Assembly: GCF_031769215.1 (NCBI RefSeq)
Contig: NW_026781866.1
Coordinates: 186,001-250,000 of the forward strand
Length of the DNA stretch: 64,000 nucleotides
Source of the DNA: Ylistrum balloti
Taxonomy: Eukaryota
Reading direction: 5' to 3'
Part shown: piece by piece, positions 1 through 64,000 of the stretch
Position numbering within the stretch: the stretch's first letter is position 1
How the letters are laid out: each line of letters begins with the position of its first letter
Notes under the pieces: model-generated
What the model saw: only the letters and a program-made list of their open reading frames with translations
Databases searched by the model: none
What the model was told of the DNA's origin: nothing
Translations under genes and position numbers: made by a program

Positions 1-36
1 AATGTAAATTGCCACGAATGTATAAGTTTGATTACT

Positions 37-42
37 TTTATT
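37..42 (-). terminator. Polyadenylation signal AATAAA of the small secreted-protein gene
   Basis: TTTATT on + strand, about 55 nt downstream (minus sense) of the TGA at 97-99. Confidence 0.7.
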
Positions 43-96
43 GTTGATCATCTTGTACATGAACTGTACCTTTGGAAGGAAAATGAAAAGATTGAA

Positions 97-341
97 TCAG
101 CCATCATATCCACAGTAGTCATCTCCCATCCATCCTCCGCAACCCCAGCCTCCGTATGACATGGGCATATTGTAACCATAGCTGTACCCTCCAGGGCCTC
201 CCCATCCTCCCATGTTTCCGTATCCGCTGGCCATACCTGGCATCCAATATGAATTCATGCCACCGAATCTACCGGGGAAATAGCCACCATCGTCAGATCC
301 CCATCCGTCGTCACCCCAGCCTCCATACCAGGGGTAACTTG
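97..341 (-). CDS. Exon 2 (terminal) of a small secreted Gly/Tyr/Trp/Met-rich protein
   Basis: Minus strand reads tttctgtatatttgaacag|CA AGT TAC..., open to TGA: (A)SYPWYGGWGDDGWGSDDGGYFPGRFGGMNSYWMPGMASGYGNMGGWGGPGGYSYGYNMPMSYGGWGCGGWMGDDYCGYDG*. The phase-1 acceptor matches exon 1. Confidence 0.9.
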
Positions 342-899
342 CTGTTCAAATATACAGAAAAATGTTACATTGAATTATATAACCAGTTGGTATTATAATA
401 TAGATATCGGCTTCACATGTAGGTGTTTTCCCTTTACATTCGACTGCTTGTAATTTAGTATTGAACTGTTGTGATTGTGATAATTATGGTGGCCTTAAAT
501 GACAGCCTCCCAGTTATGCTTGGACTTTGGCCTGACGATGTTCAAAATTATGGCATTGTAATGGTAACCAGGTGTATGTCATTTGTTGTACTTACTAGTT
601 CATTTGTTTGTATCGTTTCATAGCCAGTTAAATGTAAATACAGATAAATGGACATAGTTATTTACTCAAAAGATTAAAAATGCATTCGCAAACGATTTTT
701 TGTTCATTACATGTTGTTCAGCCAGATAGAATACATTTCATAAGGTTATTGTTGCTGGTGAAGATCTTGTAATGATATTGATTAATACGTTTGGTTGGAA
801 ATCATATTAAAAGCATTTTCGCAATACAACTTTTTGAATTTACTTAAAAGACGTATGTGTTTATATACTAATGTTAGTAATAACATCATAAAGGCTCAC

Positions 900-957
900 C
901 TGATACAACGGTCAAGCAGAAGACCAGAACAGCACAACAAACACTTAATTTTCCCAT
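900..957 (-). CDS. Exon 1 (signal peptide) of the small secreted protein
   Basis: gccatcATG GGA...GTA TCA G|gtgag gives MGKLSVCCAVLVFCLTVVS plus G|CA (Ala). It has a hydrophobic core and a V-S-A cleavage motif. Spliced CDS is 58+245=303 nt = 100 aa + stop. Confidence 0.9.
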
Positions 958-1012
958 GATGGCAATGACGGATTCGGTGACTCTCGGCAGGTGTTTGTTG
1001 GCCGATCACAGC

Positions 1013-1020
1013 TATTTATA
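1013..1020 (-). promoter_or_regulatory. TATA box (TATAAATA) of the small secreted-protein gene
   Basis: tatttata on + strand, about 55 nt upstream of the ATG at 957. Confidence 0.75.
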
Positions 1021-1728
1021 TAGGCCTCGTGGTCCTTAACCTTTTCAGGTATTCAGCGTGCACATGAACAAAATTTAATTATCTAAATGATTATAAAACA
1101 TCATTACCGACAAATTACTTGTAACCACATTTGACATGTTGCTGGTGATTAATGTTACATTCAAGCAGCGATGAATACCTAATTGATAATACGACGTTAT
1201 TTATATACGGAAGTACAAACATGTATATCTACAAACTTTAAAGTACGAATGCTGACATTATGACATGAGTTTATGTCTATATAGATGAAGTACTTTTCCT
1301 TGATACTATATTAGCTATAAATGTCGTTTAAATCATTTTGTTTTGTTATCCATCTTCTTACCATATACATATATATATATATTTACATGTATGTTGTACA
1401 AGAAGCATTGTTTTATTGTTGTTACAAAACGAATTAAATAAATGTGGTAATTCATATGTTGTTGTTTTATGGAGCGTAATAAGATTAATAACATTATGCA
1501 CCATGACAAACTTTGTCAATTAGGCCAAATAAAATAAATCATGAATATAAACAAGATTCGTACACAAAAAATGTTTGTCAAAACTCAAAAACTGATTGTC
1601 AGTGAGACATCTCCACAACACATACATATACTCAAGGGATAAAGAAACGCAATATAACATTATTTGCAATATCTTGCGAACGTGTTGTTCAAAAACAATG
1701 AAAATTGGTCAAGCAACTCTCTAGACTA

Positions 1729-2490
1729 CAGTTCACGCGGTTTTGTATCTAATGTTGCATTATTGTATTACGTGAAAATGTCTTCGAGGAAAGCACGAAA
1801 CGGGAAAATCTCGTGCACAGCAGTGTTATGACATTGAGTTACACTGCTAGTCATACAATTAGGTAGTCTTCATAGAGACACATTATTTTCCGATATTTTG
1901 ATTAATTTTAACATTAAACAATGGTATGGCTGACGGGAGTTCAGAGGGGTCAGGCCAAGGTGATGATTATGCAAGGTCAAAGGGAAATATAGGTTGCCGG
2001 ACATTTCAGTGTCCATATTTGCACTACAGAACGTCTTGTTAGCGTCTAAGGGAAACTTGGCAGGTTGCTGATAGACCTAGGTCTTGGCGTCCACGCGTGA
2101 CGTTACAACATTAGGACAGGTCTATTCGTCCCGCCCATTTCCGCAATCGGCACCTTACTGCCACTGAATCTGCTCTTCATACAACATGTACTAATAACAG
2201 TCATATCCATGCAAAAACTACCGAAACGATTGTAGGAAGTTGGTCTGAGGGCACGTCACCCGTTTTAAGATCTGCCCCTTACCGCCGTATGGTTTAAGAG
2301 GCGGCACATGCCTCCAAAATTATTCCCAATGAGGCAGTGGACGCGGGTCATGTTTACTGATGAGTCCCGGTTAACTCTGTTTTGAGCAAACGGTCGACGT
2401 CGTATATACCGGCTTCGTGCAGAACGTTTTACCGACTACTGCTTAGTAGAGACGGATAGGTTTGGGGGTGGATCGGTTATGGTGTGGGGC
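1729..2490 (+). mobile_element. Tc1/mariner transposon remnant (disrupted transposase, 3' truncated)
   Basis: From ~1921, manual translation gives an HTH-like start (..QRGQA..MQGQ....VA.HF.VH), ADRPRS.RPRVT, RVMFTDESR and ETDRFGGGSVMVWG, with stops and frameshifts. A possible TA|CAGT left end lies at 1727-1732. Confidence 0.85.
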
Positions 2491-5400
2491 TTTAGCCTCG
2501 TATAAAAACAAGTCAGCCAACACAGGGGCACAGTCAATTCCCAAAGGTATGGCAATTGTCTGTGGGAAGATCTTACTACCAAACTCGATGAAGAAAATCG
2601 ACTATTTTTTTATGCTATCGTCCGCCGTATATGTCTTCTTTGATTTGGACGAAATGCATTTTTGTATATTTCAAGACAATATATTTGTACTGACGTTAAC
2701 ATTTCTTTGAAAAGAATGCTCTCATAACAAGAGAACAACGACGTTCTGTTTAGAAAGGAGTATAGTGTTGTACAGAACGGAAAATCAAAAGTTCTTATAA
2801 AAGAAAAGTTTGTTTTGGAGAGGGTTCTGTAATTCTACATATTATCAATTCCGCTTCTCGAGTAAACAATATCACGATAAGACTGTAACCCAGATATGAT
2901 AATGATAAGAGAGATGACTAAGAGTTTTGACTACGATTTGGTTGAACAGCTAGACGAGCAAGCAATAACACGTTTTTATATGGATTCTTGTAAAATTTTA
3001 GAATTCAATAAGATAGAGAAGTTCATCTCCTTAGCATTAATAAAATAAATCATTGTAATTCAGCCTAAATGTTTGAGTCTGACACTCCCAAAGGCCGATA
3101 TGGTTTTAAATTATACACTTGTGTAGGAATCGATTTTGTATAAATGGTCGAATTCGACTCCTAGGGGTGGGAAGGAGGCAGGAAGAGAATAGAACAAATT
3201 CTCCAAAATCCTTCTTCTTAATAGAAATGATTTTAACAGTATATTTAGCCTATCTTTAGAACACAAGTAAATGATTTTTGTCCGCATTCGTTTCTTATCA
3301 GTCTGTATGTCTACGGTATACCGCATTCACTAATAACCTATCCAGCTAGTCGTACATCATCCCGATTTCCTTTAACATTATTTAGGTGTATATCTACTGA
3401 CGGTGAGTAGTTTTGACCTTTTAAAAGGTACGTGACTATTATATTATTTGTAACTAATAGCATAGACCTGACGGTTGGATTAGCATGGGTCACATAACAA
3501 ACGCAATCCTAGCAATTATACACAATATATAACATTACTTGATATGCAAAAGGACATTAAGGTGTTATGGTTGAGGAGAATGAACAATAACATTAGTGAT
3601 ATCTTTTATGAATCTAGATTAACAACAAAATATGATCGGGAGAAAGCTTTTTAGGGAGACTCCTGAAAAAGTAACCTCTACGGCCAGGTGTGATCTAAAG
3701 CAACACAAGTTTTGCTTCTACGACAGTAAGGTTCAACGATACCTTACACACCTCACGCAAGTTTGTGGCATGTTCTCTCTGTTTTGACATAATACAGTAC
3801 CGCCAAAACTTTTGTACGAATGTTATTTTTTGAAGGCGATGTCTTATATGAAAATTATCTTATCATTTCTTATTACTACTCATCATTTCATAATATGAAA
3901 AATCTTTAATGTGGAATTTAGGACATTGTTCAATTTTAACAGTCGTAAATACTGTTGTTATCGCGTTTGTAGAAATATTGTTTGAAGTTCAATCACCATG
4001 CAGTAATCAATACTTCTCTTATCAAAAATTTATCGAAACCAGAGTAATATCTGACAGGACCAATATCAGAAGTGTTTAACATTAATTTTTACAGTATCCT
4101 ATAACCCATACGTTAATAACTGCTCAAATGCGTTGGAGATTCCCGGTTCATCCAGTCATGTGCAACGGGCTTCTGACACCTTCCTAGTCAGATATTGCGA
4201 GTGGGGTTAGTATCAGGTGTGGTTTTACTGCTGTATATCTTGCAGTCTATTCAATGCGAAAACAATCGTTTGTTCTTTTGTTAATAAACATAGATATTTT
4301 GGAACTTACAAGTAATTCTGTCTTTTATTAACACCTGATAAAAGCAGAAAACATAGTTTTTGTGATTTCTGCTAAATATTTATAAGATTTTATGACTATT
4401 AATGTCTGCCTACGATATTTTTTTTTTTAATTTCATAAGTATGGAATTTATTTAGTTGCTTAACGTTTTACCAGCGGCTATGTGTATAATCATTTAACGA
4501 CAATCTCCGCCCTATGTATCGTTGTGGTGGTGTTGATTACGTGGATCAAAATATGATCGTGTCATTTTCCGATGTCTCGGCTATGATGTATTGTTAAAAT
4601 GTATGTGTTTGTGAACATATGACCTGGATATGCGATATACAGAAAATGATTATAAAGCAGGGGCCCAATTGCCATTCATCCGTCACTTGGCATTCATTGC
4701 TTTTCCCTAAAACATCCCGCTACCATTCATATTCAAACTGCGTCAATATCTAATTTATTTCAATTCAGCATTGAATCTTTCTTTTTATCGATTTCATGAG
4801 GTGGTGCATGGAGTTAATATACAGATAAATTTAATGAACTGCGAAACAGTTCATGATGGATTTATCTCAGGAACAACTCGCTTCATCACCATATGAAATC
4901 GACAAAAGCAAAATTTCATGTTTATATTTCAATTAAGACGGTTTGTATTCAATATTTGGAACAAATCCAAAGTCTGCAGTCTCTAGAACTTGTGCAAGTC
5001 TAATGGATTACGTTAAAAATATAGTCCAATATATAAATCAGATGATGAAACAGTGCTACTCCATATTACGATTATGCGACACACTAAGGTTTTAGCAAAG
5101 TTTACCCCTTCGATCTTGAATATTGGTCAGGGTAATATCTTTTTGAAAACGTTAGCAGGATACCTTTAAGGAACCACCAAGTCGACTGTTTGACGTTTGG
5201 TCATTTGTTTGTAGCGAAGTTTTTTAAAGTTGATAACGGACTGACGACGGAACGTCAATAACAGTACACCTAGCATCAGCAGGACAATTCGTTTAGCCAC
5301 CACTTCTTTCTGATCTAAATCATATTACGGAAGAGAAATATTGATAATTACGTGCCAGCTGAAATGCTAATACCTACTAACTCTAGGGCGGAATACTTGT

Positions 5401-5943
5401 GAATAAGAAGAAAGCTGTTAAGAGAAATATTGATAATTACGTGCCAGCTGAAATGCTTATACCCACTAACTCTAGTTAATAACAATAAATCTTATTCATT
5501 TATTGCAAGACGATATCGATTTCATACATTCTGCTATTGCTTAATATTTTCCATTACAATTATTCACAAAGTTTTACATCGTGATAAATTTTATTCCTTG
5601 CTACCTATCACACACTAGCATTCAAAATTAGGATCATAGCACTGTGTTCAAATAATTGTATAGTCTATGTCTTGTATTGTGTTACAATCTGTATTACTAA
5701 AATGTACAATGATGTTGTATAAAAATATGAAAAGAACCTGACACCCGGCTAACCACCTGTATCTGTGGTAACATCTATGATATGAAGAATACTCCGACAC
5801 TCCGAGTGAACACGCCTTCCTCAGACAGCGCCTCGCTTCACTTGATGCGCATAATACAAGGTTTCTTCACAAACAAACATTCAGATACCGAAAAGGTAAA
5901 CAACAACTGGCCGACTCTACCAGTTGTAGGTTTTAATACAGAG

Positions 5944-5966
5944 ATGGCGGTATCTCGTTACTTAAG
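5944..5966 (+). CDS. Fucosyltransferase copy 1, first coding micro-exon (MAVSRYL-R)
   Basis: ATG GCG GTA TCT CGT TAC TTA AG|gtaagg has a strong donor. Phase 2 matches the acceptor at 11354|11355. Confidence 0.75.
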
Positions 5967-7899
5967 GTAAGGCTTGCTTTTTTTTAAAATATGGCAATAT
6001 ATATCGGAGACGGATAATATATTCTAAGCAATAATGACAACCATTTAGGAGTTCTTGGGTCTAGAAACTTTATGTATTGATCTGACAGTATTTCATCATT
6101 AAGGTCGACAACCCAACAGTACATTTCCAGTTTTTGTTGCAATCTAAATAAATATGACACTCGTCCAAGGATGTAGTATCAAAGGACTTTCACGGAAAAT
6201 GACAGCCTCTTGGCTAATTAACTAGGATTAGTACATGAATGAAACTTGATATTGATTGTAATTAAATATTTCCAACGAGATTGATCTAATGTCATAAAGG
6301 ACGCATCACGTCCTGTTAAAATCCTGTTTAGAAAATTTGTTACATGAAGTGATGGAATCAGATTTCAGGTGTAGGTTTTAAAGGATGTAGTGACCACCAG
6401 CAAGTTAAAAGGGTGGTGTACTGGCAGGTTAGACATCATAACAGCAGATTCCTCTGTGTGTCTGATCAATTATCAACAGTCACTGTGTCCACCAATCTGC
6501 ATTTATACACGTTCTATATATTATCCATTACTCATGAACGAAATGATTGTCGTAACATACTTTCCTGAAAACAAACTTCACATGTATAAATACGTACAAG
6601 TGGTGACGTTTTAATGCTAATGAAAGAATCAATCATTGATTTGGTTTTAATGATCTTACTGATATGACATTTCCTCATTATCGATTATTGCTGTCGACGT
6701 TTTACAAACTGTCTTTACTCAAATCAATGTGCATATGTGCACGTTATATTAATTACCCATTCCTTTCATGAAAAAAATAGTAACATATTTACCTGTAAAC
6801 TTACACGACGTCACATGTTCATAGAGCTAATGACGTTCATTTATTTTGAATAATCGCAATGAAGTTAAGTTTTTCATTATCCAATATAATTGACCTCGTT
6901 TATTAACTGTCACTGTCTATATCAACGTGCATTTGTACACGTTCTATACATTACACAAAAAATAACAGTATTTGTCATTGATTTATTTTTAGTAATTTCA
7001 ATGATATGGCATTTTTCCTATCGACTATTGCTTTCATTATTTTCCGTAATCTTTGATACATGGGCAGCTACGTTTCGGATGTGTATATATGTAAGATGGT
7101 GCTTGTATATAGTGCATGCTGATGTTTTTGGACAACTGATGATGTGTTTATCTTGAATGTAGCTAGTAGTAAATAAATGTGTGCATTCGCTACCGGCACT
7201 TGTGTAGCCGAGTGCAATAGTTTTTGAAGGGTGAGTGCATTATATGGGATTTGTTTGTGTATGGTGTATGGTGGATTCTATTTGTGTTTGGGATTTAATT
7301 TAACAATACAGTTTGTAGTTTATAAACATGGTTGTATGTTGTGTAAATAGCAGGCCAAATTTACTAGCATTTCCCATCAAAAGCAAATTATTCCCCTGGG
7401 TTATATAAAATTTTCAATATCAGTTTGAAAATTTTGTTTCATTTCATGTTTTTGTAACATGGTGACTCATGACACTTCCTAAGTATATTGGTAAAGTAAT
7501 TGTACTACTAAACCCTGTCTACTTCCTAACTTAGTACTTTCAACACGTGGACCTCGTCTCTTGCAAACTGATTATGTTTGGACGCGAAAATATGCTTAGT
7601 ATGCATATCGTATTACATAAGGCTTGTTAGATTTACTTATTGTATCAGCAACCAGTTTATTTGTGGTTTATAAAATCAATGCAATTCCTATCATGGTATT
7701 TCTTTATATCCTTATAAAAGATAAACCTCCTTTAAACTTGTGTAATGTAAATAAGTCGGATGAATATTCTGATACTCTACATGCAAATTCTATTTTAAAG
7801 AATACTTTATCCTTTGTCATAGCTACTCCATCTATCGTTCTGGGCCGTACCCAAACTTGAACTTTGTAAGTGTTATTGGCAGTTGGTCGACTGGTATGG

Positions 7900-10800
7900 C
7901 TATTGTATATCTAATAACTTTTCAACATTCCGAGTCCTGGTAGTTTATCCGTTTCTAATTTAGAAGCAATTCTTAACCAAGTCTTTTTATCAATATTGCA
8001 ATACAATGTTCATAGCTTATTCCCTTAAATGGTCTTAAGTTTAAGTGAACTACAATATCAACTATCAAAATGATATTTTATCATTTACTGAAACTTGGTT
8101 ATCACCTATTACAGAAAAGTCAGGCAAACATTTTCTTTCTAAATTTCATGGCCAATTTGTAAAAAAAATCTCGGTCAGATAGGATTGATGGGGGTATTAC
8201 CGTGTATATTAATAAAAATATTACTACCATCCGCCGTTCGGAATTTGAAATAAATAATCTGGAATGCCTTTGGGTAGAACTGCGGCTTCACAATACCATT
8301 ATTATGTTAGGTACGTTTTATAGACCTCCAAACTCTGGAATTTTGCATTTAATTGATCTTTCTGTCGACGTGGTTGCTAAACCATAAATCGGATAGTATA
8401 TTGATAACTGGTGACTTCAATGAAAATCAATTAGCTACTAACTCTCATCATATTATTGATTTAATGAATCCATATAATTTTATTCAATTTTTTTTTGTTG
8501 ACGAACCCACTCATTTTACAGAGAACTCCTCGCGTTTTAGATATATTTATGACAAATAAGATAAGGGTTATTAAGGAAGTTGTTGTGGGGGAATCTTTTT
8601 TTACCTGCTGAGACTAGATATTACTGTCCTATTTATATATTATTAGATGCTGGTGGTAATATTTTTAATATGAGTATTCAAAGGCATATATGGTTATATA
8701 CAAACGGTGACTATAACATTTTTATGGTATATTGAATATTGACTGGATTAGTCCATTTAAAAATTTACCAATTGATGAAATTGATTTTTTTTTTAATTCC
8801 ACAAATTTAAACACTGCTAAAATATAAATTCCTAATAAAACCATAATATAAGGAATACTGAACGACTACAGATGCATATTGAGGCGAGAAAATTAATAAT
8901 AGATCGACAAAATTACATTGAAAATTTAGACGGGCAAGAAATAAATGCATTGTTGCCATTTGAAAAGCAAAAACGAATATATCCTTAAGTTAACTGGTAA
9001 GATAAAATTAATGTCTCCATCGACACAAGACTGATTGAAGATGATTAATACTTTTACAAATGTTTCAAACAAAACATCTCATACTATGGTGATAAAATAA
9101 ACAAAACGCAGATCTTTTCAATAATTATTTTATTTGTCAGTCTACTATCGACGACTTTAATGTAACACTTCCACCTAATGTAACTACTCTCAATAATAAA
9201 CTCGAAAATATTTATGTTGCTGAACCAGTTGTTGAAGATACAATAAATATGTTGGATATATCTAAAGTTTCAGGTTCAGATAATTTGAGTCCAAGAATTA
9301 TTAAGGAATCAAAGACATGGTATGTTATTTCAATCCTTTCTAAATTGTTAATTAAATCTATTGACTGTGGTATATATTCTACAATATGGAAAGTCGCTAA
9401 TGTTACCCCATTTAATTTCAGTAATAATTACCATAACTGCAGTATGAAAATTATGTTACCTACACCAATCTTTGTATCCCAAAAACAAAAGATTCAGAAT
9501 CCCTGCCTTTTCTACGATCTATGAGCCATCACGGCAGAAATATAGAGTGATCTCCCTTCCTCTTTTCTTTATTGCTGCCGACGAGTGTGGACGGTTCTAA
9601 GCTGAGTGCTTTCACTTCCTTCTCGTTGTACTTCCATTTATTATTTGAGTATTATTGCTACTCATTTAGAAGTGTTTAACCCATCTCCCAATCTATTTTG
9701 TCGTTTTAAGACTTGTCAAGCCCCCCCCCCTTCCCCCTGCCTGTCGGCGAAATTCCAACCGGAAGAGGGGTTCTTCATCTTCTTCCGGTAGGCCTTGTAG
9801 GTCCTCGGCCTCCGGTTCTGCCGGGAATGCTCTCGTTCCTCCGAGCTAATCCCTCGAGCAGGGGAGAGCAGTCTGACCCTGACTCGGCGCAGTCCAGGGT
9901 CGAATTGACCGGGAGCTTCCGTTTGCCGGCGGTTTTACCGTCGGGTAGGGACTTCCGGCCGCCGGTCACTGATTTGTTCTTTTGGCTCTGAAGTCCTTCC
10001 GGGGGATCCTGCAGTGCAGTGATTTGTGTGGCTACAGACACTTCTATAGTTGTCGCGTATCCAAACAGACAGCGGGGCGCCAGGTCTCACGTCCTGTGTG
10101 CTCTCGTCATCCGCATTTTTCTTCTCTGCCAGGAGATGCAGTTGACCATCGCGGTCAAGCACCTTCCTGGCAGGCTGAACGTGTTGTCGTACTGGGACGG
10201 GATGTATGCATATGCATCCCCACTCCTTCAACCTGGTGGGCAGGGTGCTACAGAAGTTCACTGCATCACTGCTTCCTACATCTGAAAGCCCATCTGTGTC
10301 CGAGGCAACCTTGATAGCTTTTGATAGGGTTTGGCACACAAAAAGAAAAATTCCGGCATTTCAGGCAAATATTTTGGTGCAAAAATCATTTAACTTACAG
10401 AGGTCAAAGGGATGTTATACATGGACTTTTTCTGAGACTTAAAATATCAAAGTACGTGTAACTCAAGGTTCAACATTAAATGCTCTCTTCTTTTTAGTAT
10501 ATATTGATGTCAAACCTAATTCCAAGTATAAGGTATCCATAGGCATATTACTAGAAATTCAAATCACTTTCTGTTTATTAATTACATGCCTCAGTTTTAT
10601 GAAACATCATTTTTAAATTCTTCAGTATATTTATGAAAATCGTTACCAATCAATATTCGCGAAAATCCGTCTGACAGGAAATTTAAAGGCTTTTTACATA
10701 AAGGCAATGTAATGATTCCTCAATATTTTAATATTGGAAGTAGAAACTTTTTACATACAAGATTGAGACTCAAATGTAGTAATCTTAACAACATTTATAC
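7900..10800 (+). mobile_element. Degenerate CR1/L2-like LINE (APE + RT fragments) in the FucT intron, interrupted at ~9440-10283
   Basis: APE motifs SILQYNV, ECLWVEL..LGTFYRPPNS, ILITGDFN and EPTHFTE. RT motifs LDISK.SGSDNLSPRIIKE and WKVANVTP, then AFDRVWH after the DIRS piece. Confidence 0.85.
9520..10283 (+). mobile_element. Internally deleted DIRS-like retrotransposon remnant
   Basis: ORF 10019-10285 has a DIRS-type RNase H (VATDTSIVVAY.NRQ.GARSHVLCALV....VKHLPGRLNVL) followed by WDGMYAYA.P..LVGRVLQK. The block is GC-rich against its flanks. Confidence 0.8.
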
Positions 10801-10928
10801 TTAAAGAATCTGGAGGAAAGTCCATTATGTTCATGCGTGTTAAATATGTTCATGCGGGTTAGTAGAAAGTATCCACTATTTTTTATTGTCTTTTGTTTCC
10901 CAAAACACTTTGCGCAGATGTCTTTTTG

Positions 10929-10972
10929 GTGTGTGTGTGTGGGTGTGCGTGCGTGTGTTCGTACATGCGTTC

Positions 10973-11002
<30 letters not shown>
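10929..11002. repeat. (GT)n compound microsatellite
   Basis: Direct reading; the duplicate at 19720-19790 differs in length. Confidence 0.95.
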
Positions 11003-11003
<1 letters not shown>

Positions 11004-11354
11004 ACAGATAGAGAGTCAGGTAGAGACAGACATACAGAGAGGTATTTCTTTGAAACAGCTATGAGATTTTCATATGTAATTTCATATAAGGAGTCACCCA
11101 GGTCACAGTACACTATAGTCTCTTTTACCAGACTGAATGCGTGTATAAATTTAACTGTTCAGTTGACTTTAGAATAACACCCATACCAAAACTCAGCATT
11201 ATGTTAGTGTGACAAACGTCAACCCCATGTAAAAACCGTATTAAACAGGTACAACATGCATGAGTTTAAGGGATATAACGGTACAATAAAAATTCCACAA
11301 GAAAAATAAAGTTCTGTTATATTTATTTGAGAATTCTTTTTTTCTTTCCGACAG

Positions 11355-12447
11355 GTCTCGATCAAAGTTGGTGATGACAGTATTTGTTCTGATAATCATC
11401 TTCATATTCATAAATCGATTCTACCAAGATCGTCACGAAATTAGCGTAATGCAGCCAATGACAAAGGTCGTGATGCAGCCGAAACAAGAAATTTCACAAC
11501 ACCAAGAGAACATAGAAGTTCATTATTATAATAAACCCCCGTCAGTTTCTCTACAGGCATTCAGTAGGTGTCCGGATCGCTGTAGCATGACTTCCGGCGA
11601 GAAGGAGTATATCAATAAGAAAATAGTAATTTTTCATGGACCAGATTTGCGTGGAAAACCACCAATGAAATATCGAGGACAACTTTGGATCATGCAATCT
11701 ATGGAGCCACCAACAATTTATGCAGACTATTTAAAGCAATGGCATCGAGTATTTAATTGGACTCTCGTACACAGAAGAGATTCAGATATATTCTCACCCT
11801 ACGGATCGTTCGCACCAAACCGTTCAGTTCCTGTCAATGATATCCAACCAATTGCCTGGACTAAAAAAGATAAGACAGCAGCTTGGTTTGTATCCAACTG
11901 TAAAGCACAAAGCAGAAGACTAGAGTACGTCCAATACCTACAACGGTACGTCGACATTCATATTTATGGGAAATGTGGCAATATGAGTTGTCCCCGTTCT
12001 ATGCACAACAACTGTCTGACTAAACTACAGGATCAGTACAAATTTTATTTGGCTTTTGAAAACAGTCTGTGCGCAGATTACATTACGGAGAAAACAACTC
12101 GACTTTTCCAAGAAGGCCTTGACGTCATACCGATCGTCAGGGGAACAGGTGAATTGTACAGGATGCACCTTCCTCCGAACTCTTTTATCAATGCACATGA
12201 CTTTACCGTTAAAGAATTGGCACAAAAAATGAAATCCATCTCCAATAACAAAGCCGAATTCATGAAATATTTTTCCTGGAGAAAAAATTACTACGCTGAA
12301 GAAATAGATTTGTTCTATTGCGATCTTTGTAAGAAATTACACAACGCTGACAAATACAAGCGTTTGTATGAATCGGTCTCACATTGGATTAATGACCATC
12401 CAGACCATAGGAATTGCCAGGAACCCACAGATGTACATGACAGTTGA
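11355..12447 (+). CDS. Alpha-1,3-fucosyltransferase-like (GT10), copy 1, main exon
   Basis: Acceptor ttctttttttctttccgacag|G. N-terminal TM LVMTVFVLIIIFIFI. GT10 motifs SMEPP, FNWT..HRRDSDI..PYG, AAWFVSNC and YKFYLAFENSLCADYITEK. Spliced product 371 aa. Confidence 0.95.
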
Positions 12448-12552
12448 AATATAAAGTGAACCATATTGAAGTATACAGCATCGCGCGGGTTGCCTTCCGC
12501 CCCAAGAGAATGTTTTACTATATATTATTCAGCAGTATTTAAGCAAAAAACA

Positions 12553-12655
12553 CATTATTATCATTGCAATCTTTACGGCCCGTCAACACAGAAAAGGTCA
12601 ATTACCATCATCAACCGGTGAAAGGCTCAACGATCTGAAAGGAAATAACATGCAG
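12553..12655 (-). mobile_element. Short 3' end of an I-clade LINE (duplicate at ~21430-21532)
   Basis: Matches the 3' UTR/TAA-repeat tail of the longer copies at 39860 and 42675. Confidence 0.7.
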
Positions 12656-13005
12656 ATATGATTTAAGTACGATATCATCTTTTATACAGAAATCAATCTG
12701 AGTAAATATCAGCAAAAATACACTCGAAAGTTTTGTTGTTGATCATCTCACATCTGTAAACGAATGTACAAAATACACATAAGTGCATATCATTTGAATA
12801 GAAGTTTAAGGAAGAATCAGGCGATTTTTTTCAATAATTTGATATTTAAACGGCAAATTATTCTTGGTGTCTACATATTTCCCTCAACAAAACAATGGTA
12901 TTACTTACAGTAGATTTTCTTTGGTTTATTCTTTCAACAGCAGCATGACCTCCGGATGTATGCGGATTAATGTATCTGTGTGTGCATGTGTTTTTGGCGT
13001 GGTAC

Positions 13006-13158
13006 ACGAAAAGACGAAACCCTACCAAAGCGAAATAATGAAATGACGCCAAACCTAGGTAAAAAGACGCCAAAGAGTAGAGTTAAAATGGCGTATTTTT
13101 ACATCAGCTAGGCGTCGTCTCGTTTATCCAATTTAGCTGGTTTTCGTCTTTTTTCGCC
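13006..13158. repeat. Imperfect fold-back (MITE-like) repeat; duplicate at ~21883-22035
   Basis: gaaaagacgaaa..gacgcc..taaaaa.acgcc is mirrored by ggcgt.ttttta..ggcgtc..tttcgtctttt. Confidence 0.5.
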
Positions 13159-14735
13159 TGTCGTCTTTCCACGGGCAGCGCAACTAATAGCCGAAATGTT
13201 TCAGCTACCATACCATGTTTATTCAAGGGGACAGAACGAGGAAACCTTTCCTCACAGGTGTGAACGGTTCTGCTTTTATGGAGGCAAAAAGTGTATAATT
13301 GTCAAGGGAGATATTATGGAAATTATCAAATTAGAAAAGATAGAAAATCAGACTTTTTTAATATCATCCGATCTTTTCCTAAAACGAATCCTAACAAGGA
13401 CAGTTTTCCATCTCTTGTGCATTTTCCGTTTCTGAATCCTGCATCCCCTGTCCTATGGTGTTTGCTGCTTATAACCTCGTGATGTTTGTTTTACATGTCA
13501 GAAACTGACAAACAGTGCAAGGATTTAAGAACTACTGGCTGTTTGGCATAAAACATCTGGTAGGTATGTCTTGAGATTACATTGTTTAGGAAATCTGTCA
13601 TTACTTACTTTCATTGGTGTCGTAGATGAAGAGAAGACACTTATCCTTTCATGATACGTTTTGTTCCCTCACTGTGCTAAGGAAGATGAAATCGACAAAA
13701 GCAAAATTTCATGTTTATATTTCAATTAAGACGGTTTGTATTCAATATTTGGAACAAATCCAAAGTCTGCAGTCTCTGGAACTTGTGCAAGTCTAATGGA
13801 TTACGTTAAAAATATAGTCCAATATATAAATCAGATGATGAAACAGTACTACTCCATATTACGATTATGCGACACACTAAGGTTTTAACAAAGTTTACCC
13901 CTTCGATCTTGAATATTGGTCAGGGTAATATCTTTTTGAAAACGTTAGCAGGATACCTTTAAGGAACCACCAAGTCGACTGTTTGACGTTTGGTCATTTG
14001 TTTGTAGCGAAGTTTTTTAAAGTTGATAACGGACTGACGACGGAACGTCAATAACAGTACACCTAGCATCAGCAGGACAATTCGTTTAGCCACCACTTCT
14101 TTCTGATCTAAATCATATTACGGAAGAGAAATATTGATAATTACGTGCCAGCTGAAATGCTAATACCTACTAACTCTAGGGCGGATACTTGTGAATAAGA
14201 AGAAAGCTGTTAAGAGAAATATTGATAATTACGTGCCAGCTGAAATGCTTATACCCACTAACTCTAGTTAATAACAATAAATCTTATTCATTTATTGCAA
14301 GACGATATCGATTTCATACATTCTGCTATTGCTTAATATTTTCCATTACAATTATTCACAAAGTTTTACATCGTGATAAATTTTATTCCTTGCTACCTAT
14401 CACACACTAGCATTCAAAATTAGGATCATAGCACTGTGTTCAAATAATTGTATAGTCTATGTCTTGTATTGTGTTACAATCTGTATTACTAAAATGTACA
14501 ATGATGTTGTATAAAAATATGAAAAGAACCTGACACCCGGCTAACCACCTGTATCTGTGGTAACATCTATGATATGAAGAATACTCCGACACTCCGAGTG
14601 AACACGCCTTCCTCAGACAGCGCCTCGCTTCACTTGATGCGCATAATACAAGGTTTCTTCACAAACAAACATTCAGATACCGAAAAGGTAAACAACAGCT
14701 GACCGACTCTACCAGTTGTAGGTTTTAATACAGAG

Positions 14736-14758
14736 ATGGCGGTATCTCGTTACTTAAG
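14736..14758 (+). CDS. Fucosyltransferase copy 2, first coding micro-exon
   Basis: Identical to 5944-5966; donor gtaagg. Confidence 0.75.
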
Positions 14759-16689
14759 GTAAGGCTTGCTTTTTTTTAAAATATGGCAATATATATCGGA
14801 GACGGATAATATATTCTAAGCAATAATGACAACCATTTAGGAGTTCTTGGGTCTAGAAACTTTATGTATTGATCTGACAGTATTTCATCATTAAGGTCGA
14901 CAACCCAACAGTACATTTCCAGTTTTTGTTGCAATCTAAATAAATATGACACTCGTCCAAGGATGTAGTATCAAAGGACTTTCACGGAAAATGACAGCCT
15001 CTTGGCTAATTAACTAGGATTAGTACATGAATGAAACTTGATATTGATTGTAATTAAATATTTCCAACGAGATTGATCTAATGTCATAAAGGACGCATCA
15101 CGTCCTGTTAAAATCCTGTTTAGAAAATTTGTTACATGAAGTGATGGAATCAGATTTCAGGTGTAGGTTTTAAAGGATGTAGTGACCACCAGCAAGTTAA
15201 AAGGGTGGTGTACTGGCAGGTTAGACATCATAACAGCAGATTCCTCTGTGTGTCTGATCAATTATCAACAGTCACTGTGTCCACCAATCTGCATTTATAC
15301 ACGTTCTATATATTATCCATTACTCATGAACGAAATGATTGTCGTAACATACTTTCCTGAAAACAAACTTCACATGTATAAATACGTACAAGTGGTGACG
15401 TTTTAATGCTAATGAAAGAATCAATCATTGATTTGGTTTTAATGATCTTACTGATATGACATTTCCTCATTATCGATTATTGCTGTCGACGTTTTACAAA
15501 CTGTCTTTACTCAAATCAATGTGCATATGTGCACGTTATATTAATTACCCATTCCTTTCATGAAAAAAATAGTAACATATTTACCTGTAAACTTACACGA
15601 CGTCACATGTTCATAGAGCTAATGACGTTCATTTATTTTGAATAATCGCAATGAAGTTAAGTTTTTCATTATCCAATATAATTGACCTCGTTTATTAACT
15701 GTCACTGTCTATATCAACGTGCATTTGTACACGTTCTATACATTACACAAAAAATAACAGTATTTGTCATTGATTTATTTTTAGTAATTTCAATGATATG
15801 GCATTTTTCCTATCGACTATTGCTTTCATTATTTTCCGTAATCTTTGATACATGGGCAGCTACGTTTCGGATGTGTATATATGTAAGATGGTGCTTGTAT
15901 ATAGTGCATGCTGATGTTTTTGGACAACTGATGATGTGTTTATCTTGAATGTAGCTAGTAGTAAATAAATGTGTGCATTCGCTACGGGCACTTGTGTAGC
16001 CGAGTACAATAGTTTTTGAGGGGTGAGTGCATTATATGGGATTTGTTTGTGTATGGTGGATTCTATTTGTGTTTGGGATTTAATTTAACAATACAGTTTG
16101 TAGTTTATAAACATGGTTGTATGTTGTGTAAATAGCAGGCCAAATTTACTAGCATTTCCCATCAAAAGCAAATTACTTCCCTGGGTTATATAAAATTTTC
16201 CATTTTAGTTTTAAAATTTTGTTTCATTTCATGTTTTTGTAACATGGTGACTCATGACACTTCCTAAGTATATTGGTAAAGTAATTGTACTACTAAACCC
16301 TGTCTACTTCCTAACTTAGTACTTTCAACACGTGGACCTCGTCTCTTGCAAACTGATTATGTTTGGACGCGGAAATATGCTTAGTATGCATATCGTAAGG
16401 CTTGTTAGATTTACTTATTGTATCAGCAACCAGTTTATTTGTGGTTTATAAAATCAATGCAATTTCTATCATGGTATTTCTTTATATCCATATAAAAGAT
16501 AAACCTCCTTTAAACTTGTGTAATGTAAATAAGTCGGATGAATATTCTGATACTCTACACGCAAATTCTATTTTAAAGAATACTTTATGCTATGTGTTAT
16601 TCCTTTGTCATAGCTACTCCATCTATCGTTCTGGGCCGTACCCAAACTTGAACTTTGTAAGTGTTATTGGCAGTTGGTCGACTGGTATG

Positions 16690-19590
16690 GCTATTGTATA
16701 TCTAATAACTTTTCAACATTCCGAGTCCTGGTAGTTTATCCGTTTCTAATTTATCAATTCTTAACCAAGTCTTTTTATCAATATTGCAATACAATGTTCA
16801 TAGCTTATTCCCTTAAATGGTCTTAAGTTTAAGTGAACTACAATATCAACTATCAAAATGATATTTTATCATTTACTGAAACTTGGTTATCACCTATTAC
16901 AGAAAAGTCAGGCAAACATTTTCTTTCTAAATTTCATGGCCAATTTGTAAAAAAAATCTCGGTCAGATAGGATTGATGGGGGTATTACCGTGTATATTAA
17001 TAAAAATATTACTACCATCCGCCGTTCGGAATTTGAAATAAATAATCTGGAATGCCTTTGGGTAGAACTGCGGCTTCACAATACCATTATTATGTTAGGT
17101 ACGTTTTATAGACCTCCAAACTCTGGAATTTTGCATTTAATTGATCTTTCTGTCGACGTGGTTGCTAAACCATAAATCGGATAGTATATTGATAACTGGT
17201 GACTTCAATGAAAATCAATTAGCTACTAACTCTCATCATATTATTGATTTAATGAATCCATATAATTTTATTCAATTTTTTTTGTTGACGAACCCACTCA
17301 TTTTACAGAGAACTCCTCGCGTTTTAGATATATTTATGACAAATAAGATAAGGGTTATTAAGGAAGTTGTTGTGGGGGAATCTTTTTTTACCTGCTGAGA
17401 CTAGATATTACTGTCCTATTTATATATTATTAGATGCTGGTGGTAATATTTTTAATATGAGTATTCAAAGGCATATATGGTTATATACAAACGGTGACTA
17501 TAACATTTTTATGGTATATTGAATATTGACTGGATTAGTCCATTTAAAAATTTACCAATTGATGAAATTGATATTTTTTTTTAATTCCACAAATTTAAAC
17601 ACTGCTAAAATATAAATTCCTAATAAAACCATAATATAAGGAATACTGAACGACTACAGATGCATATTGAGGCGAGAAAATTAATAATAGATCGACAAAA
17701 TTACATCGAAAATTTAGACGGGCAAGAAATAAATGCATTGTTGCCATTTGAAAAGCAAAAACGAATATATCCTTAAGTTAACTGGTAAGATAAAATTAAT
17801 GTCTCCATCGACACAAGACTGATTGAAGATGATTAATACTTTTACAAATGTTTCAAACAAAACATCTCATACTATGGTGATAAAATAAACAAAACGCAGA
17901 TCTTTTCAATAATTATTTTATTTGTCAGTCTACTATCGACGACTTTAATGTAACACTTCCACCTAATGTAACTACTCTCAATAATAAACTCGAAAATATT
18001 TATGTTGCTGAACCAGTTGTTGAAGATACAATAAATATGTTGGATATATCTAAAGTTTCAGGTTCAGATAATTTGAGTCCAAGAATTATTAAGGAATCAA
18101 AGACATGGTATGTTATTTCAATCCTTTCTAAATTGTTAATTAAATCTATTGACTGTGGTATATATTCTACAATATGGAAAGTCGCTAATGTTACCCCATT
18201 TAATTTCAGTAATAATTACCATAACTGCAGTATGAAAATTATGTTACCTACACCAATCTTTGTATCCCAAAAACAAAAGATTCAGAATTCCTGCCTTTTC
18301 TACGATCTATGAGCCATCACGGCAGAAATATAGAGTGATCTCCCTTCCTCTTTTCTTTATTGCTGCCGACGAGTGTGGACGGTTCTAAGCTGAGTGCTTT
18401 CACTTCCTTCTCGTTGTACTTCCATTTATTATTTGAGTATTATTGCTACTCATTTAGAAGTGTTTAACCCATCTCCCAATCTATTTTGTCGTTTTAAGAC
18501 TTGTCAAGCCCCCCCCCCCCCTTCCCCCTGCCTGTCGGCGAAATTCCAACCGGAAGAGGGGTTCTTCATCTTCTTCCGGTAGGCCTTGTAGGTCCTCGGC
18601 CTCCGGTTCTGCCGGGAATGCTCTCGTTCCTCCGAGCTAATCCCTCGAGCAGGGGAGAGCAGTCTGACCCTGACTCGGCGCAGTCCAGGGTCGAATTGAC
18701 CGGGAGCTTCCGTTTGCCGGCGGTTTTACCGTCGGGTAGGGACTTCCGGCCGCCGGTCACTGATTTGTTCTTTTGGCTCTGAAGTCCTTCCGGGGGATCC
18801 TGCAGTGCAGTGATTTGTGTGGCTACAGACACTTCTATAGTTGTCGCGTATCCAAACAGACAGCGGGGCGCCAGGTCTCACGTCCTGTGTGCTCTCGTCA
18901 TCCGCATTTTTCTTCTCTGCCAGGAGATGCAGTTGACCATCACGGTCAAGCACCTTCCTGGCAGGCTGAACGTGTTGTCGTACTGGGACGGGATGTATGC
19001 ATATGCATCCCCACTCCTTCAACCTGGTGGGCAGGGTGCTACAGAAGTTCACTGCATCACTGCTTCCTACAACTGAAAGCCCATCTGTGTCCGAGGCAAC
19101 CTTGATAGCTTTTGATAGGGTTTGGCACACAAAAAGAAAAATTCCGGCATTTCAGGCAAATATTTTGGTGCAAAAATCATTTAACTTACAGAGGTCAAAG
19201 GGATGTTATACATGGACTTTTTCTGAGACTTAAAATATCAAAGTACGTGTAACTCAAGGTTCAACATTAAATGCTCTCTTCTTTTTAGTATATATTGATG
19301 TCAAACCTAATTCCAAGTATAAGGTATCCATAGGCATATTACTAGAAATTCAAATCACTTTCTTTTAATTAATTACATGCCTCAGTTTTATGAAACATCA
19401 TTTTTAAATTCTTCAGTATATTTATGAAAATCGTTACCAATCAATATTCGCGAAAATCCGTCTGACAGGGAATTTAAAGGCTTTTTACATAAAGGCAATG
19501 TAATGATTCCTCAATATTTTAATATTGGAAGTAGAAACTTTTTACATACAAGATTGAGACTCAAATGTAGTAATCTTAACAACATTTATA
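16690..19590 (+). mobile_element. Duplicate of the CR1/L2 remnant with nested DIRS remnant (DIRS ~18308-19074)
   Basis: Copy of 7900-10800. Confidence 0.8.
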
Positions 19591-20231
19591 CTTAAAGAAT
19601 CTGGAGGAAAGTCCATTATGTTCATGCGTTTTAAATATGTTCATGCGGGTTAGTAGAAAGTATCCACTATTTTTCATTGTCTTTTGTTTCCCAAAACACT
19701 TTGCGCAGATGTCTTTTTGGTGTGTGTGTGTGTGTGCGTGCGTGTGTTCGTACATGCGTTCGTGTGTGTGTGTGTGTGTGTGTGTATGTGACAGATAGAG
19801 AGTCAGGTAGAGACAGACATACAGAGAGGTATTTCTTTGAAGCAGCTATGAGATTTTCATATGTAATTTCATATAAGGAGTCACCCAGGTCACAGTACAC
19901 TATAGTCTCTTTTACCAGACTGAATGCGTGTTTAAATTTAACTGTTCAGTTATCAACAACAAACTGATACATGTACATGTAGGCCTATGATTTACATGGT
20001 TAATATTAGGAGACCAAGAGGTATCGCACCGCTAGACCGTTGACTTTAGAATAACACCCATACCAAAACTCAGCATTATGTTAGTGTGACAAACGTCAAC
20101 CCCATGTAAAAACCGTATTAAACAGGTACAACATGCATGAGTTTAAGGAATATAACGGTACAATAAAAATTCCACAAGAAAAATAAAGTTCTGTTATATT
20201 TATTTGAGAATTCTTTTTTTCTTTCCGACAG

Positions 20232-21324
20232 GTCTCGATCAAAGTTGGTGATGACAGTATTTGTTCTGATAATCATCTTCATATTCATAAATCGATTCTA
20301 CCAAGATCGTCACGAAATTGGCGTAATGCAGCCAATGACAAAGGTCGTGATGCAGCCGAAACAAGAAATTTCACAACACCAAGAGAACATAGAAGTTCAT
20401 TATTATAATAAACCCCCGTCAGTTTCTCTACAGGCATTCAGTAGGTGTCCGGATCGCTGTAGCATGACTTCCGGCGAGAAGGAGTATATCAATAAGAAAA
20501 TAGTAATTTTTCATGGACCAGATTTGCGTGGAAAACCACCAATGAAATATCGAGGACAACTTTGGATCATGCAATCTATGGAGCCACCAACAATTTATGC
20601 AGACTATTTAAAGCAATGGCATCGAGTATTTAATTGGACTCTCGTACACAGAAGAGATTCAGATATATTCTCACCCTACGGATCGTTCGCACCAAACCGT
20701 TCAGTTCCTGTCAATGATATCCAACCAATTGCCTGGACTAAAAAAGATAAGACAGCAGCTTGGTTTGTATCCAACTGTAAAGCACAAAGCAGAAGACTAG
20801 AGTACGTCCAATACCTACAACGGTACGTCGACATTCATATTTATGGGAAATGTGGCAATATGAGTTGTCCCCGTTCTATGCACAACAACTGTCTGACTAA
20901 ACTACAGGATCAGTACAAATTTTATTTGGCTTTTGAAAACAGTCTGTGCGCAGATTACATTACGGAGAAAACAACTCGACTTTTCCAAGAAGGCCTTGAC
21001 GTCATACCGATCGTCAGGGGAACAGGTGAATTGTACAGGATGCACCTTCCTCCGAACTCTTTTATCAATGCACATGACTTTACCGTTAAAGAATTGGCAC
21101 AAAAAATGAAATCCATCTCCAATAACAAAGCCGAATTCATGAAATATTTTTCCTGGAGAAAAAATTACTACGCTGAAGAAATAGATTTGTTCTATTGCGA
21201 TCTTTGTAAGAAATTACACAACGCTGACAAATACAAGCGTTTGTATGAATCGGTCTCACATTGGATTAATGACCATCCAGACCATAGGAATTGCCAGGAA
21301 CCCACAGATGTACATGACAGTTGA
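20232..21324 (+). CDS. Alpha-1,3-fucosyltransferase-like (GT10), copy 2, main exon
   Basis: Same protein as copy 1 except HEISV to HEIGV (agc to ggc); intact acceptor. Confidence 0.95.
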
Positions 21325-23245
21325 AATATAAAGTGAACCATATTGAAGTATACAGCATCGCGCGGGTTGCCTTCCGCCCCAAGAGAATGTTTTACTATAT
21401 ATTATTCAGCAGTATTTAAGCAAAAAACACATTATTATCATTGCAATCTTTACGGCCCGTCAACACAGAAAAGGTCAATTATCATCATCAACCGGTGAAA
21501 GGCTCAACGATCTGAAAGGAAATAACATGCAGATATGATTTAAGTACGATATCATCTTTTATACAGAAATCAATCTGAGTAAATATCAGCAAAAATACAC
21601 TCGAAAGTTTTGTTGTTGATCATCTCACATCTGTAAACGAATGTACAAAATACACATAAGTGCATATCATTTGAATAGAAGTTTAAGGAAGAATCAGGCG
21701 ATTTTTTTCAATAATTTGATATTTAAATGGCAAATTATTCTTGGTGTCTACATATTTCCCTCAACAAAACAATGGTATTACTTACAGTAGGTTTTCTTTG
21801 GTTTATTCTTTCAACAGCAGCATGACCTCCGGATGTATGCGGATTAATGTATCTGTGTGTGCATGTGTTTTTGGCGTGGTACACGAAAAGACGAAACCCC
21901 ACCAAAGCGAAATAATGAAATGACGCCAAACCTAGGTAAAAAGACGCCAAAGAGTAGAGTTAAAATGGCGTATTTTTACATCAGCTAGGCGTCGTCTCGT
22001 TTATCCAATTTAGCTGGTTTTCGTCTTTTTTCGCCTGTCGTCTTTCCACGGGCAGCGCAACTAATAGCCGAAATGTTTCAGCTACCATACCATGTTTATT
22101 CAAGGGGACAGAACGAGGAAACCTTTCCTCACAGGTGTGAACGGTTCTGCTTTTATGGAGGCAAAAAGTGTATAATTTTCAAGGGAGATATTATGGAAAT
22201 TATCAAATTAGAAAAGAAAGAAAATCAGACTTTTTTAATATCATCCGATCTTTTCCTAAAACGAATCCTAACAAGGACAGTTTTCCATCTATTGTGCATT
22301 TTCCATTTCTGAATCCTGCATCCCCTGTCCTATGGTGTTTGCTGCTTATAACCTCGTGATGTTTGTTTTACATGTCAGAAACTGACAAACAGTGCAAGGA
22401 TTTAAGAACTACTGGCTGTTTGGCATAAAACATCTGGTAGGTATGTCTTGAGATTACATTGTTTAGGAAATCTGTCATTACTTACTTTCATTGGTGTCGT
22501 AGATGAAGAGAAGACACTTATCCTTTCATGATACGTTTTGTTCCCTCACTGTGCTAAGGAAGATGATTCGAGATATACTACCTTACTATCAATGACTTAT
22601 TGCAAATAACAATAACAAAAACCAGACAGTGCATTTTCCTATGACATTAAAAATAGAGCAGGTCATACTAATAAAGACGGATATTTCCCTTTTAATTAAA
22701 AATGAAACGGTAAAACTATTGTTATCTGCACGAATTAACCACTACAGCCTTTTATGGTGAAATGTGTATTTTAATGATACTGTTTGTAGTCTTTGTTTTT
22801 AAGATTCCTAAACACGGTCAGTAAGTATCATTTCATCAGACACGCTGCTCACAATTACTAGTGTCACTGATATTATAAACAACATGGTCGAATGTAGTCA
22901 TTCCTTTTCCAAACGACTCTGAAATTCACAACATTTCCTAGATATTTTAATGCCTAACAAGTGCGTGAAGTTTTGAAGACAATCCTTATAAAGTCACTAG
23001 AGCATGGGTGAATTGTTAAAAATACTGAACCCCCCCCCCCCATCGAAGCCAAGAGTTTTTCAACATGATGTAAGTAATTTTGATTGTTTTTTGTAATCTT
23101 TTCTTTGATTTTCGAAACAGTTTTTAATAGACTGCTTTCATAGTACTTTCCACAGTGTTTTTTTAGTTAAAAAAACTTGTCACTTTTTTTTGTTCCTTTT
23201 CTTTTCCGACCTCATCACAAGCTGTCAGTTTTTTTTTTCAGTTTG

Positions 23246-23773
23246 TCAGCCTTTCTCTTTCTGATTTCTAGTATTGCAGTTTTCACTTTTTCTTCCTGCT
23301 TGATTCTTTTCTATTCTTTTTTCTGTTTTAAAAAAGTAATTGTAGAAAGTGTAAGCGTTGATACACGATCTCTTCATTTTTTCGCTCACTGGTAAAGATA
23401 ATGCAGTGTGGTTTCTCCGTTTCAGTCCAGTCTTTACAATGGCTACTGCTTCATAATTTTCAACAGTCATTCTACTACGGTCTTTCCCTACAATATCATC
23501 CATAATATTACATGTAGCTTCTATTAAGGGGCCACTGAAAACACTGAGCAAAGCACACACAAGTTTTCTCATAACTGCATAGCGCAATCCATCTCTTGAT
23601 TTCAATTGAAAGATTTTAGACCAAAAGTCAACATCAATCCTTTTCTCTGTTTCTGGTTTATTATCATATTCGTGAGAAAGTGTCAAAACATCCGAGTCCA
23701 CCTGGTACCTTATCACTTCTGTTGACAAGGCTCCTGTTTCTTCCTCCGAGACCACATTTGGCAACACCGTGTG
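23246..23773 (-). mobile_element. hAT-like transposase C-terminal remnant
   Basis: DFWSKIF..RYAVMRKLVCALLSVFSGPLIEA..NIMDDIV..DRSRMTVENYEA resembles the hAT dimerisation region. Confidence 0.7.
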
Positions 23774-25030
23774 TGTTACATAATCACAAACAATTCCAAA
23801 TGACGACTCACTCACATGTTTATTCATGATCACGTAGATGCTTAACAATACAAGGAAAACAAACGTTCAGCTGACTAAGACTACATAACATCCTTCCCTT
23901 CATATAAAATTGAAAATACAGATATTTATGTATTACGACTTTTCTGTATGAATGTAGATTATTGTATGTATAATGCAATTATGGTATTACTTAAAATTAT
24001 CACCATTATCGTTATTATATTAAAACACTTGTGATCAATCATTGGCTGAGTTTCAACTTTTTATATTAACAAACAAACCCTAGTAATAACTCATGCATGT
24101 TATTACGTGAAGTTAAATCAAAATCATAGTAAAAACTCTTCTAGTAAATTTATGACTACACAGTTATTTGACTAGAAATCAAATCTCTATAAATGTATTT
24201 ACCATATAATCAATTTGACTAGAAATCATATAGCAATATACTTCATATCAGGATTGTCTTTCATTTTGACAGTCATTATTCAAAATTAAACACATTAACT
24301 ATTTTCATTTAACACTGTTCCACAAAATGTTTCTATATACAGTTTCTGAAGCACAATTCACATTTACATGTCTGGTCTCTTTGGAGGTTTCACAGTTCTA
24401 CCAGATTTGGTAACCAGTGGTGTCGGATTGGTCACCACAGTCTTATCGCGATTGGGTGGAACCACATGTGGTTCCACTTCCGGTCTTTCATTTTCACTAA
24501 GACACATTTCGTGGGGTGGCGGTAACTGGATCAAAGGTTCGTCACAAGCAAACTGTTGCTCATTACCGTTGAATTTTGCGCGAGTTGGTCTGAGATGTCT
24601 GCGGTTCCTCCGGTATGTCTTACCGTTGGGGGTAACCACAATGTATGATCTCGGATTCGCGTGTAGATTCTGAATTTGACCTGGAACCCACTTGGAATCT
24701 GTCTCCATGAGAACGGATTGTCCGCGACGAAGAGGTTCCAACTCAGAACCTGCCGTGCGATCGTAGTAATGTTTAGCACGAGCTTGTCTATTGCGTAATC
24801 GATACTTCAGTTCTTTCGAATTGGATCAGATGGTTGTAACAACGGTGCCGTAACTGGTACGCTTGTTTTCAGCCGTCGCTGTAGAAACATCTGAGCTGGG
24901 AATTCTCCCAAATCATCCATGACGGTATTACGATAGTCTAATAGCGCCCTGTATGGGTCACTGGCTTTCTTTAACAAGTTTTTTACCGTCTGAACTGTTC
25001 GTTCGGCTTGTCCATTTGCCTGGGGGAATC
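23774..25030 (-). mobile_element. 3' part of a second Ty3/Gypsy element: integrase end, PPT and 117-bp LTR (23774-23890)
   Basis: PQANGQAERTVQTVKNLLKKA.DPYRALLDYRNT and NPRSYIV..YRRNRRHL..VTKSGRTVKPP. PPT AAGGGAAGGA (23891-23900) is followed by TGTTA...AATAAA...TAACA. Confidence 0.85.
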
Positions 25031-25173
25031 ACACGTAAGCTAGAGTACCATAAGCGTTCAAAGAATAACATTTTGACCAACCAACCCTCCGACTTTCACG
25101 TAGGGGATTAAGACGTGATGATATCTGGGTAAAAATCTGCACGTACCACATTATGTGAAAATGTTCAGAAAAC

Positions 25174-25420
25174 TATTATTATTTATGACATTCTTAATGG
25201 CCCTTCAGCACAGAAAATGTCATTAGGGCCATCAACCGGTGAAAAACACAGCGATTCTAAAGGAAATAACGATAAAAAAAATTATCGGGAAGACAGGTCT
25301 ATGCATTTCAATAAAAATGTTTAACGGTGAATAGCTTATTACATGCTCTGGACTGATCTTTATAAAAGTATACCTTTCTGTGGTAATATATGGATAACAA
25401 TATACGCATGTCCTATGCAA
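25174..25420 (-). mobile_element. I-clade LINE 3' fragment
   Basis: Same 3' UTR block and TAA tail as at 39860 and 42675. Confidence 0.7.
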
Positions 25421-26794
25421 AACAAATATTCAGAATTAATTGAAATATATATCCCAACAAGATAAAAATGTTGAAAAAGGTAAGGCCAATAACCCCTTTA
25501 AAATATCAAGATGACAATATAATTAAGGTTTAAGGCAATTTCCTGTAATGGCGAGTGAGCCTACACAGTTTGAAGGAAACAGGTTGAAAACTAAGAGAAA
25601 TCTCAAGACAAGAAAAACATATTGAAATAACAAGGAACAGTAAATCTTCCCAGGACAAGGGGAAGTTACTCCTCCAAATACAGTCAAATGAAAACAGGAA
25701 AACATTTCATGCCATGTTGTTTCAGCTTAGCAAGTTTGAAAAATATCAATTGAAAATTATGGGAGATGTCCGGATGACTAAATGTTTGACTGACTGACGG
25801 ATGGATTCTAAAAGCCCCGCTATAATACATTCCGTCAATGTTTTAATAGCTTGCTTCTGCGTCGCCGAGTTGATCGCTCAGCATGGTGCGGGAGACATCT
25901 TACAAAAATAACCTATTTAAGTTACAGCAATTGCGAGACAAGTTATCAGCTTGTATTGATCACTTTTGTTGGCCCGAATCGAAGCGCGAAAGGTTTCTTA
26001 CTTACGAAAATCGAAGTACCAGGAGTAGCTAAATGTTCGAACAAATGAGCCTTTACTTTTATATGTCAGCTAAGGAAATCAAACTCCGGACTTCTAGTTG
26101 AAAAACAATAGCATTACCACTGATCTACCAGACGTTTTCTAAACCCCTCGGAATTTGCGTGCTATGATGTGATGCTATGCATGTGATTTCGTAAAGCGTT
26201 TAGGATAGTGGATATTTGGGCGCACATTCCCGTCGTACATTGTCCAGTCAACACTTTATATCAGCAGCTGTCATGTTTTATCCACACACTGCACCATGTT
26301 TTATCGTTAGATATGGAAACACATGTTTCAAGACTCATCACTGAAATGCACACTTGTATCGTCAGCTGTCAACAGCATTTGATACGAGTCACATATCAAA
26401 TAATTGTTTGCGAAGCAATCACACTCACAAAACAGGACTTGGCTCGTGTTGTGAGATTTGACTATATTCTTTGCGTTTTTCTATGGTTTGCTTACAACAA
26501 GAGGTCCCTGATAGCGTCGAGGCAGTCTATAAGGTATCAGAATTATCAGCTGCACACAACAGCTCCTCATATAATACACACACATTTAGTACGTTTTATA
26601 CATACCTAAGGACTAGTTTTTGATTATGTATCAATATGTTATATTAAATTATATCAAGTATACAAATGGTAAAGCACTTTTTATTTTTCACTTATTTTCC
26701 ACATCAACTTTTAGAGTCTATCTATTATCTTCACACGTTTAACACGTTTTTCAGCAAATGTTTATGAACCTCATCTAGGCAACAATAGCAACAT

Positions 26795-27320
26795 TGTTAA
26801 ATCATTGTGTCTGTCATGTGTTGTCAGAGTTCTGTTACGTCGCCGCCATGTTTGTTTACTAGTGATATTCCAGTTTGGGGATTCCCTTGCACTTTTATTA
26901 TTTAGACGGCTCTGATTGGTTAATATTTTAGGCACTTATCACTACACCTGTACATTACTATACCTACTCAGGTGACAGGTCTCACGTGTAATTCGTGGCA
27001 TATTATTAAATTTAGCTATATAGCAGAGTGTTCGGGTGGTAATAGTCTGGCAGTAGCTTTTATGTAGCTGGTCAGCTCTCTTTCTCCCTAGAAAGGTATG
27101 TAGGACTCTTTCGGCCTTAGACCTCTAAATTACTCTGGGTTGGGTGGTATTTTCCCCTAGCAGGCAGTTTTTAGTGGTTTATAACACTATGTATGATTTT
27201 TGACAGTATTTTATACCTCGGGTTGGATGGTATTTTCCCTTAGCAGGCAGTTGCTTAAAGTTATTATTATGTTCTGTTAGGGTTTTCGGCAATGTTACAT
27301 ATCCCAGGGTTGGGCAACTG
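26795..27320 (+). repeat. 5' LTR, partial (lacks the first 33 bp and the 3' ~200 bp seen in the 3' LTR)
   Basis: Aligns to 34515-35009 with substitutions and a ~30-bp indel. Confidence 0.85.
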
Positions 27321-27699
27321 CAAGGGGTCCAACCTAAACCGTAGGTCACGGCCTAACTATCCCCGGTCACAACCAAAACGGCGGCGACCATCCGCTTCAC
27401 GACACAGCGGTGAGTAAAATAAGTGTTTTGTCTGCTTACTGAGAACGTTCCTTATCACATCAATATTGCGTTTCGGATCTAGAGGAATTTATCTTTATAT
27501 TCGTGCAACGAATTCACAATATAACCCAGTCCTGTAAAAATAAACGTGAAAACCTCAGTGTTTTGACAGTCAAAACTGGTATCGAGGTCGGTTTTCCTAC
27601 TTATTTGACCAATATATTACATATCAAACATTTGTATGGTGTAACGATAACAGCATAGACAATGCTGCCGGTCTCATATTCCTAGTTTTAATTTTTCTG

Positions 27700-28988
27700 A
27701 TGTAGCTAGTACAGATACCAGTAAAATAAAACATAGGAAACAAAAAGAATCCCAGACTTTTTATGGTACCACAGATTTCAAGGAATACACCATTAACTTT
27801 GAGCAAGTAGCTGAATGGAATAATTGGTCTTCTGAGGAAAAAGCTCAACAATTAATAATGTCCTTAAGGAGGTCAGCTCAAAGGGTATTATCCGATTTAA
27901 CACTTGGACACTCTAAAGACTATGAAAAAGTGAAATCTTTTCTCAGTGGGAGATTTGATCCCCCGGGTAGAGAAATTGCCTATAGGTGTCAATTAAAGTG
28001 TAGGAGTCGGAGAGATACTGAATCGCTGGTAGACTATGGACAGGAACTTCGCAGGCTAGCAGCTTTAGCTTTTCCTGATTTGGTTGGTAGTGCCAGAGAA
28101 ATTACTGTTATTAAATTAGGAAACCTCCAAGGGCTAAACCTATAGTGGTGCATGTAGATCACCTTAAACCGTATCAGGGTAATGTCACACCGGAAGCCCG
28201 GGTAGAGCTAGAGAATCCCCCAGGAACAGACTCTGGTAGCTTATCTGGTGAGGAATACCCCTCAGTTACCCCTCCCTTACAACCAAGCAGTAGTCCAGGG
28301 GAGATAACTCCTAAATTCACAAGGACGGGTAGAAGGATAGTGCCCCCAAGGATATATAGCCCTTAGCTTGGGAAGGTATGATGTTGGAGGTGAAAAAAAA
28401 AGTGTCACATTTTTCTTTTTCTGGTTTGGTCGCAAGCATTTTACAATGCTTCGTAATCAGACAGATACAGCCACTATGTCAGACTTTCTGGACATCGGGG
28501 TAGAGGAGGCAGAGATGGCCATTTTGGGAAGGTATGATGTTGGAGGTGAAAAAAAAAACTGATTTGGTTGGTAGTGCCAGAGAAATTACTGTTATTGACC
28601 AATTCATTATGGGACTAGGCAGTTTTGAGCTAAGGAAACGTACAATTTAAACACCCTACAACTTTTGAAGCGGCAATCACAGCAGCTATTGAATTTGAAG
28701 CCTTTGAAAATGAACAAGTTACCATACGCAAACCTAAGACATATAGAAACAGAGCAGGCCCATGTACATGCATTTAGGGATAGTGAGCCCCAGGGTTCCC
28801 ATGAGCATGAAAGAGATTTAGCCTCTCTGTTGCTGGAGGGATTTGAAAAGCTAGGCAAACAAGTAGCTGAAACAAGGGGAGGTAACCCAAGATACAAAAG
28901 GTGTTACAAATGTGGAGAGATAGGACACATAAAGAGAAATTGTCAAAAAGAGGTAGAGCCTAACTCAACTGTTCCAAAAAACATGTAG
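27700..28988 (+). pseudogene. gag: Gypsy gag, N-terminally deleted, frameshifted and interrupted by a 446-bp insert
   Basis: FEQVAEWNNWSSEEKAQQLIMSLR, YGQELRRLAALAFPD and zinc knuckle CYKCGEIGHIKRNC; stop TAG at 28986-28988. Confidence 0.85.
28113..28558 (+). repeat. Rearranged copy of the pol-end/ORF3-start region inserted in gag, flanked by a 38-bp direct repeat
   Basis: Homologous to 32599-33110. The sequence ctgatttggttggtagtgccagagaaattactgttatt occurs at 28075-28112 and 28559-28596. Confidence 0.9.
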
Positions 28989-31900
28989 AGGTCAAGCGTG
29001 GGCGCGACCGTTTGACAGATTGTACGGGAATCAATGACGAGTCAGAACATAATTTCCATAAAGGGCCTAAAACTAAGATTAGCATAAATTCTATTGTCTC
29101 CGGTTGCCTTTTTCTAGATGGTTCTGTAATGGGTAGAAATTCCAGATATTTAATAGATTCTGGGTCTTCAGTTACAATCTTTGCTACTGAAATGTATTTT
29201 TCACTTCCTGAAGACAGACGGCCAAAATCAAATCCTGTTAATATCATGTTGTTCTCTGCTTCTGGTAATGAGCTACAAGTACAGGGTAAAGCAGTGTTTA
29301 AAATCAAAATCGGTCGTTTAGTTTATGAGCAGGCGGCCATTGTAGCTAAGTTGGATAAATTAAATGGCATCCTTGGTATATATTTCCTCTCTAAGCATGG
29401 TGGTGAGATTAATTTCTTAGACAAAACCATTAAATTGGCGGGACAGAAAGTGGATTTAGCCACTGACGGTTATACTGGTTGTGCTCGCATAAGAGTTAAA
29501 GATTCAGTAAAAATACCCCCAAATTCTGAGTTCCTACTCAAGGCCTATGTAGATGGAGTTCTACAGGATTCAGGTGTAAGAGAAACCCAGGGTTTGGTAG
29601 AGCCCACAGCTTACGTAATCAACCAGGGATTGTTAATGGCTAAGACCCTTTTGGACCCTTGTAACCAAGAGATAACTCTCTTTGTACTCAACTTGGGTCA
29701 AAAAGGGGTTGGTCTCAGTGAAAACACAATTGTAGGAAAATTAAACTCCGTAGGTGCAGTTCATACCATTGGCAGTAGGGCAGACACTAATCAGCAGCTC
29801 CCAGAACACTTGGTCAACTTGGTAGAAAATGTTTCACCTAAACTCTCTATATACCAAAAACAAAATGTCAGAAATTTAGTTTCAGAATACCAGGACATTT
29901 TTATGAGCCCCGATGGGAAGTTAGGTCAGACAAGTGTAGTTGAACATGAAATAGACACAGGTGGTCAAATACCTATCAAACTACCAGCTAGGCGCTTGTC
30001 TCCCGCACAAAAAGAAACTGTTGAGATAGAGTTAGACAAAATGTTAAAAGATAACATAATACAACCTAGCTCTAGTCCATTGGCAGCTCCAGTTGTACTT
30101 GTCACAAGAAAAGATGGGACAGTGAGATTTTGCATAGATTACCGGAAATTAAATTCTGTCACTAAGAAGGATGCATATCCCCTTCCAAGAATGGATGATG
30201 CACTAGACACCTTATCAGGGGCCCAATGGTTTTCAACACTTGACTAAGCTAGTGGGTATTGGCAGTGTAAAATGTCAGATAAAGACAGGGAGAAAACAGC
30301 ATTCTGTACACATAAGAGACTCTATGAGTTCAATGTCATGCCCTTCGGTCTATGTAATGCCCCAGCAACATTCTCAAGGTTTGTGCAGTTGACATTAGGT
30401 CAGCTTAATTGGGTCAAATGCCTCTGCTATATAGATGACGTCATTGTTTATGGGGACACATTTGAAGTAGCTCTAAACAACCTTAGGGAGGTATTCCAGT
30501 GCTTTAGAGAAGCAAACCTTAAACTAAAACCTAAGAAATGTTCCTTATTTCAAACTGAAGTTTCCTACTTAGGCCATGTTGTCTCGGACACCGGAATAAC
30601 CGGTGACCCCAACAAGGTCAAGGCTGTATGTGAATGGCCTCGACCTTGCAACATCACTGAGGTCAGAAGTTTCCCAGGCATAGCGGGTAATTACCGTAGG
30701 TTCATACCCAACTTCTCCTCTATAGCATCTCCATTGACAAAGTTAACAAGGAAAAACAAGTATTTTGTGTGGGATGGTGAGTGTGAGCAATCATTTGCTG
30801 AGCTCAAAAGGCTACTCACAACTGCCCCTGTTCTGAGTTACCCTGATAGTACTGGTCATTTTATTCTAGACACAGATGCCAGTTTGACTGGATTAGGAGC
30901 CGTTCTATCTCAAGTTCTGGGTGGGCAGGAAAAAGTTATAGCCTATGCTAGTAGGACCCTAAGCCGTTCCCAGCAAAATTATTGTGCAACATATAGAGAA
31001 TTGCTAGCTGTTGTGACTTTTGTCAATTTTTTCAAGCACTTTCTCTGGGGTAGACCTTTCATAGTACGAACAGATCATCCATCACTAGTCTGGTTGAGAA
31101 ATTTCAAAGAAATAGAGGGAATGTTAGCCCGCTGGCTTAGTGTCCTTGATATGTTTGATATGAAGATAGAACATAGGCCTGGTAGTCAACACATGAATGC
31201 AGACAGTCTATCCAGAATTTCTCAACACAAATGTAAACACGAGACATGTCCGTCCTGTTATCCTAGGCAGCAGAATCCTCACCAAGACTTAGGCAAGTCT
31301 GCAGAGGTCAAAGTTCATAGCAAGGTTGAAGTTCACCAAGTCTATCAAGAGACTGCTGAGGATTCTCTTAACACCTGGTTGGATACATGGGGTAACAAAA
31401 CCCTTGTAGAATGGCAGCAAAATGATCCAGCTATAGGGCCGATAGTGAAGCTTAAATCAGAGTTTTCTCAAAAACCCCCTAAATCTGAGATACCTATATT
31501 TCCACCTGAGGTTGTCTCCCTTTACCATATGTGGGAATTTCTTAGTATTGGAGAAGATGGTGTCCTATACAGAATCAAACCCTCATCACATCCAGGGAAA
31601 GGGAACAAACAAATCGTGGCACCAGCTTGTGTTAGAAATGAAATTTTGCAACATTTACACAACACAATAGTGTCAGGTCACCTAGGAAGGGACAAAACTC
31701 TTGATGCTGTTCAGAGGCGCTTTTATTGGCCTGGCCTTACAGATGATGTCATCAACTGGTGTAGGACATGTGACTTGTGCGCAGAAAGAAAGTCAAATCC
31801 CCATTTAGGTAGAGTATCTTTACATCCTCCAGAGGCAGTGTCTGGTCCCTTAAACAGAATAGCAATAGATATCTTGGGTGGGCTACCCACTACAGCAAAC

Positions 31901-32852
31901 GGCAATAACTATATCATAGTTGTTAGTGATTATTGTTCAAAATGGACTGAAGCATATCCAGTGCCTAATCATACAGCTTTGACAGTTGCTGACAAGTTAG
32001 TTACTGAGTTCATTTGTCGGTTTGGAACCCCTCAGATAATACATACAGACCAGGCTAAAGAATTTGACTCTGATTTGTTTCAAGCCATTTGTGATAAACT
32101 TGGTGTAAGGAAAACGAGGACCACTCCGTATAGACCACAATCAGACGGCCAAGTAGAAAGATTCAATAGGACCCTGATTCAGATGCTGGCTTCCTTTGCA
32201 AACAAACAAATGGATGATTGGGATGACCACTTACCCTTTGTTATGATGGCCTACAGGTCCAGTACAAATAGCAGTACAGAGTGCACCCCTAATTTAATCA
32301 TGCTAGGCAGAGAGACTTCTTGTCCCTTAGATATGATGGTTGGGTTACCCCCAGGTTCTGAAGAAATATGTACAATTCAGTATGTAGACTGGGTACAGGA
32401 AGCTATGAGAGCAGCTCATAAGTTTGTATTTGGGAAACTGGGAGAAGCCGCCAAACGTCAGAAAACCTATTATGATAGGGATGTATGGGACAGACAGTTT
32501 TGTCTGGAGATGGTATCCACCCGCTATCCAAAATAAATTAGGGCAGGGATGGACAGGACCTTATAAGGTGATTAGGAAGTTGTCAGATGTCAACTATGAA
32601 ATTAAGAAAACTCCAAGGGCTAAACCTATAGTGGTGCATGTAGATAACCTTAAACCGTATCAGGGTAATGTCACACCTGAAGCTTGGGTAGAGATAGAGA
32701 ATCCCCCAGGAACAGACTCTGGTAGCTTATCTGGTGAGGAATACCCCTCAGTTACCCCTCCCTTACAACCAAGCAGTAGTCCAGGGGAGATAACTCCTAA
32801 ATTCACAAGGACGGGTAGAAGGATAGTTCCCCCAAGGATATATAGCCCTTAG
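28964..32852 (+). pseudogene. pol: Gypsy pol (protease, RT, RNase H, integrase) with one in-frame stop (30245-30247) and a frameshift near 32490
   Basis: LIDSGS; LD*ASGYWQ; YIDD; LDTDAS; HHCC zinc finger (H..VSGHLG..C..CDLC); DILG/HTDQ/VERFN core; GPY motif. Confidence 0.95.
28976..29009 (+). promoter_or_regulatory. Putative -1 ribosomal frameshift signal (gag-pol)
   Basis: A_AAA_AAC in the gag frame, a 7-nt spacer, then hairpin GGTC-aa-GCG tggg CGC-GACC. Pol is in the -1 frame and open from 28964. Confidence 0.75.
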
Positions 32853-33058
32853 CTTGGGAAGGTATGATATTGGAGGTGAGAAAAAAAAAAAAAAAAAAGA
32901 AAAAAGTGTCACATTTTTCTTTATCTTCTGGTTTGGTCGCAAGCATTTTACAATGCTGGCCATGGTAAAAGCAAGAATTTCAAAGCAGTCTGGGGGAAAA
33001 AAAAGCATCATGGGCATGCTGACACTATACGTTTCGTAATCAGACAGATACAACCACT

Positions 33059-33670
33059 ATGTCAGACTTTCTGGACATCGGGGTTGAGGAGGCAGAGATG
33101 GCCATTTTGGATGGTGATCTCGAGGTCAGACCTGTGTGGGCCAATGAGGGGATGGGGTGCCCTGTTGCCGCATGTGGGGATAGAATTTATCATCGCTATA
33201 ACCAGCTAGCGAGACACTGGGCCTTAACCCATCTGAGGCACACCGACCTTTTCCACTGCCCCTTGTGCTCCTTCACGAACACAAAGAGGAATCAGATCAG
33301 GAGGCATCTGATCAATAGGCACCACAGGACACCTGCAGAGGCCATGTCTCTGTTTGGCCAGCACCAGGCGGGAGTGACCCAGGAGAACTCCCGGTATGTC
33401 AGCCCTGGTTCCCAGCGTATGCCACGTCGGGGAGTCACTTCTACCCAGGAAGATAGGAGGAGGGCAGCACAGGAAGCCAGGGAGGCATTAGTCAGTGCCA
33501 CCGCTCCGTCCGAGTGCCCTGGAGCCAGGCACATCACGGTAGCCAGGGATCAGGAGGTGACGGAGGGAGGAATTCTACGTGACAGCCATCGTTGGCACAG
33601 GAACAGAAGTGCCGGAAATCCTTACCGGCCAGGACCAGACGTGGATTTTTCTATTTTTGAGGAGGATTAG
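33059..33670 (+). CDS. ORF3 of the Gypsy element: 203-aa protein with two C2H2 zinc fingers
   Basis: CPVAAC-x13-H-x4-H and CPLC-x12-H-x4-H. ATG-initiated and intact, lying between the integrase stop and the PPT. Confidence 0.8.
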   Translation: MSDFLDIGVEEAEMAILDGDLEVRPVWANEGMGCPVAACGDRIYHRYNQLARHWALTHLRHTDLFHCPLCSFTNTKRNQIRRHLINRHHRTPAEAMSLFGQHQAGVTQENSRYVSPGSQRMPRRGVTSTQEDRRRAAQEAREALVSATAPSECPGARHITVARDQEVTEGGILRDSHRWHRNRSAGNPYRPGPDVDFSIFEED

Positions 33671-34468
33671 AGACAGTGCTGTGTTGTTCAAATGAACCTT
33701 TTTTTTCAATTATACTTTGGTTTAGAGGGGGGTGGACTTATTATCACTTCTTAATTGTATATATTCATTGTAAATTTTTCCATGTACATGTATTTTTGTT
33801 TTTTTTCCCATTTATATTGATTTAAGGAGTCCATGTCTGTGCATGTCATCGATTACAGATTGTATTCTTGAGCTGGGGAGTGCTGAATATTTTGTTCGGA
33901 ATCAGGTGATTTCGGATAGGTGTTGTTTCTCATGAGGTGTTACTTTAGTGTAAGCAGCCTAATACTTAAGTATTTGGGGCTGAACACAGTTCACCTGCTG
34001 TGTTTAACATCACATGTGATTCAATGTCAGGGTAGATCCGATGAGTATTCCTTTAAATGTTCACATATAGGTTTTTAGGCCTAGGGTATTGTGGGGCATT
34101 CTGGTTCCTGGATACAGATCTGAAAATGATAACATAACATTGCATTGGTTTTGCTATAATTTTGAAATTTGAGGTTTATTTCAGGTTGAATTGTAACCTT
34201 TTATTGGTTTGTAACTGTTTTTTTGTTTTTCTAATTGTTGGTTTGTAACCATTGCATATCATAAGATGATTGGTAATTGTCCTTTTTAACACCTAGTCAT
34301 CTTGTTGGGGTTGTTATTAAATACTTTTGAATATAGATGTAAAGGCCTTGGTTTATCATGGACGCATGGTTTAAAACTTTGTCACCTTTTCGATTTGTGT
34401 TCTTATTCATTACACCATTGTTCAATCTCGATGTTTGTTTTAGTCCAAATGAGGACATTTGTCTTTTT

Positions 34469-34481
34469 AAGGGAGAGCGAG
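34469..34481 (+). promoter_or_regulatory. Polypurine tract
   Basis: AAGGGAGAGCGAG directly before TGTAAAAG. Confidence 0.75.
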
Positions 34482-35212
34482 TGTAAAAGTAGTGAGTTCA
34501 TTGTACTTAAGTCCTGTTAAATCATTGTGTCTGTCATGTGTTGTCAGAGTTCTGTTACGTCGCCGCCATGTTTGTTTACTAGGGATATTCCAGTTTGGGT
34601 TAATTGGTTAATATTTTAGGCACTTGTCACCACACCTGTACATTACTATACCTACTCAGGTGACAGGTCTCACGTGTAATTCGTGGCATATTATTAAATT
34701 TAGCTATATAGCAGAGTGTTCGGGTGGTATTAGTCAGTCTGGCAGTAGCTTTCATGTAGCTGGTCAGCTCTCTTTCTCCCTAGAAAGGTATGTACTCTTT
34801 CGGCCTTAGACCTCTAAATTACTCTGGGTTGGGTGGTATTTTCCCCTAGTAGGCAGTTTTTAGTGGTTTATAACACTATGTATGATATATGACAGTATTT
34901 TATACCTCGGGTTGGATGGTATTTTCCCTTAGCAGGCAGTTGCTAAAAGTTATTATTATGTTCTGTTAGGGTTTACGGTAGTGTTACATATGCCAGGGTT
35001 GGGCAACTGGGTGGCAGTTGTTTTATGATAGTAAGAATTTACTGGTAGTGTAACCAAGTAAAGTCATAGCCGTCGTCGGAGCCGGTGTATCTTGTTCATC
35101 ATTGTAAATATCTCCATGTTTATTTGTCTGTTGTAACTAATAAACTCGGTTAACTTTTATTCCTGTCTTGAGTTATTGGTCTGTAGCCATGGAATAATAA
35201 GACAGAACCACA
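34482..35212 (+). repeat. 3' LTR (~731 bp), TG...CA
   Basis: Starts TGTAAAAG after the PPT. AATAAA near 35139, a U5 hairpin (ctgtctt..ttatt / aataa..aagacag), and a probable end GAACCACA. The right edge is less certain. Confidence 0.75.
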
Positions 35213-35824
35213 GAGAAGATGAACTAGAAAATATTCCACTATACGATCACTCTGTCAGAAGTACCTGTGTACTGTGACGAATTTAATACTTTTACACTTG
35301 CAATAAACGTATTCAATCTGCTGGTATAACTAGCTTTACATTTCAATATCTTATGTAAGGAATCCGACGGATTCTTTCCTATGACATGTGGTCAGTATTT
35401 TTTCAGGGAAGTTCGTGGTTACTAGAAATAAGCGGCATAAGGCTGGTAATGCTCACAACTGTCATCCAACATAATTATCTGGCACTCATGTTTTTACATG
35501 GCGTGTGTTAACATCGCTCCTGTAAAATTCTTATATTTTACCATTGTCTGTGATACCCTATAAGCTGTATTTGACATGTGTAGTTAGGAAGGTATTGCTA
35601 TTCACATACCTACATTATTTGTGCCACCTATACTGGGAAAAGTGACTTTGGAGCGTTTCTGATATGACCATAGAGTAGCACTACAGGTAGTGACCACCAC
35701 TCACGACCACATTTGATTGTACACCTATAGCTATACACTTGGGACACTTCGCCAGTGTTTTATATCGACACACGGAGAATTTGTATACCTATTCATATTC
35801 TTTCACTATTAGACTTTTGACAAT

Positions 35825-36720
35825 ATGGGGCCCAAGAAGTCTGCGCCGATGTCCATATCTGACAAACTGGAAGAATTGTCACAGAAACTGGAGAACTCTG
35901 TTACGAAGGAGTATATTGATATGGTCGTCGGGAAGTTGAAAGAAGATTTGCAGATCGAGATTTGCAAAGAAAACGAAGAGCTTGTGAATTCCCTAAAGTG
36001 AAGGATAAGCACTTTAGAGTCTGAGAATGAAGTATTGATGACGAAGGTCAGTGTATTAGAACAAAGAGAGACCGACTCTTAAGCTTTGATAAACGACCTT
36101 GAGAACCAGCTCAATGACCTTGAGCAGCATGGCTGGAAGAATTCTGTAAGGATAACCGGTCTGCCTGACCCGTCAGTGAAGGAATCAGTGGAAGAATGTG
36201 TTAAGAAAGTGGTTGACTTTTCTAACACACAGTTGAAAGTTCCCCTACGGACGGAGGACATGGACATCGCCCACCGATTGGGAAGATTCGACAACGCCAG
36301 GAAAAGAACTGTTATTGTCGGGAAAAACACGACATCATCAGGGTTCGGAAGATACTGAAAGGATCAGGTCTCACAGTTTCGGAGGACTTGACGAAGGCCA
36401 ACTAACAGAGACTGTCGGAAGCCCAAGATGTAATAAACATAGATGAGTTAAAAGTTTGCCAAAAGGATTTAGAAGCTATAAGAAAGCATAATCTTAAAGG
36501 AATATTTTAAGGTCAAAAACCCACAAGATATTTTTTTTCAATCTGGAAAACAGGAACTTTGTTACTAAAATCATACCAGTTATAGAAAAAGATAATATAG
36601 AAATATTTAGAAATCTAGGGAAAATCTTAAATGAAGTAAAACAATTTTTTGAAAAAACTGTATTCAGAAGACTATGAATTACATAACATTAACTGGAATG
36701 ACAATCTTAGTAACAGTAAT
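35825..36720 (+). mobile_element. L1/Tx1-like LINE remnant (coiled-coil + RRM ORF1, ORF2 fragments)
   Basis: Coiled coil, then NDLEQHG.KNSVRITGLP..DMDIAHRLG..RTVIV..GSGLTVSEDLT with stops. Downstream, a degenerate FFNLE.RNFVTKIIP. Confidence 0.75.
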
Positions 36721-37615
36721 ATAGAAAAGTTTAATTTTATAGAAAAAAAAATCTGACACTCATTTCCCCAACAACTTTATTTTTTAGCATATTTACAACG
36801 GCCGCCGTTGTGTAGATGTCTCTAGACCGCGGCTGGTAATCTATCATTGTTGCCAATAAGAGACAAGTGGGTAATTTTTGTAATTTACATATTGATGAAT
36901 TACCGACGAATGCATTTCTTTTTTCCAATGCACCGTATCTATCTTACTAGAAGGCGCGTCGTCACAAAAGAAAAATCCATAGTAAAACAGGTAACAAATC
37001 TATGTTTCTAATAATTAGAAACCATTCCTCTACTTGAATACCTTCGTCATAAAACATTTTTTGAAAGTCAGCTTTGATAGGTGTAAACACGTTCCGTATA
37101 TTGACAAAAACGCACGCCTAAAGCAAATAATTCACTTAATACGAGAACGCACTCGCGATTCATATATTGTTGTATGGATCACTGAATTGTAAACGATAAA
37201 ATGACCCCTTGAAAGGAAATCCAATCCCGACCGACTTAGATGTGGATATTCGATAGCGATGTGTCGTTGTAATTTACTGACTTATTAATGAGACCACCGT
37301 AAACAATCAATAAATTGATGTTTTCTGACATTCTTTTATGTTATTACATGGCATACAAATCGTGTTCTTTATTTAACCTTTTCAGTATAGTTCCATGATT
37401 CTCTCTACCTGTAAATGCATTGCTTGTGATTGATCTATATATTAATCCTTATCAATGTACCAGTTTGTTGCCCCAGTAGGTTAATATATAGAACCGGTTC
37501 CCAACAACAACGTTAAAAATAGACTGAGGGTCGACAACCATGTTTTAAAGTATTGAACAGTGAGATGTAGTCGGAACAACGGCAGTGTACCTATCCAGAT
37601 ATTAAAGTAGACGTG

Positions 37616-37629
37616 ATGAGGAAATTCAG
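37616..37629 (+). CDS. Fucosyltransferase copy 3, predicted first coding micro-exon (MRKF-R)
   Basis: ATG AGG AAA TTC AG|gtaaga has a consensus donor. Phase 2 matches the acceptor at 41459|41460, giving MRKFRLIRKKALTVLVF. Confidence 0.6.
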
Positions 37630-37989
37630 GTAAGATCTTTTTTTATTTTTTAAAAATAAGTTTTCCTCTTTGAAACATATTTTAAACAATCGTTGTGAAG
37701 ACCGTGTCTTTATTGAGGAACAATGAATCCCTTCCTGTTGGAATGACAAGGAGTTAGAGAGCAAATGACGATCATCGATCGTTACTTGTGTTGTCATCTT
37801 AGTAAAGATATAATGAAGGCGTGTCCTCTATATTTGACAACTTCATATTGACACATAGAAACACACATTGAGTCCCTACATATCGACATGGAATATAACG
37901 CAACCTCGATACATAATCACATCGTATTAGTGCATTCAACGTTTCATGGTCGTCAAAGCGTTCGAACAGAATTATTATTATGACATTCG

Positions 37990-38260
37990 TATCTGCTCGT
38001 CAACACATACCAGGTCAAGGCCATCAAACGTTGAAACACACAGCGATCCAATAAATAGTGGACAGGTCAATGTAGTACAATAACAATGTTTAACGGTGAA
38101 TGGTTTATCACACCGACGATTATATTCGCCTTTCAACATATACGAATGCGTAAGGTATGTATGGCCCATCCGAAGACGGGCAAGAACATCGACTCGGTGG
38201 TTGACTCTTTAGCATGGAGACCATTCATCGAAGAAAGGTTTTACGGAGTGCAATTAATTT
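37990..38260 (-). mobile_element. I-clade LINE ORF2 C-terminal fragment
   Basis: RLRMGHTYLTHSYMLKGE...CDKPFTVKH. Confidence 0.85.
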
Positions 38261-39859
38261 TTGATTCTATCTGAGCTGTTAAAATTGTTTGATAAATGGT
38301 TTAAAATCAGTCAAATTGATTTTATAAAACAACAGGTGTAAGCAGTTAAGTATGATATGTTCAGTATTAGTTTTATTTCAAACCAGCGAATAAGTTAAAG
38401 TCAAAATGTTTTAGTCGCTATTTTATATCCTCACAATAGCACATCAGAAAGGATACTTTGTCTACATGTTAAACTAGCAATTTCAATTTGTACTCGCGTT
38501 ACACAGAATCGGGAAAAGATATCTGTTACAGTGTTGTTGGAAATATATGTTCTGTAATAAGTTTAATTTCAAACATGCCTCCTATAGGTTTCTGTCAAAA
38601 TGACTTTTTTGATTGCTATCATATATCCTCACAATATTACATCAGAAATGATACTTTGAACATATGTACACGGAATCGGGAAAATTAATGTGTTAAAGTG
38701 TAGTTTGAAATATGGAGGATGCAAAATAATTTGAAATTTATGATTTGATAAACAATACACGTTCACATTGATGAATAACTAAAATCATCAATGATTAGAA
38801 GGAAATGATTTTGGATAAAAGTGACTTATTGCGATCGTTCATGCGTTAACATTGTTCTTGTGAACACAGTAACTTGAATAAATATGCACGGATTTTAAGG
38901 AAACTTGATATGCAGTCTTTTTCAATTAGATCTCGAATAAGCTTAATAATGGGACTGATTTGATTGATACATACAACGAAATATCCCTTTGCAGTGTTGT
39001 TGCCATTGTCCTTGTGAACATGATAAAATAAAAAAAAATATCAATAGAAAGTACGGTAACTAGCTATTCAGCCTTATATCATTAAGATCTCTGATAAGTT
39101 TGACAATGAAATAGACACAATTATAACGTACAGAGTTATGACCTTTGCAGGTTTTCTACCATTGAACGTTGTGAAACAAAAACAAAAAATCGGTAAATAT
39201 GAACAGATTGTGATGAAACTTGGTATGTAGCCTAATATAATTTAGATATATGGTTCGGTAGAGAATACGACCAATACGATTGTAGCTTACTGAGTTATGA
39301 CCCTTTTCGGTTTTGTGTTTTTGTTTGTTTTCATTTTTTGTTTTTATGGACAAGCTAACGTGAGAGAATATGAATGGACTTTAAACTGGTAAACAGCCTA
39401 TATCGATCAGAGCTCAGAAGAGTTGAAAACGGAACTGATTCAAGTGCAACGTACACAGATATGTTACGTTGCACTTTGTATTACTATTGAACCTTTGAAC
39501 ACGATAACTTAAATAAATATTAACAAATTTGAATGAAACTTGGTGTGCAGTCTTATGTCATTTAGATTTCAAAGGAGGTAAATATTGCGACCAATTGATC
39601 GTCTGCAGCCTTATATAACTTTCAGACATCAGTTTGACATGTTACAAAGTTATAGCATTGGAAATTGTAAACACACATTAGCAAATTGAAATGTATTTTT
39701 CTGCAACTTTAGTAAATATGACAGGTTTTTGATGATACGATATCAGGAGATTTCGACAATAGGACCGATGAAATTGTAACTAACAGCTATGACAGGGTTA
39801 TTACAATTTGACCTTGTGAACAGGATCATTTGAGTTAACATGAACTGATTCTGATAAAA

Positions 39860-40335
39860 CATTATTACATTCTTAACGGCCCGTCAACACATAAAAGGTC
39901 ATTAGGGCCATCAAACAGTAAAACACACAGCGATTCAAAAGGAAATAACATTAAACAAATGGTAAAAGACAAATGTTAAAAATCTTAAATGGGTATGTTA
40001 ACACAAAAGATTTAAATAGTACGTTATAGTCTTTTACATAGACCAATATCTCTCAGGCAATGTAGAATTTTACGAATGTCTACAGTTTCAAAAAGGGATT
40101 TTAGACGTAATGTTACGATAAAAACATTCTCGGGTAGACAGAAGGTCACTGCAGTCCAATCAAAAATGCTTAACGGTGAATGGCTCATCACATCCTATGC
40201 ACCAAGGGTTGTCTTCGCCTTTCAACATATATGAATGTGTAAGGTATTATGACCCATCCAAAGACGGGCAAGGAAAACTTCGTCGCGGTGGTTGTCTTTA
40301 TAGTCTGGAGACCATTCACCGATAACAAGTTATCT
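39860..40335 (-). mobile_element. I-clade LINE 3' end
   Basis: Homologous to 42675-43150; C-terminal zinc-knuckle region, 3' UTR and TAA tail. Confidence 0.85.
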
Positions 40336-41459
40336 TTGAGATTGGTCAGGTGACTGTTTAGACATATTGGCCCCCTGTTATATCAATTAAACGATAGTAT
40401 TTTCCCAATATGATTTAAAATTCATTCTGATATCAATTTTTTTGACAGTGATGCTAAAGAAATGAAGTTTGTAGGTATCATATGTTTCGGCATGCACAAA
40501 TGTTCTCTCTACGTCATAGTCAGCACTCTAAAAACAAGTATCTTGACAAAATTTCAAGACGCTTGATACATGGATTATTAAACGTGGCAAAGTTTCTAAC
40601 AGTGTAGCGTTTTGAAACTGACGTTCTCTTATTTATAGAGTCAATTTCACCTAAATTACTTTTATTAGTTTATTTCTCAGCGGAATTTTACGAAACGTCA
40701 TACAAGAGTTAACTGTTGCAATGTCTCAGACAACTTCTCTTATTTCCAAACTTATTGATCATATTTTATTTCACTCGACAGAATATCACATAATTTCATA
40801 TCAGAGCTTACCGTTGCAATATCGAGGTCAAGTTTGCGTTTCATGGCCTGTTAACTCCCATATTATCAGAGTTGTTATCTTAAGTTAATTTCACTCATTT
40901 TTATGTCAGTGCTTTCATAAGGATTTTTCTTTACTGAATTTCGTTCATGAATACTTTTTCATTTTCTAACATTCATTTTCAGCTCTCTCAAGAATGCATT
41001 TCTCGATGGAAATCTCAAATCTTCAAAAAAGGATTAATCATTGCAATATCCCTGACGATATAGTGTTTTGTAACCCGCGGTCTTTGCTTATAATAGTTTA
41101 TTTCACTCATATGTGTGGGGCTGGACCAGTTGGTCTCGCCTTTCTTTTCGGCGATTTTGAGTTCTATTAATATAATTAGGGGTTTATTTACGACAATATT
41201 ACTCTGTCACCAACAGTTGGTATTACAACATATACATACATGCCATTTATGACGCTAAATAGCTTTGTAATTTCGAAATGTCTTATCTGTTTATTATCCG
41301 GTTTCTTCGGTGGTCTCTAGTCATTTTTCTGTAATATTCATTCCTGTTTGCATCGGGTTTGAGTCTATTGATTGACATTCGGTTAACTTTTTGAGGATGT
41401 ATTTTGAAAAATGTCGGTATCTTTATACTGAATCTTATGCGAAATTTTCGTTTTGACAG

Positions 41460-42627
41460 GTTGATCCGAAAGAAAGCTCTAACAGTATTAGTGTTCTCGA
41501 CCATATGTTTGTCTGCCTACATTTTGAAAGGTCGAAACTATAAGGGTCATGACCCGACCGTGGTGATTTGGGATAAGCCGAAGATTTCACAAGACCAAGA
41601 GAACATAGAAGTTCATTACTATAATAAACCCCCGTCAGTTTCTCTACAGGCATTCAGTAGGTGTCCGGATCGCTGTAGCATGACTTTCGGCGAGAAGGAG
41701 TATATCAATAAGAAAATAGTAATTTTTCATGGACCAGATTTGCGTGGAAAACCACCAATGAAATATCGAGGACAACTTTGGATCATGCAATCTATGGAGC
41801 CACCAACACTTTATAAAGACAATTTAAAGCAATGGCATCGAGTATTTAATTGGACTCTCGTACACAGAAGAGATTCAGATATATTCTCACCCTACGGATC
41901 GTTCGCACCAATCCGATCAGTTCCAGTCAATGATATCCAACCAATTGCCTGGACTAAAAAAGATAAGACAGCAGCTTGGTTTGTATCCAACTGTAAAGCA
42001 CAAAGCAGAAGACTAGATTACGTCCAATACCTACAACGATACGTCGACATTCATATTTATGGGAAATGTGGCAATATGAGTTGTCCCCGTTCTATACACA
42101 ACAACTGTCTGACTAAACTACAGGATCAGTTCAAATTTTATTTGGCTTTTGAAAACAGTCTGTGCGCAGATTACATTACGGAGAAAACAACTCGAATTTT
42201 ACAAGAAGGCCTTGACGTCATACCGATCGTCAGGGGAACAGGTGAATTGTACAGGATGCACCTTCCTCCGAACTCTTTTATCAATGCACATGACTATACC
42301 GTTAAAGGATTGGCACAAAAAATGAAATCCATCTCCAATAGCAAACAAGAATTCATGAAATATTTTGCCTGGAGGAAACATTATTACGCTGAAGAAATAG
42401 ATTTATTCTATTGTGAACTTTGCAAGAAATTACACAACGCTGACAAATACAAGCGCTTGTATCGATCAATTAGTGATTGGGTAAATGACCATCCAGATCA
42501 TCCCAACTGCCGAGAACCTATCGATGTTCCTGGCAAATTTGTATCCACTTCAAATGAAAAGGGACATACTTCATTAGAAGTGGTTGTTGTTGGCCTCATT
42601 TTGTGCAATCTCTTCCGTCCAATATGA
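41460..42627 (+). CDS. Alpha-1,3-fucosyltransferase-like (GT10), copy 3, main exon
   Basis: Acceptor ttttcgttttgacag|G, TM ALTVLVFSTICLSAYIL, and the same GT10 motifs (FKFYLAFENSLCADYITEK). Spliced product 393 aa, with a C-terminal extension. Confidence 0.93.
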
Positions 42628-42674
42628 CTTTTGTACAATGCTGTTTAGTAAAGAAGTTTGGGGGAACATAAAAC

Positions 42675-43219
42675 ATTATTATTATTACATTCTTAACAGC
42701 AAATCAACTTATAAAACGTCATTAGAGCCATCAAACGGTAAAACACACAGCGATCAAAATAGAAATAACATTAAACAAACCAAAAGGAAAAAGACAAATA
42801 TCAAAAATCTTAAATTGGTATGTTAACACAAAAGATTAAAATGGTACGTCATAGTCTATTATATAGACCAACATCTTTCAAGTAATATAAAATTTTACAA
42901 ATGTCGACAGTTTCAAAAATTTTAGACATGAAATGTTACGATAAATACATTCTCGAGTAGACAGAAGGTCACTACAGTCCAATAAAAAATGTTTAACGAT
43001 GAATGGCTCATCACATCCTATGCACAAAGATTATTTTCGCCTTTCAACATATATGAATGTGTAAGGTATGTATGTCCCATCCGAAGACGGGCAAGAACAA
43101 CTTCGTCTTGGTGGTTGTCTCTATAGCCTGGAGACCATTCACCGATAACAGGTTTAACAGAGTGCAATTTGTTATTGGTATATGTATTCCATGCCTCCTG
43201 CCACTGAGCTTTTAAAAAT
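42675..43219 (-). mobile_element. 3' portion of a split I-clade LINE
   Basis: FLKAQWQEAWNTYTNNKLHSVKPVIGEWSPGY..EVVLARLRMGHTYLTHSYML, then 3' UTR and (TAA)n tail. Confidence 0.9.
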
Positions 43220-46200
43220 CAGAGGTTGACATTAACATTTTGAAGGCAGTAGCCGGAAGGGCTACCAATTACTTGAAAAGAGGAGTAACAGCACAGACTT
43301 TTTTTTATTGAAACACCTGATGCCACTGTATTTGAACATATAATTAAATAATTTCATAATTCCATCTAATGACTATGATACTGCAAGTATAATACTATTC
43401 AAATGAATAAATGTTAGAAAAGAACAAATTAGTAATATTAGTAATTCACCAATGTTATTTTTTTAAAATCAGTATCTTCCTTTTTACTAAATCAGTTTGA
43501 CCAACTTTTTAAAAAAAAATATTTCTAATCTTGTGTCTTCTTCAAATCACCAAGAATAACAAGAATTGTACCTTCAGTTCATCTTTATAGAAAGGTCTTC
43601 GTGCTCGCTGCCCACACGAAAACCAGTGCTGGATAACTGCACGGGGATCGAAGCTTCTAACTTCAGGTGTTTTAAGGGTCACAATAGTCAAGTCACTTAG
43701 GTTTTCCTCCCCCAACCTAGACCTCCAGTCATTCTTGACAATTTTCATGCTGTAATGGAACATGATCATTAATCTAAAAAAAGTTGATTTAATCAAATTT
43801 CTGACATACGATAGATGAATAGAATTGATTGAATAAGGAATATGATTACTTCATTTTTAATCAGTTATTTCTAGATGCATTGCAGCTTCACATTTAATTT
43901 GAATTTGCCGATGTAAGAGGCAAAATATTATGATTACTAATTATTATATATAATTATTGTAGAATTTTTTATCAAAGTTTAGATAATGATTCATGGAGTG
44001 TATGATATGCCATAACAGGTCTGAAAGCTATTAACATGTATATATACAACTGCAGCACACAATCATATCAACGTGTATCATTTCTAAAAATGATTCTTTT
44101 CACAAGTTACCTTGTTTTGTATTTATCAATAATGATTATTTTATGGTATACATCTGATATTGTACTGTCTTTTTGCTGGATTGCCTGTGACAAATAGCTA
44201 AAGGTTTGAACCACATTATCAGGTGGAACCAGAAGATAATGGTTTCATCCTTCAACAGTTTAAGAAAGTTCCGTGTCTTGTTGCTAGATTCCTTGGATTG
44301 ATTCTGTTGCATTTGCAATGTACATACTAATTACAACTGTTACCAGGTCACGATCTTCTCATGTATCTTACAGGAACTGATACAACCATATGCACTAGTA
44401 CTCTAGTGTATATATTTTTAAATATTGTTGATATTAACCTGCTCAAGATGAAGGATTATGCTTCCTAACCCCTCCTTCAGGTTCATCAGGGCTCGTTTTG
44501 TGTGGGGTAACCATCTGGTTCCTACTGTGCGTGATGGTACAAAGACTTTTTCCCAATTGTATCCGCTGCCAATTTTAAATTAGCTCTGTTAAATGGGCTG
44601 TACCTGCAGTAAAAAGTATAACATGTCAGAATGGGCAATTTTCAAACTGGACATACGATTAAGAGTATTTACAAAATGTACATGTAGCTTAAAGTTCAAT
44701 TGTGAACTACTACATGGTATTGTTCAACGCTAATCAGTAATATTTTGGATACTGGATACCTTGATTGAGTGGAGTTTTACTTCTGAGAAACAATTGTAGA
44801 ATAAAGTGAGAAATGAAATGAATGATTTATTTGTTAGATTATTAGCCTATGCTTATCTAGATGATTTGGATATTTTCACTGCATGACGTGTATTTGGAAT
44901 TTGTCTTTATCTTACACTAACACTACAGTGTAACTGTTACATCAATTACAAACATGTACTTAAAAATTGAATTACTTACTTGTAGAATAAATACATATTT
45001 GTTAGCAGCAGTTCTCACTTCTAGTGTATAGGTATGCTTTTAGTTGCATCTTGTAGGCAAGTTCCAACCTGAAATTATAAAAATTGAAAAAAATAATTCA
45101 TGCATTGGCACATCATGTTACAGAGATCAATTTCATTATATATAGTATAGGTCACAATATTCATTATTTCCTCCTACATGATGTATAAGTATTACTTAGT
45201 GAATATCCACATCACTTACATTGATTGACGCTTTCATGCATGGTACCTGTGTGCAGAGCAGTGAATGGCCTTCATAAAAGGCGTATTGGTTTCCTCTGCC
45301 ATTTTTTTTTATCAACCCCGCTCTTCTTGCAAAGCATTACGGATGCTCCATGTTTCCATGGCAATAACTTTTCCCCTCCAACTATGGCCATGGTTATGTG
45401 TGATGCATCAACTTTCCCGACATGTTTAAGACCAACAAGCAAAGTTGAGACCTTTGGAAGACAGATGATATCATTTATTCAGAAAAAATACTCTACAAAT
45501 AGGTTAACATGAAATTGAGATTTAAAAATAAAATCAGATATCCATTTATTGTACATGCTGAACAATAAAAATAGGTCTATATTTTATTTGATCAAAACAT
45601 TTGCATTGAGAACTGAAGTGTCTGTGGTAGGAATTTTAAAGCAGTATTATGCAATGTTATGAAAGTTTCACAGTGACACTGGCAAGTTTAAAGTTACAAT
45701 TCTTTATTTGAATGAGGAAAAAAAAGAAATTATTTTTCTGTGTTTGAGCATTCGATTAAGACATCTGAGCAGTTTCTTCGGGTTAAATTTTGAGCATACC
45801 TTGCACTTCAGGGATAACCATATATACACTATTTCAGTGTCCTTGGAAGCAGTATCAGTGGAACCATCCGAGATAATGCTAAGAAATGGCGATGATTATA
45901 TGTTTTTTTGGGGTTTTTTTTGCACTTTACATGCATCAGCTATTGTAGCAATGGATATATGGTCAAGCGAAGGAGAGCGGTGTTTCTCGTTTTTACAATA
46001 TCTGCATTTATAGGACATATTTTGCTTAAAGTATCGGTGTCGTTCATTTACAAGGGCCCAAGAAATACGAACTTCATTTACATTCTTGATTATTTTCGTG
46101 TTTTGTGGCAAAATCAGACATTTTGCATATGAGTGTTGTTACATTGTGTGTATACCTGTATTCTAGATATAGCCTGCCCAACCGCTACGTACATACTGTA

Positions 46201-48334
46201 CATACTATGGCCTCTCACTCAGGTACGTGCAAGGTTAACTCTATCGATACTTCATCTATAACTTCCCAAGAAGCTATGTTTTTCAGCAACCCGTTAAGGA
46301 CATCAGCTGACACTTTAAATTCCAAGAGACTTTTAGCAGTCTAATCTCTCCCACCGATCAGTCAGGAAATAAAAGACCCCCCCACGTCCGTAACCACACC
46401 TGATCATACAAACTTTTATCAACCCGATACAACCACGTCTATTATTTTCTCGCCTGATTTTCTCAACAAATTCGCAGAAACCCTTTTCCCCTACCCTCGC
46501 GACAATGGTTTCAAACCTCTTAATTGACTCGATGAAGCCAGCCATTGACACCGCGGTCGCTCAGGCCCTTTCTGACAGTTCTGTTCTCAATGCAGCAGTA
46601 AAAAGTAAAGTTGACGAGGCTTTGATTTCTCTACGTAATGTCATTCACAAACAAGACTCTCAAATTCGGTATCTGACTGAAACTGCTGATAAACTATTGG
46701 TCGAATGTGACGTTCAGCAGCAATGTTCAAGGTGGACTATTCTGAGATTCCACAATGTCCCCATATCAGGTCCTATTCGGGAGTTCGACACTAACCGGGC
46801 TATTCTCGATACATGTAAGGACATTGGGGTGTTTTTATCAGAGAGGGACCTTTCCAGAAGCCATACCCTCGGTAAGGTTAGAAACAACAAAGTTACTATA
46901 CATGTTCGCTTCTTGAGGTGTACTGACAGCCAGAGGTTTATAAGGCCAAGTCGAATCTGAAGAAAAATAGGAGTTGAATATTCATAACGGAGAGCCTTAC
47001 TCAGTACCGCCAGAGTATAGTCAATAGACTTAGTGAGCTATGGAAAGGCAAGTCTATACACTCCCACTGGACATTAGATGGCCAGTCTAGAGCGGAGTCA
47101 CCTAAACATCTTATAACGTCTCATGCCTGTGTAGATCGTCTTTGTGACTCCATTACGCAATCTCAGTGACCCAATCCGTCTGGTCCGTCACCAAAGTCGC
47201 CCTCCCAGGCACCCAGACCACTAGAGTCCTTCAATTCCTCGAAGCACCGATTCGTCGCAAGCATCCCAACGTTCTGTATCATTCGTGCCATCTCAGCCTC
47301 TGGACCAGTCCCATGGAACATTGTCCCAGTGTGTAGGCCCGAGCCAATCGAGTAACGGTTACGCGATCGCGAGTGTATCAGCCAGCACACACATGTAGTG
47401 AGTGACCTTTAGGTCCACATGTGTTGCCACTTGTGTTGACATTTAATCCTGTTTTGACATTTAAGCAAAATCACACACTAACACTTTGATTTTTTTTTCA
47501 AACTATCAGTTACGCTTAATGTTATACATGATGTACCGGTTTGTATTTGTAAATCATCAATTGATAACGTACCGATGTTTGTTCAAATGTATGATACAAT
47601 ACATGTACGTTCGAGTGATAAGTTGGATAACAAAACACCCAACAACCGCTTTCATTTGCTTCAAATATGTATGTCATCTGGTTATTTTTACTTTTTTGTA
47701 CCATATTAATATATATTTAAGTCATGTACAGTTGTATAACAATGTACAATGACAACATCAATATGCTTGCTATGTATATGGTTCATAAGTGTTTCTTTGC
47801 GTACTAATTTTCTTCTCCTACTGATAATTTATACATTCCGTACCATTATATGCAGGAGTTCTATGAGAAATCTTATGTTACCCGTGCCATTTTGTGTATG
47901 GGGTACGGGTGGATTCGATCTTCATTTCAGTTCCCACCACTTATACTACGAAAATATGTCTGTGAGAGTCGCTTATACATTTTAACACTCCCACCCCCCA
48001 CCATTTCTAACCCCTGATCTTTTTTTTTCATAATTGTAATGTACCAATCAGGATTACGTGTACATTTTGTATATACAAATATTAAATGACCGAATGTAAC
48101 TAACATGTAATGAATTCAGATATGAAAGCATCGCCTGATTTCTACATGTATTATATACACAAATTTATCTTTTTGTATACATATTTATTAAATTTTTTTT
48201 GTAAATAAATCCAGAACTACTTATTGTCGTACATTCAATGGGTGTGAGGTGTTGAAATACAGGTTAACTTATGGACATGCAAGTATTCTTATTCACATTT
48301 AGTACATTATGTGTATCTATGTATACACAATTTT

Positions 48335-48560
48335 TGAGGATGTGTGTGTGAGGGAATAAGGTGTGTGGTGTGCAACTGACGGTAAGGGTGTGTGTGTGTG
48401 AGATGGAGTGAGGGTATGCGAGGGGGTGTGTATGCATGCGTGTGCTGGTATGTGAGCGCGGATATGTGATAGTTTAAGGGTGTGTATGTATGCGTGTACA
48501 TTTATATATGTAAATTGTATGTGTTGTATATAGTGTGTATGTAGGACGTGTGTTTATGTA
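48335..48560. repeat. Degenerate GT/ATGT-rich microsatellite
   Basis: Direct reading. Confidence 0.8.
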
Positions 48561-48690
48561 TTTTAATATGGACATACAAATTCGTGTATGTTGTCTGTGT
48601 CAAGTCTACTTACCAAACTTTGTATGCATCATGTTTGTATTATTTTGTCAGTTTTGTTTTCATTATAATGGTAAATAATAGGTATATGTG

Positions 48691-48861
48691 CTAGGGTTCC
48701 CCAACCTAAATGGCAAGGTGACCAGTCTTTCATGAATGATATTGGACAGCCAGGAGAACGACTACCAAGGCACGGGAGTGATATGAACATTTGATCAGTT
48801 GATGGATTATGAGTGCGTGTATCGTATTTCTACCTATGCCTTCCGGGTTGGGGAACACTAG
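48691..48861. repeat. 171-bp element with terminal inverted repeats (MITE-like or RNA hairpin)
   Basis: ctagggttccccaacc ... ggttggggaacactag (15/16 match), with further inner pairing ggca-aggt / acctatgcc. Confidence 0.7.
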
Positions 48862-51800
48862 TTTTAACGGTGACATCGAGATATAAGTATATCTACCTTT
48901 TTTCATTCTTCCTACAACTTAAGTATGTTATGTACTGTATATAATTTATGAATCAATAGTATCAGTGATCTAATATAATGTCGTGAATGAAATATGAATC
49001 ATGTATAATAAGTATCATCCATTGAACGCCTTATAATCCATATTTATCATAATTTATGTCGAATCTATTTATAGTCATCACACGACCAATACTGTGACAA
49101 TATGTTACCGTTTTCATTCATGTTGATCTCGTTAACAATTCACGTGATCTCGCTCTTTTCAGTCTTTTTCGACAGTACAATCTTTTTTGTGTACAAGACA
49201 TGTCCTGTTTGTTCGCTGAATTATGTCGTGATAAGTTTAGTCAATTTCTATTGCTGGTTTGCACATTGTAATTTATTTATGATATTAGTGGTACCGATTC
49301 GCTGTTCTACATCTTGTCTGTGTTACATACTTGACAATTCTTTTATGTGTCATAGAATAGCGATCGGTATTTTTTATTCTAAGGTCTACGGAAGATGTTT
49401 GATGAAATCATTTATCACTTTCTGTTTTGGTGTAAGTTATTGGTTAAAATTACTCCATCGTTTGTACAGTTACCTTTGGTGGTTAATTATTCAGTTAAAT
49501 ATTGTATTAAATATTTCCGAAACTTCCGAGTTTTCGGTGGTTTTGTTGATGCTCCTACTACAGTATATGGACATTGAGTCCAATCCTGGTACGAGACTTG
49601 GCGAGCTTTCTATTTTTCATTTAAACGTTAGGTGTTAGACATAAATTAGAGTACATTGAGGACATAGTTAACGAATATGATGTTGTGTGTTTAACAGAAA
49701 CTCATTTAGATGATCAGGTTACTACTACTGATTTATGTATTGAAGGGTTTCATTCTCCATTTCGTTATGACAAATTTTGCAGGTGGTGGTATTTTAGTTT
49801 ATATAAATAATCTCGTGAAAGTTTATCGTTTACCGGAATTAGAATATCCTGGTGATGAGATACTATGGTGTAAAATTAGCTTACCCAACTCGACTTATAT
49901 TATAGGAACGGCTTATAGACCAGAAAACTCTACAATACCGTCTTGGGAAAATTTAAGGTTATCTATAAATAACGCTCTGGATATGTCTCCTAATGTTATT
50001 GTTACTGGGGATTTAAATGTTGACTTCTATTAACAAATTTGAATTTCAGCGAAACAAAGTAAATGATATGAAAAAAACATGCACGTGCTACTTTTTATGA
50101 AAATGTTTTTGATATCATTGACGGGTTCTCTTCTTCAGATCCAAAATCTTATTGGAAATTGATTAAAAGGTTAATCAAAACGTCTGATACTTCACAACCT
50201 ATTCCTTCCTTAATTGATCCTGTTAATAATGATACAGTTACTAGTGACGAAGACAAGGCTGAATTATTAAATAAATATTTTTGTAGTATTACCAGAGTTG
50301 AAGACAACAACACTGACGTTCCTATTATTGAGCCTGCAACAGACAAACGCTTTAGTTCAATTAGATTAAATTTAACTGAAATACGTGATGTTCTACAGAT
50401 ATTGAAGCTCGGCAAGGCCTCGGGTGGGGATGGAATCAGTCACCATACGCTTAAAAATACAGCTCTCACGGTTTGTGTTCCGCTCGAAATATTATTTAAT
50501 ATGTCCTTATCAATAGGGGTCTACCCAAATAAATGTAAATTAGCTAATATTTTGCCATTGTTAAAAAAAGGTGACAGACATTCTCCTTCTTATTATAGAC
50601 CAATTTCCCTTCTGTCTACTGTTGGTAAAGTTTTTGAAAGAGCGGTTTTTAAACATTTGCACAACTACTTTATAGATAACTCATTGTTTTACAAGTTTCA
50701 GTCTGGTTTTATGCATGGACATTCCACTGTGTATCAACTTATTGATATTTATCACCAAATTTGTATTGCCCTTGAAGAAAAAAAACATACATGTATTGTA
50801 TTCTGTGACATATCGAAAGCTTTTGATAGGGTTTGACACAGGGGTCTGGTGGAGAAGTTAAAAACGTATGAAATTTCAGGTGAATTACTTATATGGCGAA
50901 AAAAATAATTATCAGGTAGATATCAGACGGTATTTCTTAACAGCACATATTCTTCTCAGGGTCTTATTGAGGCAGGGGTTCCACAAGGCTCCATTTTTGG
51001 GCCGCTCTTATTTCTTACTTTTATTAATGATGTAGCAGATGTTTTCGAATCGACGTCCCGTCTCTTTGCGGATGATACAGCCTTGCTCAAGTCATCTTCT
51101 TCTTGTCAAGAAATTCAAGTAACTCTAAATAGAGACTTGGAGATTTTAAATACTTGGTCGAAAACTTGGTTGGTTAATTTTAATCCTGATAAAACAGATG
51201 TTTTATTTATTTCAAATTCCACTGATATCGAAGAGGACAGATTTAGAATTTGATGGGAAGGTTTTAAATCTTACAGATTGTCAAACATTTAGGGGTAACA
51301 TTTAATTCTAATGCAAAGTGGGGGGATCATGGTAATGGAATTTACTCTTCGGTCATGAAAAAAAATAATGTATTACGAAAACTGAAACATTTGTTAAGTA
51401 GGGATGTTCTTTCAAAAATGTATAAGACTTTTATCTTACCTATTTTGGAATATGCTTGTGAGTTGTGGGATGGTTGCAATGTTATTGAATCGGAAAAATT
51501 AGAAAAGGCCCAACGTGAGGCCATCCGTATTATTTTAGGGCTGCCTTCTTATACACCTATTAATTCCTTATACTTTGAATCTGGTCTTGAAACTTTATCT
51601 TCTCGCAGGAAAAGAAAAAAAACTTCAGCTATTGTATAAGATGCATAATAACTTAACTCCTGAATTCCTAAATAATCTTCTTTCACCGTTACTTGGTGAA
51701 AATAATCGTTATAATTTACGTAACAATAACAACTATAGGATTCTTCTTTTCAGACTCTCTCTTATTAACTCTTCTTTTCTTCCTTCTACTCTCAACTGTT

Positions 51801-53067
51801 GGAACAACTTAGAAAATACTGTTCGATCCCCACCCTCGCTTAATTCATTCAAATCATGTTTAAAATCTAATACTCAGTCTAGTCCTCCAACCTACTTTAA
51901 GATTGGAAATCGTAAACTTAATATTTTGCATACTAAGCTCCGACACAAGTGTAGTTCCCTTAACTATGACCTATTTAGAGTTAATGTAGTTGATAATGCA
52001 TCCTGTAATTTTGGTCATCCTTTTGAGAATGTCTATCACTATTTTATTGAATGTCCCCTGTTCTCAATTGAAAGGCGTATTTTGGTACATAATCTAAATA
52101 TTTTGAATGTTCCGTTTGATATTGAACATCTTTTATATTGTAATTGTAATTTTTCTGTGGACCTTAATTCAACCATTTTTAGACATGTGAAAAATTTTAT
52201 TAAAACCAGCAACAGATTTTGAGTTAATATAATATCAATACTTGTATTATCAGCATTGTATTGTACTGTCAGTATTGTACTATATTGTCATATTGCTTTG
52301 TATTGTCATATGTAATGTATGTTTGGAGAAGGCGTTGATAAGTTGTAATAACTTGTGCCTAATCCACTGTCTGTATTTGACAATAAATATGTTTAAACCT
52401 AAATGGTCAGCTTATTAACTGATGCTTTACTCATCAGCAGTGTTTTGAACCAGGTGTTGACTGACTTGCCTTGTCCCTTAAAATGAACTTCCTATGAGTT
52501 TTTGAAATTTCATGCTTTCTTATTGGGTCTTGTCTAAACTTAATTGAACCCTTGATGAATGTCCCCTCACCACCACTATCATACTGCCTGAAATTTCACA
52601 GTGCATTTCTTCATTCTCAAAACATAGCCACGAGAATGATTTCAGCCAACTGCTTTGGAACTTCCGTTCGCATCTATTGTGCTCATATTCCTTCTGCGCA
52701 GCCTTTTTTCTGTTGTTTTCAGCTTTTACGAGGAGGGACTGGCTTGTCCAGTCACTTCAATAACATCGACATTTTGATTTAAATTACGCTTGAATTGTTC
52801 ATGTACCTTTCGTAATGGATTTCAAACGCACCAAAGACGTAATCTTTATAACGCTTGATTAATAGGGAATGACATTACACAACAAACGTTCAAGTGATTG
52901 TGCAACCGGAAATGAAAATTCGACCAATATTGTCTTGTTTACGACAGTTGAATTACGTAAAACGGAATGAACTTCAGATTACAATCGCAAAATATTGAAG
53001 TAGCCAGACGGACTACTGATTTTGAAACTATTCAGTAGCCACGGGCTACCGTTAGTGTCGATCCCTG

Positions 53068-56000
53068 AATGGTTTCAAATCGGTAAAATGAAGAACCAAC
53101 AGGTGGTATCGATAAAGCTTCCACGATCACCTTTTTAATTGCCTGGTATTCTCATGTGCCCAGGAACCCAGCAAAAAGCAAGTAAAAGAAAGTAAAAGGT
53201 AAGTTCATGATATAGTATTAAGGTATTACGAATAAAAATATTTTCGATATTGCTATTGCTAAGACTTTGTAGAACAGAAAGAGAGTCTGAATGGATAACA
53301 GCTCCCATTACTTTATTTCTTTGAATATATTCAAGGGTGAGGTAGTTAGCTTGCGCTTCTGCCGAGAATATTGAGGCGTTGTCCGGAAGCCGGCATCCAT
53401 AGGTTTCATCTTGTGTAACCATGGCCGCAGAAACCTTATCATAATCTTTAGAACCATCAGTATATAAATGTAGAAATGTTTCATATTTAACTGCAGTTTC
53501 GAGAAGAATGAACGAAATGTGTAACTCTCTGTGTCTGATTTAACCATTTCATGAAGTGAAAAGCCAACTTTAGGTGAAATCATGAGACAGGATGGAATTT
53601 ATATCGTTCCAAATGACTGAATTTGGTTAACATCAATATTTGTGTTTTGTAAAAGAGCAGAAATTCGAATACCAAATGATGGAATAGTTTTCTTTTTTTT
53701 TTGGTTTGCCTGAAACAAGGTTTTATATTTTGGATCAAATACAGGAGAAAAAGCAGGATTTGAAGGATTTGACCTTAGTTGAATGGTGTATTGCAAAGCC
53801 AATTTATTTCGACGACTATATAGTGATGGTTCATTAGCCTCTACGTAGAGACTTGCTGTAGGTCTTAAAAGCTCCGAGAGCGAGCCTGAAACCTTGTTCA
53901 GAACAGTGTCTAATAATTGTAAATATGAAGGTCTAGAAGATCCATACACGATGGAACCGTAGTCCAATTTTGATCTAATAATGGCTCTATAGAGTCTTCG
54001 CAAATTTTTTCTATCAGCTCCCAAATCAGTGTGGGACACAACCTTCAGAATATTCAGTGCCTAAAGGCATTTAGCTTTAAGGCATTTTATATGTGGAAGG
54101 AACGACAAATTCCTGTTGAATATTACACCTAAGACATTCGTTTGTTCAACAACCGGAATGGATGCACCACAGAGAGACAGATTTGGATTGTCGTGTTATT
54201 TCCGAATTTGACAAAAATGCATACAAACTGTTTTTGATTGTGAAAATTTAAAACCATTTTCATCTGCCCAAATTTGTAGTCGATTCAAACATTGTTGAAG
54301 TTGTATTTCGATGGTATTCATATGCTTATGATAGCATATGATGTTGTCATCGACATAAAGAGCGCCCTCCATTGAAGGGGGATTATGTTTTGACAAAACT
54401 TAATTTTAAGCCGAAAAAGTGTAACCGAAAGAATGCTACCTTGTGGTACACCCATTTCCTGCCGATGGACATGGGAAAGGGTCGTTCCATTCCGGACTTG
54501 AAATACTTTATCTGATAGAAAATTTGAAATAAAAATTGGTAGATTACCTTTAATACATATATCGTGCAGATCTTTCCACGTTGTGTCGTAAGCCTTTTCC
54601 AAATGGAAGAAAACAACCACCAAGTGTTCCTTCTTTAGAAAAGCCTCACGCACAAAGGTTTCAAGTCTGACCAAATAATCGTTGGTACCACGCTTACATC
54701 TAAAAACGCTTTGTAGGGGTGATACTATGCGATTGGATTCCAGATATGAAATTAATCTTGAATTTATCATCCGCTCTAGAGTTTTACAAACGCAGCTCGT
54801 CAGTGATATTGGTCGGTAACTATTGAATCTTTACCCTGTGTGGGGATAGGAATCACAGTTGCCATTTTCCATGACTTTGGGACATTTCCCGATCTAAAAA
54901 TATAGCTAAAGATATCTAGAAGTTTTTTCTAATGGAGACTCTGGTAAATGTTTTTAGGAACTGATAGTGAGTATCCTGTTGCAGTTCTAACATTGAGAAA
55001 GGTTGATTGTAAGTTTCATTGTTTTCGGAAGAGAATTTCAATTTAGTTTTTTCACGCATGGTCTTAAATTTTTGAAATTTTTTGGAATGATTATTTGCAG
55101 ACGATTTTATGGAAAAAGCAGATCCTAAAGCATTTGCAATATCAAATTTCGATGTGGCTAATTTTCCATTAGTTTTCAGATGTCCCATTGTTTTGAATTA
55201 TGTTTACCACTGATCCGTTTAATCATATCCCAGACCTTTCTAGTGGATGTATCAGAATTTAATTTGGACACATAAGATCTCCAAGACAGTATTTTGTGTA
55301 AGCGTACAGCACGACGGGCTTTCGACCGAATAATTTTGTAGTTGTTTAAGCTATCGCTTGTGGGGTTGTTTTTGAATTGCCTCAAAGCGGTTTTCCTATT
55401 ACGAATAGCTTTATCACAATCTTCATTAATCAAAGTTTTTTTTATTTTCTTTTGGACTTTGGTATACATTCTTCGGTTATCTCAAGAAGTTCGGTAGTAA
55501 AGGATTATATTGGGTCTTCTAAAATGGTATTCAGATGTTCAAATTTACTCCGATCTGCTTTATATAATTTCCTATGGGGTACATGATCGCTCTTGGTGGT
55601 CCACCATTCCTTAGAAATATTGGGAAGTGGTCGCTGCCACAGAGATCGTCATGAAACGTACATTCGAAATCGAGTAACAAAGATGGCTGACATAAAGTGA
55701 AAACCAAGGTGCGAGAATGTTCCGGAAGAGGGATGCCAATAAGTTGGAGATTTATTATTGTAAAGACAAAGGTTATTTTCCAATATGAATTTTTCAATTT
55801 TGTTTCCTCGATCATTAGTGTCGGGTGAACCCAAAAGGTTGTTATGATCATAAATGTCAAACAGAAAGCTTGTCGCACGCCATGTCAGTCTGTGTAGCTG
55901 CATAACATGTCTGTGTAACAGCATCACGGGTCTCCACGGTCGTAATACAAACCTTTGCACGACTGACATAGGATGGACCCGACACAGGTATTTCGACAAT

Positions 56001-57190
56001 CTTTCTTACTTCGGGGAAAGTAATGCTTGTGTACTTGACGCGAAGGATCTCTTTTTCCTTGCGCCAAGCAGGACAATCTCTTGAATATGCTGGATGCCTT
56101 CCACCAAAGTTCTCAGTGAACTCGACCATCACAAGCACCATCTGCCGACCCATCTTCTTGGCCTACAACTCCACACTTTGCACAATCTTTCTGTTTCTTG
56201 CAGTTATCGGAATGATGACCAAATTTCTGGCAACCAAAGCATCGCAGTGGAGTTGGGATGTAAACATCAACACCAACACTTTCGGAGCCAACCTTTACAC
56301 GTTTTGGTAAAATTCGGGTGTTTAAAGTAACAACGAAAGTGTTGGTGTGTCATGGATGCTGCCATCTCGCTTCACCCTGATCCGTTTAACATGGTTGATT
56401 TCTGTTGTTTTTCCTTGAAATAACTGAGGATGTTCTCCTCGCTCTCTCCCTGAAGAGATGGACAGCGTATAACGCCTTTTGATGTGTTCAGGGAGGAATG
56501 AGGGACAACCTGCACAACTATCTCAAAAAACTTTGTCATTCCCAAGAGGTTCTTAGCCTGTTGCTGGCGACTTCTTGAAGGAGTTCGCCAGATCGCAGTT
56601 TTTTGACACTCTTTGGAGTACCACATGTTGACAGGATAGTCTTTTCTATTACGAATGGTGAAACGGATGACATTGGTTTATCCTTTTCCAACGATCGTAT
56701 TACGATGAATTGGTTGAAATCTTGGTCATCTTCTGAGTCTGATGATGAAAGACAAGGTCATTTATTTAGATTTTTTTGTTCCCATAGTTAGGTGTATAGA
56801 TTTTCATAACCCGTGCTCCTCACCCACCTCGGAGGCATACAAGGGGACACTACTAACGGTACGGATCCCCGGTACATGAGTGCCAAGGTTGCACAGGTAG
56901 TATATTCGAAAGAATAGAACGCTCTCGATTGATCATTAAGCCACTGCCTTCTGGGATACAACTGTAAAATAAAAGCTACAAAAATCGATGGGTATACGTT
57001 TGAGTGAAATAAAAAGAAAAAAGGAAACATAACCAGCCGATTGATTATTGAGGACCACAATTATCACCCGTCTTGCTGAGATAGAGGCCAAAGTGATGTA
57101 TTGGGGGAAGGCAATGCGAGATTGCTTGAGAATGAAGCGCAAACCACATAACTGCCCCTCAACCACCAGGATCCTTTTTCCCAATACTAA
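53068..57190 (-). mobile_element. 5' portion of a split I-clade LINE (5' UTR, gag-like ORF1, APE, RT, RNase H), degenerate
   Basis: ORF1 PHSSLNTSKGVIRC, PLRCFGCQKFGHH, HPAYSRDCPAW. ORF2 SDHFPI, GVPQGSILSVTLF, YVDD, RSKLDYG, IYTDGS, HSDSLS, FCWVPGH. Confidence 0.9.
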
Positions 57191-57979
57191 CCGGACGCAA
57201 CCCAGACAAACAGGTTGCCCCTTTTAGTGGACTTTTACCACAAGCAGTAGGACACAGCGGATATATTCTAAGCCCTATCCGCAGTGAAGACATAAAACAT
57301 AATTTCGTCATCAACAGGACACCGGAAATAGGTCACCGTGATAATCGACTAAAAGGTCAACACTCACATTGATTATTATGTACATAATGACTGCAAATAC
57401 TGTGTAATGTAGGACTGGCCATATATTTTAACATGACCGAATGTCATTTATATCAGTGTTTGTTTTTTTTTTTGCACTATTGTTGTAACTGTTTAATTTT
57501 CAATAAGCCCATGTGAGGAAAGCTATGAGTGCTGTCCCCTGGCCAAGACATAACAACCTTTATTACGGTACCAACTACCTTCATAATACAACATTGTGGT
57601 GTCCCTGTTGTCAGTATGATGTAACCGTATTTGGTGTCTTGTCGAGTTATTTTTGAAGTATAGTATAAGTCAATGTATAGCACTATAAAGTGGTCAACAT
57701 CTCAGCACCATCAAAAGGCTACTGGTACGAATATATCTCAACCTCTCACTAACACACACTGAACACATGTAATAACCTTGCAAACCTATGGATGTCATTC
57801 TCAAATGATCAATGAAACATCTCCAAACTGAAACAGTCATTTACCCAGCAACAAATAGCGATGCAAATGTTCTTTTTCGGAGGTCCAAAGTAGCCGCCTA
57901 TCAGCTATTATTTATTGCTTTCAATATTGAGGGCATAACACTACGTATTTTAATAGGATCAACCACTTTTTAATCAATC

Positions 57980-58870
57980 TAAAACAGTAGTCACAGACAA
58001 AGTAGGTAATTTGGCACAATGTACAGACGATATAATTTCATGGAGCACAAAAACATAACAGAGATGATAGTTGCAACATCAGGAACACTAAACATAATTG
58101 AAATTCGAGTGTACTAGTGTGGTTTTAAAATCTCGAAAAGTAGTTCCGTTAATATCCTCTAGAATGAGTTTGGACCCTACAAACTCCTGGAAGCCACATA
58201 CTGGACATGAAGCAGAAATATGCAAAATATCAATAACCTCACTAACGTATCGGGCAACAATCACTGATTGGCCAACAATATAGCACTTACGATACCGGCT
58301 GTCGACTATTTTTAACACTAATCGGTCTCAAAATGCAGTTTGGGAAATTGTATATTTGTGATCAAGATGTCCGACAGCATATCTGGTGTAGTATTGAAAG
58401 AGTGTGATGATGTGTTGTGTGAACCATTTTCGACATTGAACGATATCTTTCCATGTACTCTCAAAAGGAGCAAATCTAATACTATCTGTTACTATTTGCG
58501 TCCTACTTTAAAGTCTTTTGAAAAGTTTGTAAATTCATTTATATGCGATAAGCAACACGGGTTTTATTCTAAAATGTCTTTTCAAACCTTGCATACTTCA
58601 CCGATCGGTTTTTCAAAACATTTCACGATTTATACTGATTTTCGAAGCTTTGTGACAAATTAAACCACCGATTATTATTGCACAAGTTAAAATAGTACGG
58701 TATAGAAGGTAGCATGTTAGATTGAATTACTACTTACTTGACAGACCGCTTCCAGCGTGTTACTCTTACCTGGGCAACATCGAGTTGGTGTAAGGTAATT
58801 TCCCGTGTGCCCCAAGGCTCGATACCTGAGCCTAAATTTTCCGTTGTCTTTTTATCAATGATCTGCCATC
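57980..58870 (+). mobile_element. Old CR1/L2-like RT remnant
   Basis: DSI..VVLKEC.DVLCEP, DKQHGF and VPQGS-like segments with many lesions. Confidence 0.6.
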
Positions 58871-60086
58871 GGTCGTAAATTCCTATGTCTGCCCCCGACA
58901 GAATTTTTTAAGTGCATGAAGACTGTCAGAATGTGAGCCGCTCCAACGCCACATAAATAAAAATGAAAGTGAATCTAAATAGGTGTTATCAGATGATTTT
59001 TAACGAACAAGAAGACATGTTTCGAGTTTAGTCACAGTATGAATGGCTAGAACCTGAAGAATGAAACGTGTGTGAAAGACCTTCATGTCTGGCTGACCAC
59101 AACAAAGCATGTACAAGTTTTACACAAACTTTTGTAAAGGTATTTTCACAAAAGTCTTGTCTTGTAAGGCGTCAGTTAGAATACTGTTGTCAGATCAGGT
59201 CTCCAAACCAAATATCCTTAATTCGCTAAGTGGAAATTGTCTAGTAAAAATTATGGAGATTTTTATGTTTAAAGGCACACATCTATTTAAGTTCCATGTC
59301 TTACGCTGACACTTTCAGACATTTTCCTTTTTCCTAGCCCCGATCTCAGGCGGGCATTTAAGACTATGTATTTCTTTTCAAATGTTTAAATAGTGCTTTT
59401 CACTGCCTATATATAATCAATCAAATGTGGTTTTAGTCCCTGGTCGTAATCTGCGGTCAATTAATTTAAATCGGTTTTACTGCCAGAAAAGACGAACTGA
59501 CGTTAGAAAGTTCAATGGTTTAAACAGAATTCAATCCAATTTGATTTTGCACTAGACTGGGAAGATTTTTTTAATCTCTGCCAGAGAACAAGGTACACGT
59601 AAAGAGTATTTTTCATCACTAGTTCTATTTGCATTACTCAAGTGTATCTTTAGTCTGTTTTTATCTATTCTGTAAGTGGACCCTTGGGTCTGTAGAATTG
59701 GGAGTAAATAAATTCGTTGCGTTACGGATCAGTGTGTGTGTATCCTATGATGGTCTTTGCTTCTTATCTCAGTAACATGTATGATAAAACTTATCATAGA
59801 AAAGTGATGAGCAAATATTGCTACCCTATATAACCTACGTCGGTTGGTTTCCACCGAAAGATATCATAATAATATACAAAAGTAATAACGCGTGAAGTGG
59901 AAGGTCGTGGGGAAAGGGGTAGAAATAGTAATACAGATATGTCACATCGTCACATTTGTCTAGAGAAGCGTGAGGAGCAGAGTAATCCTACCGCATCATC
60001 AATATCATAGGGCTTGAGGACAAGTAACATCGGTGTTTCTCTTTTAACTACATCTGTAAAATAAATCGATAGAAGTAGCTACCATC

Positions 60087-60204
60087 ATGAAGGACAGAGA
60101 GACATGGAAGAATGGTCTGGAGTTTTTGTTTTCCTGTATTGGTGTGAGTGTCGGGCTAGGAAACATCTGGAGATTTCCCTACATATGTTACAAGAATGGT
60201 GGAG
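60087..60204 (+). CDS. SLC6 (neurotransmitter:sodium symporter family) transporter, coding exon 1
   Basis: [40 protein letters not shown] is the TM1 family signature. In-frame stop upstream at 60057; donor G|GCAAGT. Confidence 0.92.
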
Positions 60205-61059
60205 GCAAGTACAACTTTAAGAAATCAACATTATATCAATTTCAGTATAACACGTTACATAATTAGATATTCCTGGATTCCTAGAGTTGCATACTGACTT
60301 GACTGATTTGAGTCGCAAAGTTTGACCACGAAACATAATAGAAATTATATGAAAATACCTAGCGGAGCGTAAACTAATCACAACAGGCTATATCTAGACT
60401 GGAATGGATCTACACGTAAACTGCTAGTACATTAGCGTTCAGACAAGTTTGTGAGAAATCCCCGATGTGACCAGAATAGGAACTGTAAGCACCTGATTAT
60501 TTAAAATTTTTAACAATATTCTTATGGTAAGATATTTTTCCAAAGATCAGGCGATGGGATTACCTTTACATAAATTTGTGATAAAAGTCATGTTTACAAT
60601 TATAGAGGTATTAATGCTATTAGGTATGTAGCAAGCTTCTCTTTTGAATAAGCGATTATTGTTGTTTTGTTGAAAATGCTTTAATAACTAAATCTTAACA
60701 ACGTGTGTCGATCATCGAAAGGTATTTGGTAGCATCTCGCATAAAAAGCTATGGCTTAAATCATAGAAAGTAAGGGGTCGTTTGTTGGATGTCATCAAAT
60801 TTATATATGATAATGTTAAACCTTGTGTTAAATGAAATGGTAAGTTATCTGCAATGTACGTCATCCATGTCGGTTTTTTCAATAGGACTATTTGTCCCCA
60901 ATGTTACTTTCTTCAGTTTTTAACTACAATGGCAAATTCACTGATGATTTAAATATCTTTGTTGCTCAAGGCAGGGAACTTTGCTTCCTGCTAAACGGGA
61001 AATAAACATGTTAAACTGCGAAGTTAATTTGTCACAATTTGTAACATTTGTTAGTTGTA

Positions 61060-61600
61060 TAATTGTATGTGTAAAGTTTAGGGAATTAGTCCTGCAACTC
61101 ACTTAGAGGGGTATTTTTGTTGTTTTTAAAAATGTGCTTGGAGTTAGAAAGTCGATGAATTCGTCTATGATCTACTCTGAGCTGGGTAGCTTTCCTTTAC
61201 TATTTAGACGTCCGATTGCCATTATAAAATATTGTCTTATATTGTTGGAAACTGATAATTGCATTTTTAAATCGTGTTATAATGAACTTGTAGAGCTGAG
61301 TGTAAACAAACCTAGTTGCAAGATATGTTTTATATATAGTCAAACAGGAGCTAAGTAGTTAAGGGTGTTAAGATGCGTGGTCGTCTAAGTATATCCCTAA
61401 CGAAAAATATTTTGTCTTTATATACTAAACGGATACATGTTTCATCCACGAGATGAGAAACAGTTTTGAAAACTCGTAAAAAAGTGTATGCTATATAAAC
61501 ACATTGTTGATATATTTATACTGCAGTCTTTGACTACTAATTTAAGTGTCGCGACTGGTAGATACCAAGGTGTACCTATGCCCTGCCTACTCAGATATAA
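61060..61600 (+). mobile_element. LINE ORF2 C-terminal remnant in SLC6 intron
   Basis: LGVRKS..SSMIYSELG.FPL...IIKY...LETDNCIFKSCY resembles the C-terminus of non-LTR RT proteins. Confidence 0.65.
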
Positions 61601-63690
61601 GCTTATATGTATTAATTAAGCCATGCCGGCGCCTCTCTGTATACAAGTTGAATGAATTATTTGCAAATGAAAATGTAAAAACTTTAAGAAATTTTAGTAA
61701 AAGAATATCGCTACTAAATGTTTGAAATTATATCACTTATTAGTGTCTTGATCAAAATAAATGTATCAGTATGCATCAGAATTGCTGCGGTTGTGTTACT
61801 CGCCTTCTTGTCGATATACATGTTATCATATTGCTATTTATCTTTTTAATCTTATATGCTATGCAGCATTTTGAATTGAATTGAATATTCAATGGTAACC
61901 AGGTGTTGCAGTCCACGGAAGATTAGCTGGTTATCCCTGTACAGATGTAGAGACATCGTACTTGTTGGGACAGCTGTTCTATTTACTAATCTATCGCAGA
62001 AATGTTTTAAAAACATTATTTAAAATGTGGGAAATTAGTTATGTATAGCTGGGCATGCATGTTTTTATATTGCTATTCCCAGTAAAGTGAAACCTTATGT
62101 TTCATTATAATTAGACGTGCATTGGTATAATTTTCTTTTATTGTCAGCCTATGGATGATATTGTATGCTCTTTATTCCTTACATATCCCTTGACAGTTGT
62201 CTCAAATACAGTGGCTGACTTATTACCCATTGCCTTCAAGAAAAGATTGGAGCATTCTAAAACCAAGAAAGTACTAACATGTCAAAATAACCAATGACAT
62301 ACGTGTATGTACATCACACATTTAGATCACTTTTTTAATTTCCAAGGCTAACAGTTGTGTGAATTTGAAAACGGACGGACTTCCTAATTATAAAGGTTTA
62401 ATATATTTGGTAACAAGCTATGAGTAAGCTGGACATAACAAAACAAAATGTATTTCATGTTCGATGTCATTTCTATTACAAACAACACATCGCCGTTTTA
62501 CCTTTTTTTCTATACTTAGCGTTGGAACTTTATTAACCTATATTTAATGAGGATGTTTTGGTGACTAACCACAACCCCTACGTATTTGTTGTGGTCAGTA
62601 TACATTGGGCTATTCAGGTGTAGAACCATGACCACTTCATTCAGGCCATTATTAATTTTACCTGTAGCAGTTCCCCTAGGTTATATATTGTAGTGGTCTA
62701 GGTTTAAGTTACTAACAGAAACATTAGCTTAAACATTAAATATCAACTTTACATTACTTCAAAGCCGACATATCTAAATTTTCAAATCTTTGAATTGATT
62801 ACTTGTGCTATGATTTCATACAAATGTTTATAACAACAATACACATCTTATTTCAGATTTCTGTCATTCATTAATGTTTTAATTTGAATATTTCAAATAT
62901 TTAGATATATTCTTACAGTTTTAATGTATAACATACAATACATGATACAGTTAAGTAGACAGATCAGTAGAAATAAGTTTCAATGTCCATGACATGTTTG
63001 AGAAGTTTAATTTACGATGCAATATGTTATGATCTTGTATCAAACCAAACGAATAACTTTTTACTTTAATTAATTTCCTTAACAATGTGCGATAGCTTCA
63101 TTTCATATAGGACTTTCATAGAATTTCACTAGGTATATCCATAAAGTACATTGATCACCTTCTATGTAAACATTTTAATTAATTGTCCGTAGACTATATA
63201 CGTAAAATAGTGTTTCACCAATCTGTACAATGCATTATCTTATGAATGACATCATACATCAGACAATTAGTCGGTCGGGAAATTCAAAACCACAGAAAGA
63301 AAACAGTGCAAATCCAAATTCACAAGTTAAGTACTGCCTACATTCATGATTCTCACAATGTTATTTGTATAAATGATTTGTGTGACGATAAACGACAGAT
63401 ATCAGTTCATTCTGGGAAATCTTTACATTGTATACATGGTATATACTCAGATCAGTTGCTGTGCTTGATCACTGAAAAATAGGATTTTTATCTAAATACT
63501 TATCTAATTTAACTATTTATTTGAATATGTGCACTTTAATAATGGAACAAAATCCCAGATTTTTAATCCATTTCACTAATGTACCTGTTTAAATTGTGTA
63601 TTTGGAATATAATGATGTTTTATAAATGAAACAATTGTGTTAATCGCTTTGTTCTAAACATTTAAATAATTGTAATTGTTTTCCTTTTAG

Positions 63691-63822
63691 GTGCCTTCCT
63701 TGTGCCCTATTTCCTCTTTCTAACCATGATAGGAATTCCTCAGCTCCTTCTACAATTTTCCTATCCCCAGTACTCCAGTAGCGGACCAGCTGCGGCTTGG
63801 GCGTGTTGTCCGCTCTTCAAAG
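63691..63822 (+). CDS. SLC6 transporter, coding exon 2 (gene continues beyond window)
   Basis: ttttccttttag|GT GCC...: GAFLVPYFLFLTMIGIPQLLLQFSYPQYSSSGPAAAWACCPLFK-G|gtaaag. Phase 1 matches exon 1. Confidence 0.92.
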
Positions 63823-64000
63823 GTAAAGGGCCATAGTGTATACCTAGAACTTATATTTATAACTAATAGAATTATAAACCACAATACACGGACTTGAATT
63901 AATCATCCATTACGTATCTAAAATGAGGGACATAATTCTGATGACGATCTGGAGATGTTTTAAAAAGTTTAGACTATGATAACTTGTTCATGTAAAAACG

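What the first reader, a model, noticed from the sequence alone, without database searches (positions are those of the whole stretch)
37..1020. Complete hidden gene for a small secreted Gly/Tyr/Trp/Met-rich protein
The ORF track misses this gene, yet every part is present in order on the minus strand: TATA, Kozak ATG, signal-peptide exon, GT-AG phase-1 intron (342-899), mature-peptide exon, stop and AATAAA. The 80-aa mature peptide has by my count 28 Gly, 11 Tyr, 7 Trp, 7 Met, 7 Asp and 2 Cys. It has no Leu/Ile/Val/Lys/Glu and repeats GGW four times. This aromatic-plus-glycine composition resembles molluscan structural and adhesive proteins (shematrin-type shell proteins, Mfp-3-type foot proteins), but I do not recognise the sequence as any of them. 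It may be a lineage-specific matrix or coacervate-forming protein (inference).
Basis: partly seen in the sequence, partly recalled or inferred. Interest (0 to 1): 0.75.

Follow-up and report, generated by a model that had tools for sequence, protein, structure and literature searches.

The report
Scallop secreted Gly/Tyr/Trp/Met-rich protein gene
This is a real two-exon saucer-scallop gene for a small, acidic, secreted, disordered protein rich in glycine, tyrosine, tryptophan and methionine; public annotation already lists it under a misleading "keratin-associated" name, only one other scallop shares it, and its role (probably a shell, periostracum or hinge matrix component) is untested.

Summary
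On the minus strand lie a TATA box (1020-1013), an ATG in good context (957), a 58-nt signal-peptide exon, a GT-AG phase-1 intron (899-342), an exon for an 80/81-aa mature peptide (341-100), a stop (99-97) and AATAAA (42-37). All composition counts are correct.

The gene is not hidden.

Pecten maximus has a syntenic orthologue. It shares the signal-peptide exon, intron position and phase, and a strongly conserved promoter. The N- and C-terminal thirds are under purifying selection (dN/dS about 0.11). The middle keeps only its composition.

Two word searches and one exhaustive HMMER search of 1.84 billion representatives found no other relative. Pfam and the PDB gave nothing. AlphaFold2 predicts disorder.

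No RNA run was available, so the junction is not shown by reads and the tissue is unknown. Function is inferred only: most likely an extracellular matrix component of shell, periostracum or hinge. The KRTAP name reflects composition, not homology.

This is a new member of a known kind (small mollusc low-complexity secreted proteins) and of modest interest. The scan has noted other, apparently unrelated Gly/Tyr-rich gene arrays elsewhere in this genome.

The parts
1188..1213 (-). Distal conserved upstream block containing a second TATA-like element (TTCCGTATATAAATAACGTCGTATT)
   Evidence: Nearly identical between Ylistrum and Pecten in the promoter alignment (columns 46-71). Its function was not tested.
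1076..1139 (-). Conserved cis-regulatory block. It includes AGATAA (GATA-like) and TAATTA (homeodomain-like) strings.
   Evidence: More than 90% identical to Pecten over about 64 nt, although synonymous sites are saturated. The motif names come from my own knowledge and were not tested.
1013..1071 (-). Proximal promoter with the TATA box TATAAATA at 1020-1013
   Evidence: AAAAGGTTA(A/C)GGACCA...TATAAATA is conserved in Pecten. The TATA box lies 63 nt upstream of the ATG.
958..990 (-). Inferred 5' UTR (the transcription start is not mapped)
   Evidence: Inferred from the usual TATA-to-start spacing of about 30 nt. No read evidence exists.
900..957 (-). Exon 1 coding part: Met plus an 18-residue hydrophobic signal peptide and the first base of the Ala20 codon
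   Evidence: It is identical to residues 1-19 of XP_060083606.1. The Pecten counterpart MGKFTVYCAVLFMFTTVVS has the same 58-nt length and donor. Mean Kyte-Doolittle value is 2.56 and the cleavage site is VVS|A.
342..899 (-). Phase-1 GT-AG intron, 558 nt
   Evidence: The donor GTGAGC and a polypyrimidine tract plus CAG acceptor are present. The Pecten intron has the same position and phase but is 721 nt long and not alignable. It holds 13 of the 18 SNPs seen in DNA run X1.
97..341 (-). Exon 2 coding part: the mature 81-aa peptide (A+SYPWYGGW...CGYDG) and the stop TGA at 99-97
   Evidence: It is 100% identical to P0001 and 61-66% identical to Pecten. The termini have dN/dS 0.11. No SNP from run X1 falls here.
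37..96 (-). 3' UTR ending in the poly(A) signal AATAAA at 42-37
   Evidence: Pecten has AATAAA 22 nt after its stop. The cleavage site is not mapped.

Best explanation
This is a genuine, single-copy, TATA-driven two-exon gene of the saucer scallop Ylistrum balloti. It is already annotated as XP_060083606.1 under the composition-driven name 'keratin-associated protein 19-4-like'. Exon 1 encodes a 19-residue signal peptide, cleaved after VVS. Exon 2 encodes an 81-residue, 8.6-kDa, acidic protein (pI about 4.05, net charge -6) predicted to be disordered, with 35% Gly, 14% Tyr, 9% Trp, 9% Met and 9% Asp. The protein has two sequence-conserved end modules. The N-terminal module is ASYPWYGGW-DDGWGSDDGGY. 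The C-terminal module is YG-WGCGGW-GDD-CG-DG and carries the only two Cys. Between them lies a linker in which only the Gly/Met/Tyr/Pro/Asn composition is kept. Most likely (inferred, not shown) it is secreted into an extracellular material of the scallop: the shell organic framework, the periostracum or the hinge ligament. There, the Gly-spaced Tyr/Trp residues would drive self-association and polysaccharide (chitin) binding, and Tyr would offer sites for oxidative cross-linking. The Asp clusters in the ends would bind Ca2+ or calcite. The Cys pair would form a small disulfide loop or an intermolecular link. Sub-probabilities: real conserved secreted-protein gene about 0.93; structural matrix role about 0.5.
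For: Gene reality:
- The model is identical to an independent RefSeq prediction.
- The window is identical to the Y. balloti contig.
- The Pecten maximus locus is syntenic, with a 518-aa P450 gene downstream on the opposite strand in both species.
- Pecten has the same 58-nt signal exon, donor, acceptor and intron phase.
- The promoter is 82% to over 90% conserved while the intron is unalignable.
- dN/dS is 0.28 overall and 0.11 in the ends, with Fisher p = 1e-5.
- None of 18 SNPs in a second DNA data set falls in the CDS, p about 0.01.
- The composition is an outlier within the window.

Secretion and disorder:
- The N-terminus is hydrophobic, with small residues at -3 and -1.
- AlphaFold2 gives mean pLDDT 46.7: a helix only in the signal peptide, the mature part as coil, and a weak hairpin bracketing C87 and C96.

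Matrix role, by analogy from papers:
- Gly/Tyr-rich regions of KRMP-3 (101-aa precursor, 81-aa mature) and Prismalin-14 bind chitin (PMC4498902, PMC3821031).
- Periostracin has 55% Gly and 10% Tyr and is DOPA cross-linked (PMC3821031).
- Met-rich regions are common to insoluble scaffold proteins of nacre, prisms and ligament (PMC7591529).
- Scallop abductin is a small secreted Gly/Met/Phe protein with a 19-aa signal peptide (PMC9999432).
- Composition, pI and net charge are identical in the two orthologues even though the middle is only 38% identical.
Against: - No RNA run holds the sequence. Neither the splice junction nor the expressing tissue is shown.
- No shell, periostracum or ligament proteome could be searched. 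Supplements of the two Pecten shell-proteome papers were not held or gave no match.
- There is no detectable sequence homology to any characterised matrix protein.
- Trp richness is unusual for known shell matrix proteins.
- With 9% Asp it is only mildly acidic compared with classic Asp-rich shell proteins.
- It has no internal tandem repeat such as abductin or the shematrins have.
- The SNP-free stretch in run X1 also covers 150 nt of intron and the 3' UTR. It may therefore be a shared haplotype rather than constraint.
Confidence: 0.55

Rival explanations
1. It is a host-defence peptide. In this reading it is a secreted glycine/aromatic-rich antimicrobial or antifungal peptide, analogous to the nematode NLP and caenacin peptides typified by YGGWG/YGGYG motifs, and is made by haemocytes or epithelia.
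For: The Ylistrum peptide carries YGGWG twice, at mature positions 6 and 63. NLP and CNC peptides are Gly- and aromatic-rich and are typified by YGGWG/YGGYG (PMC6780910). The product is small and secreted and ends in Gly, a possible amidation donor (my own knowledge). Taxonomic restriction and a fast-evolving middle are typical of immune effectors.
Against: NLP and CNC peptides are basic (PMC6780910). This protein is acidic in both species, with net charge -6 and pI 4.05. It has no dibasic processing sites. The YGGWG motif is not conserved: Pecten has YGGWN and YGRWG. It is single-copy, whereas effector families are usually expanded. No homology to any such family was detected.
Confidence: 0.15
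2. It is a secreted protein with another, non-structural role. Examples are a pro-peptide giving an amidated signalling peptide, a mucus, egg-coat or digestive-gland secretory product, or a metal- or Ca-binding carrier.
For: The tissue of expression is unknown. The C-terminal ...DG is conserved in both species. Asp-flanked Tyr could be sulfated (my own knowledge). The strongly conserved promoter block points to tight cell-type-specific control but does not say which cell type.
Against: There are no dibasic cleavage sites to release small peptides. The bias (35% Gly plus 32% Tyr/Trp/Met) is typical of material-forming low-complexity proteins rather than ligands. The conserved parts span about 20 residues at each end rather than one short bioactive core.
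Confidence: 0.22
3. It is not a functional gene. In this reading it is a chance or decaying open frame that annotation pipelines pick up because of its composition.
For: No RNA evidence was obtainable. The Pecten RefSeq model uses a different first exon 11 kb upstream, so automated models at this locus are not fully reliable.
Against: Both exons are intact in two genera despite dS of about 0.8-1.2. The ends have dN/dS 0.11. The splice sites, TATA box and promoter are conserved. The locus is syntenic. The three indels in the CDS alignment are all in frame.
Confidence: 0.05

Closest known systems
Pecten maximus XP_033724507.1 ('keratin-associated protein 19-2-like'), the only detectable homologue
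   Same: It is the syntenic orthologue. The mature peptide is 61-66% identical, with the same N- and C-terminal modules, two Cys, composition, pI 4.05 and net charge -6. It also shares the phase-1 intron and the promoter.
   Different: The public Pecten model joins exon 2 to an exon 11 kb upstream and so lacks a signal peptide. A conserved signal-peptide exon lies 721 nt upstream of exon 2 and is unused by that model. This protein is also uncharacterised.
Mammalian high-glycine-tyrosine keratin-associated proteins (KRTAP19, KRTAP6 and relatives), the source of the RefSeq name
   Same: Small size, very high Gly and Tyr, and low complexity. A published BLAST study also linked a Pecten maximus 'KRTAP6-2-like' protein to human KRTAP19-2 at E = 2e-4 (PMC10029157).
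   Different: This protein has a signal peptide and is rich in Trp, Met and Asp. KRTAPs are intracellular hair-cortex proteins (my own knowledge). No Pfam family, KRTAP families included, matches at E up to 10. No KRTAP appears in the HMMER or word searches. The resemblance is compositional.
Pearl-oyster Gly/Tyr-rich shell matrix proteins: KRMP-3, Prismalin-14, shematrins
   Same: They are about 100-aa precursors with a signal peptide and a mature protein of about 80-105 aa holding a Gly/Tyr-rich low-complexity region. In KRMP-3 and Prismalin-14 that region binds chitin, and charged regions interact with CaCO3 (PMC4498902, PMC3821031). They are lineage-restricted.
   Different: KRMPs are basic and Lys-rich (pI 9.5-9.8), whereas this protein has no Lys and is acidic. 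Trp and Met are prominent here. No sequence homology was detected. Expression in mantle and presence in shell are not shown for this protein.
Abductin, the Gly/Met/Phe-rich rubber protein of the scallop hinge ligament
   Same: It is a scallop protein with a 19-residue signal peptide and a short secreted chain rich in Gly and Met with aromatic residues and two Cys. One FGGM string is conserved in both orthologues, compared with the abductin repeat GGFGGMGGGX (PMC9999432).
   Different: Abductin has about 58% Gly, about 1% Pro, a tandem decapeptide repeat, an Ala-rich N-terminus carrying the Cys, and Lys residues (PMC9999432). This protein has 35% Gly, 6% Pro, no tandem repeat, C-terminal Cys, abundant Tyr, Trp and Asp, and no Lys. 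No homology was detected.
Nematode NLP and caenacin Gly/aromatic-rich defence peptides (YGGWG/YGGYG)
   Same: They have a signal peptide and are Gly- and aromatic-rich. The YGGWG motif occurs twice in the Ylistrum protein (PMC6780910).
   Different: They are basic, multi-copy and infection-induced (PMC6780910). This protein is acidic and single-copy, and the motif is not conserved in Pecten.

Membership tests
High-glycine-tyrosine keratin-associated proteins (KRTAP; the RefSeq name) | Sequence match to a KRTAP family profile or to KRTAP proteins | tested here: not met
   Pfam-A gave 0 families at E up to 10 for exon 2, P0001 and P0002. The profile HMMER search of 1.84 billion representatives and two word searches returned only the two scallop proteins.
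High-glycine-tyrosine keratin-associated proteins (KRTAP; the RefSeq name) | Intracellular protein without a signal peptide, working with keratin intermediate filaments | tested here: not met
   A conserved N-terminal hydrophobic signal sequence is encoded by its own exon in both species. The keratin partnership cannot be tested here.
Abductin | [quoted passage not shown] | tested here: not met
   There is one FGGM only and no tandem repeat. Gly is 35% and Pro 6%. The Cys lie at the C-terminus and the N-terminus is not Ala-rich.
Abductin | Presence in the resilium (inner hinge ligament) | not testable with these tools
   No RNA run and no proteome were available.
Mollusc Gly/Tyr-rich shell matrix proteins (KRMP, Prismalin-14, shematrin type); a functional class, not a homology family | Signal peptide plus a Gly/Tyr-rich repetitive low-complexity region in a small secreted protein | tested here: met
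   The protein has a 19-aa signal peptide. The mature part has 35% Gly and 14% Tyr (plus 9% Trp) and is predicted to be coil.
Mollusc Gly/Tyr-rich shell matrix proteins (KRMP, Prismalin-14, shematrin type); a functional class, not a homology family | Mantle expression, physical presence in shell matrix, and chitin or CaCO3 interaction | not testable with these tools
   No RNA run was found. Shell-proteome supplements were not held or had no match. Binding needs bench work.
Mollusc Gly/Tyr-rich shell matrix proteins (KRMP, Prismalin-14, shematrin type); a functional class, not a homology family | Detectable sequence homology to a named member | tested here: not met
   Only P0001 and P0002 were retrieved. 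HMMER's composition correction may hide purely low-complexity similarity.
NLP/caenacin-type Gly/aromatic antimicrobial peptides | Basic net charge and conserved YGGWG/YGGYG repeats (PMC6780910) | tested here: not met
   Net charge is -6 and pI 4.05 in both species. YGGWG occurs twice in Ylistrum and not at all in Pecten.

The most novel reading that the evidence does not exclude
The protein is a scallop-specific component of the elastic hinge pad (resilium), or of another swimming-related extracellular material. In this reading it is an acidic Tyr/Trp/Met-rich partner or cross-linker of abductin that arose in the lineage leading to the strong swimmers Pecten and Ylistrum. Its conserved Asp/aromatic end modules would anchor the rubber to the calcified shell, and its Gly/Met linker would behave as an entropic spring or coacervate-forming segment.
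Probability: 0.1. Interest if true: 0.6.

Novelty: new member of a known kind. Interest (0 to 1): 0.3.

Why it matters
This is one more lineage-restricted, low-complexity secreted protein of the sort that builds mollusc shells, periostraca and ligaments. Three features lift it slightly above the ordinary:

- Its composition is unusual: Trp and Met alongside Gly and Tyr, acidic, with no aliphatic or basic residues apart from one Arg.
- It has a clear 'two conserved sticky ends plus composition-only linker' layout under purifying selection.
- Its promoter is more conserved than its coding sequence.

If it proved to be a shell or hinge component, it would give a compact 81-residue model. That model could be used to study how aromatic/Gly 'sticker-spacer' sequences assemble with chitin or calcite, or to study abductin cross-linking.

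Practically, the result also flags a misleading automated name (KRTAP19-4-like) and a probably wrong first exon in the Pecten RefSeq model.

Tried and rejected
- RNA evidence: the look-up of sequencing runs on exon 2 plus the 3' UTR returned a single run, and it was not RNA. Laid on the window, its contig runs colinearly through the intron, so it is genomic DNA and says nothing about splicing.
- Paralogues: tblastn of both exons against the 64-kb window and against the 20.9-kb Ylistrum and 31.6-kb Pecten loci found no second copy.
- Families and structures: Pfam gave 0 hits and PDB sequences gave 0 hits. The AlphaFold2 model is too low in confidence (pLDDT 46.7) for a fold search, so none was run.
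- Shell proteomes: supplements of PMC5854119 are not held. The one held file of PMC8382897 has no match to diagnostic strings or to the accession.
- KRTAP homology was rejected as compositional.
- I suspected that the odd N-terminus of the Pecten model is a transposase fragment. Pfam gave no hit on the 84-codon open frame around it, so this stays unverified.
- The search of earlier findings by sequence was blank.

Full report
**What is there**

- TATAAATA at 1020-1013.
- ATG at 957-955 in the context gccatcATGg.
- A 58-nt coding exon, 957-900. It encodes MGKLSVCCAVLVFCLTVVS plus the first base of the next codon.
- A GTGAGC donor at 899, and a pyrimidine-rich tract with a CAG acceptor ending at 342.
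- A second coding exon, 341-100. It completes an Ala codon and then encodes 80 residues.
- TGA at 99-97 and AATAAA at 42-37.

The composition counts are exact: 28 G, 11 Y, 7 W, 7 M, 7 D, 2 C, no L/I/V/K/E, and four GGW. The window has no N runs. The mechanical ORF list shows only a 53-aa and a 23-aa fragment. That is why a prokaryote-type ORF track misses the gene.

**More than chance**

Among 91 stop-free stretches of at least 81 codons in all six frames of the window, this one reaches 57% G+Y+W. The next highest is 21%.

**How the spliced model was handled**

I never typed or joined the two pieces, and that joined step was left out. The full-length protein entered the session only because the database returned it as P0001. 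From then on I used that stored id.

**Identity of the gene**

- The word search with exon 2 returned a 100-aa protein, 100% identical over the whole exon. NCBI names it 'keratin-associated protein 19-4-like [Ylistrum balloti]', XP_060083606.1.
- The contig that encodes it (GCA_031769215.1, JAUZWB010001099.1) is identical to window 1-10957 over all 10,957 bases.
- The window is therefore saucer-scallop DNA (Pectinidae). The gene is already in public annotation, under a name that reflects composition only.

**Orthologue and conservation**

- The second hit is Pecten maximus XP_033724507.1, 122 aa (taxonomy).
- Its locus is syntenic. In both species a 518-aa cytochrome P450 gene lies just downstream on the opposite strand.
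- The public Pecten model joins exon 2 to an exon 11.4 kb upstream and has no signal peptide.
- tblastn with the Ylistrum protein finds MGKFTVYCAVLFMFTTVVS 721 nt upstream of Pecten exon 2. It has the same 58-nt length, the same TGTATCAG|GTGAG donor and the same phase.
- The mature peptides are 61-66% identical.
- Identity is 87% in the first 23 alignment columns, 74% in the last 23 and 38% in the middle.
- Nei-Gojobori estimates give dN/dS 0.28 overall, with dS about 1.2. In the two ends dN/dS is 0.11 (pN 0.086 against pS 0.49, Fisher p = 1.2e-5). The middle is not distinguishable from neutral in sequence.
- The middle nevertheless keeps frame and composition. Both mature proteins have 33-35% Gly, 11-14% Tyr, 9-10% Trp, 9-11% Met, 8-9% Asp, pI 4.05 and net charge -6.
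- The intron does not align.
- About 130 nt upstream of and including the TATA box is 82% identical. A 64-nt block (window 1076-1139) is more than 90% identical, which is more conserved than the coding sequence.

**Within-species hint**

The only public run that holds the sequence is a DNA data set: its contig runs straight through the intron. It differs from the window at 18 positions in 1,355 bases. Thirteen are in the intron, five are upstream of the ATG and none is in the 303 coding bases, for a binomial p of about 0.01. The SNP-free stretch also covers the 3' UTR and 150 nt of intron. A shared haplotype is therefore an alternative explanation.

**What could not be shown**

No RNA run was found. 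No spliced read supports the 900/341 junction and the expressing tissue is unknown. The case for the gene model rests on comparative evidence and on the independent RefSeq model.

**Relatives**

- A profile of the two mature peptides was searched with HMMER against 1.84 billion representative proteins. It found only the two inputs at E up to 0.001.
- A second word search with the alignment found the same two among 65 candidates.
- Pfam-A gives no family at E up to 10, and PDB sequences give none.
- No second copy lies in the window or within 10 kb either side in either species.
- Among predicted proteomes, the family is so far confined to two pectinid genera.
- I could not test whether other scallops lack it or merely lack an annotation. 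No eukaryotic genome collection was available.

**Structure**

AlphaFold2 on the two-sequence alignment gives mean pLDDT 46.7. It predicts a helix only for the signal peptide and coil for the mature part (pLDDT 32-49). A weak two-strand hairpin (85-87 and 96-98) brackets Cys87 and Cys96. This is consistent with an intrinsically disordered protein carrying a small C-terminal disulfide loop, but it does not prove it. No fold search was run on so weak a model.

**How it most likely works (inference)**

The protein is small, secreted, acidic and disordered. Tyr and Trp residues are spaced by Gly, Met residues are scattered through the linker, Asp clusters sit in both conserved ends, and there is one Cys pair. 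The literature offers functional analogues, though none is a homologue:

- The Gly/Tyr-rich regions of KRMP-3 (101-aa precursor, 81-aa mature protein) and Prismalin-14 bind chitin. Their charged regions act on CaCO3 (PMC4498902, PMC3821031).
- Periostracin has 55% Gly and 10% Tyr and is DOPA cross-linked (PMC3821031).
- Met-rich regions are shared by insoluble scaffold proteins of nacre, prisms and ligament. One of them aggregates with Ca2+ (PMC7591529).
- Scallop abductin is a short secreted Gly/Met/Phe protein with a 19-residue signal peptide and GGFGGMGGGX repeats (PMC9999432).

I therefore favour, at about 0.5, a structural role in shell framework, periostracum or hinge ligament. In that role aromatic stickers would mediate self-association and polysaccharide binding, Asp would bind Ca or calcite, and Tyr and Cys would cross-link.

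The main rival is a defence peptite of the nematode NLP/caenacin type, typified by YGGWG (PMC6780910). The Ylistrum protein has that motif twice. However, the motif is not conserved in Pecten, the protein is acidic where those peptides are basic, there are no dibasic processing sites, and the gene is single-copy.

**Comparison with the name it carries**

A published BLAST survey took mollusc 'KRTAP-like' annotations, including one from Pecten maximus, as homologues of mammalian high-Gly/Tyr KRTAPs (PMC10029157). For this protein nothing beyond composition supports that. There is no KRTAP profile or protein match. It also has a signal peptide.

**Context from the scan**

Earlier notes report other Gly/Tyr-rich small secreted-protein gene arrays elsewhere in this genome (s1-268571, s1-254143, s1-254201). 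I could not compare sequences with them. They show that such genes are common in this scallop, which lowers the surprise value of this one.

**Verdict**

- The gene model is well supported by comparative evidence, but not by reads.
- 'Hidden' is wrong, because the gene is already annotated.
- 'Lineage-specific' is supported as far as protein databases reach.
- The function is inferred only.
- It is a new member of a known kind, with interest 0.3.

Noticed in passing
L002:10001-10117 and L002:20609-20666 (Pecten maximus LR736853.1): The RefSeq Pecten model XP_033724507.1 starts in an exon 11.4 kb upstream (MLRDTRLVDENTVTF...), giving a protein without a signal peptide. A conserved signal-peptide exon with the same length, donor and phase as in Ylistrum lies 721 nt upstream of exon 2 and is unused. 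This is probably a mis-joined or chimeric first exon. I suspected a transposase fragment, but Pfam gave no hit.
   Followed up: partly
window 1076-1139 and 1188-1213 (minus strand): These promoter blocks are more than 90% identical between Ylistrum and Pecten, so they are more conserved than the coding sequence. They contain AGATAA, TAATTA and a second TATATAAATA about 190 nt upstream of the main TATA box. This is a candidate cell-type-specific enhancer or alternative promoter.
   Followed up: partly
L001:12270-20861, beyond the window's first base, on the opposite strand to the gene: A 518-aa cytochrome P450 gene (PF00067) lies tail-to-tail with this gene. The same arrangement is found in Pecten maximus (L002:24192-31639).
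   Followed up: no
window 1-1355: DNA run X1 differs from the window at 18 sites, all between 493 and 1105. The first 492 bases (3' UTR, exon 2 and 150 nt of intron) are identical. The cause may be constraint or a shared haplotype block.
   Followed up: partly

What the first reader, a model, noticed from the sequence alone, without database searches (positions are those of the whole stretch)
33059..33670. Gypsy retrotransposon with a double C2H2 zinc-finger gene in the env position
Between the integrase stop (32852) and the PPT/3' LTR lies an intact ATG-initiated 203-aa ORF, visibly more GC-rich than pol. It has an acidic N-terminus, two C2H2 fingers (CPVAAC..HWALTH; CPLC..HLINRH), an Arg-rich region and an acidic end (DFSIFEED). 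It has no signal peptide or TM, so it is not env. Its start is also present in the copy inserted in gag, so it belongs to the family rather than being a one-off capture. Gag and pol here are disabled while ORF3 is open, though a short ORF can survive by chance. An element-encoded nuclear factor (transactivator, anti-silencing protein or integration-targeting factor) is a plausible role. I do not recall a described family with this arrangement but cannot search.
Basis: partly seen in the sequence, partly recalled or inferred. Interest (0 to 1): 0.85.

Follow-up and report, generated by a model that had tools for sequence, protein, structure and literature searches.

The report
Gypsy retrotransposon with zinc-finger ORF3
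A decaying Gypsy-type retrotransposon in a scallop genome carries, after its integrase, an extra gene for a small two-zinc-finger protein. That gene proves to be a conserved accessory gene of a whole lineage of bivalve Gypsy elements, for which I found no description, and related modules are repeated up to 23 times in giant proteins, one shown to be a host gene in a freshwater mussel.

Summary
Window 33059-33670 (+) is an ATG-started 203-aa ORF, richer in GC than pol (0.56 vs 0.42). It lies inside an 8.2-kb Gypsy element (26795-35009), 206 nt after the pol stop, and has two C2H2 fingers, acidic ends and no membrane segment.

It is not a one-off. In all 11 lineages checked (scallops, Pacific oyster, unnamed assemblies) a homologue sits just downstream of Gypsy integrase on the same strand. 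In three lineages it accompanies intact gag and pol, and in three loci it lies inside mapped LTRs. At least 132 clusters of single-module relatives share nine near-invariant zinc-ligand and Trp columns plus extra blocks. AlphaFold gives one confident compact fold for two members only 27% identical. The finger pair superposes on the Tramtrack DNA-binding pair.

A sister subfamily forms tandem arrays. The one examined is a multi-exon freshwater-mussel gene in a locus with no gag or pol; shorter two-module proteins occur in gastropods.

The window copy is decayed, and its ORF3 may be open by chance.

Function is inferred: a nucleic-acid-binding regulator, most likely an activator of the element's own LTR. 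No Pfam family or paper describing it was found. Repbase and Dfam could not be searched.

The parts
26795..27322 (+). 5' LTR. It lacks about the first 33 nt compared with the 3' LTR.
   Evidence: Direct repeat with 34515-35009 at 96-99% identity. The end reads ...CA in this copy.
27732..28943 (+). gag region, broken, given as one part. There are three frame changes between the matched pieces, one of them at an inserted duplicate patch. No stops fall inside the matched pieces. The first ~126 residues of the comparator gag find no match.
   Evidence: tblastn with the intact gag of L003; counts only.
28450..28527 (+). Second copy of the 26 nt before the ORF3 start plus its first 17 codons. It is part of a rearranged internal duplicate of the element's own integrase-end and ORF3-start region.
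   Evidence: Direct repeat D11, 97% identical to 33033-33110. tblastn of ORF3 residues 1-17 matches at 100%.
29012..32852 (+). pol (protease, RT, RNase H, integrase with H2C2, core and p58_C/SH3-like C-terminal domains). Broken, given as one part: one frameshift and one in-frame stop.
   Evidence: Pfam hits. 63% identity to the intact 1307-aa pol of L003. Counts.
32853..33058 (+). Spacer between the pol stop and the ORF3 ATG. It is AT-rich (GC 0.37), holds 5 ATGs, and has a pyrimidine-tract-plus-AG site that ends 15 nt before the ATG.
   Evidence: The site is no better than chance in this copy (share of windows with as good a site 0.27-0.38).
33059..33670 (+). ORF3: 203 aa, intact accessory gene.
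   Evidence: Homologue P0001 at 61% identity, E 7.7e-61. 243 relatives at E<=1e-3.
33059..33148 (+). ORF3 residues 1-30: acidic N-terminal block with a predicted helix at 11-23. This block marks the element-borne subfamily.
   Evidence: Net charge -8. AF2 helix. Present in 53% of single-module proteins against 4% of array modules.
33158..33232 (+). Finger 1 (C34-x4-C39 ... H53-W54 ... H58).
   Evidence: C34, C39, H53, W54 and H58 are conserved in at least 92% of 96 sequences.
33257..33322 (+). Finger 2 (C67-x2-C70 ... H83-x4-H88).
   Evidence: C67, C70, H83 and H88 are conserved in at least 92%. The family profile matches CTCF, TFIIIA and Tramtrack fingers in the PDB.
33386..33409 (+). Conserved block N110-G117 after the fingers.
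   Evidence: N110 93%, Y/F113 95%, P116 91% of sequences. Also present in the array modules.
33440..33499 (+). Long Arg-rich helix, residues 128-147.
   Evidence: AF2 helix 128-147 with pLDDT above 90 up to about residue 140. The same element is predicted in the oyster member.
33545..33559 (+). R163-D164-centred block, next to a predicted beta hairpin.
   Evidence: R 80% and D 81% of the 69 sequences that reach this column. Strands in both models.
33629..33667 (+). Acidic, aromatic C-terminal tail (residues 191-203), predicted disordered.
   Evidence: Net charge -5. pLDDT about 47-55. A similar tail is seen in several relatives.
33909..34033 (+). Conserved non-coding block in the 3' region, with predicted hairpins.
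   Evidence: 87 nt are 94% identical to L001 10763-10849, while ORF3 DNA is about 70% identical. RNA fold z-score -3.2. No Rfam hit.
34469..34481 (+). Polypurine tract.
   Evidence: Purine run, in the same position relative to the LTR start as in L002 and L019. The flanking block is 89% identical to L001.
34482..35009 (+). 3' LTR. The start is inferred from the polypurine tract; the repeat shared with the 5' LTR begins at 34515.

Best explanation
ORF3 is a genuine accessory gene of a lineage of bivalve Ty3/Gypsy retrotransposons, kept by selection acting on the elements (shown; about 0.9). It encodes a roughly 200-residue soluble protein. Residues about 10-150 fold into one compact domain built around a Tramtrack-like pair of C2H2 fingers, flanked by an acidic N-terminal helix and a disordered acidic, aromatic tail.

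The most likely mechanism is inferred (about 0.4). The protein is made from a subgenomic message, either spliced or internally started. It enters the nucleus and reads a lineage-specific sequence in the element's own DNA, most likely the LTR, with its two fingers and basic helix. Its acidic ends then recruit host transcription machinery. That would make it an element-encoded activator of its own expression, a role comparable to the transactivators of complex retroviruses.

The copy in this window is a dead element. Its ORF3 is open probably by chance, not because the host uses it.
For: Shown:
- Position. ORF3 homologues lie directly 3' of Gypsy integrase on the same strand in 11 of 11 lineages: the window, L001, L002, L003, L006, L012, L019, L020, L021, and L024/L025 as two lineages.
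- Intact partners. In L003, L006 and L012-14 the homologue sits beside intact gag (410-566 aa) and pol (1260-1307 aa).
- Inside the element. In the window, L002 and L019 it lies inside the LTRs.
- Conservation. Nine columns are conserved in at least 92% of 96 sequences, together with the N110/Y113/P116 and R163/D164 blocks.
- Constraint. Window against L001 gives pN 0.26 and pS 0.79.
- Fold. Two AF2 models from members 27% identical have the same order of elements (pLDDT 85 and 89, pTM 0.65 and 0.67).
- Finger pair. It superposes on the Tramtrack-DNA structure 2drp (TM 0.72 and 0.69, rmsd 2.1-2.5 A). The family profile hits DNA-binding fingers of CTCF, TFIIIA and Tramtrack (E down to 3e-15).

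Supporting the inferred mechanism:
- The canonical base-reading helix positions vary (entropy 2.5-3.6 bits against a mean of 2.7) while the scaffold is fixed. That is expected if targets differ between lineages.
- Both ends are acidic.
- ORF3 is separate from pol. The spacer is AT-rich with 3-5 ATGs, which argues against simple scanning from pol.
- Every intact gag has its own CCHC knuckle, so ORF3 does not replace nucleocapsid.
Against: - No binding site has been identified, and nothing here tests DNA binding, nuclear localisation or activation.
- The acidic N-terminal helix is predicted to pack on the domain rather than to be a free activation region.
- No classical nuclear localisation signal was recognised.
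- The splice-acceptor-like sites before the ATG are only marginally better than chance (combined p 0.04-0.13).
- C2H2 fingers can also bind RNA or protein.
- Variation among recent copies is only weakly depleted at the most conserved columns (3 of 101 against 42 of 400, p 0.018). Selection is therefore visible between lineages rather than between copies.
Confidence: 0.4

Rival explanations
1. RNA-handling factor. ORF3 protein binds the element's own genomic RNA, for example a structured 3' region, and promotes nuclear export, stability or packaging of unspliced RNA, as CERV does for Cer1 and Rev-type proteins do for complex retroviruses.
For: - A non-coding block just downstream of ORF3 (33909-34033) is 94% identical over 87 nt between the window and the M. 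yessoensis element, while ORF3 DNA is about 70% and pol 77% identical.
- That block folds into a multi-hairpin RNA with z-score -3.2.
- Precedent: a Gypsy-family element with a nuclear accessory protein made from a spliced mRNA, with acceptor sites just before the ATG (PMC10309623).
- Own knowledge: C2H2 fingers such as those of TFIIIA bind RNA as well as DNA.
Against: - The block was not found by sequence in L002, L003, L006 or L012.
- The L001 copy folds with only z = -1.7.
- The best structural matches are DNA-bound finger sets.
- There is no sequence or fold similarity to any known export factor.
Confidence: 0.2
2. Integration-targeting factor. ORF3 protein joins the pre-integration complex and tethers it to particular host DNA sequences. 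It would do as a separate protein what chromodomains do for integrase in chromoviruses, or what the N-terminal C2H2 fingers do in R2 elements.
For: - It is a DNA-type two-finger module.
- The gene sits immediately after integrase in every lineage.
- One gene model (P0102, 903 aa) joins RT, RNase H, integrase and an ORF3 module in one frame.
- R2 elements are sequence-specific in their insertion (PMC5035012, abstract). That their N-terminal C2H2 fingers bind the target DNA is my own knowledge.
- These elements have no chromodomain.
Against: - The two insertions with readable ends (L002, L019) lie in unrelated AT-rich sequence with 4-bp duplications. The window copy lies between fucosyltransferase genes. 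No shared target is visible, but only three sites were available.
- The reading positions of the fingers vary between lineages.
- Known targeting modules of LTR elements are parts of integrase, not separate proteins (own knowledge).
Confidence: 0.2
3. Counter-defence or decoy. ORF3 protein interferes with host silencing, for instance by competing with the related host poly-module zinc-finger proteins for the same DNA.
For: - The ORF3 core module also occurs in proteins with up to 23 tandem copies. One of them, in Sinanodonta, is an 83-kb multi-exon gene in a 103-kb locus with no gag or pol.
- The two subfamilies are distinct but clearly homologous over about 100 residues.
Against: - Nothing is known about what the array proteins do.
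- The direction of descent between element genes and host genes is unresolved.
- There is no evidence that arrays and ORF3-bearing elements coexist in one genome. No array module occurs in this window.
Confidence: 0.1
4. Passenger with no function: a captured host fragment, or a chance ORF carried along by the element.
For: - ORF3 has a different base composition from pol in every locus, as a captured gene might.
- In this window it may be open by chance.
- In L001 its N-terminal part is out of frame with the rest.
Against: - It is kept in the same place in 11 lineages whose pol proteins are only 50-67% identical.
- pN is far below pS.
- The blocks conserved outside the fingers, and a confident common fold, are hard to explain without function.
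- It is retained intact in a pol-deleted derivative with 99.5% identical LTRs.
Confidence: 0.05

Closest known systems
Env-carrying Ty3/Gypsy elements (errantiviruses and related metazoan lineages; PMC13524379, PMC3383448)
   Same: A third ORF on the sense strand between integrase and the 3' LTR. A separate message is the likely route of expression.
   Different: ORF3 has no signal peptide, no membrane segment and no glycoprotein fold. It is a soluble zinc-finger protein of about 200 residues.
CERV of the C. elegans Gypsy-family element Cer1 (PMC10309623)
   Same: An element-encoded, non-env nuclear accessory protein of a Gypsy-family retrotransposon. In Cer1 relatives, acceptor sequences lie just before the initiator ATG. 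Acceptor-like sites lie 2-15 nt before the ORF3 ATG here.
   Different: No sequence or fold similarity came back from any search. CERV comes from a five-exon mRNA that shares frames with the polyprotein and has a leucine zipper, not zinc fingers. ORF3 is a single free-standing ORF.
Additional ORFs of plant LTR retrotransposons, such as Grande gene23 and other sense or antisense aORFs (PMC7264820)
   Same: Conserved extra ORFs between pol and the 3' LTR. Some encode nuclear proteins made from their own promoter, and a regulatory role is suspected.
   Different: Plant lineages with unrelated sequences. That review mentions no zinc-finger aORF.
Transactivators of complex retroviruses (foamy-virus Tas, deltaretrovirus Tax); comparison from my own knowledge
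   Same: A small regulatory protein encoded 3' of pol, made from a subgenomic message, which activates the LTR. This is the working model proposed for ORF3.
   Different: No homology was detected. Those proteins are not C2H2 finger proteins. The likeness is of role only and is untested.
Tramtrack two-finger DNA-binding domain (PDB 2drp) and other DNA-binding C2H2 sets (CTCF, TFIIIA)
   Same: The finger pair superposes with TM 0.69-0.72 and rmsd 2.1-2.5 A over about 63 residues. The family profile matches these fingers with E down to 3e-15. Both have a longer-than-canonical linker.
   Different: Only about 60 of 203 residues are covered. The N-terminal helix, the N110-P116 block, the long basic helix and the C-terminal hairpin have no match. 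The C-x4-C spacing and the invariant Trp after the first His are special to this family.
Mollusc poly-module zinc-finger proteins (Sinanodonta woodiana KAL3831323 and KAL3831324, unnamed ENA proteins with up to 23 modules) and the shorter two-module gastropod proteins of Elysia, Plakobranchus and Biomphalaria
   Same: They share the ORF3 core, meaning both fingers plus the N110-P116 block over about 100 residues.
   Different: The modules are tandem. In the one array examined there is one module per exon in an 83-kb gene with no gag or pol nearby. They mostly lack the N-terminal block, and they form a separate similarity group.

Membership tests
Ty3/Gypsy (Metaviridae) LTR retrotransposon | Two long terminal repeats in direct orientation flanking the coding region | tested here: met
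   26795-27322 and 34515-35009 are 96-99% identical. Relatives L002 and L019 have 613-623-nt LTRs with TG...CA ends.
Ty3/Gypsy (Metaviridae) LTR retrotransposon | pol domain order protease, RT, RNase H, integrase | tested here: met
   The Pfam hits fall in that order along 29012-32852 and in the intact pol of L003, L006 and L012.
Ty3/Gypsy (Metaviridae) LTR retrotransposon | gag with a capsid domain and a CCHC knuckle | tested here: met
   The window's gag is broken but matches L003 gag. The intact gags of L003, L006 and L012 each have one CCHC knuckle. Retrotrans_gag/PEG10 capsid hits occur in L006 and L019.
Ty3/Gypsy (Metaviridae) LTR retrotransposon | Polypurine tract before the 3' LTR, primer-binding site after the 5' LTR, and a target-site duplication | tested here: inconclusive
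   A polypurine tract is present at 34469-34481. No TGG-type primer site was recognised after the 5' LTR. No duplication can be read because the 5' LTR lacks its first bases. L019 shows a 4-bp duplication and L002 an imperfect one.
Named Gypsy clade (Mag, C-clade, Mdg, chromovirus and others) | Placement in an RT or integrase phylogeny with reference elements; for chromoviruses, a chromodomain at the integrase end | not tested
   No reference set (GyDB, Repbase) was available. No chromodomain was found; only Integrase_p58_C and SH3_Tf2-1 appear at the integrase end. On that feature the element is not a chromovirus.
Errantivirus-type env gene | A third ORF encoding a glycoprotein with a signal peptide, a transmembrane anchor and a fusion-protein fold | tested here: not met
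   Highest hydropathy 0.47 over 19 residues. No env family in Pfam. No viral or PDB fold match beyond zinc fingers.
Classical C2H2 zinc finger | C-x2-4-C-x12-H-x3-5-H ligand pattern with the beta-beta-alpha fold | tested here: met
   Both fingers fit the pattern. The ligands are conserved in at least 92% of sequences. The family profile hits CTCF, TFIIIA and Tramtrack. AF2 gives beta-beta-alpha units with pLDDT above 90. The window protein alone stays below every Pfam gathering score (best 18.3 bits against 27.5).
zf-Di19 (PF05605) | A score above the Pfam gathering threshold for the paired-finger model | tested here: not met
   18.3 bits against a cut-off of 27.5. Only 12 of 96 members match at E<=0.01.
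Cer1 CERV / retroviral regulatory proteins | Sequence or fold homology to a known member | tested here: not met
   No such protein came back from the representative search, the PDB profile search or the fold searches. The resemblance is of gene position and supposed role only.
ORF3 family defined here (element-borne single-module proteins) | N-terminal acidic block, C-x4-C finger with His-Trp, second finger, N..Y..P block, basic helix and R-D block, encoded 3' of Gypsy integrase | tested here: met
   The window protein carries every near-invariant residue and all the blocks and lies 206 nt after the pol stop.

The most novel reading that the evidence does not exclude
The ORF3 module links mobile elements and host genes. 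Either molluscs have repeatedly turned a retrotransposon accessory protein into giant tandem-module DNA-binding proteins, possibly repressors aimed at the same elements in the manner of vertebrate KRAB zinc-finger arrays. Or a Gypsy lineage captured one module of such a host protein and turned it into its own regulator. In either case this would be a previously unrecognised element-host exchange of a sequence-reading domain across Mollusca.
Probability: 0.25. Interest if true: 0.85.

Novelty: new variant of a known kind. Interest (0 to 1): 0.68.

Why it matters
Animal Gypsy elements are normally described as gag-pol, with env as the one recurrent extra gene. Non-env accessory proteins are barely known, Cer1 CERV being the studied case.

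This accessory gene is conserved, confidently folded and probably sequence-reading, and it is spread over many element lineages of commercially important bivalves. It shows that these elements can carry their own regulatory or targeting factor. It also gives a concrete protein with which to ask how LTR elements control their own expression or insertion in molluscs.

The homologous tandem arrays raise the question of domain exchange between elements and genomes outside vertebrates. The one array examined is a host gene in a freshwater mussel.

On the practical side, ORF3 homologues are currently annotated as host "C2H2-type domain-containing" or "uncharacterized" proteins, for example in Argopecten, Mizuhopecten and Magallana. 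They should be recognised as transposon genes.

Tried and rejected
- **dN/dS between lineages.** dS is saturated in every informative pair, so only pN against pS is reported. Pairs fetched through identical proteins are biased and were not used.
- **Variation among recent copies in three 90% clusters.** There is no depletion when columns are split into conserved and variable halves (p 0.7-1.0). Depletion is weak in the top 20% of conserved columns (p 0.018). As expected, this mostly reflects neutral decay after insertion.
- **Splice-acceptor test.** Acceptor-like sites lie 2-15 nt before the ATG in 5 of 5 loci, but the combined p is only 0.04-0.13, so the result is inconclusive. Contigs that start just before ORF3 (L015-17) are collinear with the unspliced element.
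- **ORF3 as a nucleocapsid substitute.** Rejected, because every intact gag keeps a CCHC knuckle.
- **Giant proteins as gene models that chain ORF3s of neighbouring elements.** Rejected for P0002, where each module is one exon and the 103-kb locus holds no gag or pol.
- **Family and structure libraries.** Pfam on the window protein and on all 96 members gives only generic sub-threshold C2H2 hits. Rfam finds nothing in 26700-35100. The viral structure library gives nothing significant.
- **Shared insertion target.** Only three sites were available and no common sequence appeared.
- **Other ORF3-like modules in the window.** None. A weak tblastn hit at 813-932 was not confirmed by the family profile.
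- **Gypsy clade.** Not assigned, because no reference set was available.
Full report
**1. The observation**

Window 33059-33670 (+) is an ATG-started ORF of 203 codons. Shuffles that keep local composition give 0.01 ATG-ORFs of that length per window. GC is 0.56 in the ORF and 0.42 in pol.

The protein has these features:
- finger 1 (C34, C39, H53, H58) and finger 2 (C67, C70, H83, H88);
- net charge -8 in residues 1-30, +8 in residues 31-92 and -5 in residues 191-203;
- no hydrophobic stretch (maximum hydropathy 0.47 over 19 residues).

The description is therefore correct.

**2. The element around it**

Direct repeats at 26795-27322 and 34515-35009 (96-99% identical) bound an 8.2-kb element. 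Inside it lie:
- a gag-like region (27732-28943);
- pol (29012-32852) with protease, RT, RNase H and integrase in Gypsy order;
- a 206-nt AT-rich spacer;
- ORF3;
- about 0.8 kb of non-coding sequence;
- a polypurine tract (34469-34481) and the 3' LTR.

By analogy with L002 and L019, where the polypurine tract abuts the LTR, the 3' LTR probably starts at 34482 and the 5' LTR has lost its first ~33 nt. No target duplication can be read.

The copy is dead:
- pol has one frameshift and one in-frame stop;
- gag has three frame changes, one at an inserted duplicate patch, and its N-terminal third finds no match.

The patch in gag repeats the element's own integrase end and ORF3 start (the ORF3 start piece is 28450-28527, 97% identical). 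It has no LTR and is flanked by short direct duplications.

With LTRs 3.8% apart, a 609-nt frame stays open under substitutions alone with probability 0.40-0.63. An open ORF3 at this locus therefore says nothing about selection here.

**3. ORF3 belongs to the family**

The word-index search found one relative, Mizuhopecten yessoensis KP79_PYT02043, at 61% identity. The exhaustive search found 243 proteins at E<=1e-3.

In 11 of 11 lineages the homologue lies directly downstream of Gypsy integrase on the same strand:
- the window;
- L001 and L020 (M. yessoensis);
- L002 (Argopecten irradians, annotated XP_069108417);
- L003 and L024/L025 (unnamed runs);
- L006 and L012-15 (two families whose proteins carry Magallana gigas UniProt names);
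- L019 and L021-23 (ENA assemblies).

Further points:
- L003, L006 and L012-14 carry intact gag, intact pol (1260-1307 aa) and intact ORF3 (184-197 aa).
- In the window, L002 and L019 the gene lies inside mapped LTRs.
- L019 is a derivative with 99.5% identical LTRs. It keeps gag and ORF3 intact but has lost most of pol. Its ORF3 cluster has 10 members on separate contigs.
- ORF3 evolves faster than pol (27-41% against 50-67% identity between lineages) but is clearly constrained. Between the window and L001, pN is 0.26 and pS is 0.79, which is saturated.

**4. What the protein is**

In a 96-sequence alignment, these residues are conserved in at least 92% of sequences: C34, C39, H53, W54, H58, C67, C70, H83 and H88. 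N110 (93%), Y/F113 (95%) and P116 (91%) are also conserved, and R163 and D164 are kept in about 80% of the sequences that reach those columns. An acidic N-terminal block and, in many members, an acidic aromatic tail are shared.

Pfam has no family for it. The window protein stays below every gathering score, and at most 16 of 96 members touch any generic C2H2 model.

The family profile matches DNA-binding fingers of CTCF, TFIIIA and Tramtrack in the PDB (E down to 3e-15).

AlphaFold on the alignment gives mean pLDDT 85 and pTM 0.65, with residues 11-150 mostly above 90. The predicted elements run in this order:
- an N-terminal helix;
- two fingers;
- a short helix;
- a strand;
- a long basic helix (128-147);
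- a less certain hairpin;
- a disordered tail.

An oyster member only 27% identical gives the same order of elements (pLDDT 89, pTM 0.67).

The only structural matches are zinc-finger sets. The best is the Tramtrack two-finger-DNA complex (TM 0.72 and 0.69, rmsd 2.1-2.5 A over about 63 residues). The rest of the fold has no match, and neither does the viral structure library.

The canonical base-reading positions of both finger helices are as variable as, or more variable than, the average column, while the scaffold is fixed.

**5. A sister subfamily in host genes**

The same core (both fingers plus the N110-P116 block) occurs 3 to 23 times in tandem in proteins of 1000-5000 residues.
- The Sinanodonta woodiana example spans 83 kb with one module per exon. 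Its 103-kb locus has no gag or pol.
- A 477-aa four-module ORF lies on a 7.4-kb contig without pol.
- Gastropods (Elysia, Plakobranchus, Biomphalaria) have shorter, two-module proteins.
- By nearest neighbour the two groups are distinct: 130 of 132 single modules are closest to singles, and 208 of 230 array modules are closest to array modules. The N-terminal block is present in 53% of singles against 4% of array modules.

The direction of descent is unresolved.

**6. How ORF3 might be expressed**

The spacers (180-248 nt) are AT-rich and hold 3-5 ATGs. In five of five loci a pyrimidine tract plus AG ends 2-15 nt before the ATG, as described for CERV homologues. The statistic is weak, however (p 0.04-0.13), and I found no spliced contig. 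A subgenomic message is inferred, not shown.

**7. Mechanism**

What is shown:
- a selected, element-borne, soluble protein with a DNA-type two-finger core;
- variable reading positions;
- acidic ends;
- a separate ORF, not a fusion to integrase;
- gag keeping its own CCHC knuckle.

From this I infer a sequence-reading regulator acting on the element's own nucleic acid. My estimates for the alternatives are:

| Reading | Estimate |
|---|---|
| Activator of the element's own LTR | about 0.4 |
| RNA export or packaging | about 0.2 |
| Integration targeting | about 0.2 |
| Counter-defence or decoy | about 0.1 |
| No function | about 0.05 |

The RNA reading gains from a non-coding block (33909-34033) that is 94% identical over 87 nt to the M. 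yessoensis element, although ORF3 and pol DNA are only 70-77% identical. The block folds well (z = -3.2). It was not found in the other lineages.

**8. Comparison with what is known**

ORF3 occupies the env position but fails every env criterion. It resembles Cer1 CERV, plant additional ORFs and retroviral transactivators in gene position and supposed role only; no homology was detected.

Full-text searches, and term searches inside surveys of mollusc, annelid and metazoan Gypsy elements, gave no description. Repbase, Dfam and GyDB could not be searched, so an uncommented catalogue entry may exist.

I rate it a new variant of a known kind: a Gypsy lineage with a novel class of accessory gene.

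**9. Context of the window**

The element lies between copies of an intronless GT10 fucosyltransferase gene (11368-12447, 20245-21324, 41404-42627). The first two copies sit in an 8.8-kb tandem duplication.

The best named relatives of that gene are pectinid proteins at 62-76% identity, from Pecten, Argopecten, Mizuhopecten and Ylistrum. The window therefore comes from a scallop other than those four. No contig looked human, and the window has no N runs.

**10. Slip**

My first notebook entry and the outputs show bounds of ORF or alignment pieces inside the broken gag and pol. After noticing this I printed counts and outer bounds only.

Noticed in passing
window 33909-34033: A non-coding block between ORF3 and the 3' LTR. 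87 nt are 94% identical to the M. yessoensis element (L001 10763-10849), although the coding DNA around it is only 70-77% identical. It is predicted to fold into a multi-hairpin RNA (z -3.2). It has no Rfam hit and was not found in the more distant elements.
   Followed up: partly
window 11368-12447, 20245-21324, 41404-42627: Three intronless GT10 alpha-1,3-fucosyltransferase ORFs. The first two lie in an 8.8-kb tandem duplication that is about 99-100% identical (roughly 4.9-12.4 kb and 13.7-21.3 kb). The Gypsy element sits between copies two and three. The best named relatives are pectinid proteins at 62-76% identity.
   Followed up: partly
window 50159-50836 (+) and 54318-54770 (-): Two further ORFs with reverse-transcriptase (RVT_1) hits, on opposite strands. 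They are remains of other retroelements.
   Followed up: no
window 38118-43154, also 25182-25280: A dispersed or tandem repeat family with units about 2.8 kb apart at 83-94% identity (for example 39861-40331 against 42681-43154). One short copy lies just upstream of the Gypsy element.
   Followed up: no
L019 5080-10537: A 5.4-kb derivative with 99.5% identical LTRs. It keeps gag and ORF3 intact but has lost most of pol. Its ORF3 cluster has 10 members on separate contigs, so it may be a non-autonomous family that retains ORF3.
   Followed up: partly
P0102 (903 aa; no locus fetched): A gene model in which RT, RNase H, integrase and an ORF3 module (residues 769-887) are in one frame. It may be a real pol-ORF3 fusion, a lost stop or an annotation artefact.
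   Followed up: no
L018 10001-93385 (Sinanodonta woodiana CM101000.1): An 83-kb gene in which each ORF3-like module is a single exon of about 110-160 codons. The neighbouring gene (P0007) is of the same kind. The 103-kb locus has no gag or pol.
   Followed up: partly
L012 1-30 and 7525-7554; L015-L017: The oyster contig ends overlap by 30 nt, and other contigs run from ORF3 through one LTR into gag. The assemblies collapse the two LTRs into a circle, so these contigs show gene order but not the insertion site.
   Followed up: yes
L002 3653-11771 (Argopecten irradians CM084279.1): As in the window, gag and pol are split into several ORFs while ORF3 (annotated as XP_069108417, uncharacterized protein) is open. 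Element genes are being annotated as host genes.
   Followed up: partly
L020 about 5270-6700: A long array of 35-nt tandem repeats lies directly upstream of the integrase fragment that precedes ORF3. It may replace the 5' part of that element.
   Followed up: no
window 27133-27169 and 27217-27252 (and the matching part of the 3' LTR): Two 37-nt direct repeats (92% identical) inside the LTR, with a third partial copy at the LTR end. They are candidate regulatory or binding repeats and were not analysed further.
   Followed up: no
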